Positions 1-64,000 of a stretch of DNA of 64,000 bases are shown here, piece after piece (the first letter of the stretch is position 1; every line of letters begins with the position of its first letter). The position numbers and the translations under genes were made by a program. The stretch lies in assembly GCA_000002435.2 (NCBI GenBank), contig CM018791.1; one strand, written 5' to 3'. Origin of the DNA: Giardia intestinalis (Eukaryota). The notes under the pieces were generated by a model that searched no databases, had not been told where the DNA came from, and saw nothing but the letters and a program-made list of their open reading frames with translations.

Positions 1-8382: not shown

Positions 8383-11300
8383 CTACGTCCGAGGCTGCTG
8401 CTCAAATAAGTTCTTAATAAACAGAGCCAATAGTAGCTGTCGCCTCAAATGAACGTCTGCAGAGGAGAGTATCTCCGAAACAGGTAGTATTTGCATGCAG
8501 AGATCGAGCATCTCATTCATCTTTTTCATCAAGGAGGAAGATGGCATGCTCCTGTTTTCAATATAGGTTCTGCGCAGCTCAAACGCATAGTAATATGCTT
8601 GACTAAGGAAGAACGCAGCGCAATCTTTACCCACTCTAACGATCATATGGTAGTCAATATCGTTCTTTTTGGTCTGCACGACCTGCTCGAACTTTTTACA
8701 AAAGGCCTGTAGTACAGAGAAAGCATTGTCTTCTAAGGCACCTAGAATTCCGGACCACTTACTAGTTATATGATTAATCCTAGTTATCAAGATATTGCGT
8801 TGTATCATCAGCTCGTCTTCACGCAGAGGCTGCTCACGGATGAGACTCATGTATCCCAGGGCGTATTGCCAACTATCTTCGGTAAGGGGTTTTTCAAAGA
8901 ACAGATTGTCTTGGGAGTAAAGACCTGCTATATGTTCAAACAAAGCCCGCTCCGAGCCTTCTAAGTTATTCTTTTTGTTGACTACGCTGGGAAACAATTT
9001 GTTGAGAAGCTTAAGGATCACAGATAACGTTTCTTTATATGAGGAGACAGACAATTCATCTCCAGAGGACTTGGTTGGCATTGCAGCAGCATTGCTCGAG
9101 TATCCGATTGATTCCCATCCTGCTCCAAAGGGCGATGCATTGGAGTGCAGCTGTGAGTAACTTCTTTGGGGAGTAATTCCAAAGTGAGACGGGGGTTGAG
9201 CCTGATAATACGGCATATTGAGATAAGGCGATGAGCTCTGGTATCCCAGATGGTCCTGGTTGAGAGTGTGGTACTGCCCAGGACGCAGTTGAGATTCTGG
9301 AGCGCTTGCAGCCCGTGCTCCTGCTAGAGGGTATTGCTGAGTAAGTAGTCGCTGGTGCATGAGGGATCCCTGTTCCGCTTGATATGACATGCTTGCCGGT
9401 CCATAGCCATTGGAGTGGGGATACGCACCGGTTCTCATTGTAAAAGGATCATACCGGGTAGGCGGCGGATACGTCTGGGAGTGTACCCCCGGATAACGTG
9501 GTGCTGGAAGCATGTCAGTTCTTTGGTAGGGCTCCATTCCTCTGCCCTGTCTGCCATAGTATCTGTTGCCTCCCACCGCCCCATACGGAGCTCTTGGTCC
9601 CCCCGGTGCCCCCTGCGGATACTGAAGCTTTTCTTGGGGATAAGCCGTTGCATCGTGGTACTCTCCTGGTTGTCTATGAGACTGTGGGGCGCTACTAGGT
9701 CCGAATTGACCGATTCTTGGACCCATCTGGTAAGGAGGAGTAGGGCCAGAGGTCCCCGGCGTGTGCGTGTACCCAGTGGGCGTAGGCATGGCTCCAAAAG
9801 CGGTTGGTTGCGTGCATGTAGTCTGTATAGAGGGAGAATAGGGTGGTACGTCTACGCTGAATATTTCGTTGAGACGGTTTTCTGGATGTGCTTTCAAAGC
9901 TATAAGCCGTACATGGCTCCTAGAAGCCTGCATAATATTGCGGGATATGTCTATTACACTGTTCAAGTCGTGATTGTAATACTGCTCGTTGAGATTGCTT
10001 AGTAGTATGCGCTCCGTGGCAAGACCATAGATCAAGAGCCGATGCCTCTCTTTAATAAACTCTGCTGTTACAGGGACGCGAATAGCCTGCAGGATTGATG
10101 GCCACCTATCCTTGATAAGAGCCGAAAACTGCTTGATGGCAAATGTGATCTGTTCTGAACTGGGTACTCGTCTGAGACGCTGCAGTAGATCGAAGTTGAA
10201 GAGAAACTCATCTGAAAATAGTGGCACCACAGCCTGCCATGGTATAGCATGCACATAGTACGCGTTCCATCGCTCCTTCAAGACAGGATGGAGCTTGACA
10301 TCACATCGTTGAGTGAGAGTATGGGTGGGGAACAAGAGATTGCACGTGTCGGTGTTGGTACACGCATTGGGGAACTTATTATAGGCTTTTTCGAGCATGA
10401 GCGTAAGTTGCTGGAATATGGGGAGGAGGATCTTGGCTAGCTGGATAGGATTTGTGGTGTGCGAACAGTTGTACTCCTTCTTATCCATCAGAAGCTGCTG
10501 ATACTTACCCCGGTATCGAACGTACGCATGTAGGACCTTCAAATCAGACAATTTTGACCACGCGGAGTGAATCAGCTCCGCCACTGTCATCACAATCTTT
10601 ATATCTTCCTCTGCTACCTGCGGAGCGGGGCTAGCCTTGAGAGCGGCGATATCGTGCAAGTTGAGTCCAAATTTTTCGAGAAACTCAATCTTGCAATAGG
10701 TAAGGTACAACCAACAATTCTTAAGGTCTGTAAGCCCGTATTCCTGGACGGTGAAGAGCGACCTCATTGTCAAGGGCGTTGAATAGTAGCGGCTGGCATA
10801 GGTAGGATCCATCATGCAGTCGTACATATAATCGACATACTCTATCATTAGGTCAATTGCGCAGGCGCTTGGATGAATTCTAAGAACATATTGCTTGATG
10901 GTACTGAAGCTTTGCTGTAACGTCCCCTGTTGTCCGTAGTATTGAGAGCTACGAGATGGTAGCATCCTCGGGTTTATCAAAGAACTTGCCTGAGTATGCG
11001 AGTTAGTGGTGTAGTAAAATGGGGGTAAGTAGTAAGAGATGTTCCATAGTAGTCTATATGCTAAGGCGGCAGGTGAGCATGCGACGTCATTGATGGCCGC
11101 AGTCTCTGGAGAAACAGGTTCCTGTAGGCCTTCATTGGAGGTGTTGGCAGTGTCGGCCTCTGGATTGCTTGCTGCCCTTGGGGTGGTGAGATTTTGAAGA
11201 GAGAAGTCTTCAATGTACTGATTGCAGCATTGAAGCCAGTAATTCTCTACCACAGGGACTTGCTGGATGCCACGGGAAAAGACAGTGGCATACTTTGATC

Positions 11301-14300
11301 CCGTGTTACACAGACACCAATCGAATGAAAATAATAGATAGTTATACCGCACAGAAAGTTCTTTCAGCTTTCCTTGCAAAATTCGAAGCAGGTAAAGATC
11401 GTGTGTGGCCTTACTTATGTCTGTGTTCTGAACATATGGCCGTAACTCATCTGGTAGCTTGCGGCACTTCTTGACCATAAGCCAGAGTATCTGTAGGAAA
11501 GTAACGGAGGCCCGTAGGATAGTGCTAACGGGAAGAGAACGATCCTTAGTTGTCATAAGGAGATATGTGCGAATAATATTCTCATACATCTCCAAGGGCG
11601 TTGTCCCAAGTCCCACACCAATGGACATTATAATCTCGATCAGAAGCTGCCTGTTGTGTTCTGGAATCAGAGTCTCAAAGTCACTGACAAGGGACTCGAT
11701 CTTCTGTTGCTCTACGCTATCGGTGACTAGCCCCGACACCATAAAGTTACTCGACATCAGGGCAGACAGTATAGTATGCTCCTTCATGCTTATGCCGGAC
11801 ACCGGATCCTGAAGAAATACCGCAAGTAGATCCTGTTGGCCAGCCTCTCTCTGAGGGATATACATGTAATTGACTAAGTACCTTAGAAAGAAGGAATCTA
11901 AATCTGTGTGGTCATCGGGGAAACGATAAGGCTCATAAATATAATCGAACAGTCCCCCGTGTAGATATGTTCCGCCAACTACAAGAAACCTCTCGGCCAT
12001 GTGGAGACGGGCTCGTTGTTTTGGAGTACTGTCGCTTTGTTCGCCTAAGCTAAGGTAGCTCCCATCAATCGGCGTTGATTGGTCACGCGACGCAGTGGAA
12101 GGTAACTCGCTAGAAGATCCTTGGGGCAATGGTACAAAGTCCCCCAGTGCAACTGAGAGAGTGTTTTGCACTTTGGAGAAGGCTATCTGGGGGTAGAAGA
12201 TGCTGTTCTGGTTGTCCATGGGATAGGCCCGCATGAGCAGCATCCTAATGGTTCTAAGCACCACATGTAGGAGAACTTTCGTAGGAATTGGAGCAAGCCC
12301 TTGGAGCGTCGCTTGAGGTAGCAACGCGGGAGTGCTTGTAGTTTTAGAATAGATAGCATTATCCTTAAATAAGTCCAACTGGATCTTGCTTGTGGCAGGA
12401 GTTAGAACCATACGGTTATAGGTTTCTGCGATCATATGCGCTGATAATACAGAATTAAGTGCAGGAGACGTGCTGGCACCGTTGTCCACTACCGACGGCT
12501 GCACCAGAGAATTGCTTTTATCCTGGTGTCCTGTGCGCTCTACCAGTCCCGGATGAGTAGAACTAATAGAAGACAGATCCAGTGAGTTCATTAGTGGCGA
12601 GTCATAGATATGAAGATTGGCCGTCGAGAACCGCTCCACATAGAGATTCTCAGTTGCCGGAAGCTGCTTGAGGGAGTCCTGTTCTAACCCGTTGTTTGTA
12701 ATGCTTACTGATGACGTATATCGGAGACTGCATTCCGCAGCTGGAGCCTCATCTGTGGCTTCAAGCTGGGGCTTCATTATAGAATGAGGATAGGGATGGA
12801 CATTGGCAATCCCATAGCGGCGTTGTTCGAAGGGTCGCGGCCTATTGCTTGTTGCACTAGCAGATGGTGAACACAACTTTTGCATAAAGGTCTCAGATAT
12901 ACTATTGCACAAGACTTTGGGCGCGCCATCTTCTGAGGCAGACTGTATTAACGCGAGATAGTCCTGATTTGCTGATATTTCATAATGATAGACACCAAAA
13001 GCTAATCGGTAAATCCATGAATAGTCACAGGAAAAGAGCGTGGTGAAAGAATCCACTGTGAGAAGGCCATCTTGGGCATACGCGTGAACGTACTGATTCA
13101 GTAGTGTAGTGTCCACCAGCGCTAGAGGCGAGCTCATTGAGATGGTACGGATCTTTGCGCGAACCAGTCTGTGGATGTAGACGAGCTGAGGAGTAAATTG
13201 TATGGTACCTAAGTCGGTCAAGGCATGAGCAACGCTGAACTCCAACGTGCTGAAAGTCCTGAAAAGCTCTTGGCAAAGATCTGGTCCTTGCGTCCAACGC
13301 AGAGGTAAAGCTACGGAGTCTTCGTTCTCTAGGTAAAGCGAGATAAGCTGAGGAACATTAGTGAAAAAGTGGTAAATGAGCAGGTTATCAGCAATGACGT
13401 TTGTAGAGCTATATAAGCTTCCCTTGAAAAGATACTCGTTGGACCTACATAATTCGCTAGTATGTAAGAGCTTGCACGGGTGAACTCCATTATACGCTAG
13501 AATTATGCTACTAAATTGTAATAGAAGATGTAAATAACAAGGCGATTCAGGACCCAAGACTAAAGAGTGGCCATAGAGGAAGGTGTGCTTAAGCATAAAC
13601 GCCAAAAAAGAAGCGTCGTCCTTCAGCGTAGATGCAGTATATGAGTACTCATGTCCTCTGGGCCCCCTGGGATCAAGCAGAAAGGCGGGAATGTCGGCAA
13701 GAAGCAGACGAAGGATGACGTAGTATTTAAAGAATATAGAGTTATATCCTAGGGAAGCGAACACGAGGTTGCTGTCGATTGTCTTCAGAAGTGTGTGAAG
13801 CACTGTGCCTGTAATGTCGTACATCTTCAGCCAGTTCTCTGAAAAGACTTTCTTGCATAGGTTGCAGTGACGAAGAAGCCCTCGTAAGGACGAGTAAATG
13901 GGGTATAACGTGTACGGAATGGCAAAGTCCATGGCTGCACATATTGTTTTGTGCCTAAACAGCGCATATGTCTTGGCTAATGCCCGAGAGTACTCTGTCA
14001 CCGTGGACTGCAGTGTATTCTTTTTGATATGCGCAGAAAAGAAGCTTGTCAAGATGTGCAGTACAGCCCTGTTTCCTATGCGATCAAAGGGGTGGCTTGT
14101 CTGGCAAGAGGTGCTCAGCTTTCGTTGTAAAGACATGAACTGTATGTGGATGCTCTCTTGACCGTCTAAAGATGCGACTGTTGTATATAACAGATGGTTC
14201 AATAGCTCACAAACCGCCCGGCCGTAAAGAATATACTCATACCTATATACTAGATGCCCGTACTCATTGGCGATGTCGCTTCTTGTCGTTTTAGCAAAGT

Positions 14301-17300
14301 AGAGACAGGGGACCTGAAGCTCTGAGACACAGCCGACACACTTCTTTGAAAGAATATAGGAGTACGCAGCACTCACGTATGCAAGGGCGTACTCCTCCAG
14401 AACAAAAGCTGGTGTGCCGTGATGTAGCATATTCCTCTTCAGAAGCCCGTCTATCGTGAGGTATACATTAGATGCTAAAGTTTGTGGGAGCCCAGCCTCT
14501 TCTATACACTGTAGACAAAGACTCTCATGCTCATTAGCGCCGCAGTACGACAGACACGTTAAGTTCGATTGGTAAACACCATCCGATAGTATCGTGCTTT
14601 GGCTTTCAAGAGACGATTCCTGATAGAGCTTACACTGTCTAAAAACAGTTTGAGAGTTAGGTGTGATAATGTGCTGCGGGTTGACTGACGGTTTGTTGTC
14701 GAGCTGGCATGCTTGAACGAGGACCTTGACATCCTTCGTGTTTAGATTTGGAGTGGCAAGAAGCCCTGGATCAAACAGCTTCTGACAAATGAAGCAATAA
14801 TACAGTAGTGAGTTGTCTAAACTGGGATAGCTTAAATCTTTGTTACTTCTAGGGAGAGAAAACATAGCAGATGAATCGGCGGCGACGGGTTGCACTCCGT
14901 ACTGCTTTAGCAGCTTACGCTTCTCAGCAGACAAGTCCGCATCCAGCTCTCGAGTGCAGATGTTGTGGCATTCTTGGCATACTGGAAAGGACTTATCTAG
15001 GGTATATAGAGGTGTTAAAACGGATGAGTAACCATTGATGTAGTGCTGGACACTACTAGACTCTTTGAAAGTGTCTACAAAGCCCGCGGATGCTGGCAAC
15101 ATCCGAGGAATGGTGTGCGAAGAAGGATTCATGGAATAGAAGTCCAGTTTTGGCGGTATCGGCGGTTGGATGCTGAGGTTGAAAATATTCTGCATCGATG
15201 CAACCGTCACTTGCATGTCTGTTTGACCCTGGGAGTGCTCAACAGACCCGTCGAAATACGTGTAGAGAAACTCCGTAGGCGTCAACGTGGGGCCTTCAGG
15301 CTTTCGAAATAGTCTACCCATCTTGCTAAATAGGGGCGCGTTGATTGACGAGGTCCCAACTACGTTGCCAGAAATAACAGAAAACGCGGGTGATCCACGA
15401 AAGACATCTGGAGCTGCAGGCTCCTCCGCCCCGTCGTCAACAGAGCCTAGTTCTACTGAAGCTCCTGCGCTGCTCGGCGCTGGTCGAGTCCGCAGCTTCG
15501 ATGGTCCTGCTACGTCTTTTGCTCTCACTGACGTGTTCAGAGAGTCCACCGGGCTGCTTACATCGTTGGAAAACGAAGAATCTCTATGAGATATAGTAGC
15601 AACGGTAGGGGACCCGGCATAATATATGTAAAACGGTGTTGGGTCAAAGACTATTTTCAGAGACTCATAACTCATGCCAGCCGATTGTGGTCCACGGTCT
15701 TTTCTTTTGAGTATTTTGGGACTCTGATGATGCTCTCTATATACGGCTTTTGTCTGCGTGACAGAGGTCAGAGAATGCGATCGTAGAAGGCTCTCGTCAG
15801 TCTTACTCTTGCATGCTTGTACCATGTCTCTGAGTGTCGCTTTCACATTCATGAACAAGTACTGAATGGCCCCCTGTAAGAGCAAATCACAATCAAGCCA
15901 GGCACTGACCGTTCGTCGGACTAGCGGATCTATAAGATAAAGGCTCTGGGGCTTCAGATTTAAGCATGTATCAGTGAGCTTGGACATCTGGTTGCCAATG
16001 TTCGCCTGGTGTTGCTGGAAGGAGGTACAGCTTGCATGCACACAGACTCGTACAAGCTCATGCGTGGAAAACTTAAGAAGACTCTCCTGTAAAGATCTAT
16101 TGCTGAGATCTGCTTTCCGTGTGCCTTGCTTTAAGTCTATGGCTGCACATGTATCAGCAATATAGTCTCTCAATACTATAGATAGGGAATGAACCTCTCC
16201 ATATAGTACGTGGGTTGATTGAAACTGAATCGAGAATAGCGAATCCTCGAGCGAATGCTGGCAAAGATTCTGAAGGATGTATGGTGGCGACACAGAGTGT
16301 GGGGAGCTTTTTGATAATACCTGGTAGTCGTAGCAGAGCTTAGTGAATAGGTGGGCCATAGGCCTGGTACTAACAAATGGCATAGCAGCCAATAGGCTGG
16401 TGAAATCATAACCAGCAGGCACTGGTTTGTTCTTACCCCTTATTACCGGGGGCGTAGTCTGTGAACAGGCCTCGCTGAAAGCAAGTAGCATGAGCAGCAG
16501 CGTCTCTGGAACGACAGACACAACAAGGTCACTGGTTAAATTATCTGAAGCAGTTGTGCCTGCATTGCCTACTGCGTCCCTTATGTGTTGATAGTATGCC
16601 GGATAGGGAGCACCACTGCCAGTATCACCATTGCTGTTGGAGCAGTTAGCTTGTAGTTCTACTGCCTCTAAATCTGGTACGAAGATAGAGTCGAAAAACA
16701 CCGAAAGAAGCAAACGATTGAGTGCGTAAGTAGCAAGCTTGCGCATACTAAACGTGTCGTCGTCTGCATTTGATATCGATGCCAAAAGGCGTTCAGAGAC
16801 AGTCTTTTCGATAGTAGCAGATGTAAGCATGGTCAACACGTCCACCACAGTAATCCTTCCCGAATAGACATACCGGAGAAACACAAGGGTAGGCTTCACC
16901 ATAATATCAGGAACAAGGTACACCAGTGCAGTCTTTGTCCGGATAAAGATGGCCTGCGAAATAGCGTTAGAAAGCCCGGCTGCCTTTGCAAGCTTTACAG
17001 AGTGATCTGAGAAAAGCACACCCTGACACATAAACGCACTTGTCAATGCAGAGATCTGAAGAGCTCTTGACTGGGCGAGGTGCAAAGAATACACTACGAG
17101 GGAGTCAAAAAAAGCGTGCTCATTAATGTCAGCAAAGCCCGACGGATCCAGTTTAAAGTGCTTATTATATTCCTCACCGAGGCTTAGGCACGCATCTGTC
17201 CAGAGATAAATTAATAGCTGGAAGACGGCGTAACGAGCAACGGTGATGTATAATGGGTAGGATATTTTTGCCAGCGTATTCGGAACTTCTATCTCAAGAT

Positions 17301-20300
17301 ACCGCTTAAGCAGGGCTGGGCGAGAGTCATCGAAAATCACACGCCTAACGTTGGCGTCAATATCGAGGAATGTTCGCTGCAGAATGATTTGATCGAAGGT
17401 CTGCTGCATAATAAATACAAAAGATGGCTGAATAGAAGGCCTAGATGACAGAAACTCCTGCAGTTCAGCACACATCTCGGTGCTGAACTTGGATACTGAA
17501 AGAAAGTCCAATTGAAGCGCCGACAGTCTACTTGCACCAGAGGACTCAGAAGATACCGATACACTGCTTGAAGATGTGTCTTTGGCTGTTAAGGCTTGAA
17601 GCTCACTCAGCTCTTGCTGCTGAATGTAATCGGGGTTGTGAGCAATTAAGCCGCAGCCACATACAAGTCCGCTGGAGCACCGCACAGTGTTTAAGACGCT
17701 GCTTGATGATACCGATTCAATACTTCTCCTCAGCACCGTAGATCCAAATGGGGTTAAGGCAACGTTAAGCTGTCTGAGAAGACTGGCTGGAATATGAAGC
17801 CTAGCTACTTCATCGTCCAAGTTGTACGCTTGTATGTGAAGAAACAGGACAGAAAAAATTCTGTACGGGGTGTGTCTAGAGACGGCGTCGGTTGCCTTCT
17901 GCTTGATGTCATTGTAAAACTCGGTGCACTTGCGCCTATACTCCTCTATAGTGGATATCTTCACTTGGTCACGTGGATAGCCTGCGAAATATATGCTCAT
18001 GTTGCTAAGATGGCGCGACAGGTCAGTCGCCGTGTCAGCTGGCCTATTCTTCTCCCGTATATTTGTGAACACAGCCAGCTCTGCAGCGACTATCTGCGAG
18101 TGAACAGCCTCTGGCAGATAACCAGCGTCCAGAAAGTCTAGTAGTGCAAATGTGAGCATGATCTGAACAGGCTTTATAGCAGCGCTACTATCCATACCGA
18201 ACATGGAACTTAAGGCCTCTGAAATCAACTGAAACGTCGACAGCAACGTGTTTTTGGGAATGTGAATTAAAAATGACAGAATGGTTAAGCCCGCATGGAA
18301 CACATCCGCATCCATGGAGCTGAGCGACAGCAAAGCCTCTCTCAAAAGATCTATGGGGGCTTTCTCAGAGAGGCTAATGTTTGCTACTTTGGTAAGGGGC
18401 TCTGTAGTAAAGAGAGGGAACTCTTTACGCCCGGCAAAAAACCTGTATTTCGATGTAATGTTGTAACAACAATCAAGGTAATTGTACTGCTGCGGCGTCA
18501 TCTCCAAAGCTTCCTCTACAAAGATGCTTTCAAAGGGGATTTGGGAGAACACGTCTAAAAGTCTCATTGCCGCCTGAAAAGAGGCCACAATAATATAAGC
18601 AGGGAGTTGCTGGCAGATACGTTTTATAGATAAGACCTGTTTGCCATTTCGTTGAAAGAGTACAGTATCCGATGGATTCATCTTCAGGTGTGGCTCCACA
18701 AAGGTCTGTGAGAGAGGCTCTTTGACTACCTCGAACTCATTAGATGTACCATCACTCTTGCAGGGCTTGATGTAATAGTTGTGACAATCTTCTAAGTAAC
18801 CATCTAAATCTATTGCCTCTTGCAATCCGAGCTTTAAGGTAGCCGACGGTGAATTTGCTGATTGCTGAATATCATGAATTGCCTGCTCTTCCGGGAGCTT
18901 AGCATGTGCAACCCTTAATTTGAAATTGCACACATTACACCACACCCCCATAATAATAGAACACGCACACTTAGATATGGTCAAGACAGGCGAGCATGCG
19001 CTCCATCGTAATTGGTACCCTGTTTCGTTGAGGAGTTGCAGTCTCCGGGTAAAGTTTCCACTATTCTTTTGTGGCCACGTGGCACAGAGATGGTTGCCCT
19101 TTGCAGCATTCTTAAGGATGGCACGCTCGAGGGCGGTGTACTGTCGCAGATCTGAAGTGTTGCCACCGGTCTCTGGTCGTGCCTTAATAGTCTTGGTCTG
19201 AGATTTTCTAACAGCTGTGACAGCGCTCAGAGGTTGTTGCTTTAATACCCGAGGATCAGAGGGTTTCGAGGCCCGCTTTAATGCTTGCGATTTAAAGTTT
19301 GCACCAAAACCGCAAGAAAGAAGGGATTTAGCATCTAATGCACACAATTCGGGTGACGTCCTCGCCGCGGGAGCGCATCTATCCGCACTATCTTGATATA
19401 GAACTGAGGATATGATTTCTGCCGTAGAAACTCCTTGCGGAACCAAAACGTCTGCAACGCTGTCAGTCTGCCTAAGTGACCTAATAAACGAAGACAGAGA
19501 GTCTGAAACATTAGAAGACAAAACGGGGGACTGAAGCAGGTCAGACTCCTTCTTGATACGCGGGGGCCTGCCACGAGTAGGCGCGCTTTCTGTTACGACC
19601 AACTCCTCTGATAACTGATGCTGACACGGACAGTTATTAAGCTCACAGGTATCACACTCACTGGTCGTTCTTTTAGGTAGATCTGAAGATGTGGTAAAGA
19701 TATATCGACGTATAAAATCTATGGATGCAGAATCACTCGAGCAGTAGAGAGCATATTGATTCAGCTGTATATTGGTGAGCTCGTTGCTCCAGTTAATAAG
19801 ACGCTCATCAGTGCTAACAACGATCAAAATTGGTCGTTCTAAAGGTAAGAATGATGTGTATTCGTGGCTATCATCGCCACACCCCTCTTTATTATTGCTA
19901 GCCAGGATCTTCTGGACATTTGTTACAAATTCCGCCGGCGTAGAATTCATCGTCTCATGGATTGCAGGGTCCATTGGCTGAAATGATAGCTTTTCGCCCT
20001 TTTCGTGGTAGGGAACATTGTATTGGTATATCTTTGGAAACTTTCTTGTGCTACATCCATCTTGCTGTTGCTTTTCTTTCTCTAAGCTCTTGACAGACAT
20101 GAAGTACGCAGCGTATGGAACTCGCCCAGAGGGTAGATTAGAGTCCCAGAAAGGGGTTGAATATGCCTTGCTGATAGTCGCATACTCGTTAAACTTAAGG
20201 AAAGTGCAGAACAGCTTTGTTGTGAGCGGATATGGTCCTCTCTTTGAACCGGTGGCGGCATCTGCACGTGACTCAATAACGCTGAACCACGAACTGCCCA

Positions 20301-21465
20301 GACAGTTATGGATCGCTCTTCCAAAGAACGGTCGAAACAGTCGGTAGATAGCTATGTTGGAGAGGATCTCGGATACGTTGGATGTTGATCTAAGAAAGAG
20401 AGAGTAGGGTATGTGTATTTTATACAACTGTTGGCTATCTATGAGAGGGATAATGCTCTGTGCCTTGTTGCGAATAGCAAAGAGTTCGAATAGTGTAGCG
20501 AAACTTGTACTGAAGATCTTACGGGCCAGGAAGAACGAGTTCCTGTAGCAACGGCAGGCCTTGGAAATGAGAAGGCAATTCTCTGTGTATATGTAGAAGT
20601 ACAAAGCGTGTAAGCCATACGGAACAAAGAGGATGCGCTCCCAGAAACGTTCGCTGACCGACAGATTCTTCCAAGTTACAAGTCCATAGACATTAATAAT
20701 TTCTTCTAACGTTGGTATGATTATTCCACGATGTGATTTCTCTCTAAGTGCATTGAAGCAACAGGAGTACTTCTGGATATTATAAATATATATCGGAGAC
20801 GAACTAGACAAAGATGGGAGTATCGAGAAGGGCCAGGGATCGCTTGAGTTTGTAATGGTGCCAGCACTAGAAGTGGTGTGTTCAGGAGAGCTAAGAGCCT
20901 GATCAAAGTATATCGAGGAGACCTGTCCAAAGAAGCGCTGTTCTACGACGTCCAAGCTCAGCCCAGGACCGGATCCTTGCTTAGTGACAGGGTTGTACCA
21001 CATATGAATCTTTTCAACCAAATAGATAAAGTTGGAGACGAATTTTACGTCGCCTTGAGTCAGCTCTTGCTGTGTGCTAGGGTCCAACTGGATGATTGGA
21101 GGCCGATAGTTTCTTTGCTCAATAGTAGACGGTGCACCAGCACCTCTTGGTGGGCTCATATTCATACCGGTAGAAAGCCTAGTTTCAATCTGCAAAATAT
21201 AGTCCTTGAGGGCTCCCCCGAGAGCTGGGTATGTAAACCAACAGAAGTGCATGCTTGATAGGCCTGCTATCCCACAAAGATACTTGTGGTGCTCCAAAGA
21301 CCCCTTTTCATCTTGAGTCGTCGACCCAACTGAAACCGCAGGGGACTTGGCCATAAGATGGCTGGCGTACTTCCCGATGGCCTCATTCACAAGCGGTTTG
21401 CTTTTTATAACGTACTTTATGTAGCTTTCAATGAGCTGGTTGGCACTAAGGGCCTCCCGTGGCAT
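8383..21465 (-). CDS. Giant hypothetical protein (4360 aa) with a Q/P/Y/G-rich low-complexity segment near the C-terminus
   Basis: A single 13,083-nt ORF without stops. Chance occurrence is negligible. The ATG lies 8 bp from the divergent SGNH hydrolase ATG. I recognise no family. Confidence 0.8.
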   Translation of the reverse strand: MPREALSANQLIESYIKYVIKSKPLVNEAIGKYASHLMAKSPAVSVGSTTQDEKGSLEHHKYLCGIAGLSSMHFCWFTYPALGGALKDYILQIETRLSTGMNMSPPRGAGAPSTIEQRNYRPPIIQLDPSTQQELTQGDVKFVSNFIYLVEKIHMWYNPVTKQGSGPGLSLDVVEQRFFGQVSSIYFDQALSSPEHTTSSAGTITNSSDPWPFSILPSLSSSSPIYIYNIQKYSCCFNALREKSHRGIIIPTLEEIINVYGLVTWKNLSVSERFWERILFVPYGLHALYFYIYTENCLLISKACRCYRNSFFLARKIFSTSFATLFELFAIRNKAQSIIPLIDSQQLYKIHIPYSLFLRSTSNVSEILSNIAIYRLFRPFFGRAIHNCLGSSWFSVIESRADAATGSKRGPYPLTTKLFCTFLKFNEYATISKAYSTPFWDSNLPSGRVPYAAYFMSVKSLEKEKQQQDGCSTRKFPKIYQYNVPYHEKGEKLSFQPMDPAIHETMNSTPAEFVTNVQKILASNNKEGCGDDSHEYTSFLPLERPILIVVSTDERLINWSNELTNIQLNQYALYCSSDSASIDFIRRYIFTTSSDLPKRTTSECDTCELNNCPCQHQLSEELVVTESAPTRGRPPRIKKESDLLQSPVLSSNVSDSLSSFIRSLRQTDSVADVLVPQGVSTAEIISSVLYQDSADRCAPAARTSPELCALDAKSLLSCGFGANFKSQALKRASKPSDPRVLKQQPLSAVTAVRKSQTKTIKARPETGGNTSDLRQYTALERAILKNAAKGNHLCATWPQKNSGNFTRRLQLLNETGYQLRWSACSPVLTISKCACSIIMGVWCNVCNFKLRVAHAKLPEEQAIHDIQQSANSPSATLKLGLQEAIDLDGYLEDCHNYYIKPCKSDGTSNEFEVVKEPLSQTFVEPHLKMNPSDTVLFQRNGKQVLSIKRICQQLPAYIIVASFQAAMRLLDVFSQIPFESIFVEEALEMTPQQYNYLDCCYNITSKYRFFAGRKEFPLFTTEPLTKVANISLSEKAPIDLLREALLSLSSMDADVFHAGLTILSFLIHIPKNTLLSTFQLISEALSSMFGMDSSAAIKPVQIMLTFALLDFLDAGYLPEAVHSQIVAAELAVFTNIREKNRPADTATDLSRHLSNMSIYFAGYPRDQVKISTIEEYRRKCTEFYNDIKQKATDAVSRHTPYRIFSVLFLHIQAYNLDDEVARLHIPASLLRQLNVALTPFGSTVLRRSIESVSSSSVLNTVRCSSGLVCGCGLIAHNPDYIQQQELSELQALTAKDTSSSSVSVSSESSGASRLSALQLDFLSVSKFSTEMCAELQEFLSSRPSIQPSFVFIMQQTFDQIILQRTFLDIDANVRRVIFDDSRPALLKRYLEIEVPNTLAKISYPLYITVARYAVFQLLIYLWTDACLSLGEEYNKHFKLDPSGFADINEHAFFDSLVVYSLHLAQSRALQISALTSAFMCQGVLFSDHSVKLAKAAGLSNAISQAIFIRTKTALVYLVPDIMVKPTLVFLRYVYSGRITVVDVLTMLTSATIEKTVSERLLASISNADDDTFSMRKLATYALNRLLLSVFFDSIFVPDLEAVELQANCSNSNGDTGSGAPYPAYYQHIRDAVGNAGTTASDNLTSDLVVSVVPETLLLMLLAFSEACSQTTPPVIRGKNKPVPAGYDFTSLLAAMPFVSTRPMAHLFTKLCYDYQVLSKSSPHSVSPPYILQNLCQHSLEDSLFSIQFQSTHVLYGEVHSLSIVLRDYIADTCAAIDLKQGTRKADLSNRSLQESLLKFSTHELVRVCVHASCTSFQQHQANIGNQMSKLTDTCLNLKPQSLYLIDPLVRRTVSAWLDCDLLLQGAIQYLFMNVKATLRDMVQACKSKTDESLLRSHSLTSVTQTKAVYREHHQSPKILKRKDRGPQSAGMSYESLKIVFDPTPFYIYYAGSPTVATISHRDSSFSNDVSSPVDSLNTSVRAKDVAGPSKLRTRPAPSSAGASVELGSVDDGAEEPAAPDVFRGSPAFSVISGNVVGTSSINAPLFSKMGRLFRKPEGPTLTPTEFLYTYFDGSVEHSQGQTDMQVTVASMQNIFNLSIQPPIPPKLDFYSMNPSSHTIPRMLPASAGFVDTFKESSSVQHYINGYSSVLTPLYTLDKSFPVCQECHNICTRELDADLSAEKRKLLKQYGVQPVAADSSAMFSLPRSNKDLSYPSLDNSLLYYCFICQKLFDPGLLATPNLNTKDVKVLVQACQLDNKPSVNPQHIITPNSQTVFRQCKLYQESSLESQSTILSDGVYQSNLTCLSYCGANEHESLCLQCIEEAGLPQTLASNVYLTIDGLLKRNMLHHGTPAFVLEEYALAYVSAAYSYILSKKCVGCVSELQVPCLYFAKTTRSDIANEYGHLVYRYEYILYGRAVCELLNHLLYTTVASLDGQESIHIQFMSLQRKLSTSCQTSHPFDRIGNRAVLHILTSFFSAHIKKNTLQSTVTEYSRALAKTYALFRHKTICAAMDFAIPYTLYPIYSSLRGLLRHCNLCKKVFSENWLKMYDITGTVLHTLLKTIDSNLVFASLGYNSIFFKYYVILRLLLADIPAFLLDPRGPRGHEYSYTASTLKDDASFLAFMLKHTFLYGHSLVLGPESPCYLHLLLQFSSIILAYNGVHPCKLLHTSELCRSNEYLFKGSLYSSTNVIADNLLIYHFFTNVPQLISLYLENEDSVALPLRWTQGPDLCQELFRTFSTLEFSVAHALTDLGTIQFTPQLVYIHRLVRAKIRTISMSSPLALVDTTLLNQYVHAYAQDGLLTVDSFTTLFSCDYSWIYRLAFGVYHYEISANQDYLALIQSASEDGAPKVLCNSISETFMQKLCSPSASATSNRPRPFEQRRYGIANVHPYPHSIMKPQLEATDEAPAAECSLRYTSSVSITNNGLEQDSLKQLPATENLYVERFSTANLHIYDSPLMNSLDLSSISSTHPGLVERTGHQDKSNSLVQPSVVDNGASTSPALNSVLSAHMIAETYNRMVLTPATSKIQLDLFKDNAIYSKTTSTPALLPQATLQGLAPIPTKVLLHVVLRTIRMLLMRAYPMDNQNSIFYPQIAFSKVQNTLSVALGDFVPLPQGSSSELPSTASRDQSTPIDGSYLSLGEQSDSTPKQRARLHMAERFLVVGGTYLHGGLFDYIYEPYRFPDDHTDLDSFFLRYLVNYMYIPQREAGQQDLLAVFLQDPVSGISMKEHTILSALMSSNFMVSGLVTDSVEQQKIESLVSDFETLIPEHNRQLLIEIIMSIGVGLGTTPLEMYENIIRTYLLMTTKDRSLPVSTILRASVTFLQILWLMVKKCRKLPDELRPYVQNTDISKATHDLYLLRILQGKLKELSVRYNYLLFSFDWCLCNTGSKYATVFSRGIQQVPVVENYWLQCCNQYIEDFSLQNLTTPRAASNPEADTANTSNEGLQEPVSPETAAINDVACSPAALAYRLLWNISYYLPPFYYTTNSHTQASSLINPRMLPSRSSQYYGQQGTLQQSFSTIKQYVLRIHPSACAIDLMIEYVDYMYDCMMDPTYASRYYSTPLTMRSLFTVQEYGLTDLKNCWLYLTYCKIEFLEKFGLNLHDIAALKASPAPQVAEEDIKIVMTVAELIHSAWSKLSDLKVLHAYVRYRGKYQQLLMDKKEYNCSHTTNPIQLAKILLPIFQQLTLMLEKAYNKFPNACTNTDTCNLLFPTHTLTQRCDVKLHPVLKERWNAYYVHAIPWQAVVPLFSDEFLFNFDLLQRLRRVPSSEQITFAIKQFSALIKDRWPSILQAIRVPVTAEFIKERHRLLIYGLATERILLSNLNEQYYNHDLNSVIDISRNIMQASRSHVRLIALKAHPENRLNEIFSVDVPPYSPSIQTTCTQPTAFGAMPTPTGYTHTPGTSGPTPPYQMGPRIGQFGPSSAPQSHRQPGEYHDATAYPQEKLQYPQGAPGGPRAPYGAVGGNRYYGRQGRGMEPYQRTDMLPAPRYPGVHSQTYPPPTRYDPFTMRTGAYPHSNGYGPASMSYQAEQGSLMHQRLLTQQYPLAGARAASAPESQLRPGQYHTLNQDHLGYQSSSPYLNMPYYQAQPPSHFGITPQRSYSQLHSNASPFGAGWESIGYSSNAAAMPTKSSGDELSVSSYKETLSVILKLLNKLFPSVVNKKNNLEGSERALFEHIAGLYSQDNLFFEKPLTEDSWQYALGYMSLIREQPLREDELMIQRNILITRINHITSKWSGILGALEDNAFSVLQAFCKKFEQVVQTKKNDIDYHMIVRVGKDCAAFFLSQAYYYAFELRRTYIENRSMPSSSLMKKMNEMLDLCMQILPVSEILSSADVHLRRQLLLALFIKNLFEQQPRT

Positions 21466-21473
21466 TTTTTAAA
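21466..21473. promoter_or_regulatory. AT-rich core (TTTTTAAA) of a bidirectional initiator between divergent start codons, embedded in the near-palindrome GGCATTTTTTAAAATGCC
   Basis: The minus-strand ATG is at 21463-21465 and the plus-strand ATG at 21474-21476. Giardia promoters are short AT-rich initiators abutting the ATG. Confidence 0.5.
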
Positions 21474-22208
21474 ATGCCAAACCTGCCCGTTCCTCGCATC
21501 ATCTGTCTGGGAGATTCGATTTCCCAGTACGGGTGGAACATTGCCGAGGGAGGGTTTGTCGGTCTCCTAGCAGAGGCCTACTCTCCTAAGGCTGACGTTA
21601 TATGCAGGGGTCTTAGCGGGTTTACGTCTGAAATGCTTCTCCACTACATGTCCAACAGCAATCTTTTGGACTCCTTAGACTGCAAGGGCCAAAGTACTTC
21701 CATCCTATATGTAACGGTGTGCATTGGTGCCAACGATGCATCGTCGTCTGCGCAGAATCCCATTCAAAGCGTACACATTTCCAAATACAGGAAGAACCTC
21801 GTCGATATTCTCAGGTTTATACACGCAGCAGGAGTTCCATACGATCGCATCATTGTTCTGGCTCCTCCTCCGATTGCAGACCCTGCCCAACACCCATGCC
21901 TCCATGAGAAAGGCAAGTCGCCGCACCTTACAGAGGAATATGCACAAGCATGCCTGGAAATTGCTAAGGAAGTCGGGGCCCGTCCTGCAGATGTACGGCT
22001 CCTCTGGGATAAAGCAAGCTCTATCTGGACAGATGGGCTCCACATGAATCGGAGCGGAAACAGGCTGCTTTTCCAGGCCATAATGGATGCGTGTGGCACT
22101 GATCTGCGCCCGGAGAGTATTCCGTTCCCGTGGACACACTGGAGCCAGTATAAGACCGCCACTATGGAACAGAAGACTGACACTAATCATACTAAACGCC
22201 TCAAGTAA
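21474..22208 (+). CDS. SGNH/GDSL-family hydrolase (isoamyl-acetate esterase-like)
   Basis: SGNH blocks are present: ICLGDSIS (block I, catalytic Ser), CIGANDA (block III) and DGLHMN (block V, Asp-x-x-His). The ORF track begins at an upstream GTG. The first ATG is at 21474. Confidence 0.75.
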   Translation: MPNLPVPRIICLGDSISQYGWNIAEGGFVGLLAEAYSPKADVICRGLSGFTSEMLLHYMSNSNLLDSLDCKGQSTSILYVTVCIGANDASSSAQNPIQSVHISKYRKNLVDILRFIHAAGVPYDRIIVLAPPPIADPAQHPCLHEKGKSPHLTEEYAQACLEIAKEVGARPADVRLLWDKASSIWTDGLHMNRSGNRLLFQAIMDACGTDLRPESIPFPWTHWSQYKTATMEQKTDTNHTKRLK

Positions 22209-22213
22209 AAATA

Positions 22214-23104
22214 ATGCGCTCTTGCTCTATCGAGGACGAGTATACAGTGATTACGGACCTTTCTAGTGACTTGCGCTTAAAGACACACTTGGTGAGATCT
22301 AAAGAGACCCAGGAAACGCGCATGTGCCGCGGAATAGAATATCTATATCACACCAAATCCGCGCGCGCAGACCTTGAGGATGCGCTTTACGATATGCTGC
22401 GGGTGCGCTGTCCATACATTATCCACTATACTGATGTATATAACGAGGAAGGCAGCAAACGCTATATGGCTCTTTTGAGCTACAACTACAAGTGCACCCT
22501 CGAAGACTATTTACGCGAGCAGCAAGCCAAGGGGGAGACAATCTCTGAGTCTATGCTCTGGGCGATCCTTGTGAGAATCGTCAAGGCCTTGCGCTACCTT
22601 CATGACCCTGCTAAACATGGCGGGCGAGTCATCGTTCACCGTGATGTCCGTCCGAGCAATATGTATATGGCGGACGACTCGACGGTGTACCTGGGTGACT
22701 CAATCTTCTGTAGCTCATACACGTACCCGGGTAGCCATGTGGTTGGCAGCGCTCTCACTAACATGGCCTATGCACCCCCTGAGATGATGACCAGTGATGT
22801 GTATACGACGGCGTATGACATATGGTCCCTTGGATGCTCTCTGTACGAACTGGCTACGGGCGCTAAATATTCGGAGATCGTTAAGACAGCCTTCCCGGGG
22901 CTAAGCTACCTGCAAGCTCTTGAAAGGTTACAGATGCAGGCCCTGGTGATTCCAGGTTATTCAGAAAGCTTCTGCGTCAACTTACAAAGAATGCTGCACG
23001 TCGATCCGACTGAAAGGCCGACAGCTGCAGGCCTGCTAAGCCTTAGCGGGTCTAACACATCCAGTTTAGCAAACAGTCTATCGAATTGCCCGGATTTGTG
23101 CTAA
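22214..23104 (+). CDS. NEK-like protein kinase, probably a pseudokinase
   Basis: The kinase catalytic loop HRDVRPSNM and the APE-like motif (YAPPEM) are present. There is no GxGxxG glycine loop, and DFG is replaced by LGDSIF. Confidence 0.6.
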   Translation: MRSCSIEDEYTVITDLSSDLRLKTHLVRSKETQETRMCRGIEYLYHTKSARADLEDALYDMLRVRCPYIIHYTDVYNEEGSKRYMALLSYNYKCTLEDYLREQQAKGETISESMLWAILVRIVKALRYLHDPAKHGGRVIVHRDVRPSNMYMADDSTVYLGDSIFCSSYTYPGSHVVGSALTNMAYAPPEMMTSDVYTTAYDIWSLGCSLYELATGAKYSEIVKTAFPGLSYLQALERLQMQALVIPGYSESFCVNLQRMLHVDPTERPTAAGLLSLSGSNTSSLANSLSNCPDLC

Positions 23105-23162
23105 AATGTGAACTACTCTCGCCCCTTTGATTTCCTTGTCAGCCACTATTTAATTTCCTGGA

Positions 23163-24653
23163 ATGACGAAAGAGGGCCCTGCAACCCCGAGCCAGCTTCC
23201 CCAGTCCCGCAGGTGGGTCGTCCACCTGAAGGCCTTTATGGAGACAATATTCATAGCCATTATAATGGTTCCGAACACAATGTACTATGGCTCTGTGAAC
23301 GCCCTATCACAACTCTTGCTTAAGACTTACGGCGATAGCAACATCATTACAAACTCCTCACTCATGCACTCTGTGCCGTCGATCTTTTCTGCATTCAGCG
23401 TATCCTTCTTCACGGACGTCTTAGGGGTTGAGTTTATGCTTCTGCCCCTACAGACCCTTATCCTGATTGGCTGCATCTGCTCAGCGCTAGCAAAGAGCTC
23501 AGGAGTCTTCCTCATCGGAAGATTCTGTTACGGGCTTTGTGGAGAAGGCCTTATTATGGTCCAATCAAAGCTGATTTCCAACCGGATTCCCCGCCAGTGG
23601 CACCCCTTTGCCTTTGCACTCATATTCTGTGGATTTATGCTTGGAGAGTCCATCTCTAGTATATTCATTGGAAAAATGGACTCCGTTCCATCTGCATATT
23701 TCATAATAGCAGCATGCATGTTGATTAGTCTGCTCATTGAGGTGACATATACAGTTCTTGAAGTATTTAGACGCAGAAAAGAAAAGACCACCGATGTCCA
23801 AGGATTGGCGTTATCCGAGACACTTAGTGATAGCATAGCAATGAACCCACAGACACAGACACAAATGCAAGCACAGCCTAGATCATCATTGCAGCACAGA
23901 TGCAAAGATATGTTCACTGCAGTAACCGATTGTATTAAGACAGCGCGGCCGTTGCTCTGGATGATGGTTGTAAGCCGTCTTTTGTTCATGGGGACCCGTA
24001 TGGGATACGATTCTACCTCTGTCCTGTTTCTAACGGACATCCTTGGCCTAGATAACGACACTATTGTTTCTGCTGTGGGTGTTTCTCAAATATCATCAGC
24101 GGTTTCCTTCTTGTTGATGGGCTTTCTTGTCAGCTTTTGGCAGCTTGGCCCAATACTAATTATTATCTGTGGATACATCTCTCTACTGGGTGCAGTGATG
24201 ACACTCTACTTCTTTAGGAGCTCAGACCCTCAGCAGACTGTCCGATCATGCTATCTAATTTGCATTTTTGTTGGCATCAGCTTTGGATTCTTTGCCAGCA
24301 ATAGCTCGGCCGTTATAGTGTCTCTTTCAAAGAAGGCCATGGCTGCATCTGGTTTGGGGCTTGTCTTTTCAATGCAGTTTCTCATCATGAGCATCATTGT
24401 GCCCCTTGCCATGTATGTTGCAAGGACCAACTCGTACCGGACGGCATGCTGGGTATACATCGGAGTCCTACTATGTGCAGCACCCTTTTTACTCACAGTG
24501 TTTACAAAGCTAGCAATCAACTACTCACAAACTAGGAAAAAAAGAAAAGCTGTCAAAATCTGCGATGATGGAGAGATACAACCATCTACTAGTGTGTCTT
24601 CTGTTATTAACCTGGATAGTGCCCCAGCAAGTACTATAGAATCAAAAGCCTAG
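23163..24653 (+). CDS. Polytopic membrane protein (about 12 predicted TM helices; MFS-transporter-like topology)
   Basis: 496-aa ORF with about 12 hydrophobic helices in two groups of six, separated by a charged loop. The family is not established. Confidence 0.55.
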   Translation: MTKEGPATPSQLPQSRRWVVHLKAFMETIFIAIIMVPNTMYYGSVNALSQLLLKTYGDSNIITNSSLMHSVPSIFSAFSVSFFTDVLGVEFMLLPLQTLILIGCICSALAKSSGVFLIGRFCYGLCGEGLIMVQSKLISNRIPRQWHPFAFALIFCGFMLGESISSIFIGKMDSVPSAYFIIAACMLISLLIEVTYTVLEVFRRRKEKTTDVQGLALSETLSDSIAMNPQTQTQMQAQPRSSLQHRCKDMFTAVTDCIKTARPLLWMMVVSRLLFMGTRMGYDSTSVLFLTDILGLDNDTIVSAVGVSQISSAVSFLLMGFLVSFWQLGPILIIICGYISLLGAVMTLYFFRSSDPQQTVRSCYLICIFVGISFGFFASNSSAVIVSLSKKAMAASGLGLVFSMQFLIMSIIVPLAMYVARTNSYRTACWVYIGVLLCAAPFLLTVFTKLAINYSQTRKKRKAVKICDDGEIQPSTSVSSVINLDSAPASTIESKA

Positions 24654-27212
24654 CCCTCCGTACTGCATCCCGGACGAGCTGGCCCTGTTGCGCGTGATGG
24701 CCGCAGACGCATCAGCTAAGGCACTATTTTTTTCTCCAAGTACTGTGTTCATATCCATGTGGCTTTTAAGAATTGAAAGCTTGAGGCTCTTGCCTGCTTT
24801 GTAATCACTTACAAGAGACGGGCCTGCGCCGGGAGCAATACCCCCGGAAGACGATGACAATGATCCTACAGTGGAGCGCTTGCTGGGTGCTCTGTCAAAA
24901 AGGGCTGGTCTGGACTCCTGCTCTAACTCTCTGTGTAAATAATGCTTAAGAGCGTTGCTACTAGCAGCCTTCCCGCTTCCTGGACGAGAGCTGACAGTTC
25001 CGGCGCTCCCCATGAGGCTACCAGTAGACCCTCTTGTTAGGAGTTCCTGAATATATTTGTCGGAAAGGGCCTTCTCTGCCTTCAAGGAAGCAAGTTGCTC
25101 TTGCATGGTTTGCATGGCGGCACGAGTGTTCGAGAGCTCTGTCGCTAGATCGCCTGTTGTAGCGCTCGCTTTGACGGCACGGAAGTAGGCTAACTCTGTG
25201 CGCAAGGAGTCGTTTTCATCCTCGAGAGACTTCAGCCTAGCTAATTGCTGCTCTGCTTGAGGCTTAGCCTCATCTGACAGGCTTCCACGATTCAGCGTTT
25301 TGCTCATAATGGAGACACGCTCACGCAACTCTTTTGCCTCGCTCTTGTATCGGAGCGCCTCATCCTGCGCGGCTTCTATCTCGCGCCTAATCTGTACGGC
25401 CTCCTCGCGCATCTTAATCTTGTCTGCTCTAAGCCGCGCCTCATATTCTTTCAGCTCCATCATCTTGCCCTGGATCTTTTCCAGCTCCTCTGCGGTCCTC
25501 TCAGACACCTTATCTCCTGCCCCATGCTTAGGATCAATTTTGCTGGGAGTCGTGGGAATAGTCGGAGGAGTCCCTGCAGGCTGCGGATTTGTATCGTTAG
25601 TCACCGGGGATAGCTCTGCATCGCTGACAGGTGCAATCACAGGCTTTCGCGTGGGACTCAGGGTACCTGCTGCATCCAATTTGCGGACGTTTTGACGTAG
25701 TTGCAGCAGCTCTTTTTCGTCAAGGGCAAGTTTTTCCTGGAGATGACGCTTCTCCGCGTCGGTTTCGTCTAAAATTGTTCTTATGCTGTCTTTCTCTGCT
25801 TTCAACTCACTAATAGTTGATTGGAGGATCGCGTTCTCCTGTGTGGTCTCTTTGACTTTGTCCTCGGCCTTGAGGAGGCGAGACTGACATTCCCTAAAGC
25901 GATCCTGAAGATCCTTATAGTCGGCCTCACGTGCGTTAAGTGCCTTCTTGAGGAGAGATTCCACCTCAACACTCGCCGTGTTCGTGCCTTCTAGCTTCAA
26001 TTTCGTCGATTGAAGCTGCGCAAGTTCTGCCTCTTGGGCACGGGCCACCTTTGTCATGTCTCTTACTTGGTTTTGAAGTTGAACAAGGCTATTCTGCATT
26101 TTGTACACAAAATCGATAAGATCCCTTCCCACCTCATTGGACTGGTAGCCGATGGCGCTCTTCATGTCACGGAGAATAGCCAAAAGGTCGTTGTGCCGCA
26201 TGTTTAATGATTTGTAGTCTGCAACAATTTTCTTGTACTCATCTGCAAACGATCCCAGGCTCCTCATAGTGTTGTCTAGCCATGAGTCCAGCCTAGCAGA
26301 GGCCTTGTGCGGCTGAAATGTCTCTGATTTGGAAAGAGCAGCGTAGCCCTCTTCACTGGGGGCTACGAAGTCGAGGTGCTCGTCTTCGGACTTCATGGCA
26401 TCGAGACCGTTAAAATCTGGCTGCTTCAGGCTATCCTGCAATTCAGAGGAGAAGGCGGGATTGAGGGGGGAGTGGTGAGGGGGGAGATCGTCAACAGAAC
26501 CTCGCTGTCCAGACGGACGGCCACTGGACGGACGGCTTTTAAGCGAAACCTTAGCATTGTTGGAAAGATACTGTTGCAATATAGCAAGGACTTCTGTGCA
26601 GCTTTTAGAGTTAGCAACAGATATCTCTGCTTCTATGTCCTCTGAGGTATACTTTAAGGTGTCCAATAGAAGACTAGTGGCCTCAGCATTTCCTGCGGAC
26701 ACGGCATAGCTTAAGGCCGTCCTCCCATCCTTATCTGTCTCGCGCCCAAAGAAGGGCGCCAGTGCCCTGACAACGGCCAGGTTCTCGCGTCCTAGGGCGA
26801 TCATAATGGCAGTCTGACCTTCGGGGGTGATGATTGTGTGCTCTCGAGGAGCTAAAATCTTGCATATATCTGGGAGACCGTATTCGGTAGCAACGAGAAG
26901 CGCTGTTCGACCGTCACGACCTGTAAGCCCTGCTTCTGCCTCGGCCAAAATCGCCACTATGTCGACATAGTTGGATCGCGTGGCCAGGATCAGGCCAGTA
27001 TCTCCATCTTCGGTCCGGGAGCACTTGTAGCGCTCACAATACTCCTCCACGAACTCAATATTGTTCGTTCGAATAGCCTGGAACCATATCGTCTGATCCA
27101 TGTTATTTTTAGGGATTCTGTATTTTGTCAGGCAATTTTTTGAGCCGAGAACTAAGTTGAGTCGGAAAGTAAGGCGCATTGGACTATGAATATCCTCTCT
27201 TCCATTGCGCAA
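24642..27212 (-). CDS. Ankyrin-repeat plus long coiled-coil protein (Protein 21.1-like)
   Basis: N-terminal ankyrin repeats (GDTGLILATRSNYVDIVAIL, GRTALLVATEYG, GQTAIMIALGRENLAVVRAL, GRTALSYAVSAGN) are followed by about 450 aa of heptad coiled coil. The start overlaps the 3' end of the next gene by 29 nt. Confidence 0.75.
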   Translation of the reverse strand: MRNGREDIHSPMRLTFRLNLVLGSKNCLTKYRIPKNNMDQTIWFQAIRTNNIEFVEEYCERYKCSRTEDGDTGLILATRSNYVDIVAILAEAEAGLTGRDGRTALLVATEYGLPDICKILAPREHTIITPEGQTAIMIALGRENLAVVRALAPFFGRETDKDGRTALSYAVSAGNAEATSLLLDTLKYTSEDIEAEISVANSKSCTEVLAILQQYLSNNAKVSLKSRPSSGRPSGQRGSVDDLPPHHSPLNPAFSSELQDSLKQPDFNGLDAMKSEDEHLDFVAPSEEGYAALSKSETFQPHKASARLDSWLDNTMRSLGSFADEYKKIVADYKSLNMRHNDLLAILRDMKSAIGYQSNEVGRDLIDFVYKMQNSLVQLQNQVRDMTKVARAQEAELAQLQSTKLKLEGTNTASVEVESLLKKALNAREADYKDLQDRFRECQSRLLKAEDKVKETTQENAILQSTISELKAEKDSIRTILDETDAEKRHLQEKLALDEKELLQLRQNVRKLDAAGTLSPTRKPVIAPVSDAELSPVTNDTNPQPAGTPPTIPTTPSKIDPKHGAGDKVSERTAEELEKIQGKMMELKEYEARLRADKIKMREEAVQIRREIEAAQDEALRYKSEAKELRERVSIMSKTLNRGSLSDEAKPQAEQQLARLKSLEDENDSLRTELAYFRAVKASATTGDLATELSNTRAAMQTMQEQLASLKAEKALSDKYIQELLTRGSTGSLMGSAGTVSSRPGSGKAASSNALKHYLHRELEQESRPALFDRAPSKRSTVGSLSSSSGGIAPGAGPSLVSDYKAGKSLKLSILKSHMDMNTVLGEKNSALADASAAITRNRASSSGMQYGGLGF

Positions 27213-29727
27213 GGCCTAAACCTGTGCATTTGGCTTGTGTCCCTGTGAATTGCACAACCTCTGGAAAGCTTATGGAGTCTTCTATTAAGCCTAGTAGCCG
27301 GTCAGTAAAGTCTGACAGGCGCTGTCTCTGCATAGAGTATGACCCGCACGTATCTGTCGAAAAGCTAAACAGCTGGGACAAGAGACTTGTAAACAGATCG
27401 ACATGCCTCCAGTACCGTTTGCTGGGCAAGGATACCTCCACGGTCCTTTCACCGTCCACTCGATGTACACTGAGATCGGAAGCCTTCACAGAGGTTCCAA
27501 TTATCATGTACCATATGCACGACGCTATTCCCGAGTAGTCCGGCTCATATAGCCAGTGCTTTTCTACTATTGGACACGGCGTCACAACAGACATGCTTGT
27601 ATAGTGAAACTGAACTGGAACGTCGTTAAGTGTGAAGAGGGATGCATCAATAGCTTTGCCAAAGTCGCATGCCACGGGTACCAGGAATCCACTTTCGTCA
27701 GCAAAGCCAAAGTCAGCTTCTAACTTTGGAGTGACGTGCTTTTCTGTCTTAGAGGAGCAGCTCTGTGTTTCGTGCTTGACGGTAGGACACGCTGCAACAC
27801 GCTGATCCACATTTGTCTTTCCCTTTTCTTCCTTGCCCTTTAGAAAGCTCAAGAGTGTGGGATCTGTAGAGATTGTGATTAGCCAGTTATCTACTTTAAT
27901 GTCTGTATGCACAATATTCGCTTCGTGGAACGTCTTTACTGTCTTGATCATCAAGTATGAAATCCATAAAATAACATTTTCAGGAAGACAAGTCAAGCCT
28001 CGCTCAACCCTGTCATAGCACTGTTTGCATAGCTCGAACAGAGTTACGCCAGGGATGTACTCCATAACAAAGGCCCCCAGGCCTTGGTTATTGACTATTG
28101 ACGCGATAAATCGCGTATAGAGGCAGTCACTCAGAGAGTCTGCCAGCCGTAGGGTGAGCGCAGATAAGCTGTATATTTCACGTAGGAAGGACGTGCTTAT
28201 TGCACAAACCGCGTGCTCGCCTATTTCAACAGAGATAGAGTCTTTTTTCCTGGTAAAGAACTTCACAGCTACTTTTACCAAATGGCCAGGCCGTGCAGAG
28301 TGCAATGCATCAGCTGCAAAGACCTTTCCAAATGCACCGGCGCCTAGAAGCTCTGTTAGTGTCAGAAGTATCTTGCAGTCTGGTCTGCTACATGAGCTTT
28401 CCTCTTCTCGCGTCAGATTCCTTTGAAGATCTTCAAATGTGGTTTCAGTGCTACCTCCTGTAGTACTATCTCCTTTAGTGTTCTGGTCTGTGTCTTCTTC
28501 ATGTCCATTCTCGTCCCAGCAAGGATCTAGCTTGGGGTACACGACTGGGCATGTAGCATCCATAATTCTAGATACCCGATAAGGGCAGATCATAAGGGTA
28601 GTTCCACTCTCAGGATTAGTAGGGAACACATCCACCTCTTCCACAAATGTCAGCACAATTCGGTTTCTTTGAAGAGATGGAGCCATGTCAACAAGGGCAA
28701 AGTAGAACGCTCGCGGAATGTGATACGGCTCTATTATGTTGCTGATGACTAGGTCATTTTGGGTTGGGCCTTGACGAGATGTATACAGGAGAATCTGGCA
28801 CCGCGGCGAAAGAGTATAGACCATGCGGGATATTATGTGGGGGTCATTCGCCAGTTGGGAGTAGGGATTCAGATTCTCCAGCTGTTTTCGTGCAATTAGG
28901 CGGCCTATAAAGCACATGTGTAGATCCAGGAGATGCTGCTCCTCGGGAGAGATAAAACTATTTGCCGTTTCACTATATGTTAGGATAAATATGGGCAGGG
29001 TCTTACAATGGATCTTTGGATGACTTGATCCTTGCCCACTTGGCTCTGACGGAGAGCTGTACGACTCGTGGTCTACATATAGCTCTGCTGGGATATTCGT
29101 TATGGAGAGGTTCTGGGGAGATGTCTCGGCTGTCCATACAAAGAATCTAGAGCCGTTGCTGGTGCTGGTGATCGCCTTGAGGCGCCGGATAGACGCCTGG
29201 AACGCCTTCTTTGCTCGAGCACTAGTGCAGTTGTTATAGCCAAGAATATAGTAGTGCATCGCTCGGCTTTTGTCACGGACCTGGAACTCATAGTAGACCC
29301 CTGCCTGACAATACAGTTCAGGAGCTTTGCGGCCGATGTTGTGCGCATCATAGTATGCAATGATGCCATCCTGGTTGGAGAATAGGCATTGGTAAGCTAG
29401 GGCGAGCACCACAACTCGTCTATCGTTTAACAGCTCCGGGTGTTTCTGGGCATAGCTTATGGTCAATCTACACAGGTCCTGGAGAAGCAGTTGGAGCGGT
29501 CTCGTGGGTCGAAGCTGGAATAGTTTCTGGATCTCAAAGAACAGCGATATCCGCTCCTGCATAGATGCCTCCACTTTTTGAGGATTGTCTAGTGTTTGAC
29601 CTGACTGTAGTCTCATGATGCGCGCCACTCCCTCCCTCAGCATCGTTATTTTTCCATCAGCAAGGCCCCGTTTCAGCTCTGGCTCTCCACTCGACGGAGC
29701 TGACTCACAGCCCAAAGCTGTCTCCAT
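27184..29727 (-). CDS. Protein kinase with a large N-terminal non-kinase region
   Basis: The kinase subdomains are present in the C-terminal half: GAGAFGKVF, VAVKF, HTDIKVDNWLI and DFGKAID. The N-terminal ~400 aa are helical and unassigned. Confidence 0.7.
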   Translation of the reverse strand: METALGCESAPSSGEPELKRGLADGKITMLREGVARIMRLQSGQTLDNPQKVEASMQERISLFFEIQKLFQLRPTRPLQLLLQDLCRLTISYAQKHPELLNDRRVVVLALAYQCLFSNQDGIIAYYDAHNIGRKAPELYCQAGVYYEFQVRDKSRAMHYYILGYNNCTSARAKKAFQASIRRLKAITSTSNGSRFFVWTAETSPQNLSITNIPAELYVDHESYSSPSEPSGQGSSHPKIHCKTLPIFILTYSETANSFISPEEQHLLDLHMCFIGRLIARKQLENLNPYSQLANDPHIISRMVYTLSPRCQILLYTSRQGPTQNDLVISNIIEPYHIPRAFYFALVDMAPSLQRNRIVLTFVEEVDVFPTNPESGTTLMICPYRVSRIMDATCPVVYPKLDPCWDENGHEEDTDQNTKGDSTTGGSTETTFEDLQRNLTREEESSCSRPDCKILLTLTELLGAGAFGKVFAADALHSARPGHLVKVAVKFFTRKKDSISVEIGEHAVCAISTSFLREIYSLSALTLRLADSLSDCLYTRFIASIVNNQGLGAFVMEYIPGVTLFELCKQCYDRVERGLTCLPENVILWISYLMIKTVKTFHEANIVHTDIKVDNWLITISTDPTLLSFLKGKEEKGKTNVDQRVAACPTVKHETQSCSSKTEKHVTPKLEADFGFADESGFLVPVACDFGKAIDASLFTLNDVPVQFHYTSMSVVTPCPIVEKHWLYEPDYSGIASCIWYMIIGTSVKASDLSVHRVDGERTVEVSLPSKRYWRHVDLFTSLLSQLFSFSTDTCGSYSMQRQRLSDFTDRLLGLIEDSISFPEVVQFTGTQAKCTGLGLAQWKRGYS

Positions 29728-29972
29728 TGCTATTATACAACCCAGGCTACAGTTTATGCTTCATCAGCATACATGCAGTAGAGTCTATGCCTTGTGCATT
29801 ACTGTCTGTAGCGCCTACTGGAACCTTTATTTCGAGAAATTCACTTTACTGGAATAGGTAAGTGGATGCGTGACCTATAGTATAGTTGTTGATGTGAGAA
29901 TGCTGCTCTGGTACTGTATCATGTTGTTAGATGACATCTCGCTTACCAGAGAACACTCCTGCTTCTTCTTCG

Positions 29973-31480
29973 TTATGATGCAATAACAGTGATGGCGACA
30001 GCAGCTATTACAATCAGTATAATTGGCACAGAGACTACCGCTGTCGTGGCGCTTTTCAACCTCTTTTCCAGTTTCTTCGATGCACTGCAGATACCATGTT
30101 CGTCTAAGCTGTACCCATCAAAGCATTTAACACATTTATCATCTTTGCATTCTCTGCAACTTATTTCATACTCATACATGCACGTACCGTAGCTTGTTAA
30201 ACAATAACATTCTTCACACTGTAAGCACCTACCGCTTCCAGAGAGAATTCTGCGCCGTTCACAAGCCTCTAAACTACAGCTCCTCACATCACTAAGGCGC
30301 GTACCTGGATTACGCTTTGTACACTATCCATTTTGACAACATTCACAATTATAATTTAGATAGCAGTCGCTGTAACCATGCGTAGGATAAGTTATCATAC
30401 AAACTCCAGGAAGACACGTAGTGCATCCAACACCATCTGCGTAAGACGCACATCTCAGAGGTGTTAGTGATATACAACCAAAAAAGGTAAAAAAACACAA
30501 TTTGCCGTGCATTTAGTACACTTCCTTCCACTGGAGCACTCAGCGCATCCTAGTGTCTCTTTACGCTCACATATTCCATAGGCAGCAAGGCAATACTCTA
30601 CTTCACACTGTGCGCAAGTTCTTTGGTCGGCGCACAACATGCAATGCAGATTTTCTTTTCCAGTACAGGCTAAAGTTCGTAGGTCAAAACAATAACCCTC
30701 ATCACACTCGGTACAATACCCTTCTCCTGCACAAAATGCACAGTGAATAGGAATGTTGACAAGTTATACACATGTTGCTCCATAAGTTGAGTTTTCTAAA
30801 TAGTAACTATCATTATATTGAATACATCTCATTTCACTCCATTGGTAGGTACAATGAGCACAAGCATCGGGACACTTAGTGCATACACCATCAGAATTTA
30901 AGCCATAGCCTGTCACGCACTCCGCACATCATGCATCCCGGACAAGATAAGCAATTCAGAGATTCCTTTAATACGTATTTTTGCTGCTGTTAAGGCAATA
31001 TCTATCCTGACATTGGGTGCATATTCCGCTATTAGGACAACGCCTACAGGATATCTTGCTTAAACGCTTACAAGTGTTGTCACTGATGAGACAGTATCCA
31101 CTTATACATTTGTACACACAATGTTTCCAGGGCAAACTTCACAGTTAAAGGATTCCCTCGCAATACCTTTTCCAGCACTGCTTTTGCATCTGTTCTCTGG
31201 ACAAGGATCCAAGGCAGAGAGTATTGACTCTCCTACTCTGAACGACAGATCTTCTTTGCAGACTCCTTGATTCATCCTGCATCCTTCCCTACATGCCATG
31301 CATCTACTTCTGGCCTACACACCGCAATGTGGTCCACACAAAGTATCGTTTTCACTATTCTCCAAAACCTATGTGCACACCCAGATACCCTCATCGTTCA
31401 TCATGGGTGTCCCCTTTGGACGTTTCTGAACACACTCTGAGTTACCAAGGAGGTCGAGAAAATAGCCATCGATACATCTA
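29973..31480 (-). pseudogene. Degenerate high-cysteine membrane protein (HCMP/VSP-like) gene broken by frameshifts and stops
   Basis: The minus strand reads Cys-rich CxxC/GYC-type peptide in shifting frames across about 1.5 kb (ORFs 31102-31299, 30324-30531, 29973-30287). The last piece ends with a single TM helix and a short tail that is not CRGKA. Confidence 0.5.
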
Positions 31481-33192
31481 AGGCAGACAGTTCCCAAAGG
31501 ATTGCAGAGCTCACAATGCGAGATATCTAGACATAGAGTCGACCTTCCAGCTGATTCGGACAGACATCAGTAACATAGTACGTGAGCAACATCAATCCAA
31601 TGGAGAACATGGTCTTTTTAATTTTGATTATACTTATTAAGAATCCAAATCAAATTAGCAAGGGCTCCGGTCAAACGTTGACACTAAAATCAATGCTCAA
31701 GCTTGTGGCCTCTCTCAGAGACTTGTGCCGGATCTGCTTCCTCCGCGGGTATAGGATCAGATATCTAGATATCCTATGTTCGTCTGCCCTATAATGCCTG
31801 TAGTGTTATAATTTATTACCGATCTACTTTGTCTGCTTGTCTAGCTGTGCTTCACAAATAGACACGGCGTTCGATAGGGATTTTTTTAACAGCGTGTCAT
31901 AATAGTCGCTACTGATTGCAATCCTACACTGTGGTGATTGTGCTTCCTTTGGTCAAATACCGTGTGTAAGAATTCTGCATTAAGGCTAAAACTATATAGT
32001 AGAGATTTCTATAAGGTTGTCTTGTACAATCCACACTCAAAGAATGAGATAGTATCAGCTTCACTTTATATCATATCCGTAGGTGTATCTGGCACCTAAG
32101 GGCTTTGAAAGACTCTTTGATTGTCAAAAATAATCATCTGACAATCACTTGACTATTGGAGCATGTAATTAGTGTAAATAGTGTATATTTCATTTTCATG
32201 ATTTGAAAGGTATTTAGAATACGTTTTAAAGCAGCAACTCTTTTAAATTAGAAAGATATTTTGCTGATTTTGGTTTGACGTATATCACGACAGTCACTCT
32301 GCTGTGCGCACTGTGAATTGCAAACCCCACAGCCTCGAAGCGTTCTGGAGACCAAAGCAGAATTACTCTCGCATTGGTAATAGGGGACCTTGGAGTCCCT
32401 ATAGTAGTAAGCTTTCCTTTCAGAAGCCATCCCTTATGTTAATTAACTGTAATCAGCTACACTATGCATGTTTCAATACTCAACTGAGTCTTCATGTATG
32501 ATCAGGTCAATCTCTGCAGTTAGATAGGCATTTAATAGCACCTGGTGTACTCTCAAGCTTTACACAATCTAATAGTTAATACCACAACATTTGTCAAGCC
32601 TGTGAAAACATTGAAGAACCCACTTTTCATAGACGCTTTTCTACAACCGTTAATGATTTGATCAATACTCACTATAACGTCCCTCTACTACTGTACACCT
32701 GCTGTAATATAAATTTAGTATGACAAAAGCTACCGATGAATGTTGTATATGAGTAGACATCCTCACTCCTTCACCACATCTTTTTTATTGGCAGAGGCTC
32801 GGTCCTTAAGTGAGAGTACTAGTCTATTTCATCCTTGTTATAGAGAAAGTGTAAGCATTATTGCAAACCCAGAGATTGTAATTGACAGGCATATACTACC
32901 TCCATGTCTGCACTCTGGATGCAACAACCACAGCGCAGCTGCATCTCCGATCATTCTGTGCACGCCTTCTGGCACGGGCAGGTGCGCCGGAGGGGGTGTA
33001 CTGCCCACCGCCGAGAAATGGATGAGCTCCTGGTCGGCCCGCCCCGCCTGGAACTTAGAGACCGCCATTCACGGCCGTGAAGAGAGTTCTCGCAAGTAAA
33101 TCTCTCGGGTTGATTCACACGGCGGGTAACCATCCGGTAGAATTCCGTATTGAATTAACTCGCTTAATTAAAAAGTTAGTATCCACGACAAT

Positions 33193-34065
33193 ATGGTGAG
33201 GCCCTGCCTGACCGTGGAAAATCAGTCAAAGGTGCTGCGCTGGCTTGCCACAGAGATCATAAACGCAATCCATCCAGAGGAGACGGTGGAGGACCTTCTT
33301 GCAAACCCGTGTCTGCTCCACTCGTACATGCTCAAAACATCCGTGGACTGGCATTGGATCTCTAACGAGGTTGGCGTGGACGAGAAGAAGGTTTCTCGTT
33401 GGTACTATGAAACGCACCTGCGCCACATCCTAACTATAAAGATGACTAACGAAGACCGTGGAGAGATTCGCAAGATTATCATCAATTGGATCCGCTGCCA
33501 GCAAGTTCCAGACGAGCGGCTTTACCAAGCAATTCATGAGAAGTTTGGAAAGAAGTACTCGCGTCAAGAGCTACGGATGACGTACTACAATATGCTTAAC
33601 AGTCGTTGCATACGGGCCGTCCTTACTGAGTGCAATATTCAGCGTCCGACAAGGCGGAGAAGGCCTCCTGAAACAGAGCGTGCAGGGCTATCTTCCTCGA
33701 CCGTCCTTCACATACCCGGGTATGCTTCCGGTCCTCAACCAGCCCCCTTAGACCATAGAAAGTTGTCCCAGTCAAGTACTCACAAGTATTCTCCAGAAGC
33801 AGCCTCTTTCTCTCAGATTGACGTCAAGGCAGAAAGTGGACTGAATAACGATATTCCAGATGAACCCGTTACCTTTAGTCCTCTTGCATTCCAGAGCATT
33901 GCCCAACAGCAACCGTACATTAAGCTACTCAATCTACAGTCAGTCCCGCTCTCCCTCGATATTAACGGCCAATTAGCATGCATCCCCCTAATCATAGTTG
34001 AGCCAGGAGCCAACATCTGGTCCATTACTCCCAATGAGGAGCCAGTGGGAGGCGCTGGACAGTAG
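33193..34065 (+). CDS. Hypothetical protein with a tandem Myb/SANT-like domain (IR-L copy)
   Basis: 290-aa ORF with two Trp-spaced repeats: DWHWISNEVGVDEKKVSRWYYETHL and INWIRCQQVPDERLYQAIHEKFGKKYSRQELRMTYYNML. These resemble W..IA..LgR...C..rW...L Myb repeats. It is followed by a basic RRRRPP stretch. Confidence 0.55.
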   Translation: MVRPCLTVENQSKVLRWLATEIINAIHPEETVEDLLANPCLLHSYMLKTSVDWHWISNEVGVDEKKVSRWYYETHLRHILTIKMTNEDRGEIRKIIINWIRCQQVPDERLYQAIHEKFGKKYSRQELRMTYYNMLNSRCIRAVLTECNIQRPTRRRRPPETERAGLSSSTVLHIPGYASGPQPAPLDHRKLSQSSTHKYSPEAASFSQIDVKAESGLNNDIPDEPVTFSPLAFQSIAQQQPYIKLLNLQSVPLSLDINGQLACIPLIIVEPGANIWSITPNEEPVGGAGQ

Positions 34066-36684
34066 CGTTCTTTGGTATTGCTCTTCTAACTCATGATAAA
34101 GGATTTGCCGCCTTTTATCTTGCAGAAGACTAGACTTATCTGTACCCCACACTTGATTGCAGATGCAGCAGGACCATGTGCAGGCCATGAAGGTCACGCA
34201 TTGACAAAGCAAACTGGAATTATTCACAGAGGTGGTTTTTGGCAAACTTGTAATCTAGTGGCACGTCATCTTTGGGCTAAGTTGCCTAACTTCTAATCGT
34301 ATATCTACGGCTTCCCTATTTACGCGGTTCTTTGCAGGAGCTAGACCTACTGAAGCATACTTAGCACATAATTCCGCAGATGAGGATACGCGATAATATT
34401 ATCAGCATCCCAATCTCATTCTTGTCAATAACGAATGTATCGATCCACAGATGCTAGTTTCTATCAGCCGAATTAGACTCGCTTAGCAGCCCGTAGAGAT
34501 GATGTAGCTCACCACCGAAGTACTTCCACATCTGCTTTTTTCCGTTTTAGACATAAAGTTGGAACTCATTATTTACCCCGTCAATGATTTTCTGCGTTCA
34601 CTGATGGGTGTATATTATTCTATATTGTCAGTTATCTAGGGACCTCTTTCATAGGAGCGCCACATCAACCCCCTTTATGTTCCTCTTACATTTTATTATG
34701 TGCTTTACATCTTCTTGTCTATCAATATTCACACCCCCATGGATATGCCAGATACATATCTGTATCATATGCTACTGTGATCATAGGTTTGTTGTAAATA
34801 AGGGTGTGATCGGTACCACCACAGAACTCGTTAAACCCTGTCTGCCTTGAGAGTACGCTAATGGGACTACATGCTCAATCTGAGCAGATGTCTGTGGGCT
34901 TGTGTGCTAGCTGGAATAAGATAGGTGACTACTCTGTATGATCATCCTGTTATCATGATTAGGTAGCCGCGAAAGATTAGACGTCATTGCAGGAGCAGAC
35001 AAGGCACTAGGACAGCGATTTGCTTTCCAAGGATGACGTGGATTAATAGGTTAGTAGGCAGTTCTTGGATGCAGGAGTATTAGTGGATTTGTAGACTCGC
35101 GTAGTTATGCATACAGGTCATGGTAGGGGCTCTGGTAATTCTCTGATGGTGGCCCACTTTGGCAAGAGCTCAGCTGGGAAAGGCAAGGCGCTGGACGAGG
35201 ACGCGGAGAAAGTTCGGCACCCCGTGTTCCCACGACGTCTCCGATCGCAGTACTGGCGGGGCCTGACGGCGCTTCTCTTCTTAATTCGGAACGAGTTAAG
35301 GAGTTTCCGCCGTAGGATGGCCGAACTGGCGGCTGAGGGAGCTGTGCGATGTGTCAGAGATTGTTAGAGATTCATACTGTATATTGTGCAATGGCTAACG
35401 TGTATGGGTGTCCCACCGAAGACCCGGTGAAGGATGGCACCGGAGATGAGACAGGATGACCCCTGGTGGAGGAGACCACGGTGCGGGCTTGCCTGCAGAT
35501 GCCGTGGCTAAAATCTCAGCCCGTCCAGGAATCTAACAGAGATTATGCAGCCGGACACTGGGACCTACCGGAGAGCCGCATCGCCCCTGCACGAGCCAGC
35601 AAGCACTGCCTTCGACCCGACCACAGTTGGGAACGCTCATGTCCGTGGATGCCGTCGGTCAGGTCCCTGAAGACCACCCTGCTCACAGCCCCAGGGATCC
35701 CTCTGCAGACTCTGATTTCTATATCCCTGGGGTAGATGTTTGCGGATAGCGGCACAGGGCTCAGCAGAACCGCCAGAAGATCCGCAGCACACTGTCATTA
35801 ACTATAAACGTCTTGCGGTATTCATTCCATGGCTAAGCCACCAATAATGGCACTGGAACTGGAGTAAGACACTTCTAGGGTGCGACTACAGGACCGTGGA
35901 GGAGCTTCCTTCCCACGAAGGAGACCCTGCAGCTAGGGCGTGGTCCATCAACGCTTAGAACTGCACACCTTGGTAGAAGCAGAGCCAAGCCCACACTTAG
36001 AAATCGATGGCTGCCCTCTTGGACCCCGCACATGGTAATAGCTATAGAAAAGAGCTTGGGCAAGGAGATCACGCGGACCAGGTGTACCCGGACTGAGAAG
36101 CGTCTACTTCATCAAGTAACGGTAACCGGTCTATGCACACAGACCATGTTTGGCGGCAAGCTCCCCTGTAGCTCATGTATACACTGCGAACCGCTGCCTA
36201 GAGGCTTGCGTTGGAGATGCTGCAAGACACTAATGGTTGAAAGGTGTGACTAGCCGTTCTTCTAGATATCGTCTCTTTGGATGCGCCGGGTACCTAAGGC
36301 GATAGTCCAGCGCTGCACGCCTTGACTGCCACGGGCCTTGTGCATAGCCGACCAGGTGCCCGACACACGCCGCTTGGGAGTGCCCAGACCACACGGTGCC
36401 GTAATCGGGCTGCTAAGGTGCGAGAGATGGTGCACAGAGGCGCATATCAGAGCCAAGAGTCTGTGTGTCGCCTGCCTCTGGGTGGAATAGTTGTACAATA
36501 GTAGGGGGTGCTCATTGCCATACAGAAGCGGGCACGGCAAAACATGGAGGCGCGGTCCTACCGCAGGATTCGACGGATGCTCGGAGACAGGTGGTCCAAC
36601 GGTTTTATGGAATGACGGCGCAACGGCCATGGAGTGGGCAGGTGCAATAGGCGATGCGTTTACTACCTAAGTACACAGCTAAGT

Positions 36685-36726
36685 CTACGCCTTCCCCCTG
36701 CACAGGAACCACCAGCAGAGGAAGCC
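36685..36726 (-). pseudogene. Orphan VSP 3' fragment (…GFLCWWFLCRGKA, stop and poly(A) signal) at the inner end of IR-L
   Basis: The minus strand encodes the invariant VSP tail and the downstream ACTTAGGTAGTAAAC motif. Upstream of the arm boundary the sequence is not VSP-like. Confidence 0.75.
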
Positions 36727-36987
36727 GACGAGCACAGTGACAGCAATGTACAGGAATGCATCCCGAACAATCATTCCACAAGAGAGGTGCGGTCTGAGTC
36801 TAGCCTCAACTGGTCCTATTTCTATGGAAGTCAGGAGGAACTGCACTGTCAGCTGGCCTCCGGTGGGCGTACTCCTATCTCGTCCTTCTCCAGTCCAACT
36901 GATCAAGGAGAGTAAGAGCGGCTGTCTCTTACTGCTCGCGGTAACACATCAGCCTGACGGAAGAGCAGTGGCATACGAACCCGGCTA

Positions 36988-39804
36988 ATGTTGGTAGGAT
37001 TTCTCTTAGTTTTTGTGGTAACACAGGCCAACTGCGCACAAGAGCTGACCCAGGCAGGCTGCAAGACGTGTGTCGGGGCAGACGCCGCCCAGACGTGTAC
37101 GGAGTGCACAACTTCTGGACACAAGGTACAGCTCGATAAAAGAAGCTGCGGCCCCACCTGCCCGGCGCACTCCACGGCCAGCTCGAACGTCTGCGAGTGC
37201 GACCAGGGATACACGCCCAACGCCGGGAAGACCGCGTGCGAGCCCAATCCCAGCGCGGGATGCGCACAAGAGCTGACCCAGGCAGGCTGCAAGACGTGTG
37301 TCGGGGCAGACGCCGCCCAGACGTGTACGGAGTGCACAACTTCTGGACACAAGGTACAGCTCGATAAAAGAAGCTGCGGCCCCACCTGCCCGGCGCACTC
37401 CACGGCCAGCTCGAACGTCTGCGAGTGCGACCAGGGATACACGCCCAACGCCGGGAAGACCGCGTGCGAGCCCAATCCCAGCGCGGGATGCGCACAAGAG
37501 CTGACCCAGGCAGGCTGCAAGACGTGTGTCGGGGCAGACGCCGCCCAGACGTGTACGGAGTGCACAACTTCTGGACACAAGGTACAGCTCGATAAAAGAA
37601 GCTGCGGCCCCACCTGCCCGGCGCACTCCACGGCCAGCTCGAACGTCTGCGAGTGCGACCAGGGATACACGCCCAACGCCGGGAAGACCGCGTGCGAGCC
37701 CAATCCCAGCGCGGGATGCGCACAAGAGCTGACCCAGGCAGGCTGCAAGACGTGTGTCGGGGCAGACGCCGCCCAGACGTGTACGGAGTGCACAACTTCT
37801 GGACACAAGGTACAGCTCGATAAAAGAAGCTGCGGCCCCACCTGCCCGGCGCACTCCACGGCCAGCTCGAACGTCTGCGAGTGCGACCAGGGATACACGC
37901 CCAACGCCGGGAAGACCGCGTGCGAGCCCAATCCCAGCGCGGGATGCGCACAAGAGCTGACCCAGGCAGGCTGCAAGACGTGTGTCGGGGCAGACGCCGC
38001 CCAGACGTGTACGGAGTGCACAACTTCTGGACACAAGGTACAGCTCGATAAAAGAAGCTGCGGCCCCACCTGCCCGGCGCACTCCACGGCCAGCTCGAAC
38101 GTCTGCGAGTGCGACCAGGGATACACGCCCAACGCCGGGAAGACCGCGTGCGAGCCCAATCCCAGCGCGGGATGCGCACAAGAGCTGACCCAGGCAGGCT
38201 GCAAGACGTGTGTCGGGGCAGACGCCGCCCAGACGTGTACGGAGTGCACAACTTCTGGACACAAGGTACAGCTCGATAAAAGAAGCTGCGGCCCCACCTG
38301 CCCGGCGCACTCCACGGCCAGCTCGAACGTCTGCGAGTGCGACCAGGGATACACGCCCAACGCCGGGAAGACCGCGTGCGAGCCCAATCCCAGCGCGGGA
38401 TGCGCACAAGAGCTGACCCAGGCAGGCTGCAAGACGTGTGTCGGGGCAGACGCCGCCCAGACGTGTACGGAGTGCACAACTTCTGGACACAAGGTACAGC
38501 TCGATAAAAGAAGCTGCGGCCCCACCTGCCCGGCGCACTCCACGGCCAGCTCGAACGTCTGCGAGTGCGACCAGGGATACACGCCCAACGCCGGGAAGAC
38601 CGCGTGCGAGCCCAATCCCAGCGCGGGATGCGCACAAGAGCTGACCCAGGCAGGCTGCAAGACGTGTGTCGGGGCAGACGCCGCCCAGACGTGTACGGAG
38701 TGCACAACTTCTGGACACAAGGTACAGCTCGATAAAAGAAGCTGCGGCCCCACCTGCCCGGCGCACTCCACGGCCAGCTCGAACGTCTGCGAGTGCGACC
38801 AGGGATACACGCCCAACGCCGGGAAGACCGCGTGCGAGGTGGCCTCTAACACGCAGTGTAATACTCCCAACTGCAAGATCTGTGATAACCCCAAAACAGA
38901 CAATGAAATCTGCACTGAATGTAATGACGGCGACTACCTCACTCCAACAAAGCAGTGTACGCAAAGCTGCGGAGCAATAGGAAGCTACTACAACGGAGAC
39001 AAAGTGTGCGAGCCCTGTAATCCTAGCTGTGCTGCGTGCACCACAAAGGGACCAGCGAAGTGCACGCTGTGTCCTCCCGGGAAGAGGCTCCAGTACACAG
39101 ATGAGAACAGTCCATCAAGCGGTACTTGCGTAGATGAGTGCAAGCCCCAGAGTGGAGCTAGCGGATGCGAGACCTGCGGAGCCACCATCGGAGGGACAAA
39201 GTATTGCTCGAAGTGCAGCACATCCACGGAGGTCCCCGTCAACGGAGTCTGTACAGCAGACAATGCCCGCGCGCCCGTATGCTCGAAAAAGGACAATCAG
39301 GGAGGGTGCACTACGTGTGCCAGTGGGTACTTCCGCCAGGACAACGGCTGCTATAAGACTGACAGACAGCCAGGCAAACAGATATGTACACTAGCTGATA
39401 GCAATGGTGGATGTCAGGCGTGTGCCAATGGTCTTCCTCCTAGTTCTTCTGACGTATGCCCCTCGTGTCATTTCACCTGCAAGACATGCTCGACCGCAGA
39501 CACTGCAAATACTTGTACAACGTGTGCAACTGGGTACTATATGGTCGGATCAGCAGCTGGACCATGCACTTCGTGTGACAGCAACAGTGGAAGTGTCAAG
39601 GGAGTTGCTGGCTGCATGAGCTGCGCTCCTCCATCTAATAATCAAGGCTCCGTCCTTTGCTACCTCATAAAGGATACCGGTAGCACCAACAGGAGCGGCC
39701 TCTCCACGGGGGCCATCGTGGGGATCTTCGTCGCAGTCATCGTTGTTGTGGGGGGCCTTGTGGGCTTCCTCTGCTGGTGGTTCCTGTGCAGGGGGAAGGC
39801 GTAG
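36988..39804 (+). CDS. vsp: Variant-specific surface protein (VSP) with a signal peptide, about 8 identical 76-aa Cys-rich repeats, a unique CxxC-rich region, a TM helix and a CRGKA tail
   Basis: The N-terminal signal is MLVGFLLVFVVTQANC. There are abundant CxxC and GGC motifs. The C-terminus is GLVGFLCWWFLCRGKA followed by a stop, then ACTTAGGTAGTAAAC 13 nt later. Confidence 0.92.
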   Translation: MLVGFLLVFVVTQANCAQELTQAGCKTCVGADAAQTCTECTTSGHKVQLDKRSCGPTCPAHSTASSNVCECDQGYTPNAGKTACEPNPSAGCAQELTQAGCKTCVGADAAQTCTECTTSGHKVQLDKRSCGPTCPAHSTASSNVCECDQGYTPNAGKTACEPNPSAGCAQELTQAGCKTCVGADAAQTCTECTTSGHKVQLDKRSCGPTCPAHSTASSNVCECDQGYTPNAGKTACEPNPSAGCAQELTQAGCKTCVGADAAQTCTECTTSGHKVQLDKRSCGPTCPAHSTASSNVCECDQGYTPNAGKTACEPNPSAGCAQELTQAGCKTCVGADAAQTCTECTTSGHKVQLDKRSCGPTCPAHSTASSNVCECDQGYTPNAGKTACEPNPSAGCAQELTQAGCKTCVGADAAQTCTECTTSGHKVQLDKRSCGPTCPAHSTASSNVCECDQGYTPNAGKTACEPNPSAGCAQELTQAGCKTCVGADAAQTCTECTTSGHKVQLDKRSCGPTCPAHSTASSNVCECDQGYTPNAGKTACEPNPSAGCAQELTQAGCKTCVGADAAQTCTECTTSGHKVQLDKRSCGPTCPAHSTASSNVCECDQGYTPNAGKTACEVASNTQCNTPNCKICDNPKTDNEICTECNDGDYLTPTKQCTQSCGAIGSYYNGDKVCEPCNPSCAACTTKGPAKCTLCPPGKRLQYTDENSPSSGTCVDECKPQSGASGCETCGATIGGTKYCSKCSTSTEVPVNGVCTADNARAPVCSKKDNQGGCTTCASGYFRQDNGCYKTDRQPGKQICTLADSNGGCQACANGLPPSSSDVCPSCHFTCKTCSTADTANTCTTCATGYYMVGSAAGPCTSCDSNSGSVKGVAGCMSCAPPSNNQGSVLCYLIKDTGSTNRSGLSTGAIVGIFVAVIVVVGGLVGFLCWWFLCRGKA
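37033..38836 (+). repeat. Tandem array of 7.9 perfect copies of a 228-bp in-frame repeat inside the VSP
   Basis: Period 228 nt. The copies are nucleotide-identical; alternate-frame ORFs are identical in every unit. The last unit diverges at about 38837. Confidence 0.9.
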
Positions 39805-39816
39805 ACTTAGCTGTGT

Positions 39817-39831
39817 ACTTAGGTAGTAAAC
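39817..39831 (+). terminator. Conserved VSP 3' element / polyadenylation signal ACTTAGGTAGTAAAC (contains AGTAAAC)
   Basis: Seen directly 13 nt after the VSP stop codon. The same sequence follows the orphan VSP tail in IR-L on the opposite strand. Confidence 0.7.
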
Positions 39832-42423
39832 GCATCGCCTATTGCACCTGCCCACTCCATGGCCGTTGCGCCGTCATTCCATAAAACCGTTGGACCACCT
39901 GTCTCCGAGCATCCGTCGAATCCTGCGGTAGGACCGCGCCTCCATGTTTTGCCGTGCCCGCTTCTGTATGGCAATGAGCACCCCCTACTATTGTACAACT
40001 ATTCCACCCAGAGGCAGGCGACACACAGACTCTTGGCTCTGATATGCGCCTCTGTGCACCATCTCTCGCACCTTAGCAGCCCGATTACGGCACCGTGTGG
40101 TCTGGGCACTCCCAAGCGGCGTGTGTCGGGCACCTGGTCGGCTATGCACAAGGCCCGTGGCAGTCAAGGCGTGCAGCGCTGGACTATCGCCTTAGGTACC
40201 CGGCGCATCCAAAGAGACGATATCTAGAAGAACGGCTAGTCACACCTTTCAACCATTAGTGTCTTGCAGCATCTCCAACGCAAGCCTCTAGGCAGCGGTT
40301 CGCAGTGTATACATGAGCTACAGGGGAGCTTGCCGCCAAACATGGTCTGTGTGCATAGACCGGTTACCGTTACTTGATGAAGTAGACGCTTCTCAGTCCG
40401 GGTACACCTGGTCCGCGTGATCTCCTTGCCCAAGCTCTTTTCTATAGCTATTACCATGTGCGGGGTCCAAGAGGGCAGCCATCGATTTCTAAGTGTGGGC
40501 TTGGCTCTGCTTCTACCAAGGTGTGCAGTTCTAAGCGTTGATGGACCACGCCCTAGCTGCAGGATCTCCTTCGTGGGAAGGAAGCTCCTCCACGGTCCTG
40601 TAGTCGCACCCTAGAAGTGTCTTACTCCAGTTCCAGTGCCATTATTGGTGGCTTAGCCATGGAATGAATACCGCAAGACGTTTATAGTTAATGACAGTGT
40701 GCTGCGGATCTTCTGGCGGTTCTGCTGAGCCCTGTGCCGCTATCCGCAAACATCTACCCCAGGGATATAGAAATCAGAGTCTGCAGAGGGATCCCTGGGG
40801 CTGTGAGCAGGGTGGTCTTCAGGGACCTGACCGACGGCATCCACGGACATGAGCGTTCCCAACTGTGGTCGGGTCGAAGGCAGTGCTTGCTGGCTCGTGC
40901 AGGGGCGATGCGGCTCTCCGGTAGGTCCCAGTGTCCGGCTGCATAATCTCTGTTAGATTCCTGGACGGGCTGAGATTTTAGCCACGGCATCTGCAGGCAA
41001 GCCCGCACCGTGGTCTCCTCCACCAGGGGTCATCCTGTCTCATCTCCGGTGCCATCCTTCACCGGGTCTTCGGTGGGACACCCATACACGTTAGCCATTG
41101 CACAATATACAGTATGAATCTCTAACAATCTCTGACACATCGCACAGCTCCCTCAGCCGCCAGTTCGGCCATCCTACGGCGGAAACTCCTTAACTCGTTC
41201 CGAATTAAGAAGAGAAGCGCCGTCAGGCCCCGCCAGTACTGCGATCGGAGACGTCGTGGGAACACGGGGTGCCGAACTTTCTCCGCGTCCTCGTCCAGCG
41301 CCTTGCCTTTCCCAGCTGAGCTCTTGCCAAAGTGGGCCACCATCAGAGAATTACCAGAGCCCCTACCATGACCTGTATGCATAACTACGCGAGTCTACAA
41401 ATCCACTAATACTCCTGCATCCAAGAACTGCCTACTAACCTATTAATCCACGTCATCCTTGGAAAGCAAATCGCTGTCCTAGTGCCTTGTCTGCTCCTGC
41501 AATGACGTCTAATCTTTCGCGGCTACCTAATCATGATAACAGGATGATCATACAGAGTAGTCACCTATCTTATTCCAGCTAGCACACAAGCCCACAGACA
41601 TCTGCTCAGATTGAGCATGTAGTCCCATTAGCGTACTCTCAAGGCAGACAGGGTTTAACGAGTTCTGTGGTGGTACCGATCACACCCTTATTTACAACAA
41701 ACCTATGATCACAGTAGCATATGATACAGATATGTATCTGGCATATCCATGGGGGTGTGAATATTGATAGACAAGAAGATGTAAAGCACATAATAAAATG
41801 TAAGAGGAACATAAAGGGGGTTGATGTGGCGCTCCTATGAAAGAGGTCCCTAGATAACTGACAATATAGAATAATATACACCCATCAGTGAACGCAGAAA
41901 ATCATTGACGGGGTAAATAATGAGTTCCAACTTTATGTCTAAAACGGAAAAAAGCAGATGTGGAAGTACTTCGGTGGTGAGCTACATCATCTCTACGGGC
42001 TGCTAAGCGAGTCTAATTCGGCTGATAGAAACTAGCATCTGTGGATCGATACATTCGTTATTGACAAGAATGAGATTGGGATGCTGATAATATTATCGCG
42101 TATCCTCATCTGCGGAATTATGTGCTAAGTATGCTTCAGTAGGTCTAGCTCCTGCAAAGAACCGCGTAAATAGGGAAGCCGTAGATATACGATTAGAAGT
42201 TAGGCAACTTAGCCCAAAGATGACGTGCCACTAGATTACAAGTTTGCCAAAAACCACCTCTGTGAATAATTCCAGTTTGCTTTGTCAATGCGTGACCTTC
42301 ATGGCCTGCACATGGTCCTGCTGCATCTGCAATCAAGTGTGGGGTACAGATAAGTCTAGTCTTCTGCAAGATAAAAGGCGGCAAATCCTTTATCATGAGT
42401 TAGAAGAGCAATACCAAAGAACG

Positions 42424-43296
42424 CTACTGTCCAGCGCCTCCCACTGGCTCCTCATTGGGAGTAATGGACCAGATGTTGGCTCCTGGCTCAACTATGATTA
42501 GGGGGATGCATGCTAATTGGCCGTTAATATCGAGGGAGAGCGGGACTGACTGTAGATTGAGTAGCTTAATGTACGGTTGCTGTTGGGCAATGCTCTGGAA
42601 TGCAAGAGGACTAAAGGTAACGGGTTCATCTGGAATATCGTTATTCAGTCCACTTTCTGCCTTGACGTCAATCTGAGAGAAAGAGGCTGCTTCTGGAGAA
42701 TACTTGTGAGTACTTGACTGGGACAACTTTCTATGGTCTAAGGGGGCTGGTTGAGGACCGGAAGCATACCCGGGTATGTGAAGGACGGTCGAGGAAGATA
42801 GCCCTGCACGCTCTGTTTCAGGAGGCCTTCTCCGCCTTGTCGGACGCTGAATATTGCACTCAGTAAGGACGGCCCGTATGCAACGACTGTTAAGCATATT
42901 GTAGTACGTCATCCGTAGCTCTTGACGCGAGTACTTCTTTCCAAACTTCTCATGAATTGCTTGGTAAAGCCGCTCGTCTGGAACTTGCTGGCAGCGGATC
43001 CAATTGATGATAATCTTGCGAATCTCTCCACGGTCTTCGTTAGTCATCTTTATAGTTAGGATGTGGCGCAGGTGCGTTTCATAGTACCAACGAGAAACCT
43101 TCTTCTCGTCCACGCCAACCTCGTTAGAGATCCAATGCCAGTCCACGGATGTTTTGAGCATGTACGAGTGGAGCAGACACGGGTTTGCAAGAAGGTCCTC
43201 CACCGTCTCCTCTGGATGGATTGCGTTTATGATCTCTGTGGCAAGCCAGCGCAGCACCTTTGACTGATTTTCCACGGTCAGGCAGGGCCTCACCAT
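42424..43296 (-). CDS. Hypothetical tandem Myb/SANT-like protein (IR-R copy, identical 290 aa)
   Basis: The translation is identical to that of 33193-34065. Confidence 0.55.
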   Translation of the reverse strand: MVRPCLTVENQSKVLRWLATEIINAIHPEETVEDLLANPCLLHSYMLKTSVDWHWISNEVGVDEKKVSRWYYETHLRHILTIKMTNEDRGEIRKIIINWIRCQQVPDERLYQAIHEKFGKKYSRQELRMTYYNMLNSRCIRAVLTECNIQRPTRRRRPPETERAGLSSSTVLHIPGYASGPQPAPLDHRKLSQSSTHKYSPEAASFSQIDVKAESGLNNDIPDEPVTFSPLAFQSIAQQQPYIKLLNLQSVPLSLDINGQLACIPLIIVEPGANIWSITPNEEPVGGAGQ

Positions 43297-44039
43297 ATTG
43301 TCGTGGATACTAACTTTTTAATTAAGCGAGTTAATTCAATACGGAATTCTACCGGATGGTTACCCGCCGTGTGAATCAACCCGAGAGATTTACTTGCGAG
43401 AACTCTCTTCACGGCCGTGAATGGCGGTCTCTAAGTTCCAGGCGGGGCGGGCCGACCAGGAGCTCATCCATTTCTCGGCGGTGGGCAGTACACCCCCTCC
43501 GGCGCACCTGCCCGTGCCAGAAGGCGTGCACAGAATGATCGGAGATGCAGCTGCGCTGTGGTTGTTGCATCCAGAGTGCAGACATGGAGGTAGTATATGC
43601 CTGCCAAGACAGCACACGACTTCCCTACAGCTCCTTGGCGTGTCGGCGCGTGAAGACAGAGGGCCAGCCAGGGTGAATGTCGTGGCCGGCCAGCTGCACA
43701 TCAGCTTTAGCTCACGGCCCAGAGAGCATTCAGTCGCCTGTTACCGGACGGGCCTGTCTGGTAGATCGTTGGCCCAGACCGCGGTGTTCGAGTCGTCTGG
43801 GCACATGGGAGAGCCCTGCCTTCGTCTGCTGTGTGTGGTCTCTTCAACGATGCGCAGAATGTGGGTTGCGCGACATCCAGACCGTCGCAGCCTGCGTCTG
43901 GTGGGCCCTGCGCTGTGCCGTGGTTGAGCATGCTACACGCTCTAGACATGACGGTCTCGTCACTGACCAGGCTCCGGCCATTAGCTGCTCCTACCGACCA
44001 CTCTTCGCCAACCACCAAGCAAGCCGGGGTCTCCAGTCC

Positions 44040-44849
44040 TCAACCCTTACTGGGGCTCGCATCAGCGCACCCAGGCACGCCTCCGTAGCCCGCAGGGGGG
44101 AAGCATGGCACGCATGCGAATGCAACGGGCGACCCGAGGAGACCCTGGCCCGTCTGGAGCGGGAGGACGCCAGGCCCAGGAACGACCCCGGGCGGGAGGG
44201 CGAGGACGAGGCACCCCGGCGCGTGCGGGGGCAGAAGCGCAGAGACCGCGCCCGGGGCCACAAAGACCGGCCCCCCGACGGGCGGCACCAGCGGAGGCGC
44301 GGCGCAACCAAGAACGCAGGGGGGCGGGGGAGAGGCCGCCACAGGAGATGCCCCCTCCTCCTGCTTGGCCGCCCTCGGGCCGTATGTGCGGCGCGGCAGC
44401 ACCACCCCGTGCTCCTCCAGGGCGGCGCGGACGTCCTGGGTGCGGAGCGCGTTGTTGTACGTCATCCGCAGCTCCTGGCGCGGATACTTCGCCCCGAAGC
44501 GCTCGTGGACCCTGCGGTAGAAGTCCGGGCCCAGGATGCTCCGGTCCCTGACCCCGGCGATGATCATCGCCTTGATGGCCCTGCGGTCCTCGCCAGTCAT
44601 CTTCACGTTGAGGATGCTCCGCGAGTGCGTCTCGCGGTACCAGTGGTAGATCCTGCTCCGGTCCTCGGACAGGGCGCGGGCGATCTTCTTCCAGTCGATG
44701 GCCGTCCGGAGCACGTGCCGGTGGAGGAGCAGCGGCCGCCGCGCGAGGCTCTCGGCCGTCTCCCCCAGCCGCCGGGCAGCGACGACCTGCTTCGCGAGCT
44801 CGAGCAGAACGGAGGCGCGCGTCTCCGCCGTCATTGCCCCAGAGCCCAT
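44040..44849 (-). CDS. Diverged, GC-rich paralog of the IR-borne Myb/SANT-like protein
   Basis: 269 aa. Alignable blocks include LLHRHVLRTAIDWKKIARALSEDRSRIYHWYRETHSRSILNVKMTGEDRRAIKAMII and ...FGAKYPRQELRMTYNNALRTQDVRAAL, against the 290-aa protein. It lies in a GC-rich segment. Confidence 0.55.
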   Translation of the reverse strand: MGSGAMTAETRASVLLELAKQVVAARRLGETAESLARRPLLLHRHVLRTAIDWKKIARALSEDRSRIYHWYRETHSRSILNVKMTGEDRRAIKAMIIAGVRDRSILGPDFYRRVHERFGAKYPRQELRMTYNNALRTQDVRAALEEHGVVLPRRTYGPRAAKQEEGASPVAASPPPPCVLGCAAPPLVPPVGGPVFVAPGAVSALLPPHAPGCLVLALPPGVVPGPGVLPLQTGQGLLGSPVAFACVPCFPPAGYGGVPGCADASPSKG

Positions 44850-46260
44850 CCGATAGAAGCAGCGATAAAACTAAAAACAGACCAACGAATAATGTGAAAT
44901 TAAATATGTACAGGCCTTGCACAAAAGTTTTAGCGGGTGTTTGTTGCCTGCCTGCCCCGGTCCGTCGGGCGAGCAGGGCGCCCTCACCCGGGCCATCGCC
45001 GCAGTACGAGCTGGCTTAGGCCGCCACACAGAACAGACCGCTTTGCACACGGCGGCGTCGGGGTTGATGTATTGATCGGAGTTTTTTGGTATTGCCGGGA
45101 ACCCCCGCCCTCGGCCACCAGGGAGAGCCGCACTCTGCGCAGCCCCGGTTTGTCTGCATATGCCCAGAGCTCTGCGGAGGCGGGCAGGCTGGGACCGTCC
45201 TCCTCGTTCGGGGCATCGCCGACGACGAGCTGTTGCCTGCGGCCCGCGGGGTCTTCCGCTCTGAGAGGGGCCACCGAGTGTCGTGGGCCGCAGCGCTCTG
45301 CAAGGCCTGCACACGACCAGAGGCTGCCAAGTTTTTTGAGCAACTGGCTCTGGCGCGGATTCTGCGGACACCTGCTGCCGGCCCAGTCTACAGGGGCGCC
45401 CGCGTGTCTACTGTGGCCTGGCGTGCGTTTCTGCGCGTCCTCCTGCGGCGGCTCCCCTCGTGGCGCAGGAAGCCCTGCCTGTCCTCTCCCACCGGGTTCT
45501 CCCGACGTGCTCTCCACCGCACCCAGCCGAGGTTCCAGCGGACAAAGGAGCGGCATGACCCAATCAGTCGCCAGATTACATTGTGCTCTGGAGCTGCGAA
45601 TCTTGCTGGCATCTCATGCGACAGTGGCTCTGGGTGTGCCCGCTCAGCAGCAGCTACCTCATCCACAGAGTGCTGATGCAGATATTATGCGCTACGTATC
45701 AGTGACCACAAGGGCACCGATAGACAGGGTCTCAGCCTCAGTGCACAGCCAAGGTTGCCAAGCATAGCGAGGCTTACATACTGAGCATGGGTCCGTGCCC
45801 CGCGTGGTCTTCTTAAGAACTAGTGCATGAGTGCTCGTGAGACGACGCCCCATATGAGGCGGGCTATCCGTTGTACGCGAAGCACAGCACAGCAGAAGTG
45901 GGTGATGCAGGGACCAGAGGGGGTGCTTCAGCACATCAGTCGTCGGCCCCTCTGCCTTCTGTCGCGCCTGATGGACTCTCCTCTATTATCGCAACTCGGT
46001 CGCGGTTGTCTGAGGAGAGGACTAGGTACTCAGCAGACAATGGAATCGCGTGGCCTGGACGCGATTTCGTGATGGCCAACATGGGTTATCAGGCTGGCTG
46101 TGGTCTGGATATGTGGTACAGCTTCCTTCACTCAAGCAGGTACGTAGCATTTTCACTGGTGTATATTGCACAGCCCCTTGGCACCTGTACCCGAGGCCAA
46201 CACCGCACCAGCTTTCTGATCGCTAGGACTGCCCGGGTGCGGACAAGGTGCTTCGTTCAC

Positions 46261-46998
46261 TTAGAAGTATATCTCGGCACGACGCCTGCGCTGTCTTATT
46301 GCATTGAGGTGATGGCGGCCGCCGTATTGTGTCTGTAGAAGTAGACGCCTGCGCGCATTGCTATCGTCTATCTTCTGCAGCAGCGATGCGTCGAAGCTCC
46401 CGGTAATGTTCTCTGGCTTGGACACCATCTTGGCGACGCTCTTGACATCCTCTTCTGTTAGGTAGTTGAACCTCCGAGGCTTCTTGTCTGGGCTGTCAGA
46501 CTCAGCCACCGGCTTCTGGGTCTTCTCCACCCCATTGATGAAGCCGCTGCCACGCAAAAGAGTCACGGGATAGACAAGGCCGCGCAGTATCTCAAAGACC
46601 GTCCCGGCGCCCAGCGTGTTTATGGCTGTCTGGAGCAGGCGGAGGCAGCGCAGGAGCATCACGTTATTTTCGTAGAAGGAGCAGCCGCCGCGAACCCTAT
46701 CGACATTCTCAGTGGACCCGGTCTGCAGGATATTGATCAGCTCTATGACGACGGCCTCCAGGATGCGGCCCTTGATGTTGCTGATGCCCTCAATGCACTC
46801 CTCATAAAGGCCCGAAAGGACCCCAGGCATCGCCACAAAGCGGCGCATCACCTGCTCCAGGATGGTCTGGATGTACTTGCAGGTCTGGGGGTAGCGCTGC
46901 GACGTCCTGCCGGGGTCAGCAAGAGATCGGTGCGTGGCGCTTTTATTAAGACCGGAGATGGCAGACGTAGAGCGGGTGTCTTTGAAATAACAAATCAC
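46261..46998 (-). CDS. Hypothetical protein. The start is uncertain (the track starts at a GTG; internal Mets are possible).
   Basis: 245-codon ORF of normal Giardia composition with no recognised domain. Confidence 0.4.
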   Translation of the reverse strand: MICYFKDTRSTSAISGLNKSATHRSLADPGRTSQRYPQTCKYIQTILEQVMRRFVAMPGVLSGLYEECIEGISNIKGRILEAVVIELINILQTGSTENVDRVRGGCSFYENNVMLLRCLRLLQTAINTLGAGTVFEILRGLVYPVTLLRGSGFINGVEKTQKPVAESDSPDKKPRRFNYLTEEDVKSVAKMVSKPENITGSFDASLLQKIDDSNARRRLLLQTQYGGRHHLNAIRQRRRRAEIYF

Positions 46999-47662
46999 GT
47001 TGTAATTCTCCAGGATGATGGGCTACGTGCAGACAGGAGTCTATAGTAATTGTGCTAGGTCTATGTATTATGTACTTCACACTGATTGATAACAAAGATA
47101 ACGAGGAGAATTTTGATTGAAACCAGAAACTGGCTGCAATGATAGCAGTGCCCATTTTTCATCGGTAAAGGTCTAAAAGTCTTTGCTTCACCTCTATTTT
47201 ACTTAAGCGGATAATAAAAATGATATTCAACAATTATTTTGAAAATAAAGTTGCTAGTGTAGAAAAGATACATGCGTCTCTGGTTAAGACTGAAAATGTG
47301 TATGCGTGAGGTTGTTGTGCTAAGAGGAACTTTTTTGCGTTCTAAATGCTGGGACAAGTAGCTACCGACACAATATTTTTATACTCGTTAAGCATAGTAT
47401 TGCAAGTGCCAGCGACTCATCTGTTATAATAGTGCTATTTGAACAAGAATGCTAGCAAGATAATGCACACACTGCGGTATCTAAATAGTGTCCTAGTCTC
47501 TACACAGGTATGCCTGACGTTAAAAGTATGAAGATTGGAGGCGTATCTACGACAGTAAGAGTAAATGACATGGTAGGGCTCAACTATACAATGAGAAAGA
47601 TCATCTACGGTGTTGAGCCATGAGGCCAAACTCAGAACACGGAAATAAGTCCGTGTAGTAAT

Positions 47663-50600
47663 TTGAATAGTTTCAAAATTCAAAACTCAGTTCTTGATAA
47701 TCTCCAGTCAATGAGCTCTAAAACAGAGATCCCAATAATTACCGACGAGGGGGACTTTAGCGCTGAGTATGAAACGTTTTGTCAGGCAATGAACGGAGTT
47801 GCCGATGGAACATTCATCTGTGTGAGCGTTTTTGGACCACAGTCTTCCGGAAAGTCAACCCTTCTCAATGACCTTTTTGGGACTAGCTTCAAGACAATGG
47901 ACTTATCAGCGGGGCGAACTCAAACCACGAAAGGAATCATGGCACGTGCAGTAGACTTCCAAACGAAAGTCGCCCCTCGGGTTCTTATTCTAGATTGTGA
48001 AGGCTCAGATAGCCGCGAACGTAACCAGCAAGAGGCACAGAACATTGAAAGACACATAGGATGCTTTGCAGCTGCAGTGAGTGATCTGCTGATAATAAAT
48101 GTGTGGAACCACGATATAGGGCGCCACTCCGCTGCAAATTATAACATACTCTCTACCATCTTTGACATCTACTTTAGGTCCTTGCTTAAGGCACGTAGAA
48201 AATCAGGCAATCATAGGCCCTTAATTTTACTAATTGCAATCCGAGACGCCGAAGAGGACGGGGCAGAACTGACGCAAAGGACATTCGAGTCTGATGTTCA
48301 CCATATCTATGAGCAATCCGTTCCTAAGCAGTACCATGGCTCTTTCAGAGACTACTTCTGCCTGCGATTTTGGTTTATTCCTCACCGAAGATATATGAAA
48401 TCGTTGTACGATGAAAAGATTACGCAGCTAAAAACAGATATCAAGGAAATCTTCGATTCCTTACTCGGTGCTGAGACAGCAACCACTCTAATACCCCTTA
48501 CGGATTCGTCTATATACTATAACAACATCTGGGACATCGTTCGGACTGACAAAGACTTGGATATCCCAAGTCAGAGGGAGATAGTATCTAACATAAGATG
48601 CGAAGAATTCTATTTGGAGGCTATAGAGCAGTTTTCCTCGCAAGTCGGCAAAGTATTTGCAGATGTCACGGCAGCAATTCAGGTTTCCTTGGGTCAGCAA
48701 AGCTCAACCTTTTTGGAGCAGAGCCCGGACGCCGTTAAAGATTATCCTATAACAAAACTACATAACGCTTGCAATTCTTTCAAGCTAACAAAGGTTCTGA
48801 TGGATCTTTCACAAGAATGTGTCGCCTTGTATCGCAGAAAGACACGGCACTACATTCCCAAGGTGGTTACTCAATGGGCTACTAAGCTCAATGACGATGT
48901 TTTGGCCGGATTGAAGAAAGTGGCTCACAGCTTTGCAAAGGGCATCCGAGAGTCTACCTGCCAGGCACTAGGTGCTGTCACGGCTCCGTTTCGGGTACAG
49001 ATTACACAGTGGCTCGAGCGACACGAGTATAGCGATGACTACGCGTCCAATACTAATACGGTAGATATACTTGTACCAGATCTTATAAGCGACTTGACAT
49101 TCCCACAGAAGCGACTCACCGATCTTATGGGTTTGCTTGGTGCTGCGACAAGGGTGTTTCATAAGTGCATTTCTGTCAATTGGGCCCATGAGTATTCAGG
49201 TCTTTGTGATACCGGAATCCTCGTTAACCTACCACCAAATGATGTAGGGCCTAATTCTAATGTACGCATCGGTGACAACGCTATAGAAACGAATGCAGGC
49301 TCATCTGTCAGGTTGTCTGTCGGTTATGAGGCATCAGAGCCCATGGTGGACGCCCATATCGATGATTCTGGAGCCTTTTTCTCAGATATTAGGCAAACTG
49401 GAGTGTATTCGCCTCATCTTTATGCATTTCTGGAGAGTCTTTCGCTATCTACCTACGGGAAGGCGTTGTCGCTGCAGAAGTTGCCTGCCGCTCCTCCTGA
49501 TGTTGCCAACGCTTATGATGCTGTTTGCCTACTCCATACCATTATACTACTGTGGTACTGTGAAACAATGATGCCACTGAGTCTTATATATGACATCACA
49601 CCAGAGATAGACCACGTTATCCCAGAGTCCAATGCTCTCTTCTGCGAGACAATGGGCAGCATTTTGGCCGCCGTTGCGGAGGCTGTTTCCAGCCAGACAC
49701 GTACCATTACGGCGTCGATGACTCAAGCGACTGCACGCCTAATGGATGACAAACTCTACGTGACACTCGGATCTCTCCGAGGTGTTATTTATGAGTCAGC
49801 AAGAAAAACCCTTGAGCGCTCTTTCTTTTCGCTGCTCTCATCCGCCTTTGTCGCCCCCGATCACCAAGGACTGCTCTACTTGCAAACACGCCTCTCCAGC
49901 CCCTCAATTTACTTTGATCTTCACTTTGATTCCAGCTCCAGATCCAGCCCTACAGACTCTATTCTACCAGATACACAGAATCCTGTATATAAGCAGTATA
50001 CAGATATATATTTATTTTCGACGTTACCAGCTCTTCTCTCGCCGCTTCCACGAGCGTATAATACAGTAGGAACTCGTCTCTCGTCAGGGTCTAGCTCAAT
50101 CCAGTCGCTACTTCCTCGCTACAGAGCTGTCCCCATTGTAGCTGCTCTTGATATGTCTGCCTTTTACATTCCACAAGCAGCTTTGTCCTCGTTCATGGAT
50201 AGAGTTGACGCAGAGATAATAGAGTTAATTAATAAAAGTCTCGGGGAATTCTTCTCTAAGAGTTTTCCTCTAGTCCTGCAAAACAAGATACATACTAAGC
50301 TAGTATATGACGATCAAGGAGCACAGCGTTCTTACATTTCGGAGAATTCTATATTGACAGAGTTTCTTTCAGAGAAGAAAGGTCTCATATCTATGGCGCA
50401 GTTGTTTGAGGGAGGGACTCTTATAACAGAGAACCTGCATTCTGTGACAATAAAACCTACTTCGCAAGAAAAGATTGATGCTATGCTTCGGTGTGCTGAA
50501 GCAGAGTGGGATAAGACGTATCAAGAAGCCTTGGAAATATATCGTACCAACAAGCACAAGGATAAATATAAGTGGGTATGGTTAGGCCTGTGCGTTTTCC

Positions 50601-50818
50601 TTATGCTTACTCGCAAGTGGGTATATGCAGTTTTGCTAAGCAAGTACTGTCTCTGCATCACAATATTACTTCTTTCTGTTGGTCTTTTCGTTTATCAGCG
50701 AACGACTCCTGACGAGCGCAACGCGTCTTTTTCCATTGTAGCCACTAGCATTAGAGAGAGAGACGTTGGACAGTTTTGGGACGCTACTAAACGTTTGGCT
50801 CAAAAGGTCATCCATTGA
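47663..50818 (+). CDS. SEY1: Sey1/RHD3 (root hair defective 3) dynamin-like GTPase, an atlastin-type ER membrane fusion GTPase
   Basis: The N-terminal GTPase matches the family: VFGPQSSGKSTLLNDLFGTSFKTMD...GRTQTTKGIMARA...ILDCEGSDSRER. The C-terminus has two hydrophobic helices in a hairpin. Confidence 0.8.
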   Translation: MNSFKIQNSVLDNLQSMSSKTEIPIITDEGDFSAEYETFCQAMNGVADGTFICVSVFGPQSSGKSTLLNDLFGTSFKTMDLSAGRTQTTKGIMARAVDFQTKVAPRVLILDCEGSDSRERNQQEAQNIERHIGCFAAAVSDLLIINVWNHDIGRHSAANYNILSTIFDIYFRSLLKARRKSGNHRPLILLIAIRDAEEDGAELTQRTFESDVHHIYEQSVPKQYHGSFRDYFCLRFWFIPHRRYMKSLYDEKITQLKTDIKEIFDSLLGAETATTLIPLTDSSIYYNNIWDIVRTDKDLDIPSQREIVSNIRCEEFYLEAIEQFSSQVGKVFADVTAAIQVSLGQQSSTFLEQSPDAVKDYPITKLHNACNSFKLTKVLMDLSQECVALYRRKTRHYIPKVVTQWATKLNDDVLAGLKKVAHSFAKGIRESTCQALGAVTAPFRVQITQWLERHEYSDDYASNTNTVDILVPDLISDLTFPQKRLTDLMGLLGAATRVFHKCISVNWAHEYSGLCDTGILVNLPPNDVGPNSNVRIGDNAIETNAGSSVRLSVGYEASEPMVDAHIDDSGAFFSDIRQTGVYSPHLYAFLESLSLSTYGKALSLQKLPAAPPDVANAYDAVCLLHTIILLWYCETMMPLSLIYDITPEIDHVIPESNALFCETMGSILAAVAEAVSSQTRTITASMTQATARLMDDKLYVTLGSLRGVIYESARKTLERSFFSLLSSAFVAPDHQGLLYLQTRLSSPSIYFDLHFDSSSRSSPTDSILPDTQNPVYKQYTDIYLFSTLPALLSPLPRAYNTVGTRLSSGSSSIQSLLPRYRAVPIVAALDMSAFYIPQAALSSFMDRVDAEIIELINKSLGEFFSKSFPLVLQNKIHTKLVYDDQGAQRSYISENSILTEFLSEKKGLISMAQLFEGGTLITENLHSVTIKPTSQEKIDAMLRCAEAEWDKTYQEALEIYRTNKHKDKYKWVWLGLCVFLMLTRKWVYAVLLSKYCLCITILLLSVGLFVYQRTTPDERNASFSIVATSIRERDVGQFWDATKRLAQKVIH

Positions 50819-50826
50819 GCCATTGA

Positions 50827-53800
50827 TTAATTGCCTTCTATAAATGACTGTAGTGTTCTTCTTATCTCTTCATCGATAAGTATATAGAGGCATGCTCTCT
50901 GACGTTCGAGGTTACCGTGCTTCCGCTCGACGAAGGTTTGGGCATCGCGACCTTGTCCTAAGATATCAATTGCATTTTGTGATGCGCTGGAGTATACCTG
51001 CCACACGGATGGATCCAAATATTGCTGTAGAAGCAGCCCATTCGGAGAATTGGGAGCCTGCACGTCAAGGCTTTCATATGTCTCAAAAAGCTCCTTCATT
51101 GCCAGAACAGTCTTAGCCCATTGCTTCATATCCCCTTGCTCAATCGATACCCCATCATCATAAATCGATAGGCGCGCAGCGGCGCCTTCTATTGTTTCCT
51201 CCGGGGGGCATTCTCCTTGGCTCCATGGGTGGTACTTTGCAATAAACAACTTTAGAGTAGAGTGTACAACGTCAGTAATTTTCCTGTCATAGTATTTGCA
51301 AGAGAAGAATGAAAGAATATCCAGGACCGACGTGGGCGGTGCGGCTTCGGCAAAATCTTGGGAAATTTGTGCAAATAGACTTACAGATACATCAAGCAAT
51401 TTGACAAGGGCTTTATTTTTCTTTAGGCTGATCAAGATTTTTTGATCATATAGCCCCCCAGAGCGAACTAAAGAAAGCATATCAGCAAAGGATGCTTTGA
51501 AATTAGGATCCTCTGTTCTACATTGAAGCAAGTATAAGATATGGGGAGGTGGAAGAGCAGAGCAAGAAAGGAGCAAATAGCGTAACGTATTGCAAATGAT
51601 AGCCTTTTTAGAGCGCAAATATTCTGCATCGAGCTCAAACAGAGCCTCTGCAAATGATAGGCCCCCAATCAGGAGAAGGAGATCTTCTTGGGTGATAGCT
51701 GCTTGCTGGGCACGGAAGAGAAATGCATCGAAGCAGTTATGGAGAATGGTACGGGAAGCATCGTGTCCATTCCTGAACAGGGACAACCAATCTATATCGG
51801 CTGCCTGCAGACGTGTGTGTCCGTTCTCATCGACAAAGAGTGTCGAGGCTTTTATACACAAGGAGAGCAAGAGGTTGTATGTCTGGTCTTCTGCTCGTGG
51901 CTCATTGCTCTTGTAACCACGTGGCATCATAGCGTTGTGATAAGGGTCTATACGATATGCTAGCTTGTACGGAAGGGGGATTTGGGAGAGTGAAAAGAGC
52001 TGTAGGGCTGCCTTTATCTGTACATGAACCGTGCCAAACAGAGCAACCAACACTGCAGTGGCAGTATCCTGACTGTCTGAGGTGTCATTCAAGCCTCGTA
52101 TAAGGATAGGAAGGATCAGTGCAAGAGAGTCTCCAAAGGAGGATAGCGCAGACAGGTAGTGTGCAGAGAACTTGGCCCCAGGCTTACTCCAATCACTTAT
52201 CAAAAGTGCGTGACCAAAGGGTGTAAGAAGAGCAACATTCTCCCCGTCATTATATCTATTAAATCCCTCTTCAGTCAAGTCTTGCGGATAGTACATGGAA
52301 GAGAGCTCCTGACATAAGTCCAGGTTGGGATACTCCTGTAGCTGAGTATTCACAATCAGAATGATAGGATCCACAATTCGTCTGTGATATTCAACGATAG
52401 CCAAAAGTGATACATACAAACAGAAATTTGTCTGATTGAAGACTGAGCCTTCAATGGCTACAATCTTATTCCATCTACCTATAAGTGTGTCACGAACCCC
52501 CACAATAAGGGACAATGACGATATGGGTGCGTAATGCAGAGCTATTGTGAAAATAACCAAAAGAGACTTAATGGACAAATTTAGAGCATCCGTAGACAAA
52601 TGGAAAGCCTCAAAAAACGCCATGCTAACATACTCAATAGCTGCTGCAGAGTAGTCTTCCATGCTTTTACCGTATTGATGTTTCTTCGAGACAGAATGGC
52701 TATAGAATGTACACATTATCAATAATAAAGCCTTATCAGTTGATATTTCACTTGGATTTAACAGACTAGAAATCCATTCTATAATGCTATCTGCTAGTTC
52801 AACAAGAAATGGAACGGGATGGCAGTGGATGATGATATTAAAGCTATCTAGAAGTTCTTTAACAAGAGCTTCATGATCGGTGTAGTAAGTGTTGGAAATG
52901 AGTACGTTACCCAGAAAGATAGCTCGACTGAAAGTATCCTTGGCTGTTGCCTCAATAATTTGGGAAAACATGTGTATTGGCAGTGCTTTAGCTACAATCC
53001 GTATTATGTCTGCTAGCTGTGGTCGAATGGACCTAGTATCTGGACAGTGAGTGCATGCATGACACCCATGCATCAATGAATTATGTTCATACCAATATGG
53101 GTGAGCAATCACCTCTTCACAACTTAAGGTGCTGAGCTTGCTTGCAAGCCAGAGATAGACATCGCTTGTATAGAAGATGTTGGAGTAGACGTCTGTTTGC
53201 GCTAAAAGCTTAAAATATAGTAGAGCGAGAGTGATGGTATTAGGCTCACTCATCTCGTTAAGATTGAGCATAGCAAGTAGTGAATCAAGAAGGTAGTTTG
53301 TTAGTGGTTCCCGCAATACATTTGTGGGCACTTGCAAGTAGGTAAGCAAGGCATCAAAGTTCTCTCTTTTTAGCTCTAGCGTTTCCTGAGGTCTAGTAAG
53401 GGCTTTATCAGATGTTTCAATATTTAGAGTGGTTGTATTGTCCAACGCCTTTACAGTGGGTTGTACCAATCCATCAATCAGCATTCCAAAAAGATCGCAG
53501 AGACCAGGGTTTCCAGTGTCATAGAGAAGCTCGCCGAGGCAAAGGATCGTGTGTGCTGAGACTGACGGAGAGGAGAACACATGCTTCATCACCTGTGACA
53601 AGGCAGCATCCAGCTCTTTTTCTTTGAAGCATGGACGGGCCATAATAAGTACTCTAATCATAAGTTCTATGTTGATTTGCTTGGAAAAAATAGCCGAAAA
53701 GACGCTACGGTCTGAAGGTTCTTGGGTAAGTAAAGTACAATACAATTCAACAAGAAGTGTGTGCTCCTCGGAAGCATTAGAGTTGGTTGTCGTAGAATTG

Positions 53801-54309
53801 AGAATAAAATATTCCAATCTATCAGCTACAGATTGCAGTACTTGGGAAGGCATATAATTGGGTGAGAAGATTAGTCTACATGATAGCAAGGCCTGTAATA
53901 GTTCTTGACAATCTGGTGGCGCATTTGCTTTATCAGTTGGTGGTAGCTTAGTGAAAAGTTTGACAAATATGTCCGCGCACTCTTGAACTCTCAACTCAGA
54001 TGAATCGTTATCTAGAAGCTGCCCTAACCCCGCTAGCCCAAACGATATGACCACCTGCTTAGTAGCCAGGTTTCTAGTAACACTGAGGAGCCTGTCACAT
54101 AAGTCCAATACGTGTAAAGCGCCAATTTCAGTTCTATGGGCTGTTATCAAAGACAATAATGATTCCAGGGCATCGCGAAGACCCTGCCACTGCTCCTTCA
54201 CCGAAGCCTCATCTATAAGAGCGGGCTGGTTCTCTATAACCACGATCCTTCTACAAGCGCAGACTGCACGCTGAGTAGACTCTACAATGAATGCCATTGC
54301 GAAAATCAC
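50827..54309 (-). CDS. Hypothetical large alpha-helical (HEAT/ARM-like) protein, 1160 aa
   Basis: Long uninterrupted ORF that is convergent with SEY1 (stops 8 nt apart). I recognise no family. Confidence 0.6.
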   Translation of the reverse strand: MIFAMAFIVESTQRAVCACRRIVVIENQPALIDEASVKEQWQGLRDALESLLSLITAHRTEIGALHVLDLCDRLLSVTRNLATKQVVISFGLAGLGQLLDNDSSELRVQECADIFVKLFTKLPPTDKANAPPDCQELLQALLSCRLIFSPNYMPSQVLQSVADRLEYFILNSTTTNSNASEEHTLLVELYCTLLTQEPSDRSVFSAIFSKQINIELMIRVLIMARPCFKEKELDAALSQVMKHVFSSPSVSAHTILCLGELLYDTGNPGLCDLFGMLIDGLVQPTVKALDNTTTLNIETSDKALTRPQETLELKRENFDALLTYLQVPTNVLREPLTNYLLDSLLAMLNLNEMSEPNTITLALLYFKLLAQTDVYSNIFYTSDVYLWLASKLSTLSCEEVIAHPYWYEHNSLMHGCHACTHCPDTRSIRPQLADIIRIVAKALPIHMFSQIIEATAKDTFSRAIFLGNVLISNTYYTDHEALVKELLDSFNIIIHCHPVPFLVELADSIIEWISSLLNPSEISTDKALLLIMCTFYSHSVSKKHQYGKSMEDYSAAAIEYVSMAFFEAFHLSTDALNLSIKSLLVIFTIALHYAPISSLSLIVGVRDTLIGRWNKIVAIEGSVFNQTNFCLYVSLLAIVEYHRRIVDPIILIVNTQLQEYPNLDLCQELSSMYYPQDLTEEGFNRYNDGENVALLTPFGHALLISDWSKPGAKFSAHYLSALSSFGDSLALILPILIRGLNDTSDSQDTATAVLVALFGTVHVQIKAALQLFSLSQIPLPYKLAYRIDPYHNAMMPRGYKSNEPRAEDQTYNLLLSLCIKASTLFVDENGHTRLQAADIDWLSLFRNGHDASRTILHNCFDAFLFRAQQAAITQEDLLLLIGGLSFAEALFELDAEYLRSKKAIICNTLRYLLLSCSALPPPHILYLLQCRTEDPNFKASFADMLSLVRSGGLYDQKILISLKKNKALVKLLDVSVSLFAQISQDFAEAAPPTSVLDILSFFSCKYYDRKITDVVHSTLKLFIAKYHPWSQGECPPEETIEGAAARLSIYDDGVSIEQGDMKQWAKTVLAMKELFETYESLDVQAPNSPNGLLLQQYLDPSVWQVYSSASQNAIDILGQGRDAQTFVERKHGNLERQRACLYILIDEEIRRTLQSFIEGN

Positions 54310-54340
54310 ACAAATGCGTAGCTAAACGACGCGTTAAGGG

Positions 54341-55549
54341 TTATTTATTACAAGGAAGAACAATTCCTGCGTCAGTAAGGGCCGTGAGAGCCCACTGGGG
54401 GACGCTATCAAGTGTCCCGTGCATCCTTAAGAGAAAGTTCAAGACGTAGGTATCCAGTGTCTCATTAAGAATACTCTCTCGAAGCCCTCGCATAAGCCGC
54501 AGAAGATACTGAACGTTATGGTCTGAAAGAAGTTGCCCGCAGACAGGACTCTTGGCCACATACAGAGCGTGCAGATACGCTTTAGAGTACTTGCATGCCT
54601 GACAAGGGCAGGTGCTGCTAATTGGAGAAAGATCGTCCTTGCACGTAGCACGATCTAGCCGGAGAACACCACCGTCAAAGAATGCGCCGCCCATACGAGC
54701 CACGCGCGTAGCGTAAACGCAATCAAACATGTCCACGCCAAGGCAGGTACACACAACTAAATCTAGAGGAAAGCCGACACCCATAAGGTATCTGGGTTTA
54801 TCCTTGGGGAGCTTCTCACAACAATATGCAACAACCCTGCAGAAATCCTCTTTTGCCTCACCGCCAGAGAGCCCTCCGATAGCAATCCCACCCATCTGAT
54901 CCTTGCGTGCGATAATGGCCTCGATGCACTGATCTCTAAACCCTCCAGGAGAGAGATCAAGATGGCCCTGGCATATTCCAAAGAGGGTTTGCGTGGGCGA
55001 CGTATGTGCAGCAATGCATCTGTCCAGCCAGCGTGTCGTGCGCTCAGTGGCCAGCTTGATCCGCTCATACTCCGTGCGGGGGTCCAGCAAAACATGAATA
55101 ACGTCGTCCAGGGCCATCATAATATCGGAGCCTATGGCCTGTTGTGTGCGGATAGACTCTTCGGGTGTAAGAAGCACCCTCTTGGAGTCTACTGGAGAAA
55201 TAAAACTCACTCCATCTTCTGTGACTTCTGACAAGTCCAAGAGAGAGACCATCTGATAGCCTCCTGAGTCTGTGAGGATGTTGTTGGGCCAGCCCATCAG
55301 CTTATGCAGTCCTCCCAATTCGTTAAGCTTCTGGATTCCGGGGCGGAGGTTGAGGAAGTATGTGTTAGACAGCATAATTTGAGCACCTGTCCGCTCTATT
55401 TGCTCAGTCGCAAAGCCCTTGAGTGTGCCCTGGGTCCCCACAGGCATATAGACAGGAGTAAGTATAGGGCCGTGTAGGAGGGTAACTGTTGCTGCTCTAG
55501 CACGTCTATACGTGCGCTGAATAGTGAACTTGAGCGGCCCGACACCCAT
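54341..55549 (-). CDS. TGT: Queuine tRNA-ribosyltransferase catalytic subunit
   Basis: TPVYMPVGTQGTLKG, DSGGYQ and LMGVGFPLDLV are present. A C-terminal zinc site (CPCQAC...H) is also present. Confidence 0.85.
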   Translation of the reverse strand: MGVGPLKFTIQRTYRRARAATVTLLHGPILTPVYMPVGTQGTLKGFATEQIERTGAQIMLSNTYFLNLRPGIQKLNELGGLHKLMGWPNNILTDSGGYQMVSLLDLSEVTEDGVSFISPVDSKRVLLTPEESIRTQQAIGSDIMMALDDVIHVLLDPRTEYERIKLATERTTRWLDRCIAAHTSPTQTLFGICQGHLDLSPGGFRDQCIEAIIARKDQMGGIAIGGLSGGEAKEDFCRVVAYCCEKLPKDKPRYLMGVGFPLDLVVCTCLGVDMFDCVYATRVARMGGAFFDGGVLRLDRATCKDDLSPISSTCPCQACKYSKAYLHALYVAKSPVCGQLLSDHNVQYLLRLMRGLRESILNETLDTYVLNFLLRMHGTLDSVPQWALTALTDAGIVLPCNK

Positions 55550-55644
55550 TTTTTATTAGAACGGGTATGGCTTCCAGATCCATGCAAAACAAGACACCAG
55601 CCAGCAGTACTACAGACAATTTAATGCTCTAGTGATGCTAGATA

Positions 55645-56397
55645 TTATTGGAAACTAGGGGGTGCGGAATACAGAGCGTTGTTAAGAATGTATTGCTGCA
55701 CAGAGTCTACACACATGGTCCCGGACCTTCGCCGAAGGGCCTCCTTAGCTGCAGTACTAGAGATTTCTGAGACGGACTTGTTCAAAATCAAGATTCGTCC
55801 ATTACGGTACGGTTCATCAAGGTAGGAGAGTTGTTTAACTTTGTCAATAACCTTCTTCTGAGACACTCCTCCTGCACCACCATCCCGAGGTACGATTACC
55901 GCAGACACCAATGAGTAGAGCCTTTTAACATTGGCGGGATTCCACGTCCTTTCATCGCATTGAGAATACAGCAGATCCATTCCTGCTACGATATAAATCT
56001 GAGCTCCATCGTAACGTTGCTTCAAATTTTCGACTATGGCATAGGTCGGTTGGTACCCTTGTGTGCACTCTGCTTCCCCTGTATCGACATCCATTATATG
56101 CGAGAGCTTGGACTCTGCAATAGCCAATCGTAACATCGCAACGCGATGAATACTTGGGGCCAGACGCTTATAGGGGTAGTTGTCGTGCGCAGGGCTGAAC
56201 AAAATACGTGTAATACTCCGCTTCTCATGCGCTAACCAGTCATGTGCATATTCCACGAGTAGAATGTGCGCACGGGTTACGGGGTCAAAACATCCCATAC
56301 ACACTAGAACGACCGGCGGACAGGGCATCGCAGGTTTTTCTTTTCTGTTGTCGCGGAGACGAAAGTAAATGTCGCAAGTGTTTGGAATTACCTGCAA
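55645..56397 (-). CDS. NMNAT: Nicotinamide/nicotinate mononucleotide adenylyltransferase (NMNAT)
   Basis: A nucleotidyltransferase (H/T)xGH-type motif is present (GCFDPVTRAHILL). The NMNAT signature ISSTAAKEALRRR is also present. The true start may be the internal Met at about 56328. Confidence 0.8.
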   Translation of the reverse strand: MQVIPNTCDIYFRLRDNRKEKPAMPCPPVVLVCMGCFDPVTRAHILLVEYAHDWLAHEKRSITRILFSPAHDNYPYKRLAPSIHRVAMLRLAIAESKLSHIMDVDTGEAECTQGYQPTYAIVENLKQRYDGAQIYIVAGMDLLYSQCDERTWNPANVKRLYSLVSAVIVPRDGGAGGVSQKKVIDKVKQLSYLDEPYRNGRILILNKSVSEISSTAAKEALRRRSGTMCVDSVQQYILNNALYSAPPSFQ

Positions 56398-56408
56398 ATC
56401 TGTTTACA

Positions 56409-59400
56409 TTATAGGCGGAGAAGAAGAGGGGCTCCGCTGCAAATATCGGTGGATATCTCCTCAACTCCATATGCATCACAGAGGGGACAGCTGCTGGCCA
56501 GCTTTCCTATCAACTTGTCAATAAGCCCAGTTGGCTTCATAGCTTCGGTATGCAGTGCAGCATCACACTCCCTGACTAGTTTATTTATCCGACTACTGAG
56601 AGGGGATAGGTAGAATGCAAGGCATGATGTGTGGAATACATGTCCACAAAAGAATACCGTATGGTTATGCGCTAAGAAACTGCAGCTATTCACTGCTAGT
56701 TCACGGATTCCAAGCCCACTTGCAAGACAGTGGCTGTTATCCAAATATTCTAAGCACACCCCGCATACTTTCTGGCCCTCATGAGCAACTGTGCGTTGGC
56801 GAGCTTCTTCCAAGTCGCACTTCTTCGCCATGATTTGGCTGACACACTTCTCAAGACTCTGCTTAACATCCACGCTTCGGTTCTGGTAATGCTTGAAAGC
56901 AAGATGTAGGCTGTCCGCAATGACGTTATATGGTGCTCCAGCAGATAATATCAAGTCCATGACCTCTGTGAGGGACACGAATGGAAAGTCGAACATGAGC
57001 TCTGTGGCCCGCAACAAAACCAATTGTCTAAACACTGCTTCAACAATGGCATATACCTGCGTTTTCGACAAGGATGGATTGAGAGTCAGCCATCCTCTAT
57101 CAGATAAGGAGTCTGTAGGATCGTGCAGCTCTATGCTGATAAGCCAAGTAACTAGTGTCTTTAAAAGCTGTCTCTTCTGTTCTACACGATGAGACTTATC
57201 AATCAAGTCTGCGGCGTCTAAAATAAGCACCTCGCTATCATTCGGAAGAGAGACCTGTAGTGACGAGACAGAATCGCAAGTATCCTCAGAACACATTCCG
57301 GCACTGGTAGAAAGAGATCTGGATAATAAGGCACCCTGAAGGTCTCCGTTCTTTATCATGTTCACAATGCAGGCTTCCTTTCGCCCGAAATCAAGTTCAG
57401 CCAGAGGTATCTTCGTATGGAGAGACAGCGAAAGCGATAACGCATCAAGTTGGTTCCCTGTCTTGGTAAGGCATTTGGCCTCACAATCCCTGAAGCCATA
57501 GCTTCTGCAAACGCTGGTAATGTCAGGGAGATTGAACTTCTTAACCGAGACATCGACAGAAAAATCCACTGGAATAATATCAATTGCCAGGCTCAACAGC
57601 TCCTCCTCACCGGCTTTAGCGAGAAACTCAAAAGCAAAGGTGTTGACAGACGGCTCAATGCTTCCCTCTTCGTCTAAAAGGAGCCATCGGAAGAAAGACA
57701 CTAGCTCACGCATAACTTCTGGGTCTCCTTTATTGAGAGCCTCCACAAAGCACTTTGTTAGTTTGCTCAGTGCAAAAACCTGATCTTTGACGTCACTGGG
57801 CTTTGCCCCATTAGCTTCTGCGGCTAACACAGCTACATGCTTGGTTTTCTTCTTCACAACATTTAGATAGTCGCGCGGAATGTGAGACAACAAAGTATTT
57901 GAGTAATAATAGAATAAATCCAAATCTTGGTCGGCCAAAATATGCAGGGCGTCTTTGTACTTGTGGGTCAATAAGTAGCTGGTGAATAGTGTCCTGTTGT
58001 CCTTTTTATATTTAGAAAACTCTACCAAAATGTCGTCAAGTCCATGGTCAAGGAGGGATGACCGTAAGACGGATAGGTCCAGGGCAGATACATAGTCTGG
58101 GTTGGTAAGGAACGTCTTCAACTTAATCTTGTATACATCCACTTGGTCCTCGGCTTGGAGCACCGCTAAGTAAGCGCCTTCTTCGTTTTTCTCCAGCAGC
58201 ACCTTGTATGTTTCCACGGCACGCCTCCGTGCATCTATCTCTAAGATCATGGCCTCAATCAACATGTGGATCACGAGCTTTCGGGCCACACAGTAGTTAG
58301 CTTGGTCTGCTTGCTCTTTAGTCACACCAAGACATCCCAGAAGAGCCCCTGTCCCGCCCTTTTCTGTCAAGCTGTCAAGGTCAGCTACACGTATGGTGTT
58401 GGCTGCCCTGGCCAATGCAGCATTATGAGCAGGCATCTTTTGGAGCTTTTCTTGCAGATATAAGACAGCTGCTTCATATTTATGGATACCGATGAGGTCA
58501 CGGTAGACATCAAGGAGCGGAAGGTCAGTCTGGGACAACAAACGGGCACCCTGGAGAACCTTGTTGTTTGCAAGACATTGTTTTGCATACTCTTCCCGGA
58601 TGACTTTCCGAGTGCTTTCTACGGGGCAGTACTGAAGAGCTTTGTCGTACTCATGGAGGGCGTAGTAGATAAACCACATGCTGCCGGCTTCATCTTGAAC
58701 GTTCAGACTCACCGACCCGATAGACGACGGGGTAGTGCCCGTCCTTGACAGTTTCCCATAGGACAGGAGGATGTAGAAGTGCAAGACAGTCGAAAGGTCC
58801 ACAACGCCGGTATCAGTGATGGTGGGAAACGTCTGTCTTAGTTCTGCGCCAGAGTAAATGAATTGACTCTGGAGAAGCATGTGTAGCTTAGATAGATGAG
58901 TGGCATCAAGACCTTGCAGGTTGAGAAGCACATCATTGTAGGCAACAGGATTGGGAAGCATCGTTACCTGTGACCGCGAGATGGAATTGAACACAGAGAG
59001 TCTATTAGCCAATACGATAACACTATGATAATTATAAGTGGCTGCTCCTAACAGCGCGCCAGGTGAAGTAGTTTGCTTGCTACTAGTATTACCGTTATCA
59101 GTATCATCCAAGCAAACTAGGACAGGGTCGCGAGGGTCGAAGCCTTGAATTCGGGTCACATCAATGGCAAAATTGACAAACGAAGATGCATCACACCTCT
59201 TTAGTAATGCCTTTAGTTCTGCATACCCTGCTCCAGCATCAGAATCTTGGTCTTGGTAATCGATCTTAAGTAGTGCAGAAATCCTAGTGCGCAGAACAGA
59301 TTCGAAGATTTTGCGGAAAGAGATGCTGTACTGATATACAAGGAGATTGGATGACCCAATGGACTGAGAGATAATCTGATATGTCAGTCCCGACCCCGTT

Positions 59401-60329
59401 GCAGAGTAGAAAAAGTCAGCAACAGTATTGAGGATTGGACCCCTTTGTAGAACCTCTGCATCTGTCAAATCAAAGCGGGCCAGTTCTGCCCTAGAAGAGA
59501 AGACTATGTCGAATAGGGAGTGCACAGTATGAAGATAGGCCTTAATCAGTCCGCGAGAGCAAACTAGAGTCAGCATAACACTAAGTGCTTTATATGCGGG
59601 AAGATCAGACACAGCCGACGACATATCTGCGCTCGGTGCGCTGTATTGATCATAGTTCTGCATACCTACTTTCCGAGCAGCGTCAATCGTAGCGTGATTA
59701 ATGGGAATGGTATGCAATTGAAGCACAGCACCTTTGGACAGTGAGACGACCTTTGTTTTGCGCACAACCTTGGCCTCATTCTTCACGATCTGCCCTACGT
59801 TCAAACAGTTGTCCGACGTCGCAAACAGAAACTCTGGACTGTGAACACCCTCAATATCCTCATTAGCAAGCGATGCTGTTGTGCTAGGTTCATCGAGAAC
59901 GCTCGGAAGCTTCCAAATTGGATGATGTGGACAAACAAAGGTCAAAGCAGTTATCGGGATTTCAATCCCGCGGATTTTGAAAACGCGTAACTTCTGCTTC
60001 TTAGAGACAACACCAACAGCGTATATCTCCGCTGTAAGCTGCCGCTCATCACACAGAGACACCACAGCATAATTCCCACTAGGAGAACACCATACATTTG
60101 CATTTGTGTGGATTGTTGTAATGATAGCAGAGCCCTTCTTCTCCGCTGTCACTGATGGCTCTGCAGGGGCTTTTAGAGTGTATGCAAGAACGGTTACTTC
60201 CTGTCCCCCCGACTTGGAAACGACATAAAGGGATGAGCCACATTGCCGCAGTGCAAGAATGCTCGCGGGTTGGACCCCTTTGAGGAAAGAGGACGCAAGT
60301 GAAGATGTGCTAAAAGGAGAGGCGTACAT
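56409..60329 (-). CDS. HOPS/CORVET-type vacuolar sorting protein (Vps8/11/18/41-like)
   Basis: 1306 aa. N-terminal beta-rich region, a long alpha-solenoid and a C-terminal RING-H2: CGVC...FFCGHVFHTSC...CPLC. Confidence 0.5.
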   Translation of the reverse strand: MYASPFSTSSLASSFLKGVQPASILALRQCGSSLYVVSKSGGQEVTVLAYTLKAPAEPSVTAEKKGSAIITTIHTNANVWCSPSGNYAVVSLCDERQLTAEIYAVGVVSKKQKLRVFKIRGIEIPITALTFVCPHHPIWKLPSVLDEPSTTASLANEDIEGVHSPEFLFATSDNCLNVGQIVKNEAKVVRKTKVVSLSKGAVLQLHTIPINHATIDAARKVGMQNYDQYSAPSADMSSAVSDLPAYKALSVMLTLVCSRGLIKAYLHTVHSLFDIVFSSRAELARFDLTDAEVLQRGPILNTVADFFYSATGSGLTYQIISQSIGSSNLLVYQYSISFRKIFESVLRTRISALLKIDYQDQDSDAGAGYAELKALLKRCDASSFVNFAIDVTRIQGFDPRDPVLVCLDDTDNGNTSSKQTTSPGALLGAATYNYHSVIVLANRLSVFNSISRSQVTMLPNPVAYNDVLLNLQGLDATHLSKLHMLLQSQFIYSGAELRQTFPTITDTGVVDLSTVLHFYILLSYGKLSRTGTTPSSIGSVSLNVQDEAGSMWFIYYALHEYDKALQYCPVESTRKVIREEYAKQCLANNKVLQGARLLSQTDLPLLDVYRDLIGIHKYEAAVLYLQEKLQKMPAHNAALARAANTIRVADLDSLTEKGGTGALLGCLGVTKEQADQANYCVARKLVIHMLIEAMILEIDARRRAVETYKVLLEKNEEGAYLAVLQAEDQVDVYKIKLKTFLTNPDYVSALDLSVLRSSLLDHGLDDILVEFSKYKKDNRTLFTSYLLTHKYKDALHILADQDLDLFYYYSNTLLSHIPRDYLNVVKKKTKHVAVLAAEANGAKPSDVKDQVFALSKLTKCFVEALNKGDPEVMRELVSFFRWLLLDEEGSIEPSVNTFAFEFLAKAGEEELLSLAIDIIPVDFSVDVSVKKFNLPDITSVCRSYGFRDCEAKCLTKTGNQLDALSLSLSLHTKIPLAELDFGRKEACIVNMIKNGDLQGALLSRSLSTSAGMCSEDTCDSVSSLQVSLPNDSEVLILDAADLIDKSHRVEQKRQLLKTLVTWLISIELHDPTDSLSDRGWLTLNPSLSKTQVYAIVEAVFRQLVLLRATELMFDFPFVSLTEVMDLILSAGAPYNVIADSLHLAFKHYQNRSVDVKQSLEKCVSQIMAKKCDLEEARQRTVAHEGQKVCGVCLEYLDNSHCLASGLGIRELAVNSCSFLAHNHTVFFCGHVFHTSCLAFYLSPLSSRINKLVRECDAALHTEAMKPTGLIDKLIGKLASSCPLCDAYGVEEISTDICSGAPLLLRL

Positions 60330-60580
60330 GCTGTTTTTTATGGTTTCGTGTTAAGGCTTTTTGACCACCACCTCAGTGGCCTTGCACCAGTTGCTAGGGA
60401 ATCTTATTTGCCACACATGTAGAAAGCTTAGTCTTCATTAAATTTACAAGCCCTGGAACCGTCTAGGAAAATTGAAGAAAAGGAGCTTGGAGGTTTGTAG
60501 AGAATTGGTAGTAAGCATGGAGGCCTCAGCTTTAGAAGGAATTTTGTGAAAGGTTCCATTGAATCCATTATTGCGTGCTC

Positions 60581-62257
60581 CTACATATGCTTTAATCCGT
60601 AGATTAGGGGAAGATATGTATCTATCGAATGATCTGAACCAGTATCGGCAGCCGCCAAATCATCAGTACATCCATCCTGCTCGGGTGCTAACATATGAGC
60701 AATATCCAGCTGTCCACACCGAAGAGCATATTGCAGTCCAACACCCGGCTCAGCACCAACCCCTAGGTCTCGGAATAGCTGGATAGCATAGATGTTTCCG
60801 TTTGCTATAGCACTTGTGTATGGTGTATCCCCTTCATTGTTAGCCTCCAGCTCTTCAGTGTGGATCGCTAGCTTGTTTGCAATAACATCAAAGTCGGGAT
60901 AAGTAGGAAAGAGCACAAGGTAGTTCAGGGCAGTCATGCCACTAAGGTCTCTATAACCGTACTCCAGTCCAGCTAGGTACTGGCTAGCCTCTTTGGAGTG
61001 GTTGAGTATTGAATACATGAGTGCCGTCTGCCCCGAGGCATCCTGAACTCCTAACTCGTACTCCCCCGTGGCTAGAATCTTTACACACTCAACATGGTTC
61101 TGGGTGGCCGCTATCATCATGGCAGTCTTTCCATTGGGAAGGACGATTCTCCGCTCGCTATCACGCAGAAGCAGCACGGCCTCTGACTGATTATACACGC
61201 ATCCAAGCATCATAGCACTGAAGCCAGAAGGTGTGACAAGTGTTGCCTCAGTAGGTGCAAGCTCTTTTACCAGATCGATCCAGCCGTAGGTCACGGCCAG
61301 CATCAACCCTGTGTAGCCATTTCTATCACGAACGTTGCGCATCTCTTCTTTGTGGTTTCGCACGTATAGTAGGTCACCGGTCTTAATGGCGCTAAGATAC
61401 CGTCGCTCTTCCTGTGTGTCACAGCACATGTACGCTGCCTTAGGGAATGCTCCCAGCAGCAGTGTTTCTAATATCTCTTTTAGACCTGCAGAATAATAGT
61501 CTGGAAACGTACCTATTCTTCTGTCACCATCATTGCTCCGTAAAGAGCAGAATGGAAGGCTTACTAGTTGATACTTGTAAATGGAATAGTGTGCAATTGA
61601 TCCAATATTCCACGCCAGCATGGAGTTGCTTAGTATTATGTTGTCTGTGGCCACTGAGCCGTTGTCTGACTGCTCAATTTTATTTAGATAATTTAGTGGC
61701 ATATAACAGCATTGTAAGGGAGTTACTAGATCTAAACAGCGGAACCCAGACAGGAGGCCAAGGTAATCCATCACCAGATGCACAGAAAAGCTATCTGAAT
61801 CTAGCTCACCGTCTATGAAGATATTCTGCGGGGTGAAAAAGAGGGGGCAGCAGTTGTTTGCCTTTTCAGTGTATTCGTTGGAGATGGTAATTAGTGTTTT
61901 CACCAGCCGCTTGATAAAAGGCTCTGGAAGAGGCTTCATCGAGAACGTACTTGCTGTAACTATCGAGTAGAGAGAAGATCCCGCGGGCATACGAAAGACA
62001 AAAAAAGCATGATTCGCTGAATGGCACTCGAGGCACTCCATAAATCCAGTAGCCTCTGCAACAGCAGGCGATCGGAAGACATTGAAGAGGTCCTCCAAGG
62101 ACTCTGCATTGTCCGCCATGACTAGTCGCGCACACCGATACAACCCACCTTCCTTCTTCTCCTCTATGATGTAGTATGATAGAGACGGGGCTTCTGAGAT
62201 AGTTTCTCGCACGGCGTACTTGTCCTGGAAGAACGGCATAGGAATCTGCAAAATCAA
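60581..62257 (-). CDS. Kinase-like (degenerate NEK-type) N-terminal domain fused to C-terminal ankyrin repeats (Protein 21.1-like)
   Basis: The C-terminal repeats are GYTGLMLAV, GFSAMMLGC, GKTAMMIAATQNHVECVKIL and GQTALMYS. The N-terminal ~250 aa have a kinase-like fold but lack clear catalytic motifs. Confidence 0.55.
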   Translation of the reverse strand: MILQIPMPFFQDKYAVRETISEAPSLSYYIIEEKKEGGLYRCARLVMADNAESLEDLFNVFRSPAVAEATGFMECLECHSANHAFFVFRMPAGSSLYSIVTASTFSMKPLPEPFIKRLVKTLITISNEYTEKANNCCPLFFTPQNIFIDGELDSDSFSVHLVMDYLGLLSGFRCLDLVTPLQCCYMPLNYLNKIEQSDNGSVATDNIILSNSMLAWNIGSIAHYSIYKYQLVSLPFCSLRSNDGDRRIGTFPDYYSAGLKEILETLLLGAFPKAAYMCCDTQEERRYLSAIKTGDLLYVRNHKEEMRNVRDRNGYTGLMLAVTYGWIDLVKELAPTEATLVTPSGFSAMMLGCVYNQSEAVLLLRDSERRIVLPNGKTAMMIAATQNHVECVKILATGEYELGVQDASGQTALMYSILNHSKEASQYLAGLEYGYRDLSGMTALNYLVLFPTYPDFDVIANKLAIHTEELEANNEGDTPYTSAIANGNIYAIQLFRDLGVGAEPGVGLQYALRCGQLDIAHMLAPEQDGCTDDLAAADTGSDHSIDTYLPLIYGLKHM

Positions 62258-62307
62258 AATTTTAGAACTCTACTGAAGCCATTTACCAGAAGAACTACCA
62301 TAGAGCC

Positions 62308-63981
62308 TCATATATAAGAGAATATTATCTCTGTAATGTCCCTACTTCCCGTCTGTTTTGCTATATCTAGGACGGTCCTATCATCGTACATGTTGAGGTC
62401 ATACTCATCCTTCACAAGCTCCTGGACGGCCTCAGGCCTGCTCCACCTGATGGCACGGATAAGGGCAGTCTCTCCATCGAGCTTCTGCATGCGTTTCTCG
62501 GATGGAAGCAACAAGCGCACTGCCTCGATGCAATTGCTTTGAGCGGCGCACATCAACGCTGTAGTACCATCAGTGCGCTTCATCCGTCCCTCTTTAGGAA
62601 GAAGTAGTGATACTAGTGGGAGATGACCGGCCTCTGCAGCACACATTAGTGCAGTCTTACCGTCATAACGGGTCTGGCACGCTTCCACGGGAAGGAGGAT
62701 TCGCGCCACATTCACTGCTCCTGACTTTGCAGCCTTCATGAGAGCAGTCTCGTCATACTTATCTCGCATGTTCGCTTCATGATTAACTAAGATCCTTGCT
62801 GCTTCCACATTTGAGTTGGTGGCACATGACATAAGCGCAGTCCAGCCGGCCGATGTTGCGACTCCCGCCTCCGAGTTGGCCAAGAGTGCAGCTATTTTAG
62901 AATTATTACATTGAATGGCAATCATCAAGGCGGTGTAGCCATCTTTGTTCTGTAGTTTAGACTCAAACCCTAGCAGCTCCTTCACTATATCAACATGCCC
63001 TAGCTTTGCGGCTCGCATCATAGCGGTTTCACGAGAAGCAGAGAATTTCTTACTTTCGTATGTCTTCAGAAAATTAACAATGTCGACATTGCCAAATTCT
63101 GCTGCAATCATAAGGGCAGTCAGTCCTGCGCTATTGACCTTATTGTGTTCTGCTTCTACAAGCTCCTTCACTGCCTCCAATTTTCCAAAGTGAGCTGCGT
63201 ACATGAGCGCTGTCATGCCGTCCTTGTCCTGCATTCGGCCTTCCTTTGGTATTAAGAGCTTTACAGACCGCACATGGCCAGCAGATGCAGCCATCATCAG
63301 CGCGGTGATGCCCTTTGTTGTAGTTTCGCCACCATGCATTGGCAAAAGAAACCTGACCTGGTCCACATTATCTGCCGAAGCCGCAACCATGAGGGGAGTG
63401 CTATCGTTTGCAACCATGTCGTTGTGCGTCTTGATCGTCATCTCAATGTCACTTTCTATTCTCTCCTGATTACGGAGCTCCTCCTCTGCTCGCATTTGCT
63501 CGTCATCCAGAATACGTATCTCCTCTAGCTTGTCTCCTTCTGCATTAGGGCGAGTTATTATGGTGTTTCCGAGGGCGCTAACAGTGCCATTAATAATCTG
63601 AGATGCCCGTGGGTCTGCATATGCATTATGGATCTCCAACTCTTCTTCGTTATATTCATTATCCTGCAGCCTAGCGTTGCAGCAAGCAGCCGATTTTTGC
63701 CTGGACTTAGCACGGCCACGGGGCTGTTTGGTCTTTCCAGAAGACTTCGAGCGCTTCCGGTTTGAGTTCGCTGCCACATTAGACGCAGTTTCAAGACAGC
63801 TCTGAACGTCGTTCTCGATTGTGCGAAGCGTGTGGTCACCTGTAAGATGAGGCTCATATGACTCCTTCTCACGTGACTGCTTATAGCGATCTCTGGCCCG
63901 TGACTCAGAGGAATTGCTGAGCCGATAGGCATACGGCTCGAGCCTCTCATCGAGCTCTTTTTTCATCATTAATAAGTCCAC
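62308..63981 (-). CDS. Ankyrin-repeat protein, Protein 21.1 family, with an N-terminal charged/coiled region
   Basis: At least 9 ankyrin repeats (GITALMMAASAGHVRSVKLL, GMTALMYAAHFGKLEAVKEL, GLTALMIAAEFGNVDIVNFL and others). Confidence 0.8.
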   Translation of the reverse strand: MDLLMMKKELDERLEPYAYRLSNSSESRARDRYKQSREKESYEPHLTGDHTLRTIENDVQSCLETASNVAANSNRKRSKSSGKTKQPRGRAKSRQKSAACCNARLQDNEYNEEELEIHNAYADPRASQIINGTVSALGNTIITRPNAEGDKLEEIRILDDEQMRAEEELRNQERIESDIEMTIKTHNDMVANDSTPLMVAASADNVDQVRFLLPMHGGETTTKGITALMMAASAGHVRSVKLLIPKEGRMQDKDGMTALMYAAHFGKLEAVKELVEAEHNKVNSAGLTALMIAAEFGNVDIVNFLKTYESKKFSASRETAMMRAAKLGHVDIVKELLGFESKLQNKDGYTALMIAIQCNNSKIAALLANSEAGVATSAGWTALMSCATNSNVEAARILVNHEANMRDKYDETALMKAAKSGAVNVARILLPVEACQTRYDGKTALMCAAEAGHLPLVSLLLPKEGRMKRTDGTTALMCAAQSNCIEAVRLLLPSEKRMQKLDGETALIRAIRWSRPEAVQELVKDEYDLNMYDDRTVLDIAKQTGSRDITEIIFSYI

Positions 63982-64000
63982 TATATCGTTTGGAGAGTGG

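Follow-up and report, generated by a model that had tools for sequence, protein, structure and literature searches.

Within the 64,000-nt stretch of Giardia intestinalis contig CM018791.1 analysed here (the window), one frame of 4360 codons runs without interruption, and its database name, for GL50803_113592, is "hypothetical protein" only. A VSP match in Pfam (E=8e-94) and the cluster names confirm Giardia as the source. What kind of protein such a frame encodes, and whether any part of it can be traced to a known family, is the question raised by this locus. Its features are collected in Table 1.

The gene and its conservation

The frame begins with ATG and ends in a lone terminal stop in both the ORF list and the translation. 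The first-pass annotation had described it as a single-exon giant ORF; its coordinates are exact, and both peptides quoted there are present in the translation. The runner-up ORF in the window comprises 1306 aa. The gene lies on the minus strand, a point on which the first-pass annotation was silent. Its ATG is embedded in an AT-rich initiator of the Giardia type (CATTTTAAAAAATG), Giardia promoters being short AT-rich initiators beside the ATG. Internal repeats and transmembrane segments in the protein and tandem repeats in the DNA were looked for and none were seen. The number 113592 is not mentioned in any paper text in a Giardia context.

A frame broken in other isolates or not expressed as one unit had been allowed for in the first-pass annotation. 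However, over 30 independent assemblies carry it without interruption, as do five lineages, namely assemblages A and B, a lineage of 63% identity, G. muris (GMRT_14184) and a 4301-aa relative, which align collinearly over the full length at identities down to 24%, and it is transcribed (RNA-seq logCPM 7.38). Comparison of assemblage A with assemblage B gives a dN/dS of ~0.08 (pS 0.70, which is saturated, and pN 0.14), and the ratio is low in all 200-aa windows, indicating purifying selection along the whole protein. The most conserved block is found at aa 241-420 (81-91% A/B identity), within a region of which many residues are invariant in five lineages. Peptides sought in five proteome data sets (supplements, some of them in part) were not found, which is the point in favour of a frame open by chance, a pseudogene or adjacent genes fused into one; such an artefact is effectively refuted by a probability of ~1e-95 for 4360 consecutive sense codons under a base-composition model, by a frame length of 4334-4365 aa across dozens of independent assemblies and G. 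muris, by the low dN/dS in every window, by transcription and by the synteny kept around the gene in assemblage B. GL50803_113592 is thus a genuine protein-coding gene, conserved and transcribed. When 1.84 billion proteins were scanned exhaustively by HMMER with aa 2680-3879 as query, only the relatives listed above were returned and, as far as can be seen from such searches, the gene appears confined to the Giardia clade.

Table 1. Features of GL50803_113592 (positions in the window; residues of the encoded protein).
Feature	Residues	Position	Strand	Basis and remarks
AT-rich initiator-like element CATTTTAAAAA		21466..21476	-	Adjoins the ATG on the upstream side; read from sequence
GL50803_113592 CDS, complete	4360 aa + stop	8383..21465	-	Stop at 8383-8385; ORF list, translation, exact-sequence cluster names
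N-terminal conserved region	140-470	20056..21048	-	Without family assignment; no Pfam/PDB match
Putative SNF2-like N-lobe remnant, part 1	500-596	19678..19968	-	hhalign windows and spliced alignment
Lineage-specific insertion	597-943	18637..19677	-	Poorly conserved; splits the SNF2-like lobe between Ia and II
Putative SNF2-like N-lobe remnant, part 2	944-1100	18166..18636	-	Best hhalign windows
Conserved block	1340-1540	16846..17448	-	SNF2 C-lobe (motifs IV-VI) suspected by eye, unsupported
C4 site	C2163xxC2166 ... C2224xxC2227	14776..14988	-	Invariant in five lineages; variable loop, 15 residues in G. muris
C-terminal-half conserved region	3040-3870	9856..12348	-	Blocks with 83-91% A/B identity; inside the HMMER query
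Disordered low-complexity tract	3880-4125 (246 aa)	9091..9828	-	Composition, alignment, AF2
All-helical C-terminal domain	4130-4360 (~225 aa)	8386..9078	-	Alignment of five lineages and AF2

Searches for known families

Pfam searches (E<=10) with the whole protein, with ten overlapping 480-aa chunks of it, with the G. muris protein and with the relative P0034 yield nothing beyond chance; neither the SNF2 domain (SNF2-rel_dom, PF00176), which is present in real ISWI proteins used as a comparison check, nor an HSA domain is matched in any of them. PDB sequence searches with the single sequence, a 5-ortholog profile and a 5-lineage full-length profile give no match, and a word-seeded database search from P0034 returns P0034 alone. 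Kinship to TRRAP/PIKK, BEACH, midasin or Vps13 proteins, already considered without success in the first-pass annotation, is likewise undetectable: their signature domains (FAT/PI3K/FATC, BEACH, AAA+ ring and MIDAS, chorein-N and VPS13 repeats, respectively) are absent by Pfam at E<=10 in the whole protein and its 480-aa chunks and by PDB searches with 5-lineage profiles. The earlier statement that the protein could not be assigned to any family is now only partly true, because a putative decayed SNF2-type N-lobe near the N-terminus and a conserved C4 site, both of which had been missed, were found.

Similarity to the SNF2 N-lobe

In unsupervised sliding hhalign comparisons against SNF2, the best-scoring windows (the first 8 of 104 in Giardia, the first 4 of 103 in P0034) lie at homologous sites and cover complementary ranges of the SNF2 template, with 0/150, 0/150 and 1/150 shuffles matching the observed window scores. 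The part 2 windows are the best of the 104 against the SNF2 N-lobe profile (27.65; mean 14.2, sd 2.6; 0/150 shuffles), and the part 1 windows score 25.7 against template positions 45-97 (0/150 shuffles as high). At the position of motif I, which is ILADEMGLGKT in SNF2, part 1 reads ILASNNKEGCG without the GKT, and it also contains a motif Ia-like PILIVVSTDERLINWSNEL. Part 2 displays IPFESIFVEEA at the position of motif II, with VEEA in place of DEAH, and KYRFFAGRKE at motif III.

The two parts are separated in G. intestinalis by an insertion with two cysteine clusters (C604xxC607x4C612xC614 and C833xC835x7C843xxC846), which is shorter in G. muris and missing from P0034. When this lineage-specific, Cys-rich segment is taken out and aa 500-596 are joined to aa 944-1100, the resulting Giardia-only profile matches the SNF2 N-lobe with an hhalign probability of 85% (score 44.2, z 9.5, 0/200 column shuffles), rising to 88% (z 12.7) with P0034 added. 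The spliced alignment spans 116-117 collinear columns through motifs Ia, II and III in this order, and P0034 retains the native SNF2 motif spacing. None of 400 random two-segment splices scores as high, their maximum being 20.0 as compared with 44.2. Across 177,635 PDB sequences, an agnostic profile search with no family preset retrieved, besides a tandem-haemoglobin artefact, SNF2 ATPases only, all at the correct motifs but at sub-threshold E values of 0.05-1.7 (ISW1, E=0.053; INO80, E=0.17, residues 570-687 and the longest alignment; EP400; ISWI). Modelled by AF2 at low confidence, the compact form found in P0034 has a predicted five-fold beta-alpha pattern over exactly this SNF2-like segment and nowhere else, its strands sitting on the hydrophobic runs of motifs Ia, II and III.

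By profile-profile comparison, the segment is similar to motifs Ia, II and III of the SNF2 N-lobe, and we infer common ancestry rather than convergence. That the protein is instead an orphan scaffold without SNF2 ancestry, either a clade invention or diverged beyond recognition, its likeness to motifs Ia-III having arisen by convergence or chance, is possible but on the unlikely side. Patterns of a hydrophobic strand plus a helix are common to many alpha/beta domains, and Foldseek with the low-confidence N-lobe model finds generic flavodoxin/CheY-type folds as nearest structures. Besides the missing Pfam match, unspliced single-lineage HMM searches for SNF2 are negative, HMM-versus-sequence support vanishing without the combined spliced profile, and neither a C-lobe nor any catalytic residue is found. 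Moreover, the blocks 'Ia' and 'II' are so alike that MAFFT is misled by them; its alignments of this region are unstable between lineages, and the correspondences given here are therefore taken from hhalign. Against an orphan origin stand the collinearity of 116 columns across three motifs, whose spacing in P0034 is native, the repetition of the match at homologous positions in lineages of only 24% identity, scores far above all 200 shuffles and 400 random splices, and the emergence of SNF2 as the sole family from the agnostic search. Unrelated alpha/beta templates (a GDSL hydrolase and the RHD3 GTPase) also miss the candidate region, but these controls are low-powered because a single SNF2 sequence misses it too. 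A second P0034 site resembling SNF2 motif I (~aa 1303-1334, score 23) is read as chance, since it lies downstream of motifs II-III, has 7% identity and lacks GK[ST].

Catalytic residues, second lobe and C4 site

Neither a Walker A motif ([AG]xxxxGK[ST]) nor DE[AC][DH] is present anywhere in the protein in any of the five lineages. VEEA, VDSP or MDNS stands where motif II would be, and NNKEGCGDDSH is found at the motif I position. Motifs IV-VI of an SNF2 C-lobe, suspected by eye in the present analysis at aa 1372-1470, find no HMM, hhalign or structural support: a profile of aa 1325-1560 does not match SNF2 in the PDB, sliding hhalign against a 39-sequence SNF2 C-lobe profile gives no signal over the whole protein in either Giardia or P0034, and the P0034 equivalent of the conserved block aa 1340-1540 is modelled as all-helical. 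Lacking Walker A, DExH and a detectable second lobe, the protein is unable to function as a motor. Farther along the chain, the four cysteines of the C4 site probably form a zinc-ribbon-like knuckle pair.

Low-complexity tract and C-terminal domain

The ~250-aa Y/P/Q/G-rich tract placed by the first-pass annotation at about 9.2-9.9 kb does exist, at slightly refined coordinates. It consists of 14.2% P, 11.8% G, 10.2% Q and 9.3% Y (5.7, 4.0, 5.1 and 5.0%, respectively, in the whole protein), is not a tandem repeat at the DNA level, and is predicted by AlphaFold2 to be fully disordered (pLDDT ~30, no secondary structure). Its position is conserved in five lineages and its charge is low (FCR 10-14%). 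Tyrosines are 83% conserved as compared with 54% for the tract as a whole, and the aromatic residues are more evenly spaced than at random (sd 4.3 versus 7.4, P=0.0015 in the query; P<0.03 in 4/5 lineages). The short islands YQAEQGSLMHQ, PTRYDP and GEYHD are fully conserved. The label 'prion-like' was an overstatement, because the tract is proline-rich (10-14%, first or second commonest residue) and its Q+N content of 11.9% (7.5-17.2% across lineages) is unlike that of Q/N-rich prion domains, disorder and low charge being the features shared with these. A more apt description is that of a disordered linker, rich in proline and low in charge, whose tyrosines are conserved and evenly spaced.

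The compact region reported to follow the tract proved to be a predicted helical domain conserved in five lineages, with ~9 helices at aa 4140-4355 in the AF2 model (pLDDT 35-78) and the motif [AG]Y.[YH]A[FY][ED][LT]R at aa 4290-4298. It has no match among PDB sequences, and Foldseek retrieves generic helical repeats only (best E=0.16).

Comparison with known systems

Apart from the collinear N-lobe motifs and the predicted beta-alpha alternation, GL50803_113592 departs from SNF2 ATPases such as ISWI, INO80 and EP400, which are defined in Pfam by SNF2-rel_dom and Helicase_C: it has no match to these and no Walker A, DExH or detectable C-lobe, it is 3-4 times as long as a typical member, and its insertion of ~350 aa lies between Ia and II and not between the two ATPase lobes. 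In SWR1, EP400, SRCAP and INO80 the ATPase occupies the N-terminal half and a long extension behind it provides an assembly platform, EP400 and its relatives having Q/P-rich low complexity near the C-terminus. The protein described here resembles them in its very large size, in the ATPase-like part within the N-terminal half and in the long extension thereafter. Unlike it, they have an active ATPase, complete although split, and carry HSA domains, accompanied in EP400 by SANT domains; none of these features is detectable in GL50803_113592.

The tract shares disorder, low charge and conserved, even Tyr/Phe in a G/S/Q/P-rich background with low-complexity domains of the FUS/hnRNPA1 type, but differs from them in having proline among its top two residues and little Q+N, and no RNA-binding domains are detected. 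Sec31 and ALIX carry a proline-rich, Tyr-containing disordered segment ahead of, or tethering, a small helical C-terminal module. Their proline-rich regions may be compared with the P/Q/G/Y-rich tether before a helical end with its short, docking-like conserved motifs; no sequence or domain relationship was found by Pfam, PDB or Foldseek searches (the latter with the C-terminal domain).

Discussion

We give an even chance to the reading of GL50803_113592 as a non-catalytic scaffold of the Giardia clade, with a decayed SNF2 N-lobe and a tyrosine-studded tail, a 'pseudo-remodeller'. The body would be a long, non-repetitive, largely helical platform. Some 500 aa from the N-terminus would lie the decayed RecA1 lobe of an SNF2-type remodeller ATPase, split in G. 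intestinalis by the ~350-aa Cys-rich insertion and, with the Walker A GKT and the DExH lost and the second lobe undetectable, presumably devoid of motor function. It would be followed by the C4 zinc knuckle and, finally, by the proline-rich tract tethering the helical end domain. Such a protein would probably act in a nuclear or chromatin-associated complex, its helical body and zinc site docking partners and its tail providing a flexible, multivalent and weakly sticky link to the C-terminal module. The earlier proposal of a 'candidate large scaffold' stays the best functional reading in its non-enzymatic form, and it concerns one real giant single-exon gene.

A more specific version, namely a decayed remodeller of the SWR1/EP400/INO80 type that ceased to hydrolyse ATP within the Giardia lineage but was retained and enlarged to a ~4,300-aa, purely architectural hub whose tail organises a nuclear assembly, appears rather unlikely. 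It would constitute a giant pseudo-remodeller, a class of which we know no prior description. Loss of hydrolysis might conceivably have followed the loss of H2A.Z by metamonads. SWR1/EP400-type remodellers have H2A.Z as their usual substrate, and Giardia is devoid of it (PMC8015243), so that a loss of remodeller catalysis would be plausible.

Conserved, even aromatic residues in low-charge disorder constitute the sticker-and-spacer pattern of phase-separating low-complexity domains. The tract displays this pattern on a polar background, with its aromatics 83% conserved and evenly spaced in four of the five lineages. It is nevertheless improbable that the protein is a condensate hub driven by the tail, unconnected to chromatin and with a body that merely brings in clients: the tract makes up only 6% of the protein, it is rich in proline and poor in Q+N, and its conserved islands look more like docking motifs within a tether. 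An active but highly divergent SNF2 remodeller could draw on the N-lobe similarity and on R1467 and other invariant residues of aa 1340-1540; with Walker A and DExH absent in 5/5 lineages, VEEA, VDSP or MDNS at motif II and no helicase C-lobe detected, it is very improbable indeed.

The chromatin and transcription machinery of Giardia is famously reduced and divergent, and few of its large "hypothetical" proteins have been explored. Even if the SNF2 link were wrong, a clade-restricted and strongly constrained protein of 4,360 aa would remain, which is of moderate interest, and the tail offers a naturally occurring example of a disordered tract with conserved tyrosine stickers in an organism that reportedly lacks arginine methylation. 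If the non-catalytic scaffold described above is indeed derived from SNF2, catalytically dead and conserved as far as G. muris and further, it would provide a testable entry into the evolution of remodeller scaffolds after their enzymatic job has disappeared, and a second one into the question of what organises the nuclear complexes of Giardia.

Identity, constraint and expression of the giant gene

The uninterrupted frame of 4360 codons claimed in the first-pass annotation was recovered as the same ORF; its translation contains a single stop, at the end, and includes both peptides quoted there. Given the base composition of the window, such a run of sense codons is expected by chance with P ~1e-95, and the second-longest ORF comprises 1306 aa. 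The start codon lies in an AT-rich context (CATTTTAAAAAATG). By exact-sequence look-up the product is GL50803_113592 of G. intestinalis WB (XP_037901799.1, UniRef D3KHJ6). The ORF is already public as a hypothetical protein, the label given by every source that names the gene or either orthologue (DHA2_152465, GSB_153044), and no paper text naming GL50803_113592 was found in the literature collection searched.

Interruption in other isolates, which the annotation had named as an argument against the ORF, is not observed: 37 members in two clusters originate from independent assemblies and are nearly all 4334-4361 aa long. In assemblage B the orthologue shows 73% identity along the entire protein, and the adjacent genes are conserved as well. 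In this comparison pN is 0.14 and pS 0.70 (saturated), and dN/dS is ~0.08 overall and low in all 200-aa windows with estimable dS, including the low-complexity tract. The further reservation that the ORF might not be expressed does not hold for RNA, as RNA-seq gives a logCPM of 7.38 and shows the gene mildly up-regulated in four lines resistant to metronidazole (PMC8866875). The protein columns of the same tables are all NA, and no entry was found in the portions searched of the supplements of four other proteome papers, so that this absence is not conclusive. GL50803_113592 is a real, constrained, transcribed and clade-restricted giant protein.

Coordinates of features in the window and, in the last row, of the relative P0034
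Feature	Position	Strand	Remarks
Dynein heavy-chain fragment	14-1309	+	AAA_8 and MT stalk; continues past window start
Giant ORF	8383..21465	-	4360 codons, ATG start, no interruption
Low-complexity tract (aa 3880-4125)	9091-9828	-	P 14.2, G 11.8, Q 10.2, Y 9.3%
ORF antisense to tract	9415-10002	+	195 aa, GTG start
GDSL-lipase ORF	21459-22208	+	Divergent from giant gene (21465, -); from first GTG, overlaps its ATG by 7 nt
VSP gene	36988-39804	+	938 aa, PF03302 E=8e-94; 60% GC block, several long antisense ORFs
5S rRNA gene, complete	41161-41280	+	Rfam RF00001, 88.3 bits, E=1.6e-18; amid protein-coding genes
Overlapping ORF in GC spike	43677-44897	+	
Overlapping ORF in GC spike	44040-44849	-	
Overlapping ORF in GC spike	44062-44922	-	
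Overlapping ORF in GC spike	44937-45767	+	
RHD3/atlastin-type GTPase	47663-50818	+	1051 aa
Large ORF	50827-54309	-	Little or no annotation
Queuine tRNA-ribosyltransferase	54341-55549	-	
Large ORF	56409-60329	-	Little or no annotation
P0034 gene	4547-17452 of Logan SRR31929897 contig L002 (18,437 bp)		Most divergent family member

Phyletic distribution and architecture

The annotation could not place the protein in a known giant-protein family. Pfam at E<=10 returned no match for the whole protein or for ten overlapping chunks; PDB sequences likewise gave none, whether the query was one sequence or a profile. An exhaustive HMMER scan of aa 2680-3879 against 1.84 billion representative proteins recovered six proteins. 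Fragments from G. intestinalis account for four, and the cluster of one of these includes a full-length 4365-aa protein with only 63.5% identity to the query; the fifth is GMRT_14184 of G. muris (3423 aa, labelled "hypothetical") and the sixth P0034 (4301 aa) from Logan assembly SRR31929897. The source of P0034 has ~50% GC, and its genes are closely spaced and free of introns. On its contig the neighbours of P0034 are PTH2 and a gene with a Meckelin domain, so that the locus is not syntenic with Giardia. All five lineages (assemblages A and B, the ~63%-identical lineage, G. muris and P0034) align collinearly from end to end, with identities to the query of 73, 64, 27 and 23% (P0034 23-24%). 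On these matches and this collinearity, the family is judged to be an old one in the Giardia clade, with no member detectable beyond that clade.

Conservation is blocky, being best at aa 241-420, 961-1440, 2401-2580, 3061-3420, 3541-3600 and 3721-3840 and weak in the linkers aa 601-940, 1561-1800, 1921-2040 and 2881-3000. Internal repeats or transmembrane segments were not found in the protein. A C4 site, C2163xxC2166 ... C2224xxC2227, is invariant in the five lineages, the loop varying from 15 to ~57 residues; from its motif it is a probable zinc knuckle pair. Separately, query aa ~1724-1762 (window ~16180-16296, minus strand) align with P0034 aa ~1303-1334, with P1728, Q1732, E1740, H1752 and E1757 invariant.

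Probable relic of an SNF2 RecA1 lobe

By eye, and before any test, aa 546-563 and 957-989 were seen to resemble SNF2 motifs Ia and II. The tests gave mixed and finally fairly strong support, for the N-lobe (the RecA1 lobe of the SNF2 ATPase) only. The region was profiled from four sequences, with lineage-specific insertions cut out, and a search of this profile against 177,635 distinct PDB sequences gave, besides a tandem-haemoglobin artefact, only SNF2 ATPases, all sub-threshold: ISW1 (E=0.053), INO80 (E=0.17-0.5, residues 570-687), EP400 (E ~1) and an ISWI-like protein (E=1.7). The main rival reading is that of an orphan scaffold whose likeness to the N-lobe is not ancestral.

For a second comparison, N-lobe and C-lobe profiles were built from 120 real ISWI-type proteins and scanned by hhalign with 220-aa windows sliding over the whole protein. 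Against the N-lobe profile, the best 8 of 104 windows of the Giardia profile all fall within two stretches, aa 361-740 (template 45-97) and aa 801-1140 (template 54-160), and the best 4 of 103 windows of P0034 lie at aa 401-740 and form one contiguous 113-column alignment (template 45-158). Scores of these top windows are 24-28, the background being 14 +/- 2.6, and shuffles match them in 0/150, 0/150 and 1/150 cases. The insertion aa 597-943 is absent from P0034 and shorter in G. muris. Once it is cut out, the Giardia-only profile aligns over 116 collinear columns with an hhalign probability of 85%, a score of 44.2 and a z of 9.5, reached by none of 200 shuffles; addition of P0034 raises probability and z to 88% and 12.7. 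As a control, 400 splices, each joining in order two random segments of the remaining protein, attained at most a score of 20.0 and a probability of 1.2%. When the compact region of P0034 is modelled with AlphaFold2, at low confidence, five-fold beta-alpha alternation occurs only at residues 488-625, with strands falling on the hydrophobic runs of motifs Ia, II and III.

Neither a Walker A motif ([AG]xxxxGK[ST]) nor DE[AC][DH] occurs anywhere in the five proteins, and VEEA, VDSP or MDNS stands in the place of motif II. Assignment of aa 1340-1540 to SNF2 motifs IV-VI was rejected, being unsupported by the PDB profile search or the sliding C-lobe scan and modelled as all-helical. P0034 aa ~1303-1334 as Q-motif/motif I (YQ..GL....ILA.EM, score 23) was judged a chance match, lying downstream of motifs II-III and lacking GK[ST]. 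A remnant of an SNF2-type RecA1 lobe, devoid of catalytic residues and of its partner lobe, is probable.

Low-complexity tract and C-terminal domain

Directly ahead of the C-terminal 185-240 residues, each lineage has a tract of 250-380 aa comparable to aa 3880-4125 of the query. The query tract contains no DNA tandem repeats and is fully disordered in the AlphaFold2 model. It had been described as prion-like; a Q/N-rich domain of that type is ruled out by a Q+N content of only 11.9% in the query and 7.5-17% across lineages and by the abundance of proline, one of the two commonest residues. With charged residues at 10-14%, the tract is a linker of the sticker-and-spacer type. [quoted passage not shown] A second tract, internal and rich in P/Y/G/M, occurs in P0034 (aa ~2735-2887) but not in Giardia.

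RG/RGG-like motifs (GNRYYGRQGRG) are located within the disordered tract at aa 3965-3976 (window ~9538-9573, minus strand). Methylarginine is reported to be absent from this organism group (Emery-Corbin 2020); any regulation of the tract would need other modifications. As it is the minus-strand frame on which selection acts, the antisense ORF most likely just reflects the biased composition.

For the C-terminal globular region proposed earlier, AlphaFold2 models the last ~215 residues as ~9 helices (pLDDT 35-78). This domain is conserved in all lineages and carries the motif [AG]Y.[YH]A[FY][ED][LT]R; no PDB sequence match was found for it, and its Foldseek neighbours are generic helical repeats only (best E=0.16).

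Neighbouring genes

The giant gene is accompanied by VSP, ankyrin-repeat, NEK-like kinase and hybrid-cluster protein genes, a gene content that identifies the organism as Giardia. The assemblage-B orthologue of the GDSL-lipase ORF is 10 aa shorter; therefore the true spacer to the giant gene is only a few tens of bases, and the pair suggests a very compact bidirectional promoter. At ~44000-46000 the GC content rises to 65.6% compared with ~48% elsewhere; a 406-aa ORF in this spike has no Pfam match, and the Rfam scan of 41-48 kb is empty there. Of the two large ORFs, the 1160-aa one (50827-54309) has no Pfam match, and the 1306-aa one (56409-60329) shows only a weak, below-cut-off Vps41-type RING match at its C-terminus (E=5e-4).

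Possible function

No earlier description appears to exist of the SNF2-like remnant, of the family spanning five lineages, of the C4 site or of the tail properties quantified here, and together they are a solid lead. We infer that GL50803_113592 would be a scaffold without catalysis that descends from a remodeller and probably sits in a nuclear complex, with the tyrosine-studded tail as a flexible, multivalent tether. This functional proposal combines one profile-profile result with inference. As context rather than evidence, Giardia lacks H2A.Z, on which remodellers of the SWR1/EP400 type act (PMC8015243), and loss of catalysis in such a protein is therefore conceivable.

Follow-up and report, generated by a model that had tools for sequence, protein, structure and literature searches.

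A palindrome with a single VSP gene in its spacer in Giardia intestinalis WB

Inverted VSP duplications in Giardia have been called "interesting, but cryptic" since 1991. In strain WB, 14 inverted identical vsp pairs, e.g. vsp1267, were described, with spacers of 2190-3847 bp (Adam et al. 2010, PMC2996952), and 19-20 pairs are given in Xu et al. 2020 (PMC7000408) and Rodriguez-Walker et al. 2022. The locus described here resembles these pairs in its near-identical inverted copies, in their abrupt divergence at sharp edges, in a spacer (3036 nt) that falls within the published range, and in that both short-read and Sanger contigs are broken there. It differs from them in what the parts consist of. 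The published pairs have VSP genes as arms and a non-coding spacer with pseudogene or retroelement relics. Here a single VSP gene lies in the spacer, each arm consists of 3.8 kb of non-VSP DNA, and no more of the VSP than its last 42 nt is duplicated. Instead of two identical VSP ORFs placed head-to-head or tail-to-tail, an intact VSP and a relic are found in the window (the whole 64,000-nt stretch analysed, from a chromosome of WB-C6). The usual layout is turned inside out, with the VSP in the spacer and housekeeping genes, for 5S rRNA and for a Myb-like nuclear factor, in the arms. The palindrome is a real, unreported variant of the Giardia VSP-linked inverted duplications, and we think it probable that this is a segmental palindrome whose loop of about 3 kb is a slot for one VSP.

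Three other systems have a comparable geometry. The human Y palindromes P1-P8 have a unique, kb-scale spacer and arms that are about 99.97% identical through intrachromosomal gene conversion. The WB locus shares with them the large inverted arms, the unique spacer and a higher arm similarity within than between species. The Y palindromes differ in arm length (9 kb to 1.45 Mb), carry other genes and have no antigen gene in the spacer. The plastid inverted repeat (IR) has rRNA genes in conversion-homogenised arms around an invertible single-copy segment, and when it expands into a gene at its border, a truncated copy such as psi-ycf1 or rps19 is left behind. The Giardia locus likewise has rRNA genes in the arms, and an orphan VSP tail at one arm resembles the truncated border duplicates. 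Unlike the plastid IR, it lies on a nuclear chromosome and its loop is only 3 kb; flip-flop isomers, known for plastids, are a prediction for the Giardia locus.

Invertons (Hin, Gin, and those of Bacteroides and Mycoplasma) also place a surface-antigen gene between inverted repeats; the geometry of the WB locus would likewise permit inversion. Their repeats are tens of bp long, a dedicated site-specific recombinase acts on them, and the flip connects or disconnects a promoter. The WB locus does not belong to this class: the arms are 3841 nt long, the arm protein is Myb/SANT-like, and no Pfam match to a recombinase was found among the arm and flank ORFs. The VSP would move together with its own upstream region, and a flip of the loop would therefore change nothing in cis.

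Layout of the palindrome

A repeat search of the 64-kb window gave an inverted pair at 32882-36732 and 39757-43607. The features of the locus, with arm limits from base-by-base comparison, are as follows (window coordinates).

32886-36726: left arm, 3841 nt, from comparison with the right arm
33193-34065, plus strand: GL50803_00116968, left copy, 290 aa
35209-35328, minus strand: 5S rRNA gene of the left arm (RF00001, full length)
35925: sole arm-to-arm difference, C where the partner position 40564, reverse-complemented, has T
36685-36786, minus strand: orphan VSP 3' relic, from ORF and PF03302 alignment
36727-39762: loop, 3036 nt, unique, consisting of a 261-nt VSP upstream region and the VSP body
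36988-39804, plus strand: intact VSP gene, 938 aa (PF03302 match, E 8e-94)
37033-38838, plus strand: tandem array in the VSP, 7.9 copies of 228 bp at 100% identity, encoding 76-aa repeats
39763-43603: right arm, 3841 nt, reverse complement of the left arm
41161-41280, plus strand: 5S rRNA gene of the right arm (RF00001)
42424-43296, minus strand: GL50803_00116968, right copy, protein identical to the left copy
44040-44849, minus strand: GL50803_0061066, GC-rich diverged paralog of GL50803_00116968

The first-pass annotation of this DNA had proposed two 3841-bp arms around a 3036-bp unique segment, with one mismatch between the arms, and all of these figures were reproduced exactly. It had also named substantial divergence between the arms as grounds for rejection; compared base by base, they differ at only 1 of 3841 positions (99.97% identity). 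Similarity drops off abruptly beyond both ends, so that the inner and outer edges are sharp, and the pair is the only inverted repeat of at least 40 nt in the 64-kb window. A 3.8-kb repeat at this identity cannot have arisen by chance.

The loop gene is an intact VSP with its upstream region, as claimed earlier: the 938-aa ORF is preceded by 261 nt of loop sequence. Its product has 120 Cys (12.8%) and 30 CXXC motifs, and its C-terminus consists of a TM segment followed by the CRGKA tail (ending ...GGLVGFLCWWFLCRGKA). The Cys-rich ectodomain, CXXC motifs, TM segment and CRGKA tail place it in PF03302. The N-terminus, MLVGFLLVFVVTQANC, is signal-peptide-like by appearance. The start context is cTAATGTTg, the initiator-like pattern sought being T/CAATGTT, and an AGTAAA lies at 39825, 21 nt past the stop. 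The stop codon is at 39802-39804 and the right arm starts at 39763, which confirms the earlier placement of the inner boundary 39 nt before the stop. The arm thus takes in the final 42 nt of the ORF, about the last 14 codons with the stop. An exact-protein look-up of the loop VSP, a 195-aa ORF and the orphan ORF matched no record. The loop VSP was not matched to any published vsp number; repeat-number arithmetic alone suggests vsp173 / GL50803_98058 (TR228) as a candidate.

The arms do carry the conserved VSP 3' signal, as had been noted, but they are not mere VSP flank, since each also has a 5S rRNA gene and a gene for a nuclear protein. The first-pass annotation had mentioned neither of these genes, nor the tandem array in the VSP. 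Both 5S genes score 88.3 bits against a gathering score of 38 and cover model positions 1-120 of 120. Two of the ten 5S rRNA genes of WB sit in the palindrome, and the left-arm gene is 96% identical to its ortholog in strain P15 (assemblage E), which is found in the same place. The protein-coding arm gene, GL50803_00116968 (KAE8302796 and KAE8302798; XP_001706333 and XP_001704500 in the Sanger annotation), encodes a conserved nuclear protein that is specific to diplomonads and has a Myb/SANT-like fold in its N-terminal domain.

The paralog GL50803_0061066 is located 437 nt beyond the right arm and points the same way as the copy of the arm gene in that arm; its identity to the arm gene is 42% over 149 aa (E 6e-41). 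It belongs to a dispersed, multi-copy family with at least seven WB members at 90% identity or more, and its P15 ortholog is located at a contig end.

Support for the duplication

The palindrome would be an assembly artefact if the PacBio consensus were chimeric or palindromic, or if its loop were misoriented. Short-read assemblies do not bridge the arms: among the Logan short-read contigs none spans the palindrome. Contigs end at the multi-copy 5S gene (about 35237), the contig covering 35392-36716 (L020) halts at the multi-copy VSP tail, and to the right of the palindrome contigs stop at about 46951. The left inner and right outer junctions had no match in metagenome contig scans; these two and the right inner junction are seen in the PacBio assembly alone, which is also the source of the loop orientation in WB.

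Several observations stand against an artefact. In the PacBio annotation the accessions run from the kinase (KAE8302795) to the arm gene (KAE8302796), the number ending in 797, the arm gene again (KAE8302798), the paralog (KAE8302799) and SEY1 (KAE8302800). The independent 2007 Sanger assembly also has two arm-gene accessions in two flank contexts, XP_001706333 numbered near the kinase (XP_001706330) and XP_001704500 near SEY1 (XP_001704505). In both annotations the second arm-gene accession falls between the loop and SEY1/RHD3. The arm-gene copy of strain DH (A2), ESU36015, is numbered near RHD3 (ESU36018), whereas the P15 and assemblage B copies adjoin the kinase. Two Logan contigs from independent samples (L011 and L012) span the left outer junction at 100% identity, and L012 stops at 32915, equal to the edge plus k-1. 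An analogous repeat is present on a single P15 contig, and its arms must be distinct copies because they differ at 16 of 611 aligned positions. The WB assembly itself is backed by 200x PacBio coverage and optical maps (PMC7000408). We consider an artefact very unlikely, with a probability close to nil.

The syntenic locus in assemblage E and the history of the palindrome

A comparison of the syntenic locus in other assemblages had been proposed as a check. The P15 genome matches the window in a single 17.9-kb HSP over 17171-35074, which passes through the left outer edge at 32886. At the syntenic site P15 has an inverted repeat of its own (positions 1-612 and 3185-3795 of its contig, L031; 97.4% identical, with a sharp inner edge), the second arm being compared over 612 nt. 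The repeat is thus seen in assemblages A (WB) and E (P15), but the VSP, its orientation and the arm edges differ. The P15 loop is about 2572 nt long and holds a VSP that shares just 27% identity with the one in the WB loop and is not orthologous to it in sequence. The P15 arm edges are separated from the VSP by 177 nt on the side of the stop and by 183 nt on the side of the ATG, and the inner edges differ between the two strains by about 283 nt. The 3' end of the VSP faces the kinase-side arm in P15 and the SEY1-side arm in WB.

It should be noted that the P15 kinase contig runs 75 kb beyond the repeat and that the P15 SEY1/RHD3 gene is on another contig, so that synteny with P15 is established on the kinase side. 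In the 90% protein cluster the arm gene has no second copy from P15, and the repeat in P15 may accordingly be much shorter than that of WB. The kinase-side and SEY1-side contigs of assemblage B have no reverse-complementary ends in common. P15 collinearity had suggested an ancestral left arm and a derived right arm; we dropped this polarity, as P15 has both arms. Proof of loop inversion from gene identity was likewise ruled out by the 27% identity of the two VSPs.

Based on the WB and P15 sequences, the history that we favour, and hold to be rather more probable than its opposite, is that of an old segmental palindrome, homogenised by conversion, with a loop able to flip. The palindrome would be older than the A/E split, and arm-to-arm gene conversion (concerted evolution) would keep the arms near identical in each genome. 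Homologous recombination between the arms would flip the loop; each flip would swap the arm that completes the VSP gene and leave the protein unchanged. The loop VSP itself would have been exchanged over evolution. The earlier proposal of an invertible cassette is plausible, given that the VSP in the P15 loop runs in the reverse direction with respect to the unique flanks that the two genomes share. The WB arm divergence (1/3841, or 0.026%) is similar to the allelic heterozygosity of 0.03% in WB (PMC7000408), and WB nanopore reads predicted 162 intra-isolate inversions (PMC7048089). The gene IDs of this locus were not found in the nanopore SV supplementary tables.

The arms are far closer within each genome (99.97% in WB, 97.4% in P15) than between WB and P15, where the non-coding arm sequence is about 55-75% identical. 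Recent independent duplications would explain identical arms in each lineage just as well as concerted evolution does, and arm identity would then reflect youth and not conversion. Inverted duplications with 2.2-3.8-kb spacers recur across the WB genome, and the loops of WB (3036 nt) and P15 (about 2572 nt) are within the known spacer range. The offset of about 283 nt between the WB and P15 inner edges, and the lack of a second P15 arm-gene copy on record, also agree with separate events. On the other hand, two events would be needed at one site, with edges about 0.3 kb apart and a VSP in both loops, and a decayed relic (about 35-50% identity) beside a perfect 3841 nt is hard to obtain from a single young duplication. 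We therefore regard independent duplications in WB and P15, by the process that gave rise to the roughly 20 inverted VSP pairs, as rather unlikely.

A stronger version of the flipping-loop history is improbable in our view. In this version the locus would be a conserved VSP slot that has been actively flipping since before the A/E split, the loop being a preferred landing site for VSP cassettes, and orientation or hairpin transcripts (pan-VSP tail, 3' UTR) would feed into the control of VSP expression. If it were true, the approximately 20 cryptic inverted VSP pairs with 2-4-kb spacers would have been produced by the same machinery.

The locus can be compared across assemblages, unlike the published pairs; the arms are apparently kept and the sequence and orientation of the loop VSP differ. 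It is a test case for repeat homogenisation by gene conversion in Giardia, for the flipping of such palindromes, and for the conserved VSP 3' end as a crossover site in VSP cassette exchange. Such exchange is a proposed and poorly documented route of repertoire evolution.

The orphan VSP tail and its possible roles

The left arm had been said to carry no more of a VSP than an orphan tail, and this holds: the relic is about 50-66 nt long and there is no complete VSP ORF. Positions 36685-36726, inside the arm, are identical to the tail of the live VSP. The next 24 nt (36727-36750) are VSP-like yet divergent, with other codon variants than the loop VSP, so that 14 identical codons are followed by about 8 that are recognisably VSP-derived. 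The Pfam alignment of the orphan reaches 36786, where nucleotide identity is near random; identity of the relic beyond the edge is about 35-50%. The orphan tail closes a 73-codon ORF (36685-36906, minus strand), of which residues 41-73 align to positions 364-397 of 397 in the PF03302 profile (32.5 bits, cutoff 31.4). The remainder is not VSP-like, and the upstream part of this ORF has no CXXC motif. Over the 24 nt past the edge the orphan matches the P15 VSP at 16 positions and the WB loop VSP at 12. Only 5 of 127,954 24-mers in the window score as high.

On the evidence of these 24 nt we read the identity edge as the place where one VSP 3' end gives way to another, because the orphan there resembles the P15 VSP more than the WB loop VSP. 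In WB, the 3' crossover of a VSP exchange, or of a gene conversion involving two VSP 3' ends in inverted orientation, may have fallen inside the pan-VSP tail. The zone of perfect identity would for that reason stop 42 nt before the ORF end, leaving a decayed VSP 3' relic at the other arm. As the crossover would have fallen in the pan-VSP tail, the orphan is best seen as a by-product and not a device, by analogy with truncated genes at chloroplast IR borders.

The WB layout (arm, second tail, upstream region, VSP, tail, arm) could also derive from that of P15 in one event. In a P15-like ancestor the loop would have been inverted by way of nicks staggered over the 3' end of the VSP. An inverted second copy of the last 42 nt and of about 240 nt of 3' flank would have resulted, lengthening the repeat inward and producing the orphan tail in one step and with no second VSP. 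Such a break would account for the opposite loop orientation. It predicts, however, that VSP sequence ends at the identity edge, whereas 24 more nt are VSP-like and have codon variants absent from the loop VSP. We judge a staggered break to be unlikely.

The first-pass annotation had attributed the whole geometry to rearrangement through the shared 3' ends of two VSP genes. This stands for the edge, where there is homology and the orphan is VSP-derived for 24 nt beyond it. It probably does not stand for the palindrome as such. Only the position of the WB edge is tail-related, because the edges of the P15 inverted repeat fall outside its VSP, and as judged from these edges a rearrangement of two VSP tails is probably not how the palindrome arose.

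An antisense or RNAi role had also been proposed, in which plus-strand RNA antisense to the pan-VSP tail would feed RNAi/miRNA silencing; a read-through transcript folded arm on arm would be another possible source. The plus strand of 36685-36726 does run antisense to sequence that VSP genes have in common, and RNAi/miRNA control of VSPs has been published (e.g. PMC3937270). Against such a device, 2.6 kb separate the orphan from the end of the nearest plus-strand gene upstream, P15 retained the palindrome without the orphan tail, and the WB genome already has about 200-208 VSP pseudogenes or fragments (PMC7000408). A literature string search with the antisense tail sequence gave no match and no small-RNA evidence. 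The proposed role was pure inference and we do not retain it; a regulatory device of this kind is highly improbable. Nothing in these results shows that antigen switching is regulated by the palindrome, and on present evidence the locus has no bearing on the mechanism of switching itself.

Palindromes with kb-scale spacers are expected to be stable, as is established from work in yeast and bacteria. The earlier suggestion of a cruciform or replication-fragile site presupposes little or no spacer; with the 3036-nt spacer found here, such behaviour is unlikely.

Structure and gene content of the palindrome

A repeat search over the whole window found a single long inverted repeat, the two arms of the palindrome. 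The features of the region are as follows (window coordinates).

Features of the palindrome and its surroundings
29875-31605, minus strand, WB counterpart of a 578-aa gene of strain P15 (assemblage E)
32886-36726, left arm, 3841 nt, from base-by-base comparison
33193-34065, plus strand, GL50803_00116968, left copy, 290 aa
35209-35328, minus strand, complete 5S rRNA gene, left arm (88 bits, gathering score 38)
36685-36906, minus strand, 73-codon ORF ending in the orphan VSP tail
36727-39762, loop, 3036 nt
36988-39804, plus strand, intact VSP ORF, 938 aa
39763-43603, right arm, 3841 nt, from base-by-base comparison
41161-41280, plus strand, complete 5S rRNA gene, right arm (88 bits, gathering score 38)
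42424-43296, minus strand, GL50803_00116968, right copy, 290 aa
44040-44849, minus strand, GL50803_0061066, GC-rich third paralog of GL50803_00116968 (42% identity), just beyond the right arm

Compared base by base, the arms show one difference (35925/40564) in 3841 nt. The near-identity reported in the first-pass annotation is thereby confirmed, and its figures for arms, loop, VSP and stop-codon distance were all correct. On the inner side 6 further bases match partially; past both ends similarity is at chance level. Cruciform extrusion or fragility, also proposed there, is unlikely with a 3-kb spacer, by what is established about palindromes in general.

The arms are more than flanks of a VSP gene. 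They include the conserved VSP 3' end, and each also contains a 5S rRNA gene and the 290-aa gene. WB is reported to have 10 5S genes, two of which are thus in the arms. Approximately 35-60 nt 5' of the 5S gene appear to be common to other 5S loci, since short-read contigs resume only at 35392. GL50803_00116968 shares 84-95% nucleotide identity with its P15 ortholog, the adjacent non-coding DNA 55-75%, and its relatives within Giardia are as low as 44% identical. Its protein is assigned to nuclei in a 2026 localisation atlas (PMC13322205). Just within the outer end of the arm, an 84-nt stretch (32944-33027) without Rfam match is 74% similar to positions 12095-12177 of sequence L014, which lie on the downstream side of the paralog in isolate DH (A2). 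Logan contigs often begin or end at 33001-33025 rather than at the arm edge, 32886; a short repeated element or an RNA gene missing from the annotation could be the reason.

The loop VSP matches Pfam PF03302 (E 8e-94) and has 30 CXXC motifs and 12.8% Cys. Its start context is TAATGTT, an AGTAAA signal lies 21 nt past the stop codon, and the right arm starts 39 nt upstream of that stop. Within it a 228-bp unit is repeated 7.9 times without a mismatch (37033-38838, 100% identical). The 2010 catalogue (PMC2996952) gives just 2-4 copies for its three TR228 vsp genes, a difference compatible with repeats having been collapsed in the older assembly or with a variable copy number. By arithmetic only, the loop VSP is possibly vsp173 (GL50803_98058).

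Surroundings and support for the assembly

The window belongs to the G. intestinalis WB-C6 PacBio reference (200x, HGAP3, optical maps; PMC7000408). Protein accessions run consecutively as kinase (the left flank marker), arm gene, one entry, arm gene, paralog and SEY1/RHD3 (the right flank marker). In the 2007 Sanger assembly an identical 290-aa protein was entered twice, numbered once near the kinase and once near SEY1, confirming two arm copies rather than one. The DH copy is numbered near RHD3, and in P15 and assemblage B a copy adjoins the kinase. Contigs assembled from short reads of unrelated samples run across the left outer junction (100% identity), and one of them stops exactly k-1 bases beyond the edge.

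Elsewhere, short-read contigs break off in the 5S gene and in the VSP tail, both of them multi-copy, and on the right of the palindrome at approximately 46951, past the dispersed GC-rich repeat. Short reads are unable to bridge the arms, and the PacBio assembly is therefore the sole source for the left inner and right outer junctions and for the orientation of the loop; neither junction had a match in two metagenome contig scans. That the palindrome is an assembly artefact is nevertheless hardly credible, given two arm-gene entries with different neighbours in the independent Sanger assembly and the left outer junction in unrelated samples.

The block right of the palindrome (approximately 43604-46950) has 65% GC and contains GL50803_0061066, which has at least seven dispersed WB copies at ≥90% identity and is therefore a dispersed repeat. 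Every short-read contig extending from SEY1/RHD3 ends at 46951-46988 in assemblage A; in assemblage B the ends lie upstream of RHD3 by approximately 600 nt. To the left, the counterpart of the 578-aa gene, intact in P15, is broken into at least four reading-frame segments (54-71% identity) and has no annotated protein accession, the kinase (KAE8302795) and the arm gene (KAE8302796) being consecutive; it therefore looks like a pseudogene. The kinase-to-palindrome interval is approximately 2 kb shorter in assemblage B.

The inner edge and the P15 locus

The 73-codon ORF ends in a mirror copy of the last 42 nt of the VSP, and its residues 41-73 align to the final 34 positions of the Pfam VSP model (32.5 bits, cutoff 31.4). 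The 24 nt immediately upstream of the identity edge match the P15 VSP at 16/24 and the WB loop VSP at 12/24, the two live genes matching each other at 19/24; only 5 of 127,954 24-mers of the window score ≥16. One instance is CTC GTC, common to the orphan and P15, against CTT GTG in the WB loop VSP. Farther upstream, identity is at chance level. Since these 24 nt are still VSP-like, VSP-derived DNA continues past the edge. Judged from sequence, the edge would mark the switch from one VSP 3' end to a different one. The first, inside the homogenised arm and common to the live gene, would for that reason have stayed perfect; the second has decayed. A one-step staggered-break inversion, duplicating the VSP 3' end, is contradicted by the VSP-like bases past the edge and is improbable.

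The P15 contig with the kinase ortholog matches the window over a single 17.9-kb HSP (84% identity), unbroken across the left outer edge. In window orientation its order is kinase (-), 578-aa gene, arm-gene ortholog (+), 5S (-) and full-length VSP (-). The WB left arm is laid out in the same way, except that P15 has a complete VSP in place of the orphan tail. An inverted repeat is present in P15 too: positions 1-612 of contig L031 (ACVC01000096.1), from an arm of at least 612 nt, pair with 3185-3795 (97.4% identity); the inner edge is sharp, and the VSP lies in a loop of approximately 2.57 kb. Its arm edges lie 177 nt past the VSP stop and 183 nt ahead of the ATG, outside the VSP, and P15 thus has no orphan tail. 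The suggested rearrangement between two VSP 3' ends hence agrees with the WB edge, but not with the P15 palindrome. The two loop VSPs are 27% identical, unrelated outside the family tail, and oppositely oriented relative to the unique flanks.

The first 118 codons of the annotated P15 VSP (L031 441-3008, 855 aa) seem to be a spurious extension at the N-terminus; codon 119 begins a typical VSP signal peptide, MLFAVLYLALGTLA. L031 runs approximately 75 kb past the second arm, and SEY1/RHD3 is on another contig (L036, ACVC01000237.1), collinear with window 44382-60837 and ending within the GC-rich paralog. Either synteny is truly broken here in P15, or repeats have caused a misjoin or a break in its assembly.

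An antisense or RNAi role of the orphan tail, as first proposed, is very unlikely: no transcript evidence for it was found, P15 retains the palindrome without the tail, and WB has approximately 208 pseudo-VSPs (PMC7000408).

Origin and known systems

Divergence of the WB arms (0.026%) is approximately equal to WB allelic heterozygosity (0.03%; PMC7000408). We consider it probable that the palindrome is old, that arm-to-arm gene conversion homogenises its arms, that arm-to-arm recombination can flip the loop, and that the loop VSP has been swapped in the course of evolution, an exchange or conversion in WB having had its 3' crossover within the pan-VSP tail. Separate recent duplications, one per lineage, seem unlikely. 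The first-pass observation thus holds and its interpretation only in part.

Inverted identical vsp pairs with spacers of 2.2-3.8 kb were first known from vsp1267; 14 pairs were catalogued (PMC2996952) and later 19-20 (PMC7000408; bioRxiv 10.1101/2022.03.07.483299). Spacer size and sharp edges are alike, but those pairs are defined by two identical VSP ORFs, which this locus lacks. In the searchable literature we found no account of a single VSP looped in a 5S-bearing palindrome, or of conservation of such a palindrome in P15. By analogy, it may work like the conversion-maintained palindromes of Y-chromosome or plastid type. It is not an inverton, because it has neither short repeats nor a recombinase and the VSP keeps its own upstream region. 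We found no evidence that the palindrome controls antigenic variation; it merits attention for loop orientation and comparison across assemblages.

Two members of the GL50803_0061066 family, GL50803_0060974 and d60974 (KAE8302586 and KAE8302588), likewise bracket one single gene, and may be another palindrome of the same type.

Follow-up and report, generated by a model that had tools for sequence, protein, structure and literature searches.

The 290-aa proteins encoded in both arms of an inverted repeat around a VSP gene, and the 269-aa protein encoded beside it, are best explained as members of a family of small nuclear proteins specific to diplomonads. The family has a divergent Myb-like unit and likely binds DNA or chromatin, and the 290 type would have been duplicated passively with the arms. 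We put the probability of this reading at about 60%.

Few Giardia transcription or chromatin factors have been characterised. At least 11 'hypothetical' genes of strain WB are now grouped in one family, two of them previously localised to nuclei or chromosomes, and because the family carries a probable Myb/homeodomain-like helix-turn-helix (HTH) it offers concrete DNA-binding candidates. About 40% of the Giardia proteome is without known function (Hagen et al. 2026, PMC13322205).

Locus layout and family members

The window is the whole stretch of 64,000 nt analysed, and the source strain of the three genes is Giardia duodenalis WB (Table 1). Two ORFs in perfectly complementary arms encode the identical 290-aa protein, and a third paralog lies just outside IR-R in the same orientation, both as originally predicted. 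Within IR-L, the 290-aa gene is preceded by 311 nt of upstream sequence; the arm also holds 2.6 kb of non-coding DNA and the mirrored 48-nt 3' end of the VSP gene. The VSP gene has eight 228-nt tandem repeats, and its final 48 nt lie inside IR-R. The second 290-aa copy is convergent with the VSP gene across a gap of 2,619 nt, and the 269-aa gene is found 432 nt past the arm on the same strand as this copy. The copies of GL50803_00116968 (116968) were identified by exact-sequence match to KAE8302796/KAE8302798. Many of the long ORFs in the GC-rich DNA at ~44000-45800 are spurious, and these occur on both strands.

Table 1. Features of the VSP inverted repeat and its surroundings (positions in the window).
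Feature	Position	Strand	Basis or remark
290-aa gene, copy 1 (GL50803_00116968)	33193..34065	+	ORF list; inside IR-L
290-aa gene, copy 2, sequence identical to copy 1	42424..43296	-	ORF list; inside IR-R
269-aa GC-rich paralog (GL50803_0061066)	44040..44849	-	ORF list, BLASTP; one of seven near-identical WB copies
IR-L arm	32882..36732		3,851 nt
IR-R arm	39757..43607		3,851 nt; 100% complementary to IR-L
VSP gene, 938 aa, spacer between arms	36988..39804	+	Pfam PF03302, E 8e-94
Unit 1 coding (residues 37-83), copy 1	33301..33441	+	AlphaFold helices; sub-threshold Pfam/PDB profile matches
Unit 1 coding, IR-R copy	43048..43188	-	
Unit 1 equivalent, 269-aa gene	44601..44741	-	
Unit 2 and helix 138-146 coding (residues 84-146), copy 1	33442..33630	+	
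Basic tract QRPTRRRRPPETER (residues 150-163)	33640..33681	+	Candidate nuclear localisation signal
C-terminal short motif GQLACIPLIIVE (residues 259-270)	33967..34002	+	End of disordered tail
Dispersed GC-rich repeat block	43459..45659	-	269-aa gene and ~760-810 nt of conserved non-coding upstream DNA

The 290-aa and 269-aa proteins are homologous over residues 6-154 (BLASTP E 6e-41, 42% identity over 149 aa). The family is larger than the three members first proposed and is not confined to this locus, as the exact-sequence cluster look-up gave at least 11 WB genes (a lower bound) in at least four subfamilies: 116968 in two copies, 10241, 11149, and seven genes of the 269 type (61066, 60974 in two copies, 103981, 137682, 114778 and 112150). 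A profile search of 1.84 billion representative proteins returned 79 clusters at E <= 1e-3. Giardia members scored between 1e-75 and 1e-30, and the distant relatives carrying a name came from Hexamita inflata. The 116968/10241/11149/61066-type family is restricted to diplomonads. Within Giardia, no pair of subfamilies is further apart than the 290 and 269 types (41% domain identity); the paralog nearest to the 290 type is 10241 (63%) and that nearest to the 269 type is 11149 (57%). The 269-aa neighbour is a member of the most distant Giardia subfamily and not a local duplicate. The family signature in the N-terminal ~150-aa domain comprises W53, Y68-H-W70-Y, T74, KMT.EDR and Y.RQELRMTYNN, and the 290-aa and 269-aa window proteins carry every column that is invariant in alignments A1 and A2.

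Domain fold, selection and localisation

The shared ~150-aa domain is all-helical and basic (pI 9.3-11.0). The AlphaFold model, built from a 16-sequence alignment, had a mean pLDDT of 86.9 and showed nine helices. A long N-terminal helix (8-26) precedes unit 1 (39-48, 53-60, 64-83), followed by unit 2 (86-101, 108-118, 124-135) and a further helix at 138-146.

Searches of Pfam, PDB sequences and Foldseek gave no match for the family at a curated or significant threshold. The Pfam Myb_DNA-binding and Myb_DNA-bind_6 profiles did not match the individual 290-aa and 269-aa proteins even at E <= 10, and Foldseek with the AlphaFold model returned nothing at E < 1, leaving the nine-helix domain without a global structural match. 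With the family consensus, HTH_23 reached the top single Pfam score (6.5e-4, 19.9 bits against a cut-off of 24.6), followed by Myb_DNA-bind_6 (PF13921; 0.013, 16.1 bits against 22.9, profile positions 8-55 of 60) and Myb_DNA-binding (PF00249; 0.019, 15.5 bits against 24.4). Myb_DNA-bind_8 was also sub-threshold, and all HTH and Myb matches fell on the same unit 1 helices. Sub-threshold Pfam matches occurred in 4-6 of the 36 family members. When the unit 1 profile was compared with PDB sequences, five of the nine best matches were Myb/SANT proteins (MYB21, WER, EAF1, SNAPC4 and an Ada2-like protein). The confident helical model and these coherent sub-threshold Myb/SANT/homeodomain-like matches suggest that residues 37-83 probably behave as a divergent helix-turn-helix of this kind.

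Unit 1 has L42/Y45, an invariant W53, and W70 (>= 90%) with Y71, at spacings of 8-11 and 17-18 residues. In unit 2 the conserved aromatics are only Y/F111, F118 and Y131; the region carries KMT.EDR ... Y.RQELRMTYNN, and W53 and W70 are the only Trp residues conserved family-wide. Comparison of residues 36-84 with 84-137 by hhalign detected no similarity (E 0.55, probability 0.1%), and sequence searches of unit 2 gave no Myb or HTH support; its resemblance to Myb comes from weak structural superposition alone. The proposal of two Trp-spaced HTH-like repeats was not confirmed: unit 1 is HTH-like at sub-threshold level, and unit 2 has no conserved Trp and no detectable sequence similarity to unit 1.

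The predicted basic tract, QRPTRRRRPPETER, follows the domain. Its R155 is nearly invariant, and the tract is probably a nuclear localisation signal. The tail of the 290-aa protein had pLDDT < 50, and P265 in its GQLACIPLIIVE motif is conserved in >= 90% of alignment A1 sequences. Between WB and the P15 ortholog, dN/dS of the 290 type was 0.109 overall, 0.028 for the domain (30 synonymous and 4 non-synonymous changes) and 0.205 for the tail. The proteins are functional, and the 290-type domain is under purifying selection. For the 269 type, domain dN/dS was 0.34-0.47.

A 116968 GFP fusion is expressed and located in nuclei, and an 11149 fusion was scored 'chromosome', the class to which histone H4 also belongs (PMC13322205). 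These were episomal fusions from a large screen, with C-terminal GFP/mNG and ~200 bp of native upstream sequence as driver (PMC13322205). The Giardia localisation atlas of Hagen et al. 2026 (PMC13322205) lists 116968 as 'Nuclear diplomonad conserved protein', so that its nuclear location and its confinement to diplomonads had been published before; 11149 is entered separately, as a hypothetical 'nuclear protein'. The passages of the atlas consulted hold nothing on the fold, the family relationships, the VSP linkage or the GC-rich multi-copy subfamily (PMC13322205).

The proposed architecture is a basic all-helical N-terminal domain of ~150 aa, an Arg-rich linker that probably acts in nuclear import, and a disordered, fast-evolving tail ending in a short conserved hydrophobic motif. 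The third helix of unit 1 (YHWYxETHxR) would be the DNA-recognition helix. The second three-helix bundle would pack behind unit 1, giving a tandem arrangement like that of R2R3 Myb, Cdc5 or Reb1. In both nuclei, the proteins would most likely bind to DNA or chromatin, and the tail motif probably brings in partner proteins.

SANT-type domains can bind histones instead of DNA, and EAF1 and the Ada2-like protein among the PDB matches would also fit a nuclear protein that does not bind DNA, with a SANT-like or other interaction module for histones or chromatin proteins. The pI of the domain speaks against this, since such strongly basic charge is typical of DNA-binding Myb domains and SANT domains are acidic; the Pfam match with the best coverage is also Myb_DNA-bind_6. 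Even with the histone H4-like score of 11149 on its side (PMC13322205), we consider this reading rather unlikely.

VSP linkage and the GC-rich subfamily

In assemblages A1, A2 and E, the 290-type gene and a VSP gene lie ~2.6 kb apart in convergent orientation. The 290-type gene of P15 is single-copy, and its VSP gene is found 2.6 kb downstream on the opposite strand. DH contigs break or continue within the arms in the way that the same inverted repeat would produce. WB and DH/P15 differ in how the VSP gene is oriented between the arms. Some 269-type copies lie 1.7-3 kb from a VSP gene (L005; GS-B L019), whereas no VSP gene lies within 10 kb of 10241, of 11149 or of the 269-type copy at the kinesin locus. 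VSP adjacency holds for the 290 type and some 269-type copies, but fails for most other paralogs examined. Under passive duplication, the ancestral unit would have paired a 290-type gene with a VSP gene in convergent orientation, and assemblage E still has it as a single copy. An inverted duplication of 3.85 kb of this unit in assemblage A would have copied the 290-type gene passively; WB has two copies because the gene sits inside the inverted duplication around the VSP gene.

The conserved convergent pairing, the VSP-proximal 269-type copies, the nuclear location of 116968 (PMC13322205) and the differing VSP orientation could also indicate that the 290-type, perhaps the 269-type, protein acts in cis or near-cis on the adjoining VSP gene or palindrome, e.g. 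in silencing, switching or inversion. Such action would account for the 290-type gene being kept beside the VSP gene. We regard it as quite unlikely, because three of the loci have no VSP gene nearby, the family also occurs in Hexamita, and conserved synteny by itself does not show function. Giardia has many VSP genes, and chance alone would put some family members next to one. The linkage and the differing VSP orientation may be relevant to antigenic variation, but at present the linkage is synteny only.

The 269-aa paralog keeps the domain and has the predicted tail rich in G, P and A. The predicted GC split was also confirmed: GC is 0.72 and GC3 0.87 (0.955 in the domain) for the 269-aa gene, compared with 0.50 and 0.56 for the 290-aa gene and GC3 of 0.43-0.73 for sixteen other window ORFs. 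In assemblages A, E and B alike, the 269 type has GC3 of 0.85-0.95, and the GC shift is an ancient property of the subfamily. Neither suggested cause was upheld. Different ages do not separate the paralogs, as both subfamilies are older than the A/B/E assemblage split, and ongoing GC-biased conversion was not seen, as polarised recent substitutions had no AT-to-GC bias. The GC-rich block is 94-95% identical to copies at two other loci (L005 and L015) and 82% identical to P15; indels in its upstream part break any reading frame. With its seven copies and a GC3 close to 0.95, this subfamily offers a clean system for work on concerted evolution and drift of base composition in a parasite whose cells each have two nuclei.

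The ~2-kb block, with its conserved 760-nt upstream part, has seven copies spread over four WB chromosomes and is found in non-syntenic places in other isolates. This dispersal, the HTH_23, HTH_Tnp_1, HTH_28 and HTH_ABP1_N profiles among the sub-threshold matches and a reverse-transcriptase gene lying 6 kb away from the DH ortholog of 10241 would agree with a domain derived from a transposase-type HTH, domesticated as the original prediction had suggested or still mobile, and a block that is or was a mobile element. We judge this origin improbable. No transposase, integrase, RT or DDE domain was found in the 36 members, including those of 522-926 aa, nor any terminal inverted repeats or flanking direct repeats around the block. 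The kinesin-locus copy occupies a syntenic position in assemblages A2 and E, purifying selection acts on the domain, and HTH matches cannot tell Myb from transposase-type folds.

It is highly improbable that the 116968 type, whose convergent VSP pairing is kept in three assemblages and which was duplicated with the palindrome arms, is a sequence-specific DNA-binding factor on VSP-linked repeats that would, for example, mark the arms for silencing or else favour or restrain inversion and gene conversion, with dispersed GC-rich 269-type copies marking further sites of VSP-associated rearrangement; if true, it would mean a dedicated lineage-specific DNA-binding family for Giardia antigenic variation.

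There is a negligible chance that the genes are pseudogenes without expression or ORFs that arose by chance in repeated or GC-rich DNA: the spurious ORFs near the 269-aa gene and a DH annotation without a 269-type gene call at the syntenic place would allow for them, but the domain dN/dS values of both types, conservation of the domain across assemblages and in Hexamita, and the nuclear 116968 GFP fusion expressed under its own upstream region (PMC13322205) do not. For the 290 type, the domain dN/dS, the cross-assemblage conservation and this fusion rule out an unexpressed pseudogene.

Comparison with known HTH, SANT and Myb proteins

Like transposase/CENP-B/Abp1-type HTH proteins, the family has a helix 2-turn-helix 3 in unit 1 that is best scored by HTH_23, and one subfamily is multi-copy and dispersed. 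Unlike them, it has no catalytic transposase domain or element termini, and its loci are syntenic between assemblages. With SANT proteins (EAF1, Ada2, CHD1 SANT-SLIDE) it shares helices 1-2 (NP..L..YV....W..IA), which align to EAF1 and Ada2-like SANT, and the reported chromosomal location of 11149 (PMC13322205); it differs in its strongly basic domain and in having no other domain of chromatin-remodelling complexes.

Compared with tandem Myb proteins (c-Myb, WER, Cdc5/CEF1, Reb1/TTF1, SNAPC4, Trichomonas MYB21), the family gave no threshold match, the first Trp of the canonical triad is Leu or Tyr, and the aromatic spacing between helices 2 and 3 is 17-18 instead of 19. Unit 2 has no Trp triad or Myb sequence similarity, and the extra helices 8-26 and 138-146 make a nine-helix domain (Foldseek E >= 1). 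The family resembles tandem Myb proteins in a predicted three-helix unit whose conserved helix 2 Trp, W53 (W-x-x-I-A), is followed 17 residues on by W70/Y71 in helix 3, in its basic domain, in another predicted bundle of three helices that comes immediately after unit 1, and in the nuclear or chromosomal location of 116968 and 11149 (PMC13322205).

VSP palindrome and its linkage to the 290-type gene

The window comes from Giardia duodenalis (intestinalis) WB. Its 290-aa ORF is GL50803_00116968 (116968; protein accessions KAE8302796 and KAE8302798), and the 269-aa ORF is 100% identical to GL50803_0061066 (61066), a gene of a 1.97-Mb chromosome record. Two identical 290-aa proteins in the arms of the inverted repeat (IR-L and IR-R) and a third paralog outside IR-R were found as claimed in the original prediction, in coordinates, identity and homology. 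The 269-aa and 290-aa proteins are homologous (E 6e-41, 42% identity over 149 residues). The VSP gene in the spacer of this 10.7-kb palindrome has eight tandem repeats of 228 nt each. Its final 48 nt fall in IR-R, a mirrored fragment of the VSP tail occupies the inner end of IR-L, and each 290-aa gene is convergent with a VSP 3' end at a distance of 2,619 nt.

Coordinates of the palindrome, the family genes and their C-terminal motifs in the window
Feature	Coordinates	Strand	Remarks
IR-L arm	32882-36732		3,851 nt, 100% complementary to IR-R
290-aa ORF, copy 1	33193-34065	+	in IR-L
C-terminal motif, 290-aa	33967-34002		residues 259-270
Spacer between arms	36733-39756		3,024 nt
VSP gene, 938 aa	36988-39804	+	spacer; Pfam VSP E 8e-94
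IR-R arm	39757-43607		3,851 nt, 100% complementary to IR-L
290-aa ORF, copy 2	42424-43296	-	in IR-R; identical to copy 1
269-type block	43459-45659		dispersed, GC-rich; 269-type gene and ~760 nt conserved upstream sequence
269-aa ORF	44040-44849	-	432 nt outside IR-R, same strand as the IR-R 290-aa copy
C-terminal motif, 269-aa	44100-44144		residues 236-250

The left flank in P15 (assemblage E), with an MFS transporter, an ankyrin protein and an 847-aa kinase, is colinear with the window. P15 has a single-copy 290-type gene and, 2.6 kb downstream, a VSP encoded on the opposite strand; beyond the 5' end of this VSP comes a 600-nt inverted piece of the arm. The right flank was found on one contig of DH (assemblage A2) and the left flank on a contig of another isolate; both run into the arm, and these contigs are consistent with the same palindrome. 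From the P15 arrangement and the DH-side contigs, the convergent 290-type/VSP unit is ancestral, and inverted copying of the arm then duplicated the gene.

VSP linkage is real for this subfamily and is not a property of the whole family. The paralog 10241 lies beside genes for an ankyrin protein and an XMAP215-TOG protein; neither 10241 nor 11149 has a VSP within 10 kb. Among the 269-type loci, the kinesin locus of DH and P15 lacks a VSP, locus L005 has a VSP tail 3 kb downstream, and GS-B (assemblage B) has a VSP 1.7 kb upstream. A literature search for VSP palindromes in Giardia turned up no relevant work. The suggestion that the family members are regulators is not supported, though it keeps a low probability.

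The VSP between the arms appears oppositely oriented in different isolates (spacer 36733-39756; L012 13518-14071; L017 13682-17319). In WB, IR-R meets the 3' end of the VSP; in the DH contig the right arm leads into the upstream region and 5' end of the VSP; and in P15 the left arm adjoins the 3' end, with the inverted arm fragment past the 5' end. Since the arms include its last 48 nt, the VSP ORF is intact in both orientations. The difference reflects either a flip-flop inversion or an ambiguity of the DH assembly.

At its outer end, each arm has 149 nt (32882-33030 and 43459-43607) that are homologous to L005 11210-11359 of another isolate. There this stretch continues the 269-type block without a break, which places the outer boundary of the inverted repeat inside the sequence of the 269-type repeat. 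On the minus strand at 29973-31300 there is a string of short Cys-rich, CxxC-rich ORF fragments, one with a transmembrane tail. The P15 equivalent is an intact 578-aa gene, and the WB fragments are probably the remains of a cysteine-rich membrane protein gene that has degraded.

Family members and their conserved domain

The WB gene census, made by exact-sequence cluster look-ups, is far larger than the three members first proposed. It contains 116968 twice, 10241 (292 aa), 11149 (289 aa) and seven 269-type genes (61066, 60974, d60974, 103981, 137682, 114778, and 112150), which share at least 90% mutual identity and are spread over four chromosome records. An additional 317-aa type is present in assemblages E and B (GLP15_4271 and GL50581_1998). 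Among 1.84 billion representative proteins, a profile search gave 79 clusters at E <= 1e-3; the named distant clusters are from Hexamita inflata. A word-indexed search with the broad profile supplied this name and returned five proteins in all. Over the N-terminal domain of about 150 aa, the 290 and 269 types share 41% identity and are the most distant Giardia pair, with 10241 (63%) nearest to the 290 type and 11149 (57%) nearest to the 269 type. These values rule out local tandem duplication as the origin of their adjacency.

GL50803_0060974 and GL50803_00d60974 are identical 269-type copies outside the window (KAE8302586 and KAE8302588). Their accession numbering has them flanking a single gene, as 116968 flanks the VSP here, which hints at a second palindrome.

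Comparison of WB 116968 with its P15 ortholog gave a dN/dS of 0.028 for the domain (30 synonymous and 4 non-synonymous changes) and 0.205 for the tail; the domain of the 269 type showed 0.34-0.47. A 2026 localisation atlas, in which WB ORFs were C-terminally tagged with ~200 bp of native upstream sequence retained, calls GL50803_00116968 a "nuclear diplomonad conserved protein" and places it in the nuclei; the paralog GL50803_0011149 is a "nuclear protein" with "chromosome" localisation (PMC13322205). The low domain dN/dS and this nuclear localisation of the tagged protein refute the reading of the 290 type as an unexpressed pseudogene. Literature searches by gene ID gave nothing besides this atlas.

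Neither window protein matched Pfam, even at E <= 10, and PDB sequence searches with them were empty. The full 290-aa protein, modelled by AlphaFold as a single sequence, reached a pLDDT of 50 with a disordered tail, and Foldseek on that model was uninformative. The domain model built from a 16-sequence alignment was confident, with a pLDDT of 86.9 and nine helices (residues 8-26, 32-37, 39-48, 53-60, 64-83, 86-101, 108-118, 124-135, and 138-146), and Foldseek found nothing for it in the PDB at E < 1. The domain is basic (pI 9.3-11.0).

Sub-threshold Pfam matches among 36 members were to HTH_23 (8/36), Myb_DNA-bind_8 (6/36), and Myb_DNA-bind_6 (4/36). When ten members and the consensus sequences were scanned individually, all HTH and Myb matches fell within residues 41-88, at unit 1 (residues 37-83). 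The consensus sequences gave E values of 6.5e-4 for HTH_23, 0.013 for Myb_DNA-bind_6 (profile positions 8-55 of 60), and 0.019 for Myb_DNA-binding, all sub-threshold. A profile of residues 34-86 gave nine matches in 177,635 PDB sequences, five of them Myb/SANT proteins (MYB21, WER, EAF1, SNAPC4, and an Ada2-like protein). This enrichment was seen only with the unit-1 sub-profile, not with the whole-domain profiles of family alignments A2 and A4, which gave noise and a single weak WER match. By hhalign against c-Myb R2R3, residues 51-78 aligned to R3 helices 2-3 (E 0.023, low probability).

The second unit (residues 84-146) had no such matches in Pfam or by PDB profile and no detectable similarity to unit 1. 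The "two Trp-spaced repeats" were not confirmed. From the profiles and the model, we conclude that the domain has one divergent, putative Myb/SANT/homeodomain-like HTH. It is embedded in a novel nine-helix domain that may mimic a tandem Myb arrangement. The sub-threshold matches at unit 1 are coherent, and the proposed Myb/HTH identity is partly supported; Myb family membership is not established.

Nearly all Giardia members carry a motif of approximately [FLV][AT][YC][IV]P[LFC][ILF] near the C-terminus, ending an otherwise fast-evolving, disordered tail; this motif may serve to bind a partner. In some more distant relatives, an acidic FPWDQL-type motif takes its place at the end of the protein.

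GC-rich 269-type block

The predicted GC shift of one paralog was confirmed. The 269-aa gene has GC 0.72 and GC3 0.87 (0.955 in the domain) compared with 0.50 and 0.56 (0.63) for the 290-aa gene, and GC3 is 0.43-0.73 in 16 other window ORFs. The shift exceeds codon effects, because GC1 is 0.73, GC2 is 0.56, and the 800 nt of non-coding sequence upstream are 64-67% GC. It is also old, with a GC3 of 0.85-0.95 in the A2, E, and B orthologs. Polarised changes in A-lineage copies, with P15 as the single outgroup at 17% divergence, showed no AT-to-GC excess (W>S 25/427 sites, S>W 61/849 sites; equilibrium GC ~0.45). These counts do not show ongoing GC-biased conversion, and the GC-rich state is inherited.

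Copies at different loci are homologous over 45659-44078, and as far as 43459 in L005. The 760-nt upstream sequence is non-coding and not a second gene, because no reading frame survives the indels of 1, 2, and 4 nt that distinguish assemblage A copies from those of assemblage E. No terminal repeats of the block were found. A mobile-element origin of the family is not supported. Over 1.3 kb (44320-45613), the WB copy and its syntenic DH counterpart share 95.8% identity, and paralogous copies share 95.4-97.6%. As orthologs are no closer than paralogs, the pattern fits either exchange between copies or a duplication burst near the A1/A2 split.

The GC-rich stretch holds many long overlapping ORFs on both strands, such as 43677-44897 (+), 44062-44922 (-), and 44937-45767 (+), best read as stop-codon-poor high-GC artefacts, not genes. 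At L001, 11149-11375, ~270 nt downstream of the DH 10241 ortholog, a 70% match to 44078-44335, which encodes the G/P/A-rich tail of the 269-aa protein, may be a tail relic or merely low-complexity GC-rich similarity.

Overall, the original prediction was sound as an observation except for the family size and the paired repeats, and its interpretation was partly supported. As an annotation, the outcome is modest but useful: a lineage-specific, probably DNA-binding, nuclear protein family, with one subfamily stably linked to a VSP and another of seven copies with extreme GC content.

Follow-up and report, generated by a model that had tools for sequence, protein, structure and literature searches.

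The question raised by this locus is why the units of a tandem array inside a VSP gene have exactly the same nucleotide sequence. Uniformity of this kind could be an artefact of the assembly, the result of one recent amplification, or the product of recombination that keeps the units alike. The array lies in a 64-kb stretch of Giardia intestinalis WB chromosome 3, referred to here as the window, which was taken from the PacBio reference of 2020; seven neighbouring proteins had exact matches in WB, and the array was read from this single consensus assembly of a tetraploid.

The VSP gene and its repeat array

The initial annotation assigned the array to a VSP gene, and the assignment was upheld. 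The intact coding sequence in the ORF list (36988..39804, plus strand) specified 938 amino acids, ended in ...GFLCWWFLCRGKA followed by a TAG stop codon, and matched the Pfam VSP family (PF03302) with 315.1 bits and an E value of 8e-94, compared to a cut-off of 31.4. The ATG at 36988 was read directly in an initiator-type context, TAATGTT (36986..36992, plus strand); TAATGTT/CAATGTT is the vsp initiator motif in the table of Adam et al. 2010 (PMC2996952). The protein had 120 cysteines (12.8%) and 30 CXXC motifs, a cysteine content within the approximately 11-13% expected for VSPs and comparable to the range in the same table (PMC2996952).

The first 15 residues, MLVGFLLVFVVTQAN (36988..37032, plus strand), formed a hydrophobic leader, a candidate signal peptide. 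Alignment showed that the WB leader lacked 42 nt, a unit-tail segment, present in the A2-type orthologs. VSPs without a SignalP hit were classed as pseudo-VSPs by Xu et al. 2020 (PMC7000408). The array was followed by a non-repeated ectodomain (VASNTQCNTPNCK...), a transmembrane segment and the CRGKA tail (38839..39801, plus strand, from the ORF list), and the membrane-anchor C-terminus read ...VVVGGLVGFLCWWFLCRGKA, ending in CRGKA and the stop. Just past the stop codon, ACTTAGCTGTGTACTTAGGTAGTAAA contained the polyadenylation signal AGTAAA (39825..39830, plus strand), which we take to be the conserved vsp 3' signal. The upstream part of the VSP cassette (36733..36987, 255 nt, plus strand) was delimited by homology to an independent paralog contig, L012, that began exactly at 36734. 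Judged from these sequence features, the gene is an ordinary repeat-bearing VSP gene of WB. The exact protein was not found among 15 billion proteins that included its neighbours, so that the distinction between VSPs and pseudo-VSPs may be relevant here, and the gene was not found in the supplement of PMC11169602. The closest homolog was just 65% identical, and consequently no alternative copy-number allele of the gene was retrieved.

Tandem Repeats Finder reported a period of 228, 7.9 copies, 100% matches, 0% indels and a score of 3612 at 37033-38838, the sole tandem array in the window that scored 80 or more. The initial annotation had described eight identical 228-bp units ending at 38836. 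Base-by-base comparison confirmed seven full units (37033-38628), all identical, while the eighth (38629-38856) was identical only over its first 210 nt and then diverged, the last 18 nt of the unit being missing. The exact period-228 run (37033..38838, plus strand) thus comprised 7.92 units with no mismatches or indels and ended two nucleotides later than claimed. The units began at 37033, 37261, 37489, 37717, 37945, 38173, 38401 and 38629. Chance need not be considered for a self-match that is exact over 1,578 nt at a constant offset.

The array began 45 nt after the ATG, and each unit consisted of 76 codons in frame. Re-translation reproduced the 76-residue sequence originally given, and the CxxC-type motifs ascribed to it were present: the unit had ten cysteines, two CXXC motifs (CKTC and CTEC), one CXXXC (CGPTC) and one CXC (CEC). 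Three ORFs that run across the array on its antisense strand (592-670 aa) were rejected as genes, since they arise by repetition of a unit that happens to have no antisense stops; 4.4% of codon permutations likewise yielded such ORFs.

A two-unit AlphaFold model had a mean pLDDT of 94.1. The best PDB structure matches in Foldseek were weak (TM-scores of about 0.2, used to describe the type of fold and not to claim membership) and comprised the EGF-like domains of Pfs25, the furin-like repeats of R-spondin and the cysteine-rich domain of HER3. Pfam gave an hEGF match, and a sequence search of the PDB gave no matches. By predicted fold type, the 76-residue, 10-cysteine unit is an EGF-/furin-like disulfide-rich module. 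By analogy with the published vspA6 work, the array would give the ectodomain the form of a longer rod, built of repeated modules and displaying the same epitope eight times.

Repeat units in the A2 isolate DH and in other VSPs

A contig of the A2 isolate DH (L014) carried, in order, the uniqueR genes, one of the arms that flank the VSP cassette (see below) and the 5' end of the VSP, and is the orthologous locus. Within it, a unit tail and one unit, 97.2% identical to that of WB, were followed by the start of the next unit (...GKTACE-P), where the contig ended. This 454 contig therefore stops inside the array, yet its unit-to-unit junction shows at least two copies in DH. Over the first 210 nt of the unit, WB and A2-type copies were separated by about seven substitution steps (six nonsynonymous, one synonymous), which gives a dN/dS above 1 based on only about seven changes. 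These approximately seven differences were common to every WB copy, whereas there were none among the WB units. Two metagenome contigs (L011 and L012) had one unit each, possibly collapsed, so that the copy numbers seen were 7.9 in WB, at least two in DH, where the contig ends in the array, and one in the metagenomes. In the latter, a direct repeat of 16-17 nt, CGGGAAGACCGCGTGCG, lay on either side of the single unit and is plausibly a substrate or footprint of unequal exchange. The JGI metagenome contigs gave no match to a 40-mer conserved in WB, DH, L011 and L012.

Thirty WB vsp genes have been catalogued with gene-unique tandem repeats of 105-516 bp in approximate copy numbers (PMC2996952). 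They include vspA6/CRP170 (about 22-25 copies of 195 bp), vspC5 (about 25 of 105 bp) and CRP136 (22 of 120 bp); allelic copy-number variation has been reported for vspA6 and vspC5, and the vspA6 repeats are immunodominant (PMC2996952). The gene described here shares with these the short leader, the in-frame repeats, the non-repeated cysteine-rich region and the conserved transmembrane-CRGKA end, although its leader of 45 bp is shorter than the 66-99 bp of the three illustrated examples (PMC2996952). Four of the catalogued genes have 228-bp repeats (PMC2996952). However, no entry fitted the length, cysteine count or CXXC count of the gene at the copy numbers tried: the TR228 entries vsp3 (451 aa), vsp27/CRP65 (417 aa) and vsp173 (543 aa, 69 cysteines, lacking the initiator motif) were each rejected at 2, 3 and 4 units.

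The initial annotation considered the perfect identity of the copies to be the notable feature, a view that the relatives do not bear out, as identical units prevailed in all of the repeat-bearing relatives that were examined. In the WB paralogs P0002 (1602 aa) and P0003 (1029 aa), 16 of 16 and 12 of 12 units of 74 aa were identical, as were 10 of the 11 units of 75 aa in P0001 (1229 aa), the identity in P0001 and P0002 being known at the protein level only. The first unit of P0001 differed by one residue, a difference kept by the WB assembly, which argues that unit variants were not erased. Nor is the pattern confined to one technology, as would be expected of an assembly artefact: the Sanger-era VSPs AS7 (5/5 units of 75 aa) and O97448 (4/4 units of 76 aa) also had identical units, and a 454 contig of a DH paralog (L013) had a 2.4 x 228 nt array with 100% identity. 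L013 had amplified a different module, the homolog of the WB unit being single there, and the position within the terminal unit at which the array ended on its 3' side varied from paralog to paralog. Identity of units within a gene is the norm for repeat-bearing VSPs.

The gene shares with P0001, P0002, P0003, O97448 and AS7 the architecture of one sub-family: a leader, identical units that measure about 75 aa and have a common 10-cysteine pattern, the sequence ...ASNTQCNTPNCKxCDNPKTD... that follows them, and a C-terminal region that is 64-89% identical, whereas the inter-unit linker PNPSAG is peculiar to the WB gene and its A2 ortholog. The non-repeated C-terminus was 89% identical to that of P0001, compared to 52% for the units of the same protein. 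The repeats were thus uniform within the gene (100%) but different between genes, the identity to the units of P0001-P0003 being 52-58% at the protein level. Tandem-repeat surface antigens such as the Plasmodium circumsporozoite protein and the products of the Candida ALS genes are also kept uniform by concerted evolution. These, too, are exposed antigens whose in-frame repeats are the same within a gene but have diverged from one gene or lineage to another; the proteins, however, are unrelated, and what is repeated in the VSP is an entire disulfide-rich domain and not a short peptide. Taken alone, the array adds little: VSPs with uniform units in variable copy number have been known since the 1990s, and a genome-wide catalogue of them appeared in 2010.

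Origin of the uniform units

The best explanation, and in our judgement a very probable one, is that this repeat-bearing WB VSP has an array kept uniform by recombinational turnover that was already present before the A1/A2 split. Turnover by homologous recombination would outpace the accumulation of point mutations and thereby leave the units identical. It probably proceeds by unequal exchange, either between sister chromatids or between alleles, by replication slippage and by gene conversion from unit to unit. Because the DH ortholog has a 97% identical unit in at least two copies, the array predates the split. The WB copies were closer to each other than to the DH ortholog and the array occurred in both lineages, so that the lineage differences must have spread to, or been re-amplified into, all of the WB copies. 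The uniformity in WB fits both continuous concerted evolution and a contraction to a single unit with later re-expansion. Recombinational homogenisation or recent turnover, in line with the very recent expansion or concerted evolution proposed initially, is the best reading.

It is quite unlikely that a single-copy module was amplified once, very recently and in WB, with no continuing homogenisation. L011 and L012, with exactly one unit between direct repeats of 16-17 nt, could represent the state before such an amplification, and the differing array edges of the paralogs, together with the other module amplified in L013, point to independent amplifications. However, the unit-to-unit junction in DH places at least two copies outside WB, and a de Bruijn assembler outputs one unit for a collapsed perfect loop. 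Moreover, in sample ERZ18534468, the coverage of the VSP contig was 18.9, compared to 27.95 for the two-copy arm contig; this exceeds the expected half and weakly suggests roughly 3-5 units.

That the units are heterogeneous or of another number, and were forced into eight identical copies by assembly or polishing, is highly improbable: the array is known from one consensus, for which Xu et al. 2020 used Quiver and Illumina pile-up correction (PMC7000408), and Adam et al. 2010 cautioned that assembly may condense vsp repeat numbers (PMC2996952), but the former report 200x PacBio coverage with a read N50 of 12.7 kb, which spans the 1.8-kb array many times, and only 50 SNPs and 85 indels changed by Illumina genome-wide (PMC7000408), while the DH ortholog contig stops inside the array as expected for indistinguishable units.

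For the same reasons of coverage and read length, under-counting in the window is unlikely. The initial concern about short-read assemblies was justified, the 454 contig of DH ending inside the array and the two metagenome contigs showing one unit. Together, the array and the flanking arms broke or collapsed every non-long-read assembly examined; at loci of this type, neither the VSP repertoire nor the repeat numbers obtained from such an assembly are therefore reliable.

The inverted repeat and the orientation of the cassette

The whole VSP cassette was found to form the 3,024 nt between the two arms of a perfect inverted repeat; the arms, of 3,851 nt each, are 100% complementary with checked boundaries. 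The left arm (32882..36732, plus strand) ended at the cassette, and the right arm (39757..43607, minus strand) began 48 nt ahead of the stop codon of the VSP. A remnant VSP tail (MIVRDAFLYIAVTVLVGFLCWWFLCRGKA and a stop; 36685..36774, minus strand) faced away from the start of the VSP, and the left arm ended on its inner side with the last 48 nt of this tail. Each arm contained a 5S rRNA gene (Rfam RF00001), at 35209..35328 on the minus strand (88.3 bits, gathering score 38) and at 41161..41280 on the plus strand, and an identical 290-aa ORF, GL50803_00116968 in the left arm, with no Pfam domain (33193..34065, plus strand; right-arm copy 42424..43296, minus strand). The two ORFs have accessions KAE8302796.1 and KAE8302798.1, and in the old assembly had accessions in two numbering series, XP_001704500.1 and XP_001706333.1. 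The two series are read as two contigs, between which the old assembly broke at this locus. A PacBio palindrome artefact was rejected, as the arm ORFs had separate accessions there and the arm edges are exactly where independent contigs of DH and of metagenomes begin or end. Three metagenomes had contigs that consisted of an arm alone and shared its outer edge. The inverted repeat is conserved in A2-type strains.

The arms were also homogenised, being 100% identical within WB and approximately 96-96.7% identical to the A2-type arms. Array and 3.85-kb inverted repeat are thus uniform in WB but about 3-4% diverged from A2-type strains, so that homogenisation can be dated against the A1/A2 split, and the locus is a clean worked example of the process.

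In WB, the 5' end of the VSP was joined to the kinase-side arm, whereas in the DH contig L014 it was joined to the arm beside a 1,051-aa GTPase ORF (PF05879 RHD3_GTPase). This opposite orientation, seen in one contig, may reflect an inversion that is real or a path that was chosen arbitrarily in assembly; the other DH contig breaks off exactly where the arm has its edge, and the path through L014 may therefore be arbitrary. One feature of an invertible segment, long identical inverted arms around a unique segment, was present. Since the cassette is the spacer of the inverted repeat and the inner ends of the arms are VSP 3' tails, it may flip by recombination between the arms, and WB and DH, or cells of one culture, may carry opposite isomers.

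RNAi-type silencing has been proposed for vsp genes. In a read-through transcript of the cassette, the 5' end would bring an antisense VSP tail and the 3' end a sense tail, the two pairing over at least 48 bp, and RNA with such paired tails could feed silencing of this type. The combined proposal, that the cassette flips, that antisense-tail RNA feeds silencing and that the array and arms mark a regulatory recombination hot spot, is speculative and on balance unlikely. If it were true, the perfect array and perfect arms would mark a hot spot with a regulatory role rather than neutral turnover.

The locus was absent from the examined part of the table of inverted vsp pairs of Xu et al. 2020 (PMC7000408). 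It resembles the identical inverted vsp pairs of the vsp1267 type, of which 14 were described by Adam et al. 2010 (PMC2996952) and 19 by Xu et al. 2020 (PMC7000408), in having a perfect inverted duplication with a boundary near a vsp and 2-4 kb between the copies. In contrast to those pairs, the duplicated arms here are the flank of the VSP (the 290-aa ORF, the 5S rRNA gene and the 48-nt VSP tail), with only one VSP, which forms the spacer.

The tandem array and the identity of its units

A single array with a score of at least 80 was found by Tandem Repeats Finder in the 64-kb window, at 37033-38838, with a period of 228, 7.9 copies, 100% matches and no indels. Base-by-base comparison showed that units 1-7 (37033-38628) were identical and full length and that the eighth was identical over its first 210 nt and divergent thereafter, so that the exact run, 37033-38838, comprised 7.92 units. 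The perfect tandem array described in the initial annotation was thus confirmed, as was the exact identity of its units, but the eight units reported there are seven full units and one truncated unit, and the array ends at 38838 rather than 38836. The 76-aa translation of the unit was also borne out by direct translation; it has 10 Cys, with two CXXC, one CXXXC and one CXC motif.

One possibility is that identity was forced on the units, or a wrong majority copy number produced, during assembly. The WB assembly was obtained from 200x PacBio data (read N50 12.7 kb) with HGAP and Quiver, and Illumina data altered just 50 SNPs and 85 indels genome-wide (PMC7000408). An artifact is unlikely because the 1.8-kb array is easily spanned by such reads and because a one-residue unit variant of the WB paralog P0001 was retained in the same assembly; the scarcity of Illumina corrections also argues against it. 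Allelic variants in the tetraploid would be invisible to the assembly.

Perfect identity had been singled out as the notable feature of the array, a view that was rejected since every relative examined has identical units. In the same assembly, 10 of the 11 75-aa units of P0001 were identical, the first differing by one residue, as were all 16 units of the paralog P0002 and all 12 of P0003. The Sanger-era sequences AS7 (5/5 units), O97448 (4/4) and XP_001705986 (35-aa units) gave the same result, and a VSP paralog located at the end of a contig in the 454 assembly of the A2 isolate DH (L013) contained 2.4 x 228 nt with 100% identity. Identical units are the rule among all the relatives examined. 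Thirty WB vsp genes have repeats, which are gene-specific and 105-516 bp long (Adam et al. 2010, PMC2996952); their copy numbers are approximate, and the number of copies varies between alleles of vspA6 and of vspC5 (PMC2996952). The array adds one more member to this well-known class.

The VSP gene and its inverted-repeat setting

The array lies in frame in a VSP ORF of 938 aa (36988-39804, + strand; Pfam VSP match, 315 bits). The gene looks intact, with an initiator-type TAATGTT at the ATG, a hydrophobic leader of 15 aa, a non-repeated Cys-rich region of 315 aa that begins CNTPNCK directly after a 6-aa linker, VASNTQ, a membrane anchor with the terminus CRGKA, and AGTAAA 20 nt 3' of the stop codon. 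Seven neighbouring ORFs were exact matches to Giardia intestinalis WB C6 proteins (KAE83027xx-28xx; PacBio reference, Xu et al. 2020, PMC7000408). The exact 938-aa VSP was absent from a 15-billion-protein collection that includes all the neighbouring proteins of this GenBank assembly, its best homolog was 65% identical, and no entry of the 2010 vsp catalogue (PMC2996952) was matched to it. The protein may have been annotated as a pseudo-VSP or left without annotation; VSPs lacking a SignalP match were demoted by Xu et al. (PMC7000408). All three antisense frames were open through the array (36903-38964, - strand). The resulting ORFs of 592-670 aa were rejected as antisense genes; they are a mechanical outcome, obtained equally with 4.4% of the unit's codon permutations.

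A perfect inverted repeat, whose 3,851-nt arms lie at 32882-36732 and 39757-43607, encloses the VSP cassette as its 3,024-nt spacer, a setting of more interest than the array itself. Each arm has one copy of a 290-aa ORF, GL50803_00116968, and a 5S rRNA gene (35209-35328, - strand; 41161-41280, + strand; Rfam 88.3 bits each). The VSP is thus neighboured by two of the reference's ten 5S genes, and short-read Logan contigs break at the 5S gene (35236). The old assembly was probably broken at the locus, because two accessions belonging to different numbering series of that assembly (XP_001704500.1 and XP_001706333.1) exist for the arm ORF, which we read as two old contigs.

Both arms terminate on their inner side in the final 48 nt of a VSP. 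In the left arm these lie within an inverted VSP tail remnant of 29 aa, MIVRDAFLYIAVTVLVGFLCWWFLCRGKA (36685-36774, - strand), directed away from the VSP start 213 nt downstream and shared by the A2-type contigs L011 (metagenome) and L014 (DH). A read-through transcript would carry both antisense and sense VSP 3' ends.

The inverted repeat is real and conserved in A2-type strains, judging from three metagenomes with arm-only contigs whose outer edge is as in the window, a metagenome contig linking the left-hand genes to an arm, and a DH left-hand contig (L025) that stops exactly at the arm edge. The inner edge lies at 36732/39757 in WB vs 36676/39813 in the A2-type contigs. The WB arms are identical to each other and about 96-96.7% identical to the A2-type arms (divergence about 3.3-3.9%), and therefore the arms have been homogenised too. 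In one isolate, a short-read Logan contig of 47,325 nt (L028, SRR3177950) extends from the left-hand genes across the outer arm edge and has its own variant of the 290-aa ORF; perfect arm identity is therefore not universal among isolates. Among the WB-type runs (L001-L010), contigs with this ORF begin at 33001, which is 119 nt into the arm.

Probable turnover of the array and exchange within the gene

By its gene order, L014 is the orthologous DH locus: 9.4 kb of right-hand genes (97.3% identity) are followed by an arm, the inverted VSP tail, the 255-nt upstream region and the VSP start. Beyond the start are a 37-nt unit tail, one unit (97.2% identical to WB) and the beginning of the next (...GKTACE-P), where the contig ends. 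Two or more units are therefore present in DH, and it was the array that brought the 454 assembly to a halt, in agreement with the assembly difficulty initially anticipated.

The WB and A2-type units are separated by about seven substitution steps over the first 210 nt, six nonsynonymous and one synonymous, and the WB state is present in every WB copy. Such a pattern is what concerted evolution leaves behind or, equivalently, contraction followed by re-expansion, and it upholds the homogenisation mechanism initially proposed. Between paralogs, the units were 52-58% identical and the C-terminal region up to 89%, and the position of the 3' array edge within the last unit differed from gene to gene. 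In L013 a different module was amplified; the module homologous to the window unit was single (90.8% over 120 nt). The gene-specific edges and the other module in L013 point to repeated, independent amplification on a shared backbone.

The metagenome contigs L011 and L012, both A2-type, have one unit with the direct repeat CGGGAAGACCGCGTGCG on both sides, which represents an allele with a single unit or else a loop that collapsed. Coverage in the L011 sample (27.95 for the two-copy arm contig, 18.86 for the VSP contig) weakly suggests roughly 3-5 units.

The gene is a mosaic, because comparison with the A2-type contig shows more divergence in its C-terminal 963 nt (88.8% identity, dS 0.32) and in the 255 nt upstream (86.6%) than in the unit (97%, dS 0.02) and the arms (about 96%). 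Module and arms thus look orthologous, and the remainder has been exchanged. The homology of L012 to the window begins exactly at the cassette edge, 36734. In L014 (AHGT01000059.1) the VSP 5' end adjoins the arm of the right-hand genes, on the side of a 1,051-aa GTPase ORF (PF05879 RHD3_GTPase), whereas in WB it adjoins the opposite, kinase-side arm. Either the cassette has been inverted between the arms, or the assembly followed an arbitrary path where the repeat had collapsed.

The repeat module and neighbouring regions

A confident AlphaFold model of two units (mean pLDDT 94.1) predicted a short helix followed by β-hairpins in each. PDB matches were weak (E ~4e-4 to 1e-2, TM ~0.2) and comprised Pfs25 EGF-like domains, R-spondin furin-like repeats and the HER3 cysteine-rich region; a Pfam hEGF match was also present in the protein. 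We infer that the array may form a rod of disulfide-rich modules displaying one epitope eight times. Immunodominant VSP repeats were reported for vspA6 (cited in PMC2996952).

A block of 65.6% GC at 43677-45800 contains a 269-aa ORF, GL50803_0061066 (44040-44849, - strand), that is 42% identical to the 290-aa arm ORF over 149 aa and has no Pfam domain. It has at least seven near-identical WB copies on four contigs, including another duplicated pair, GL50803_0060974/d60974, between whose accession numbers a single gene likewise lies. About 3.4 kb of low GC (29728-33192, 42-45%), located between the kinase gene and the 290-aa ORF, has no ORF of at least 120 aa, which fits the gene-poor VSP surroundings described by Xu et al. 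2020 (PMC7000408).
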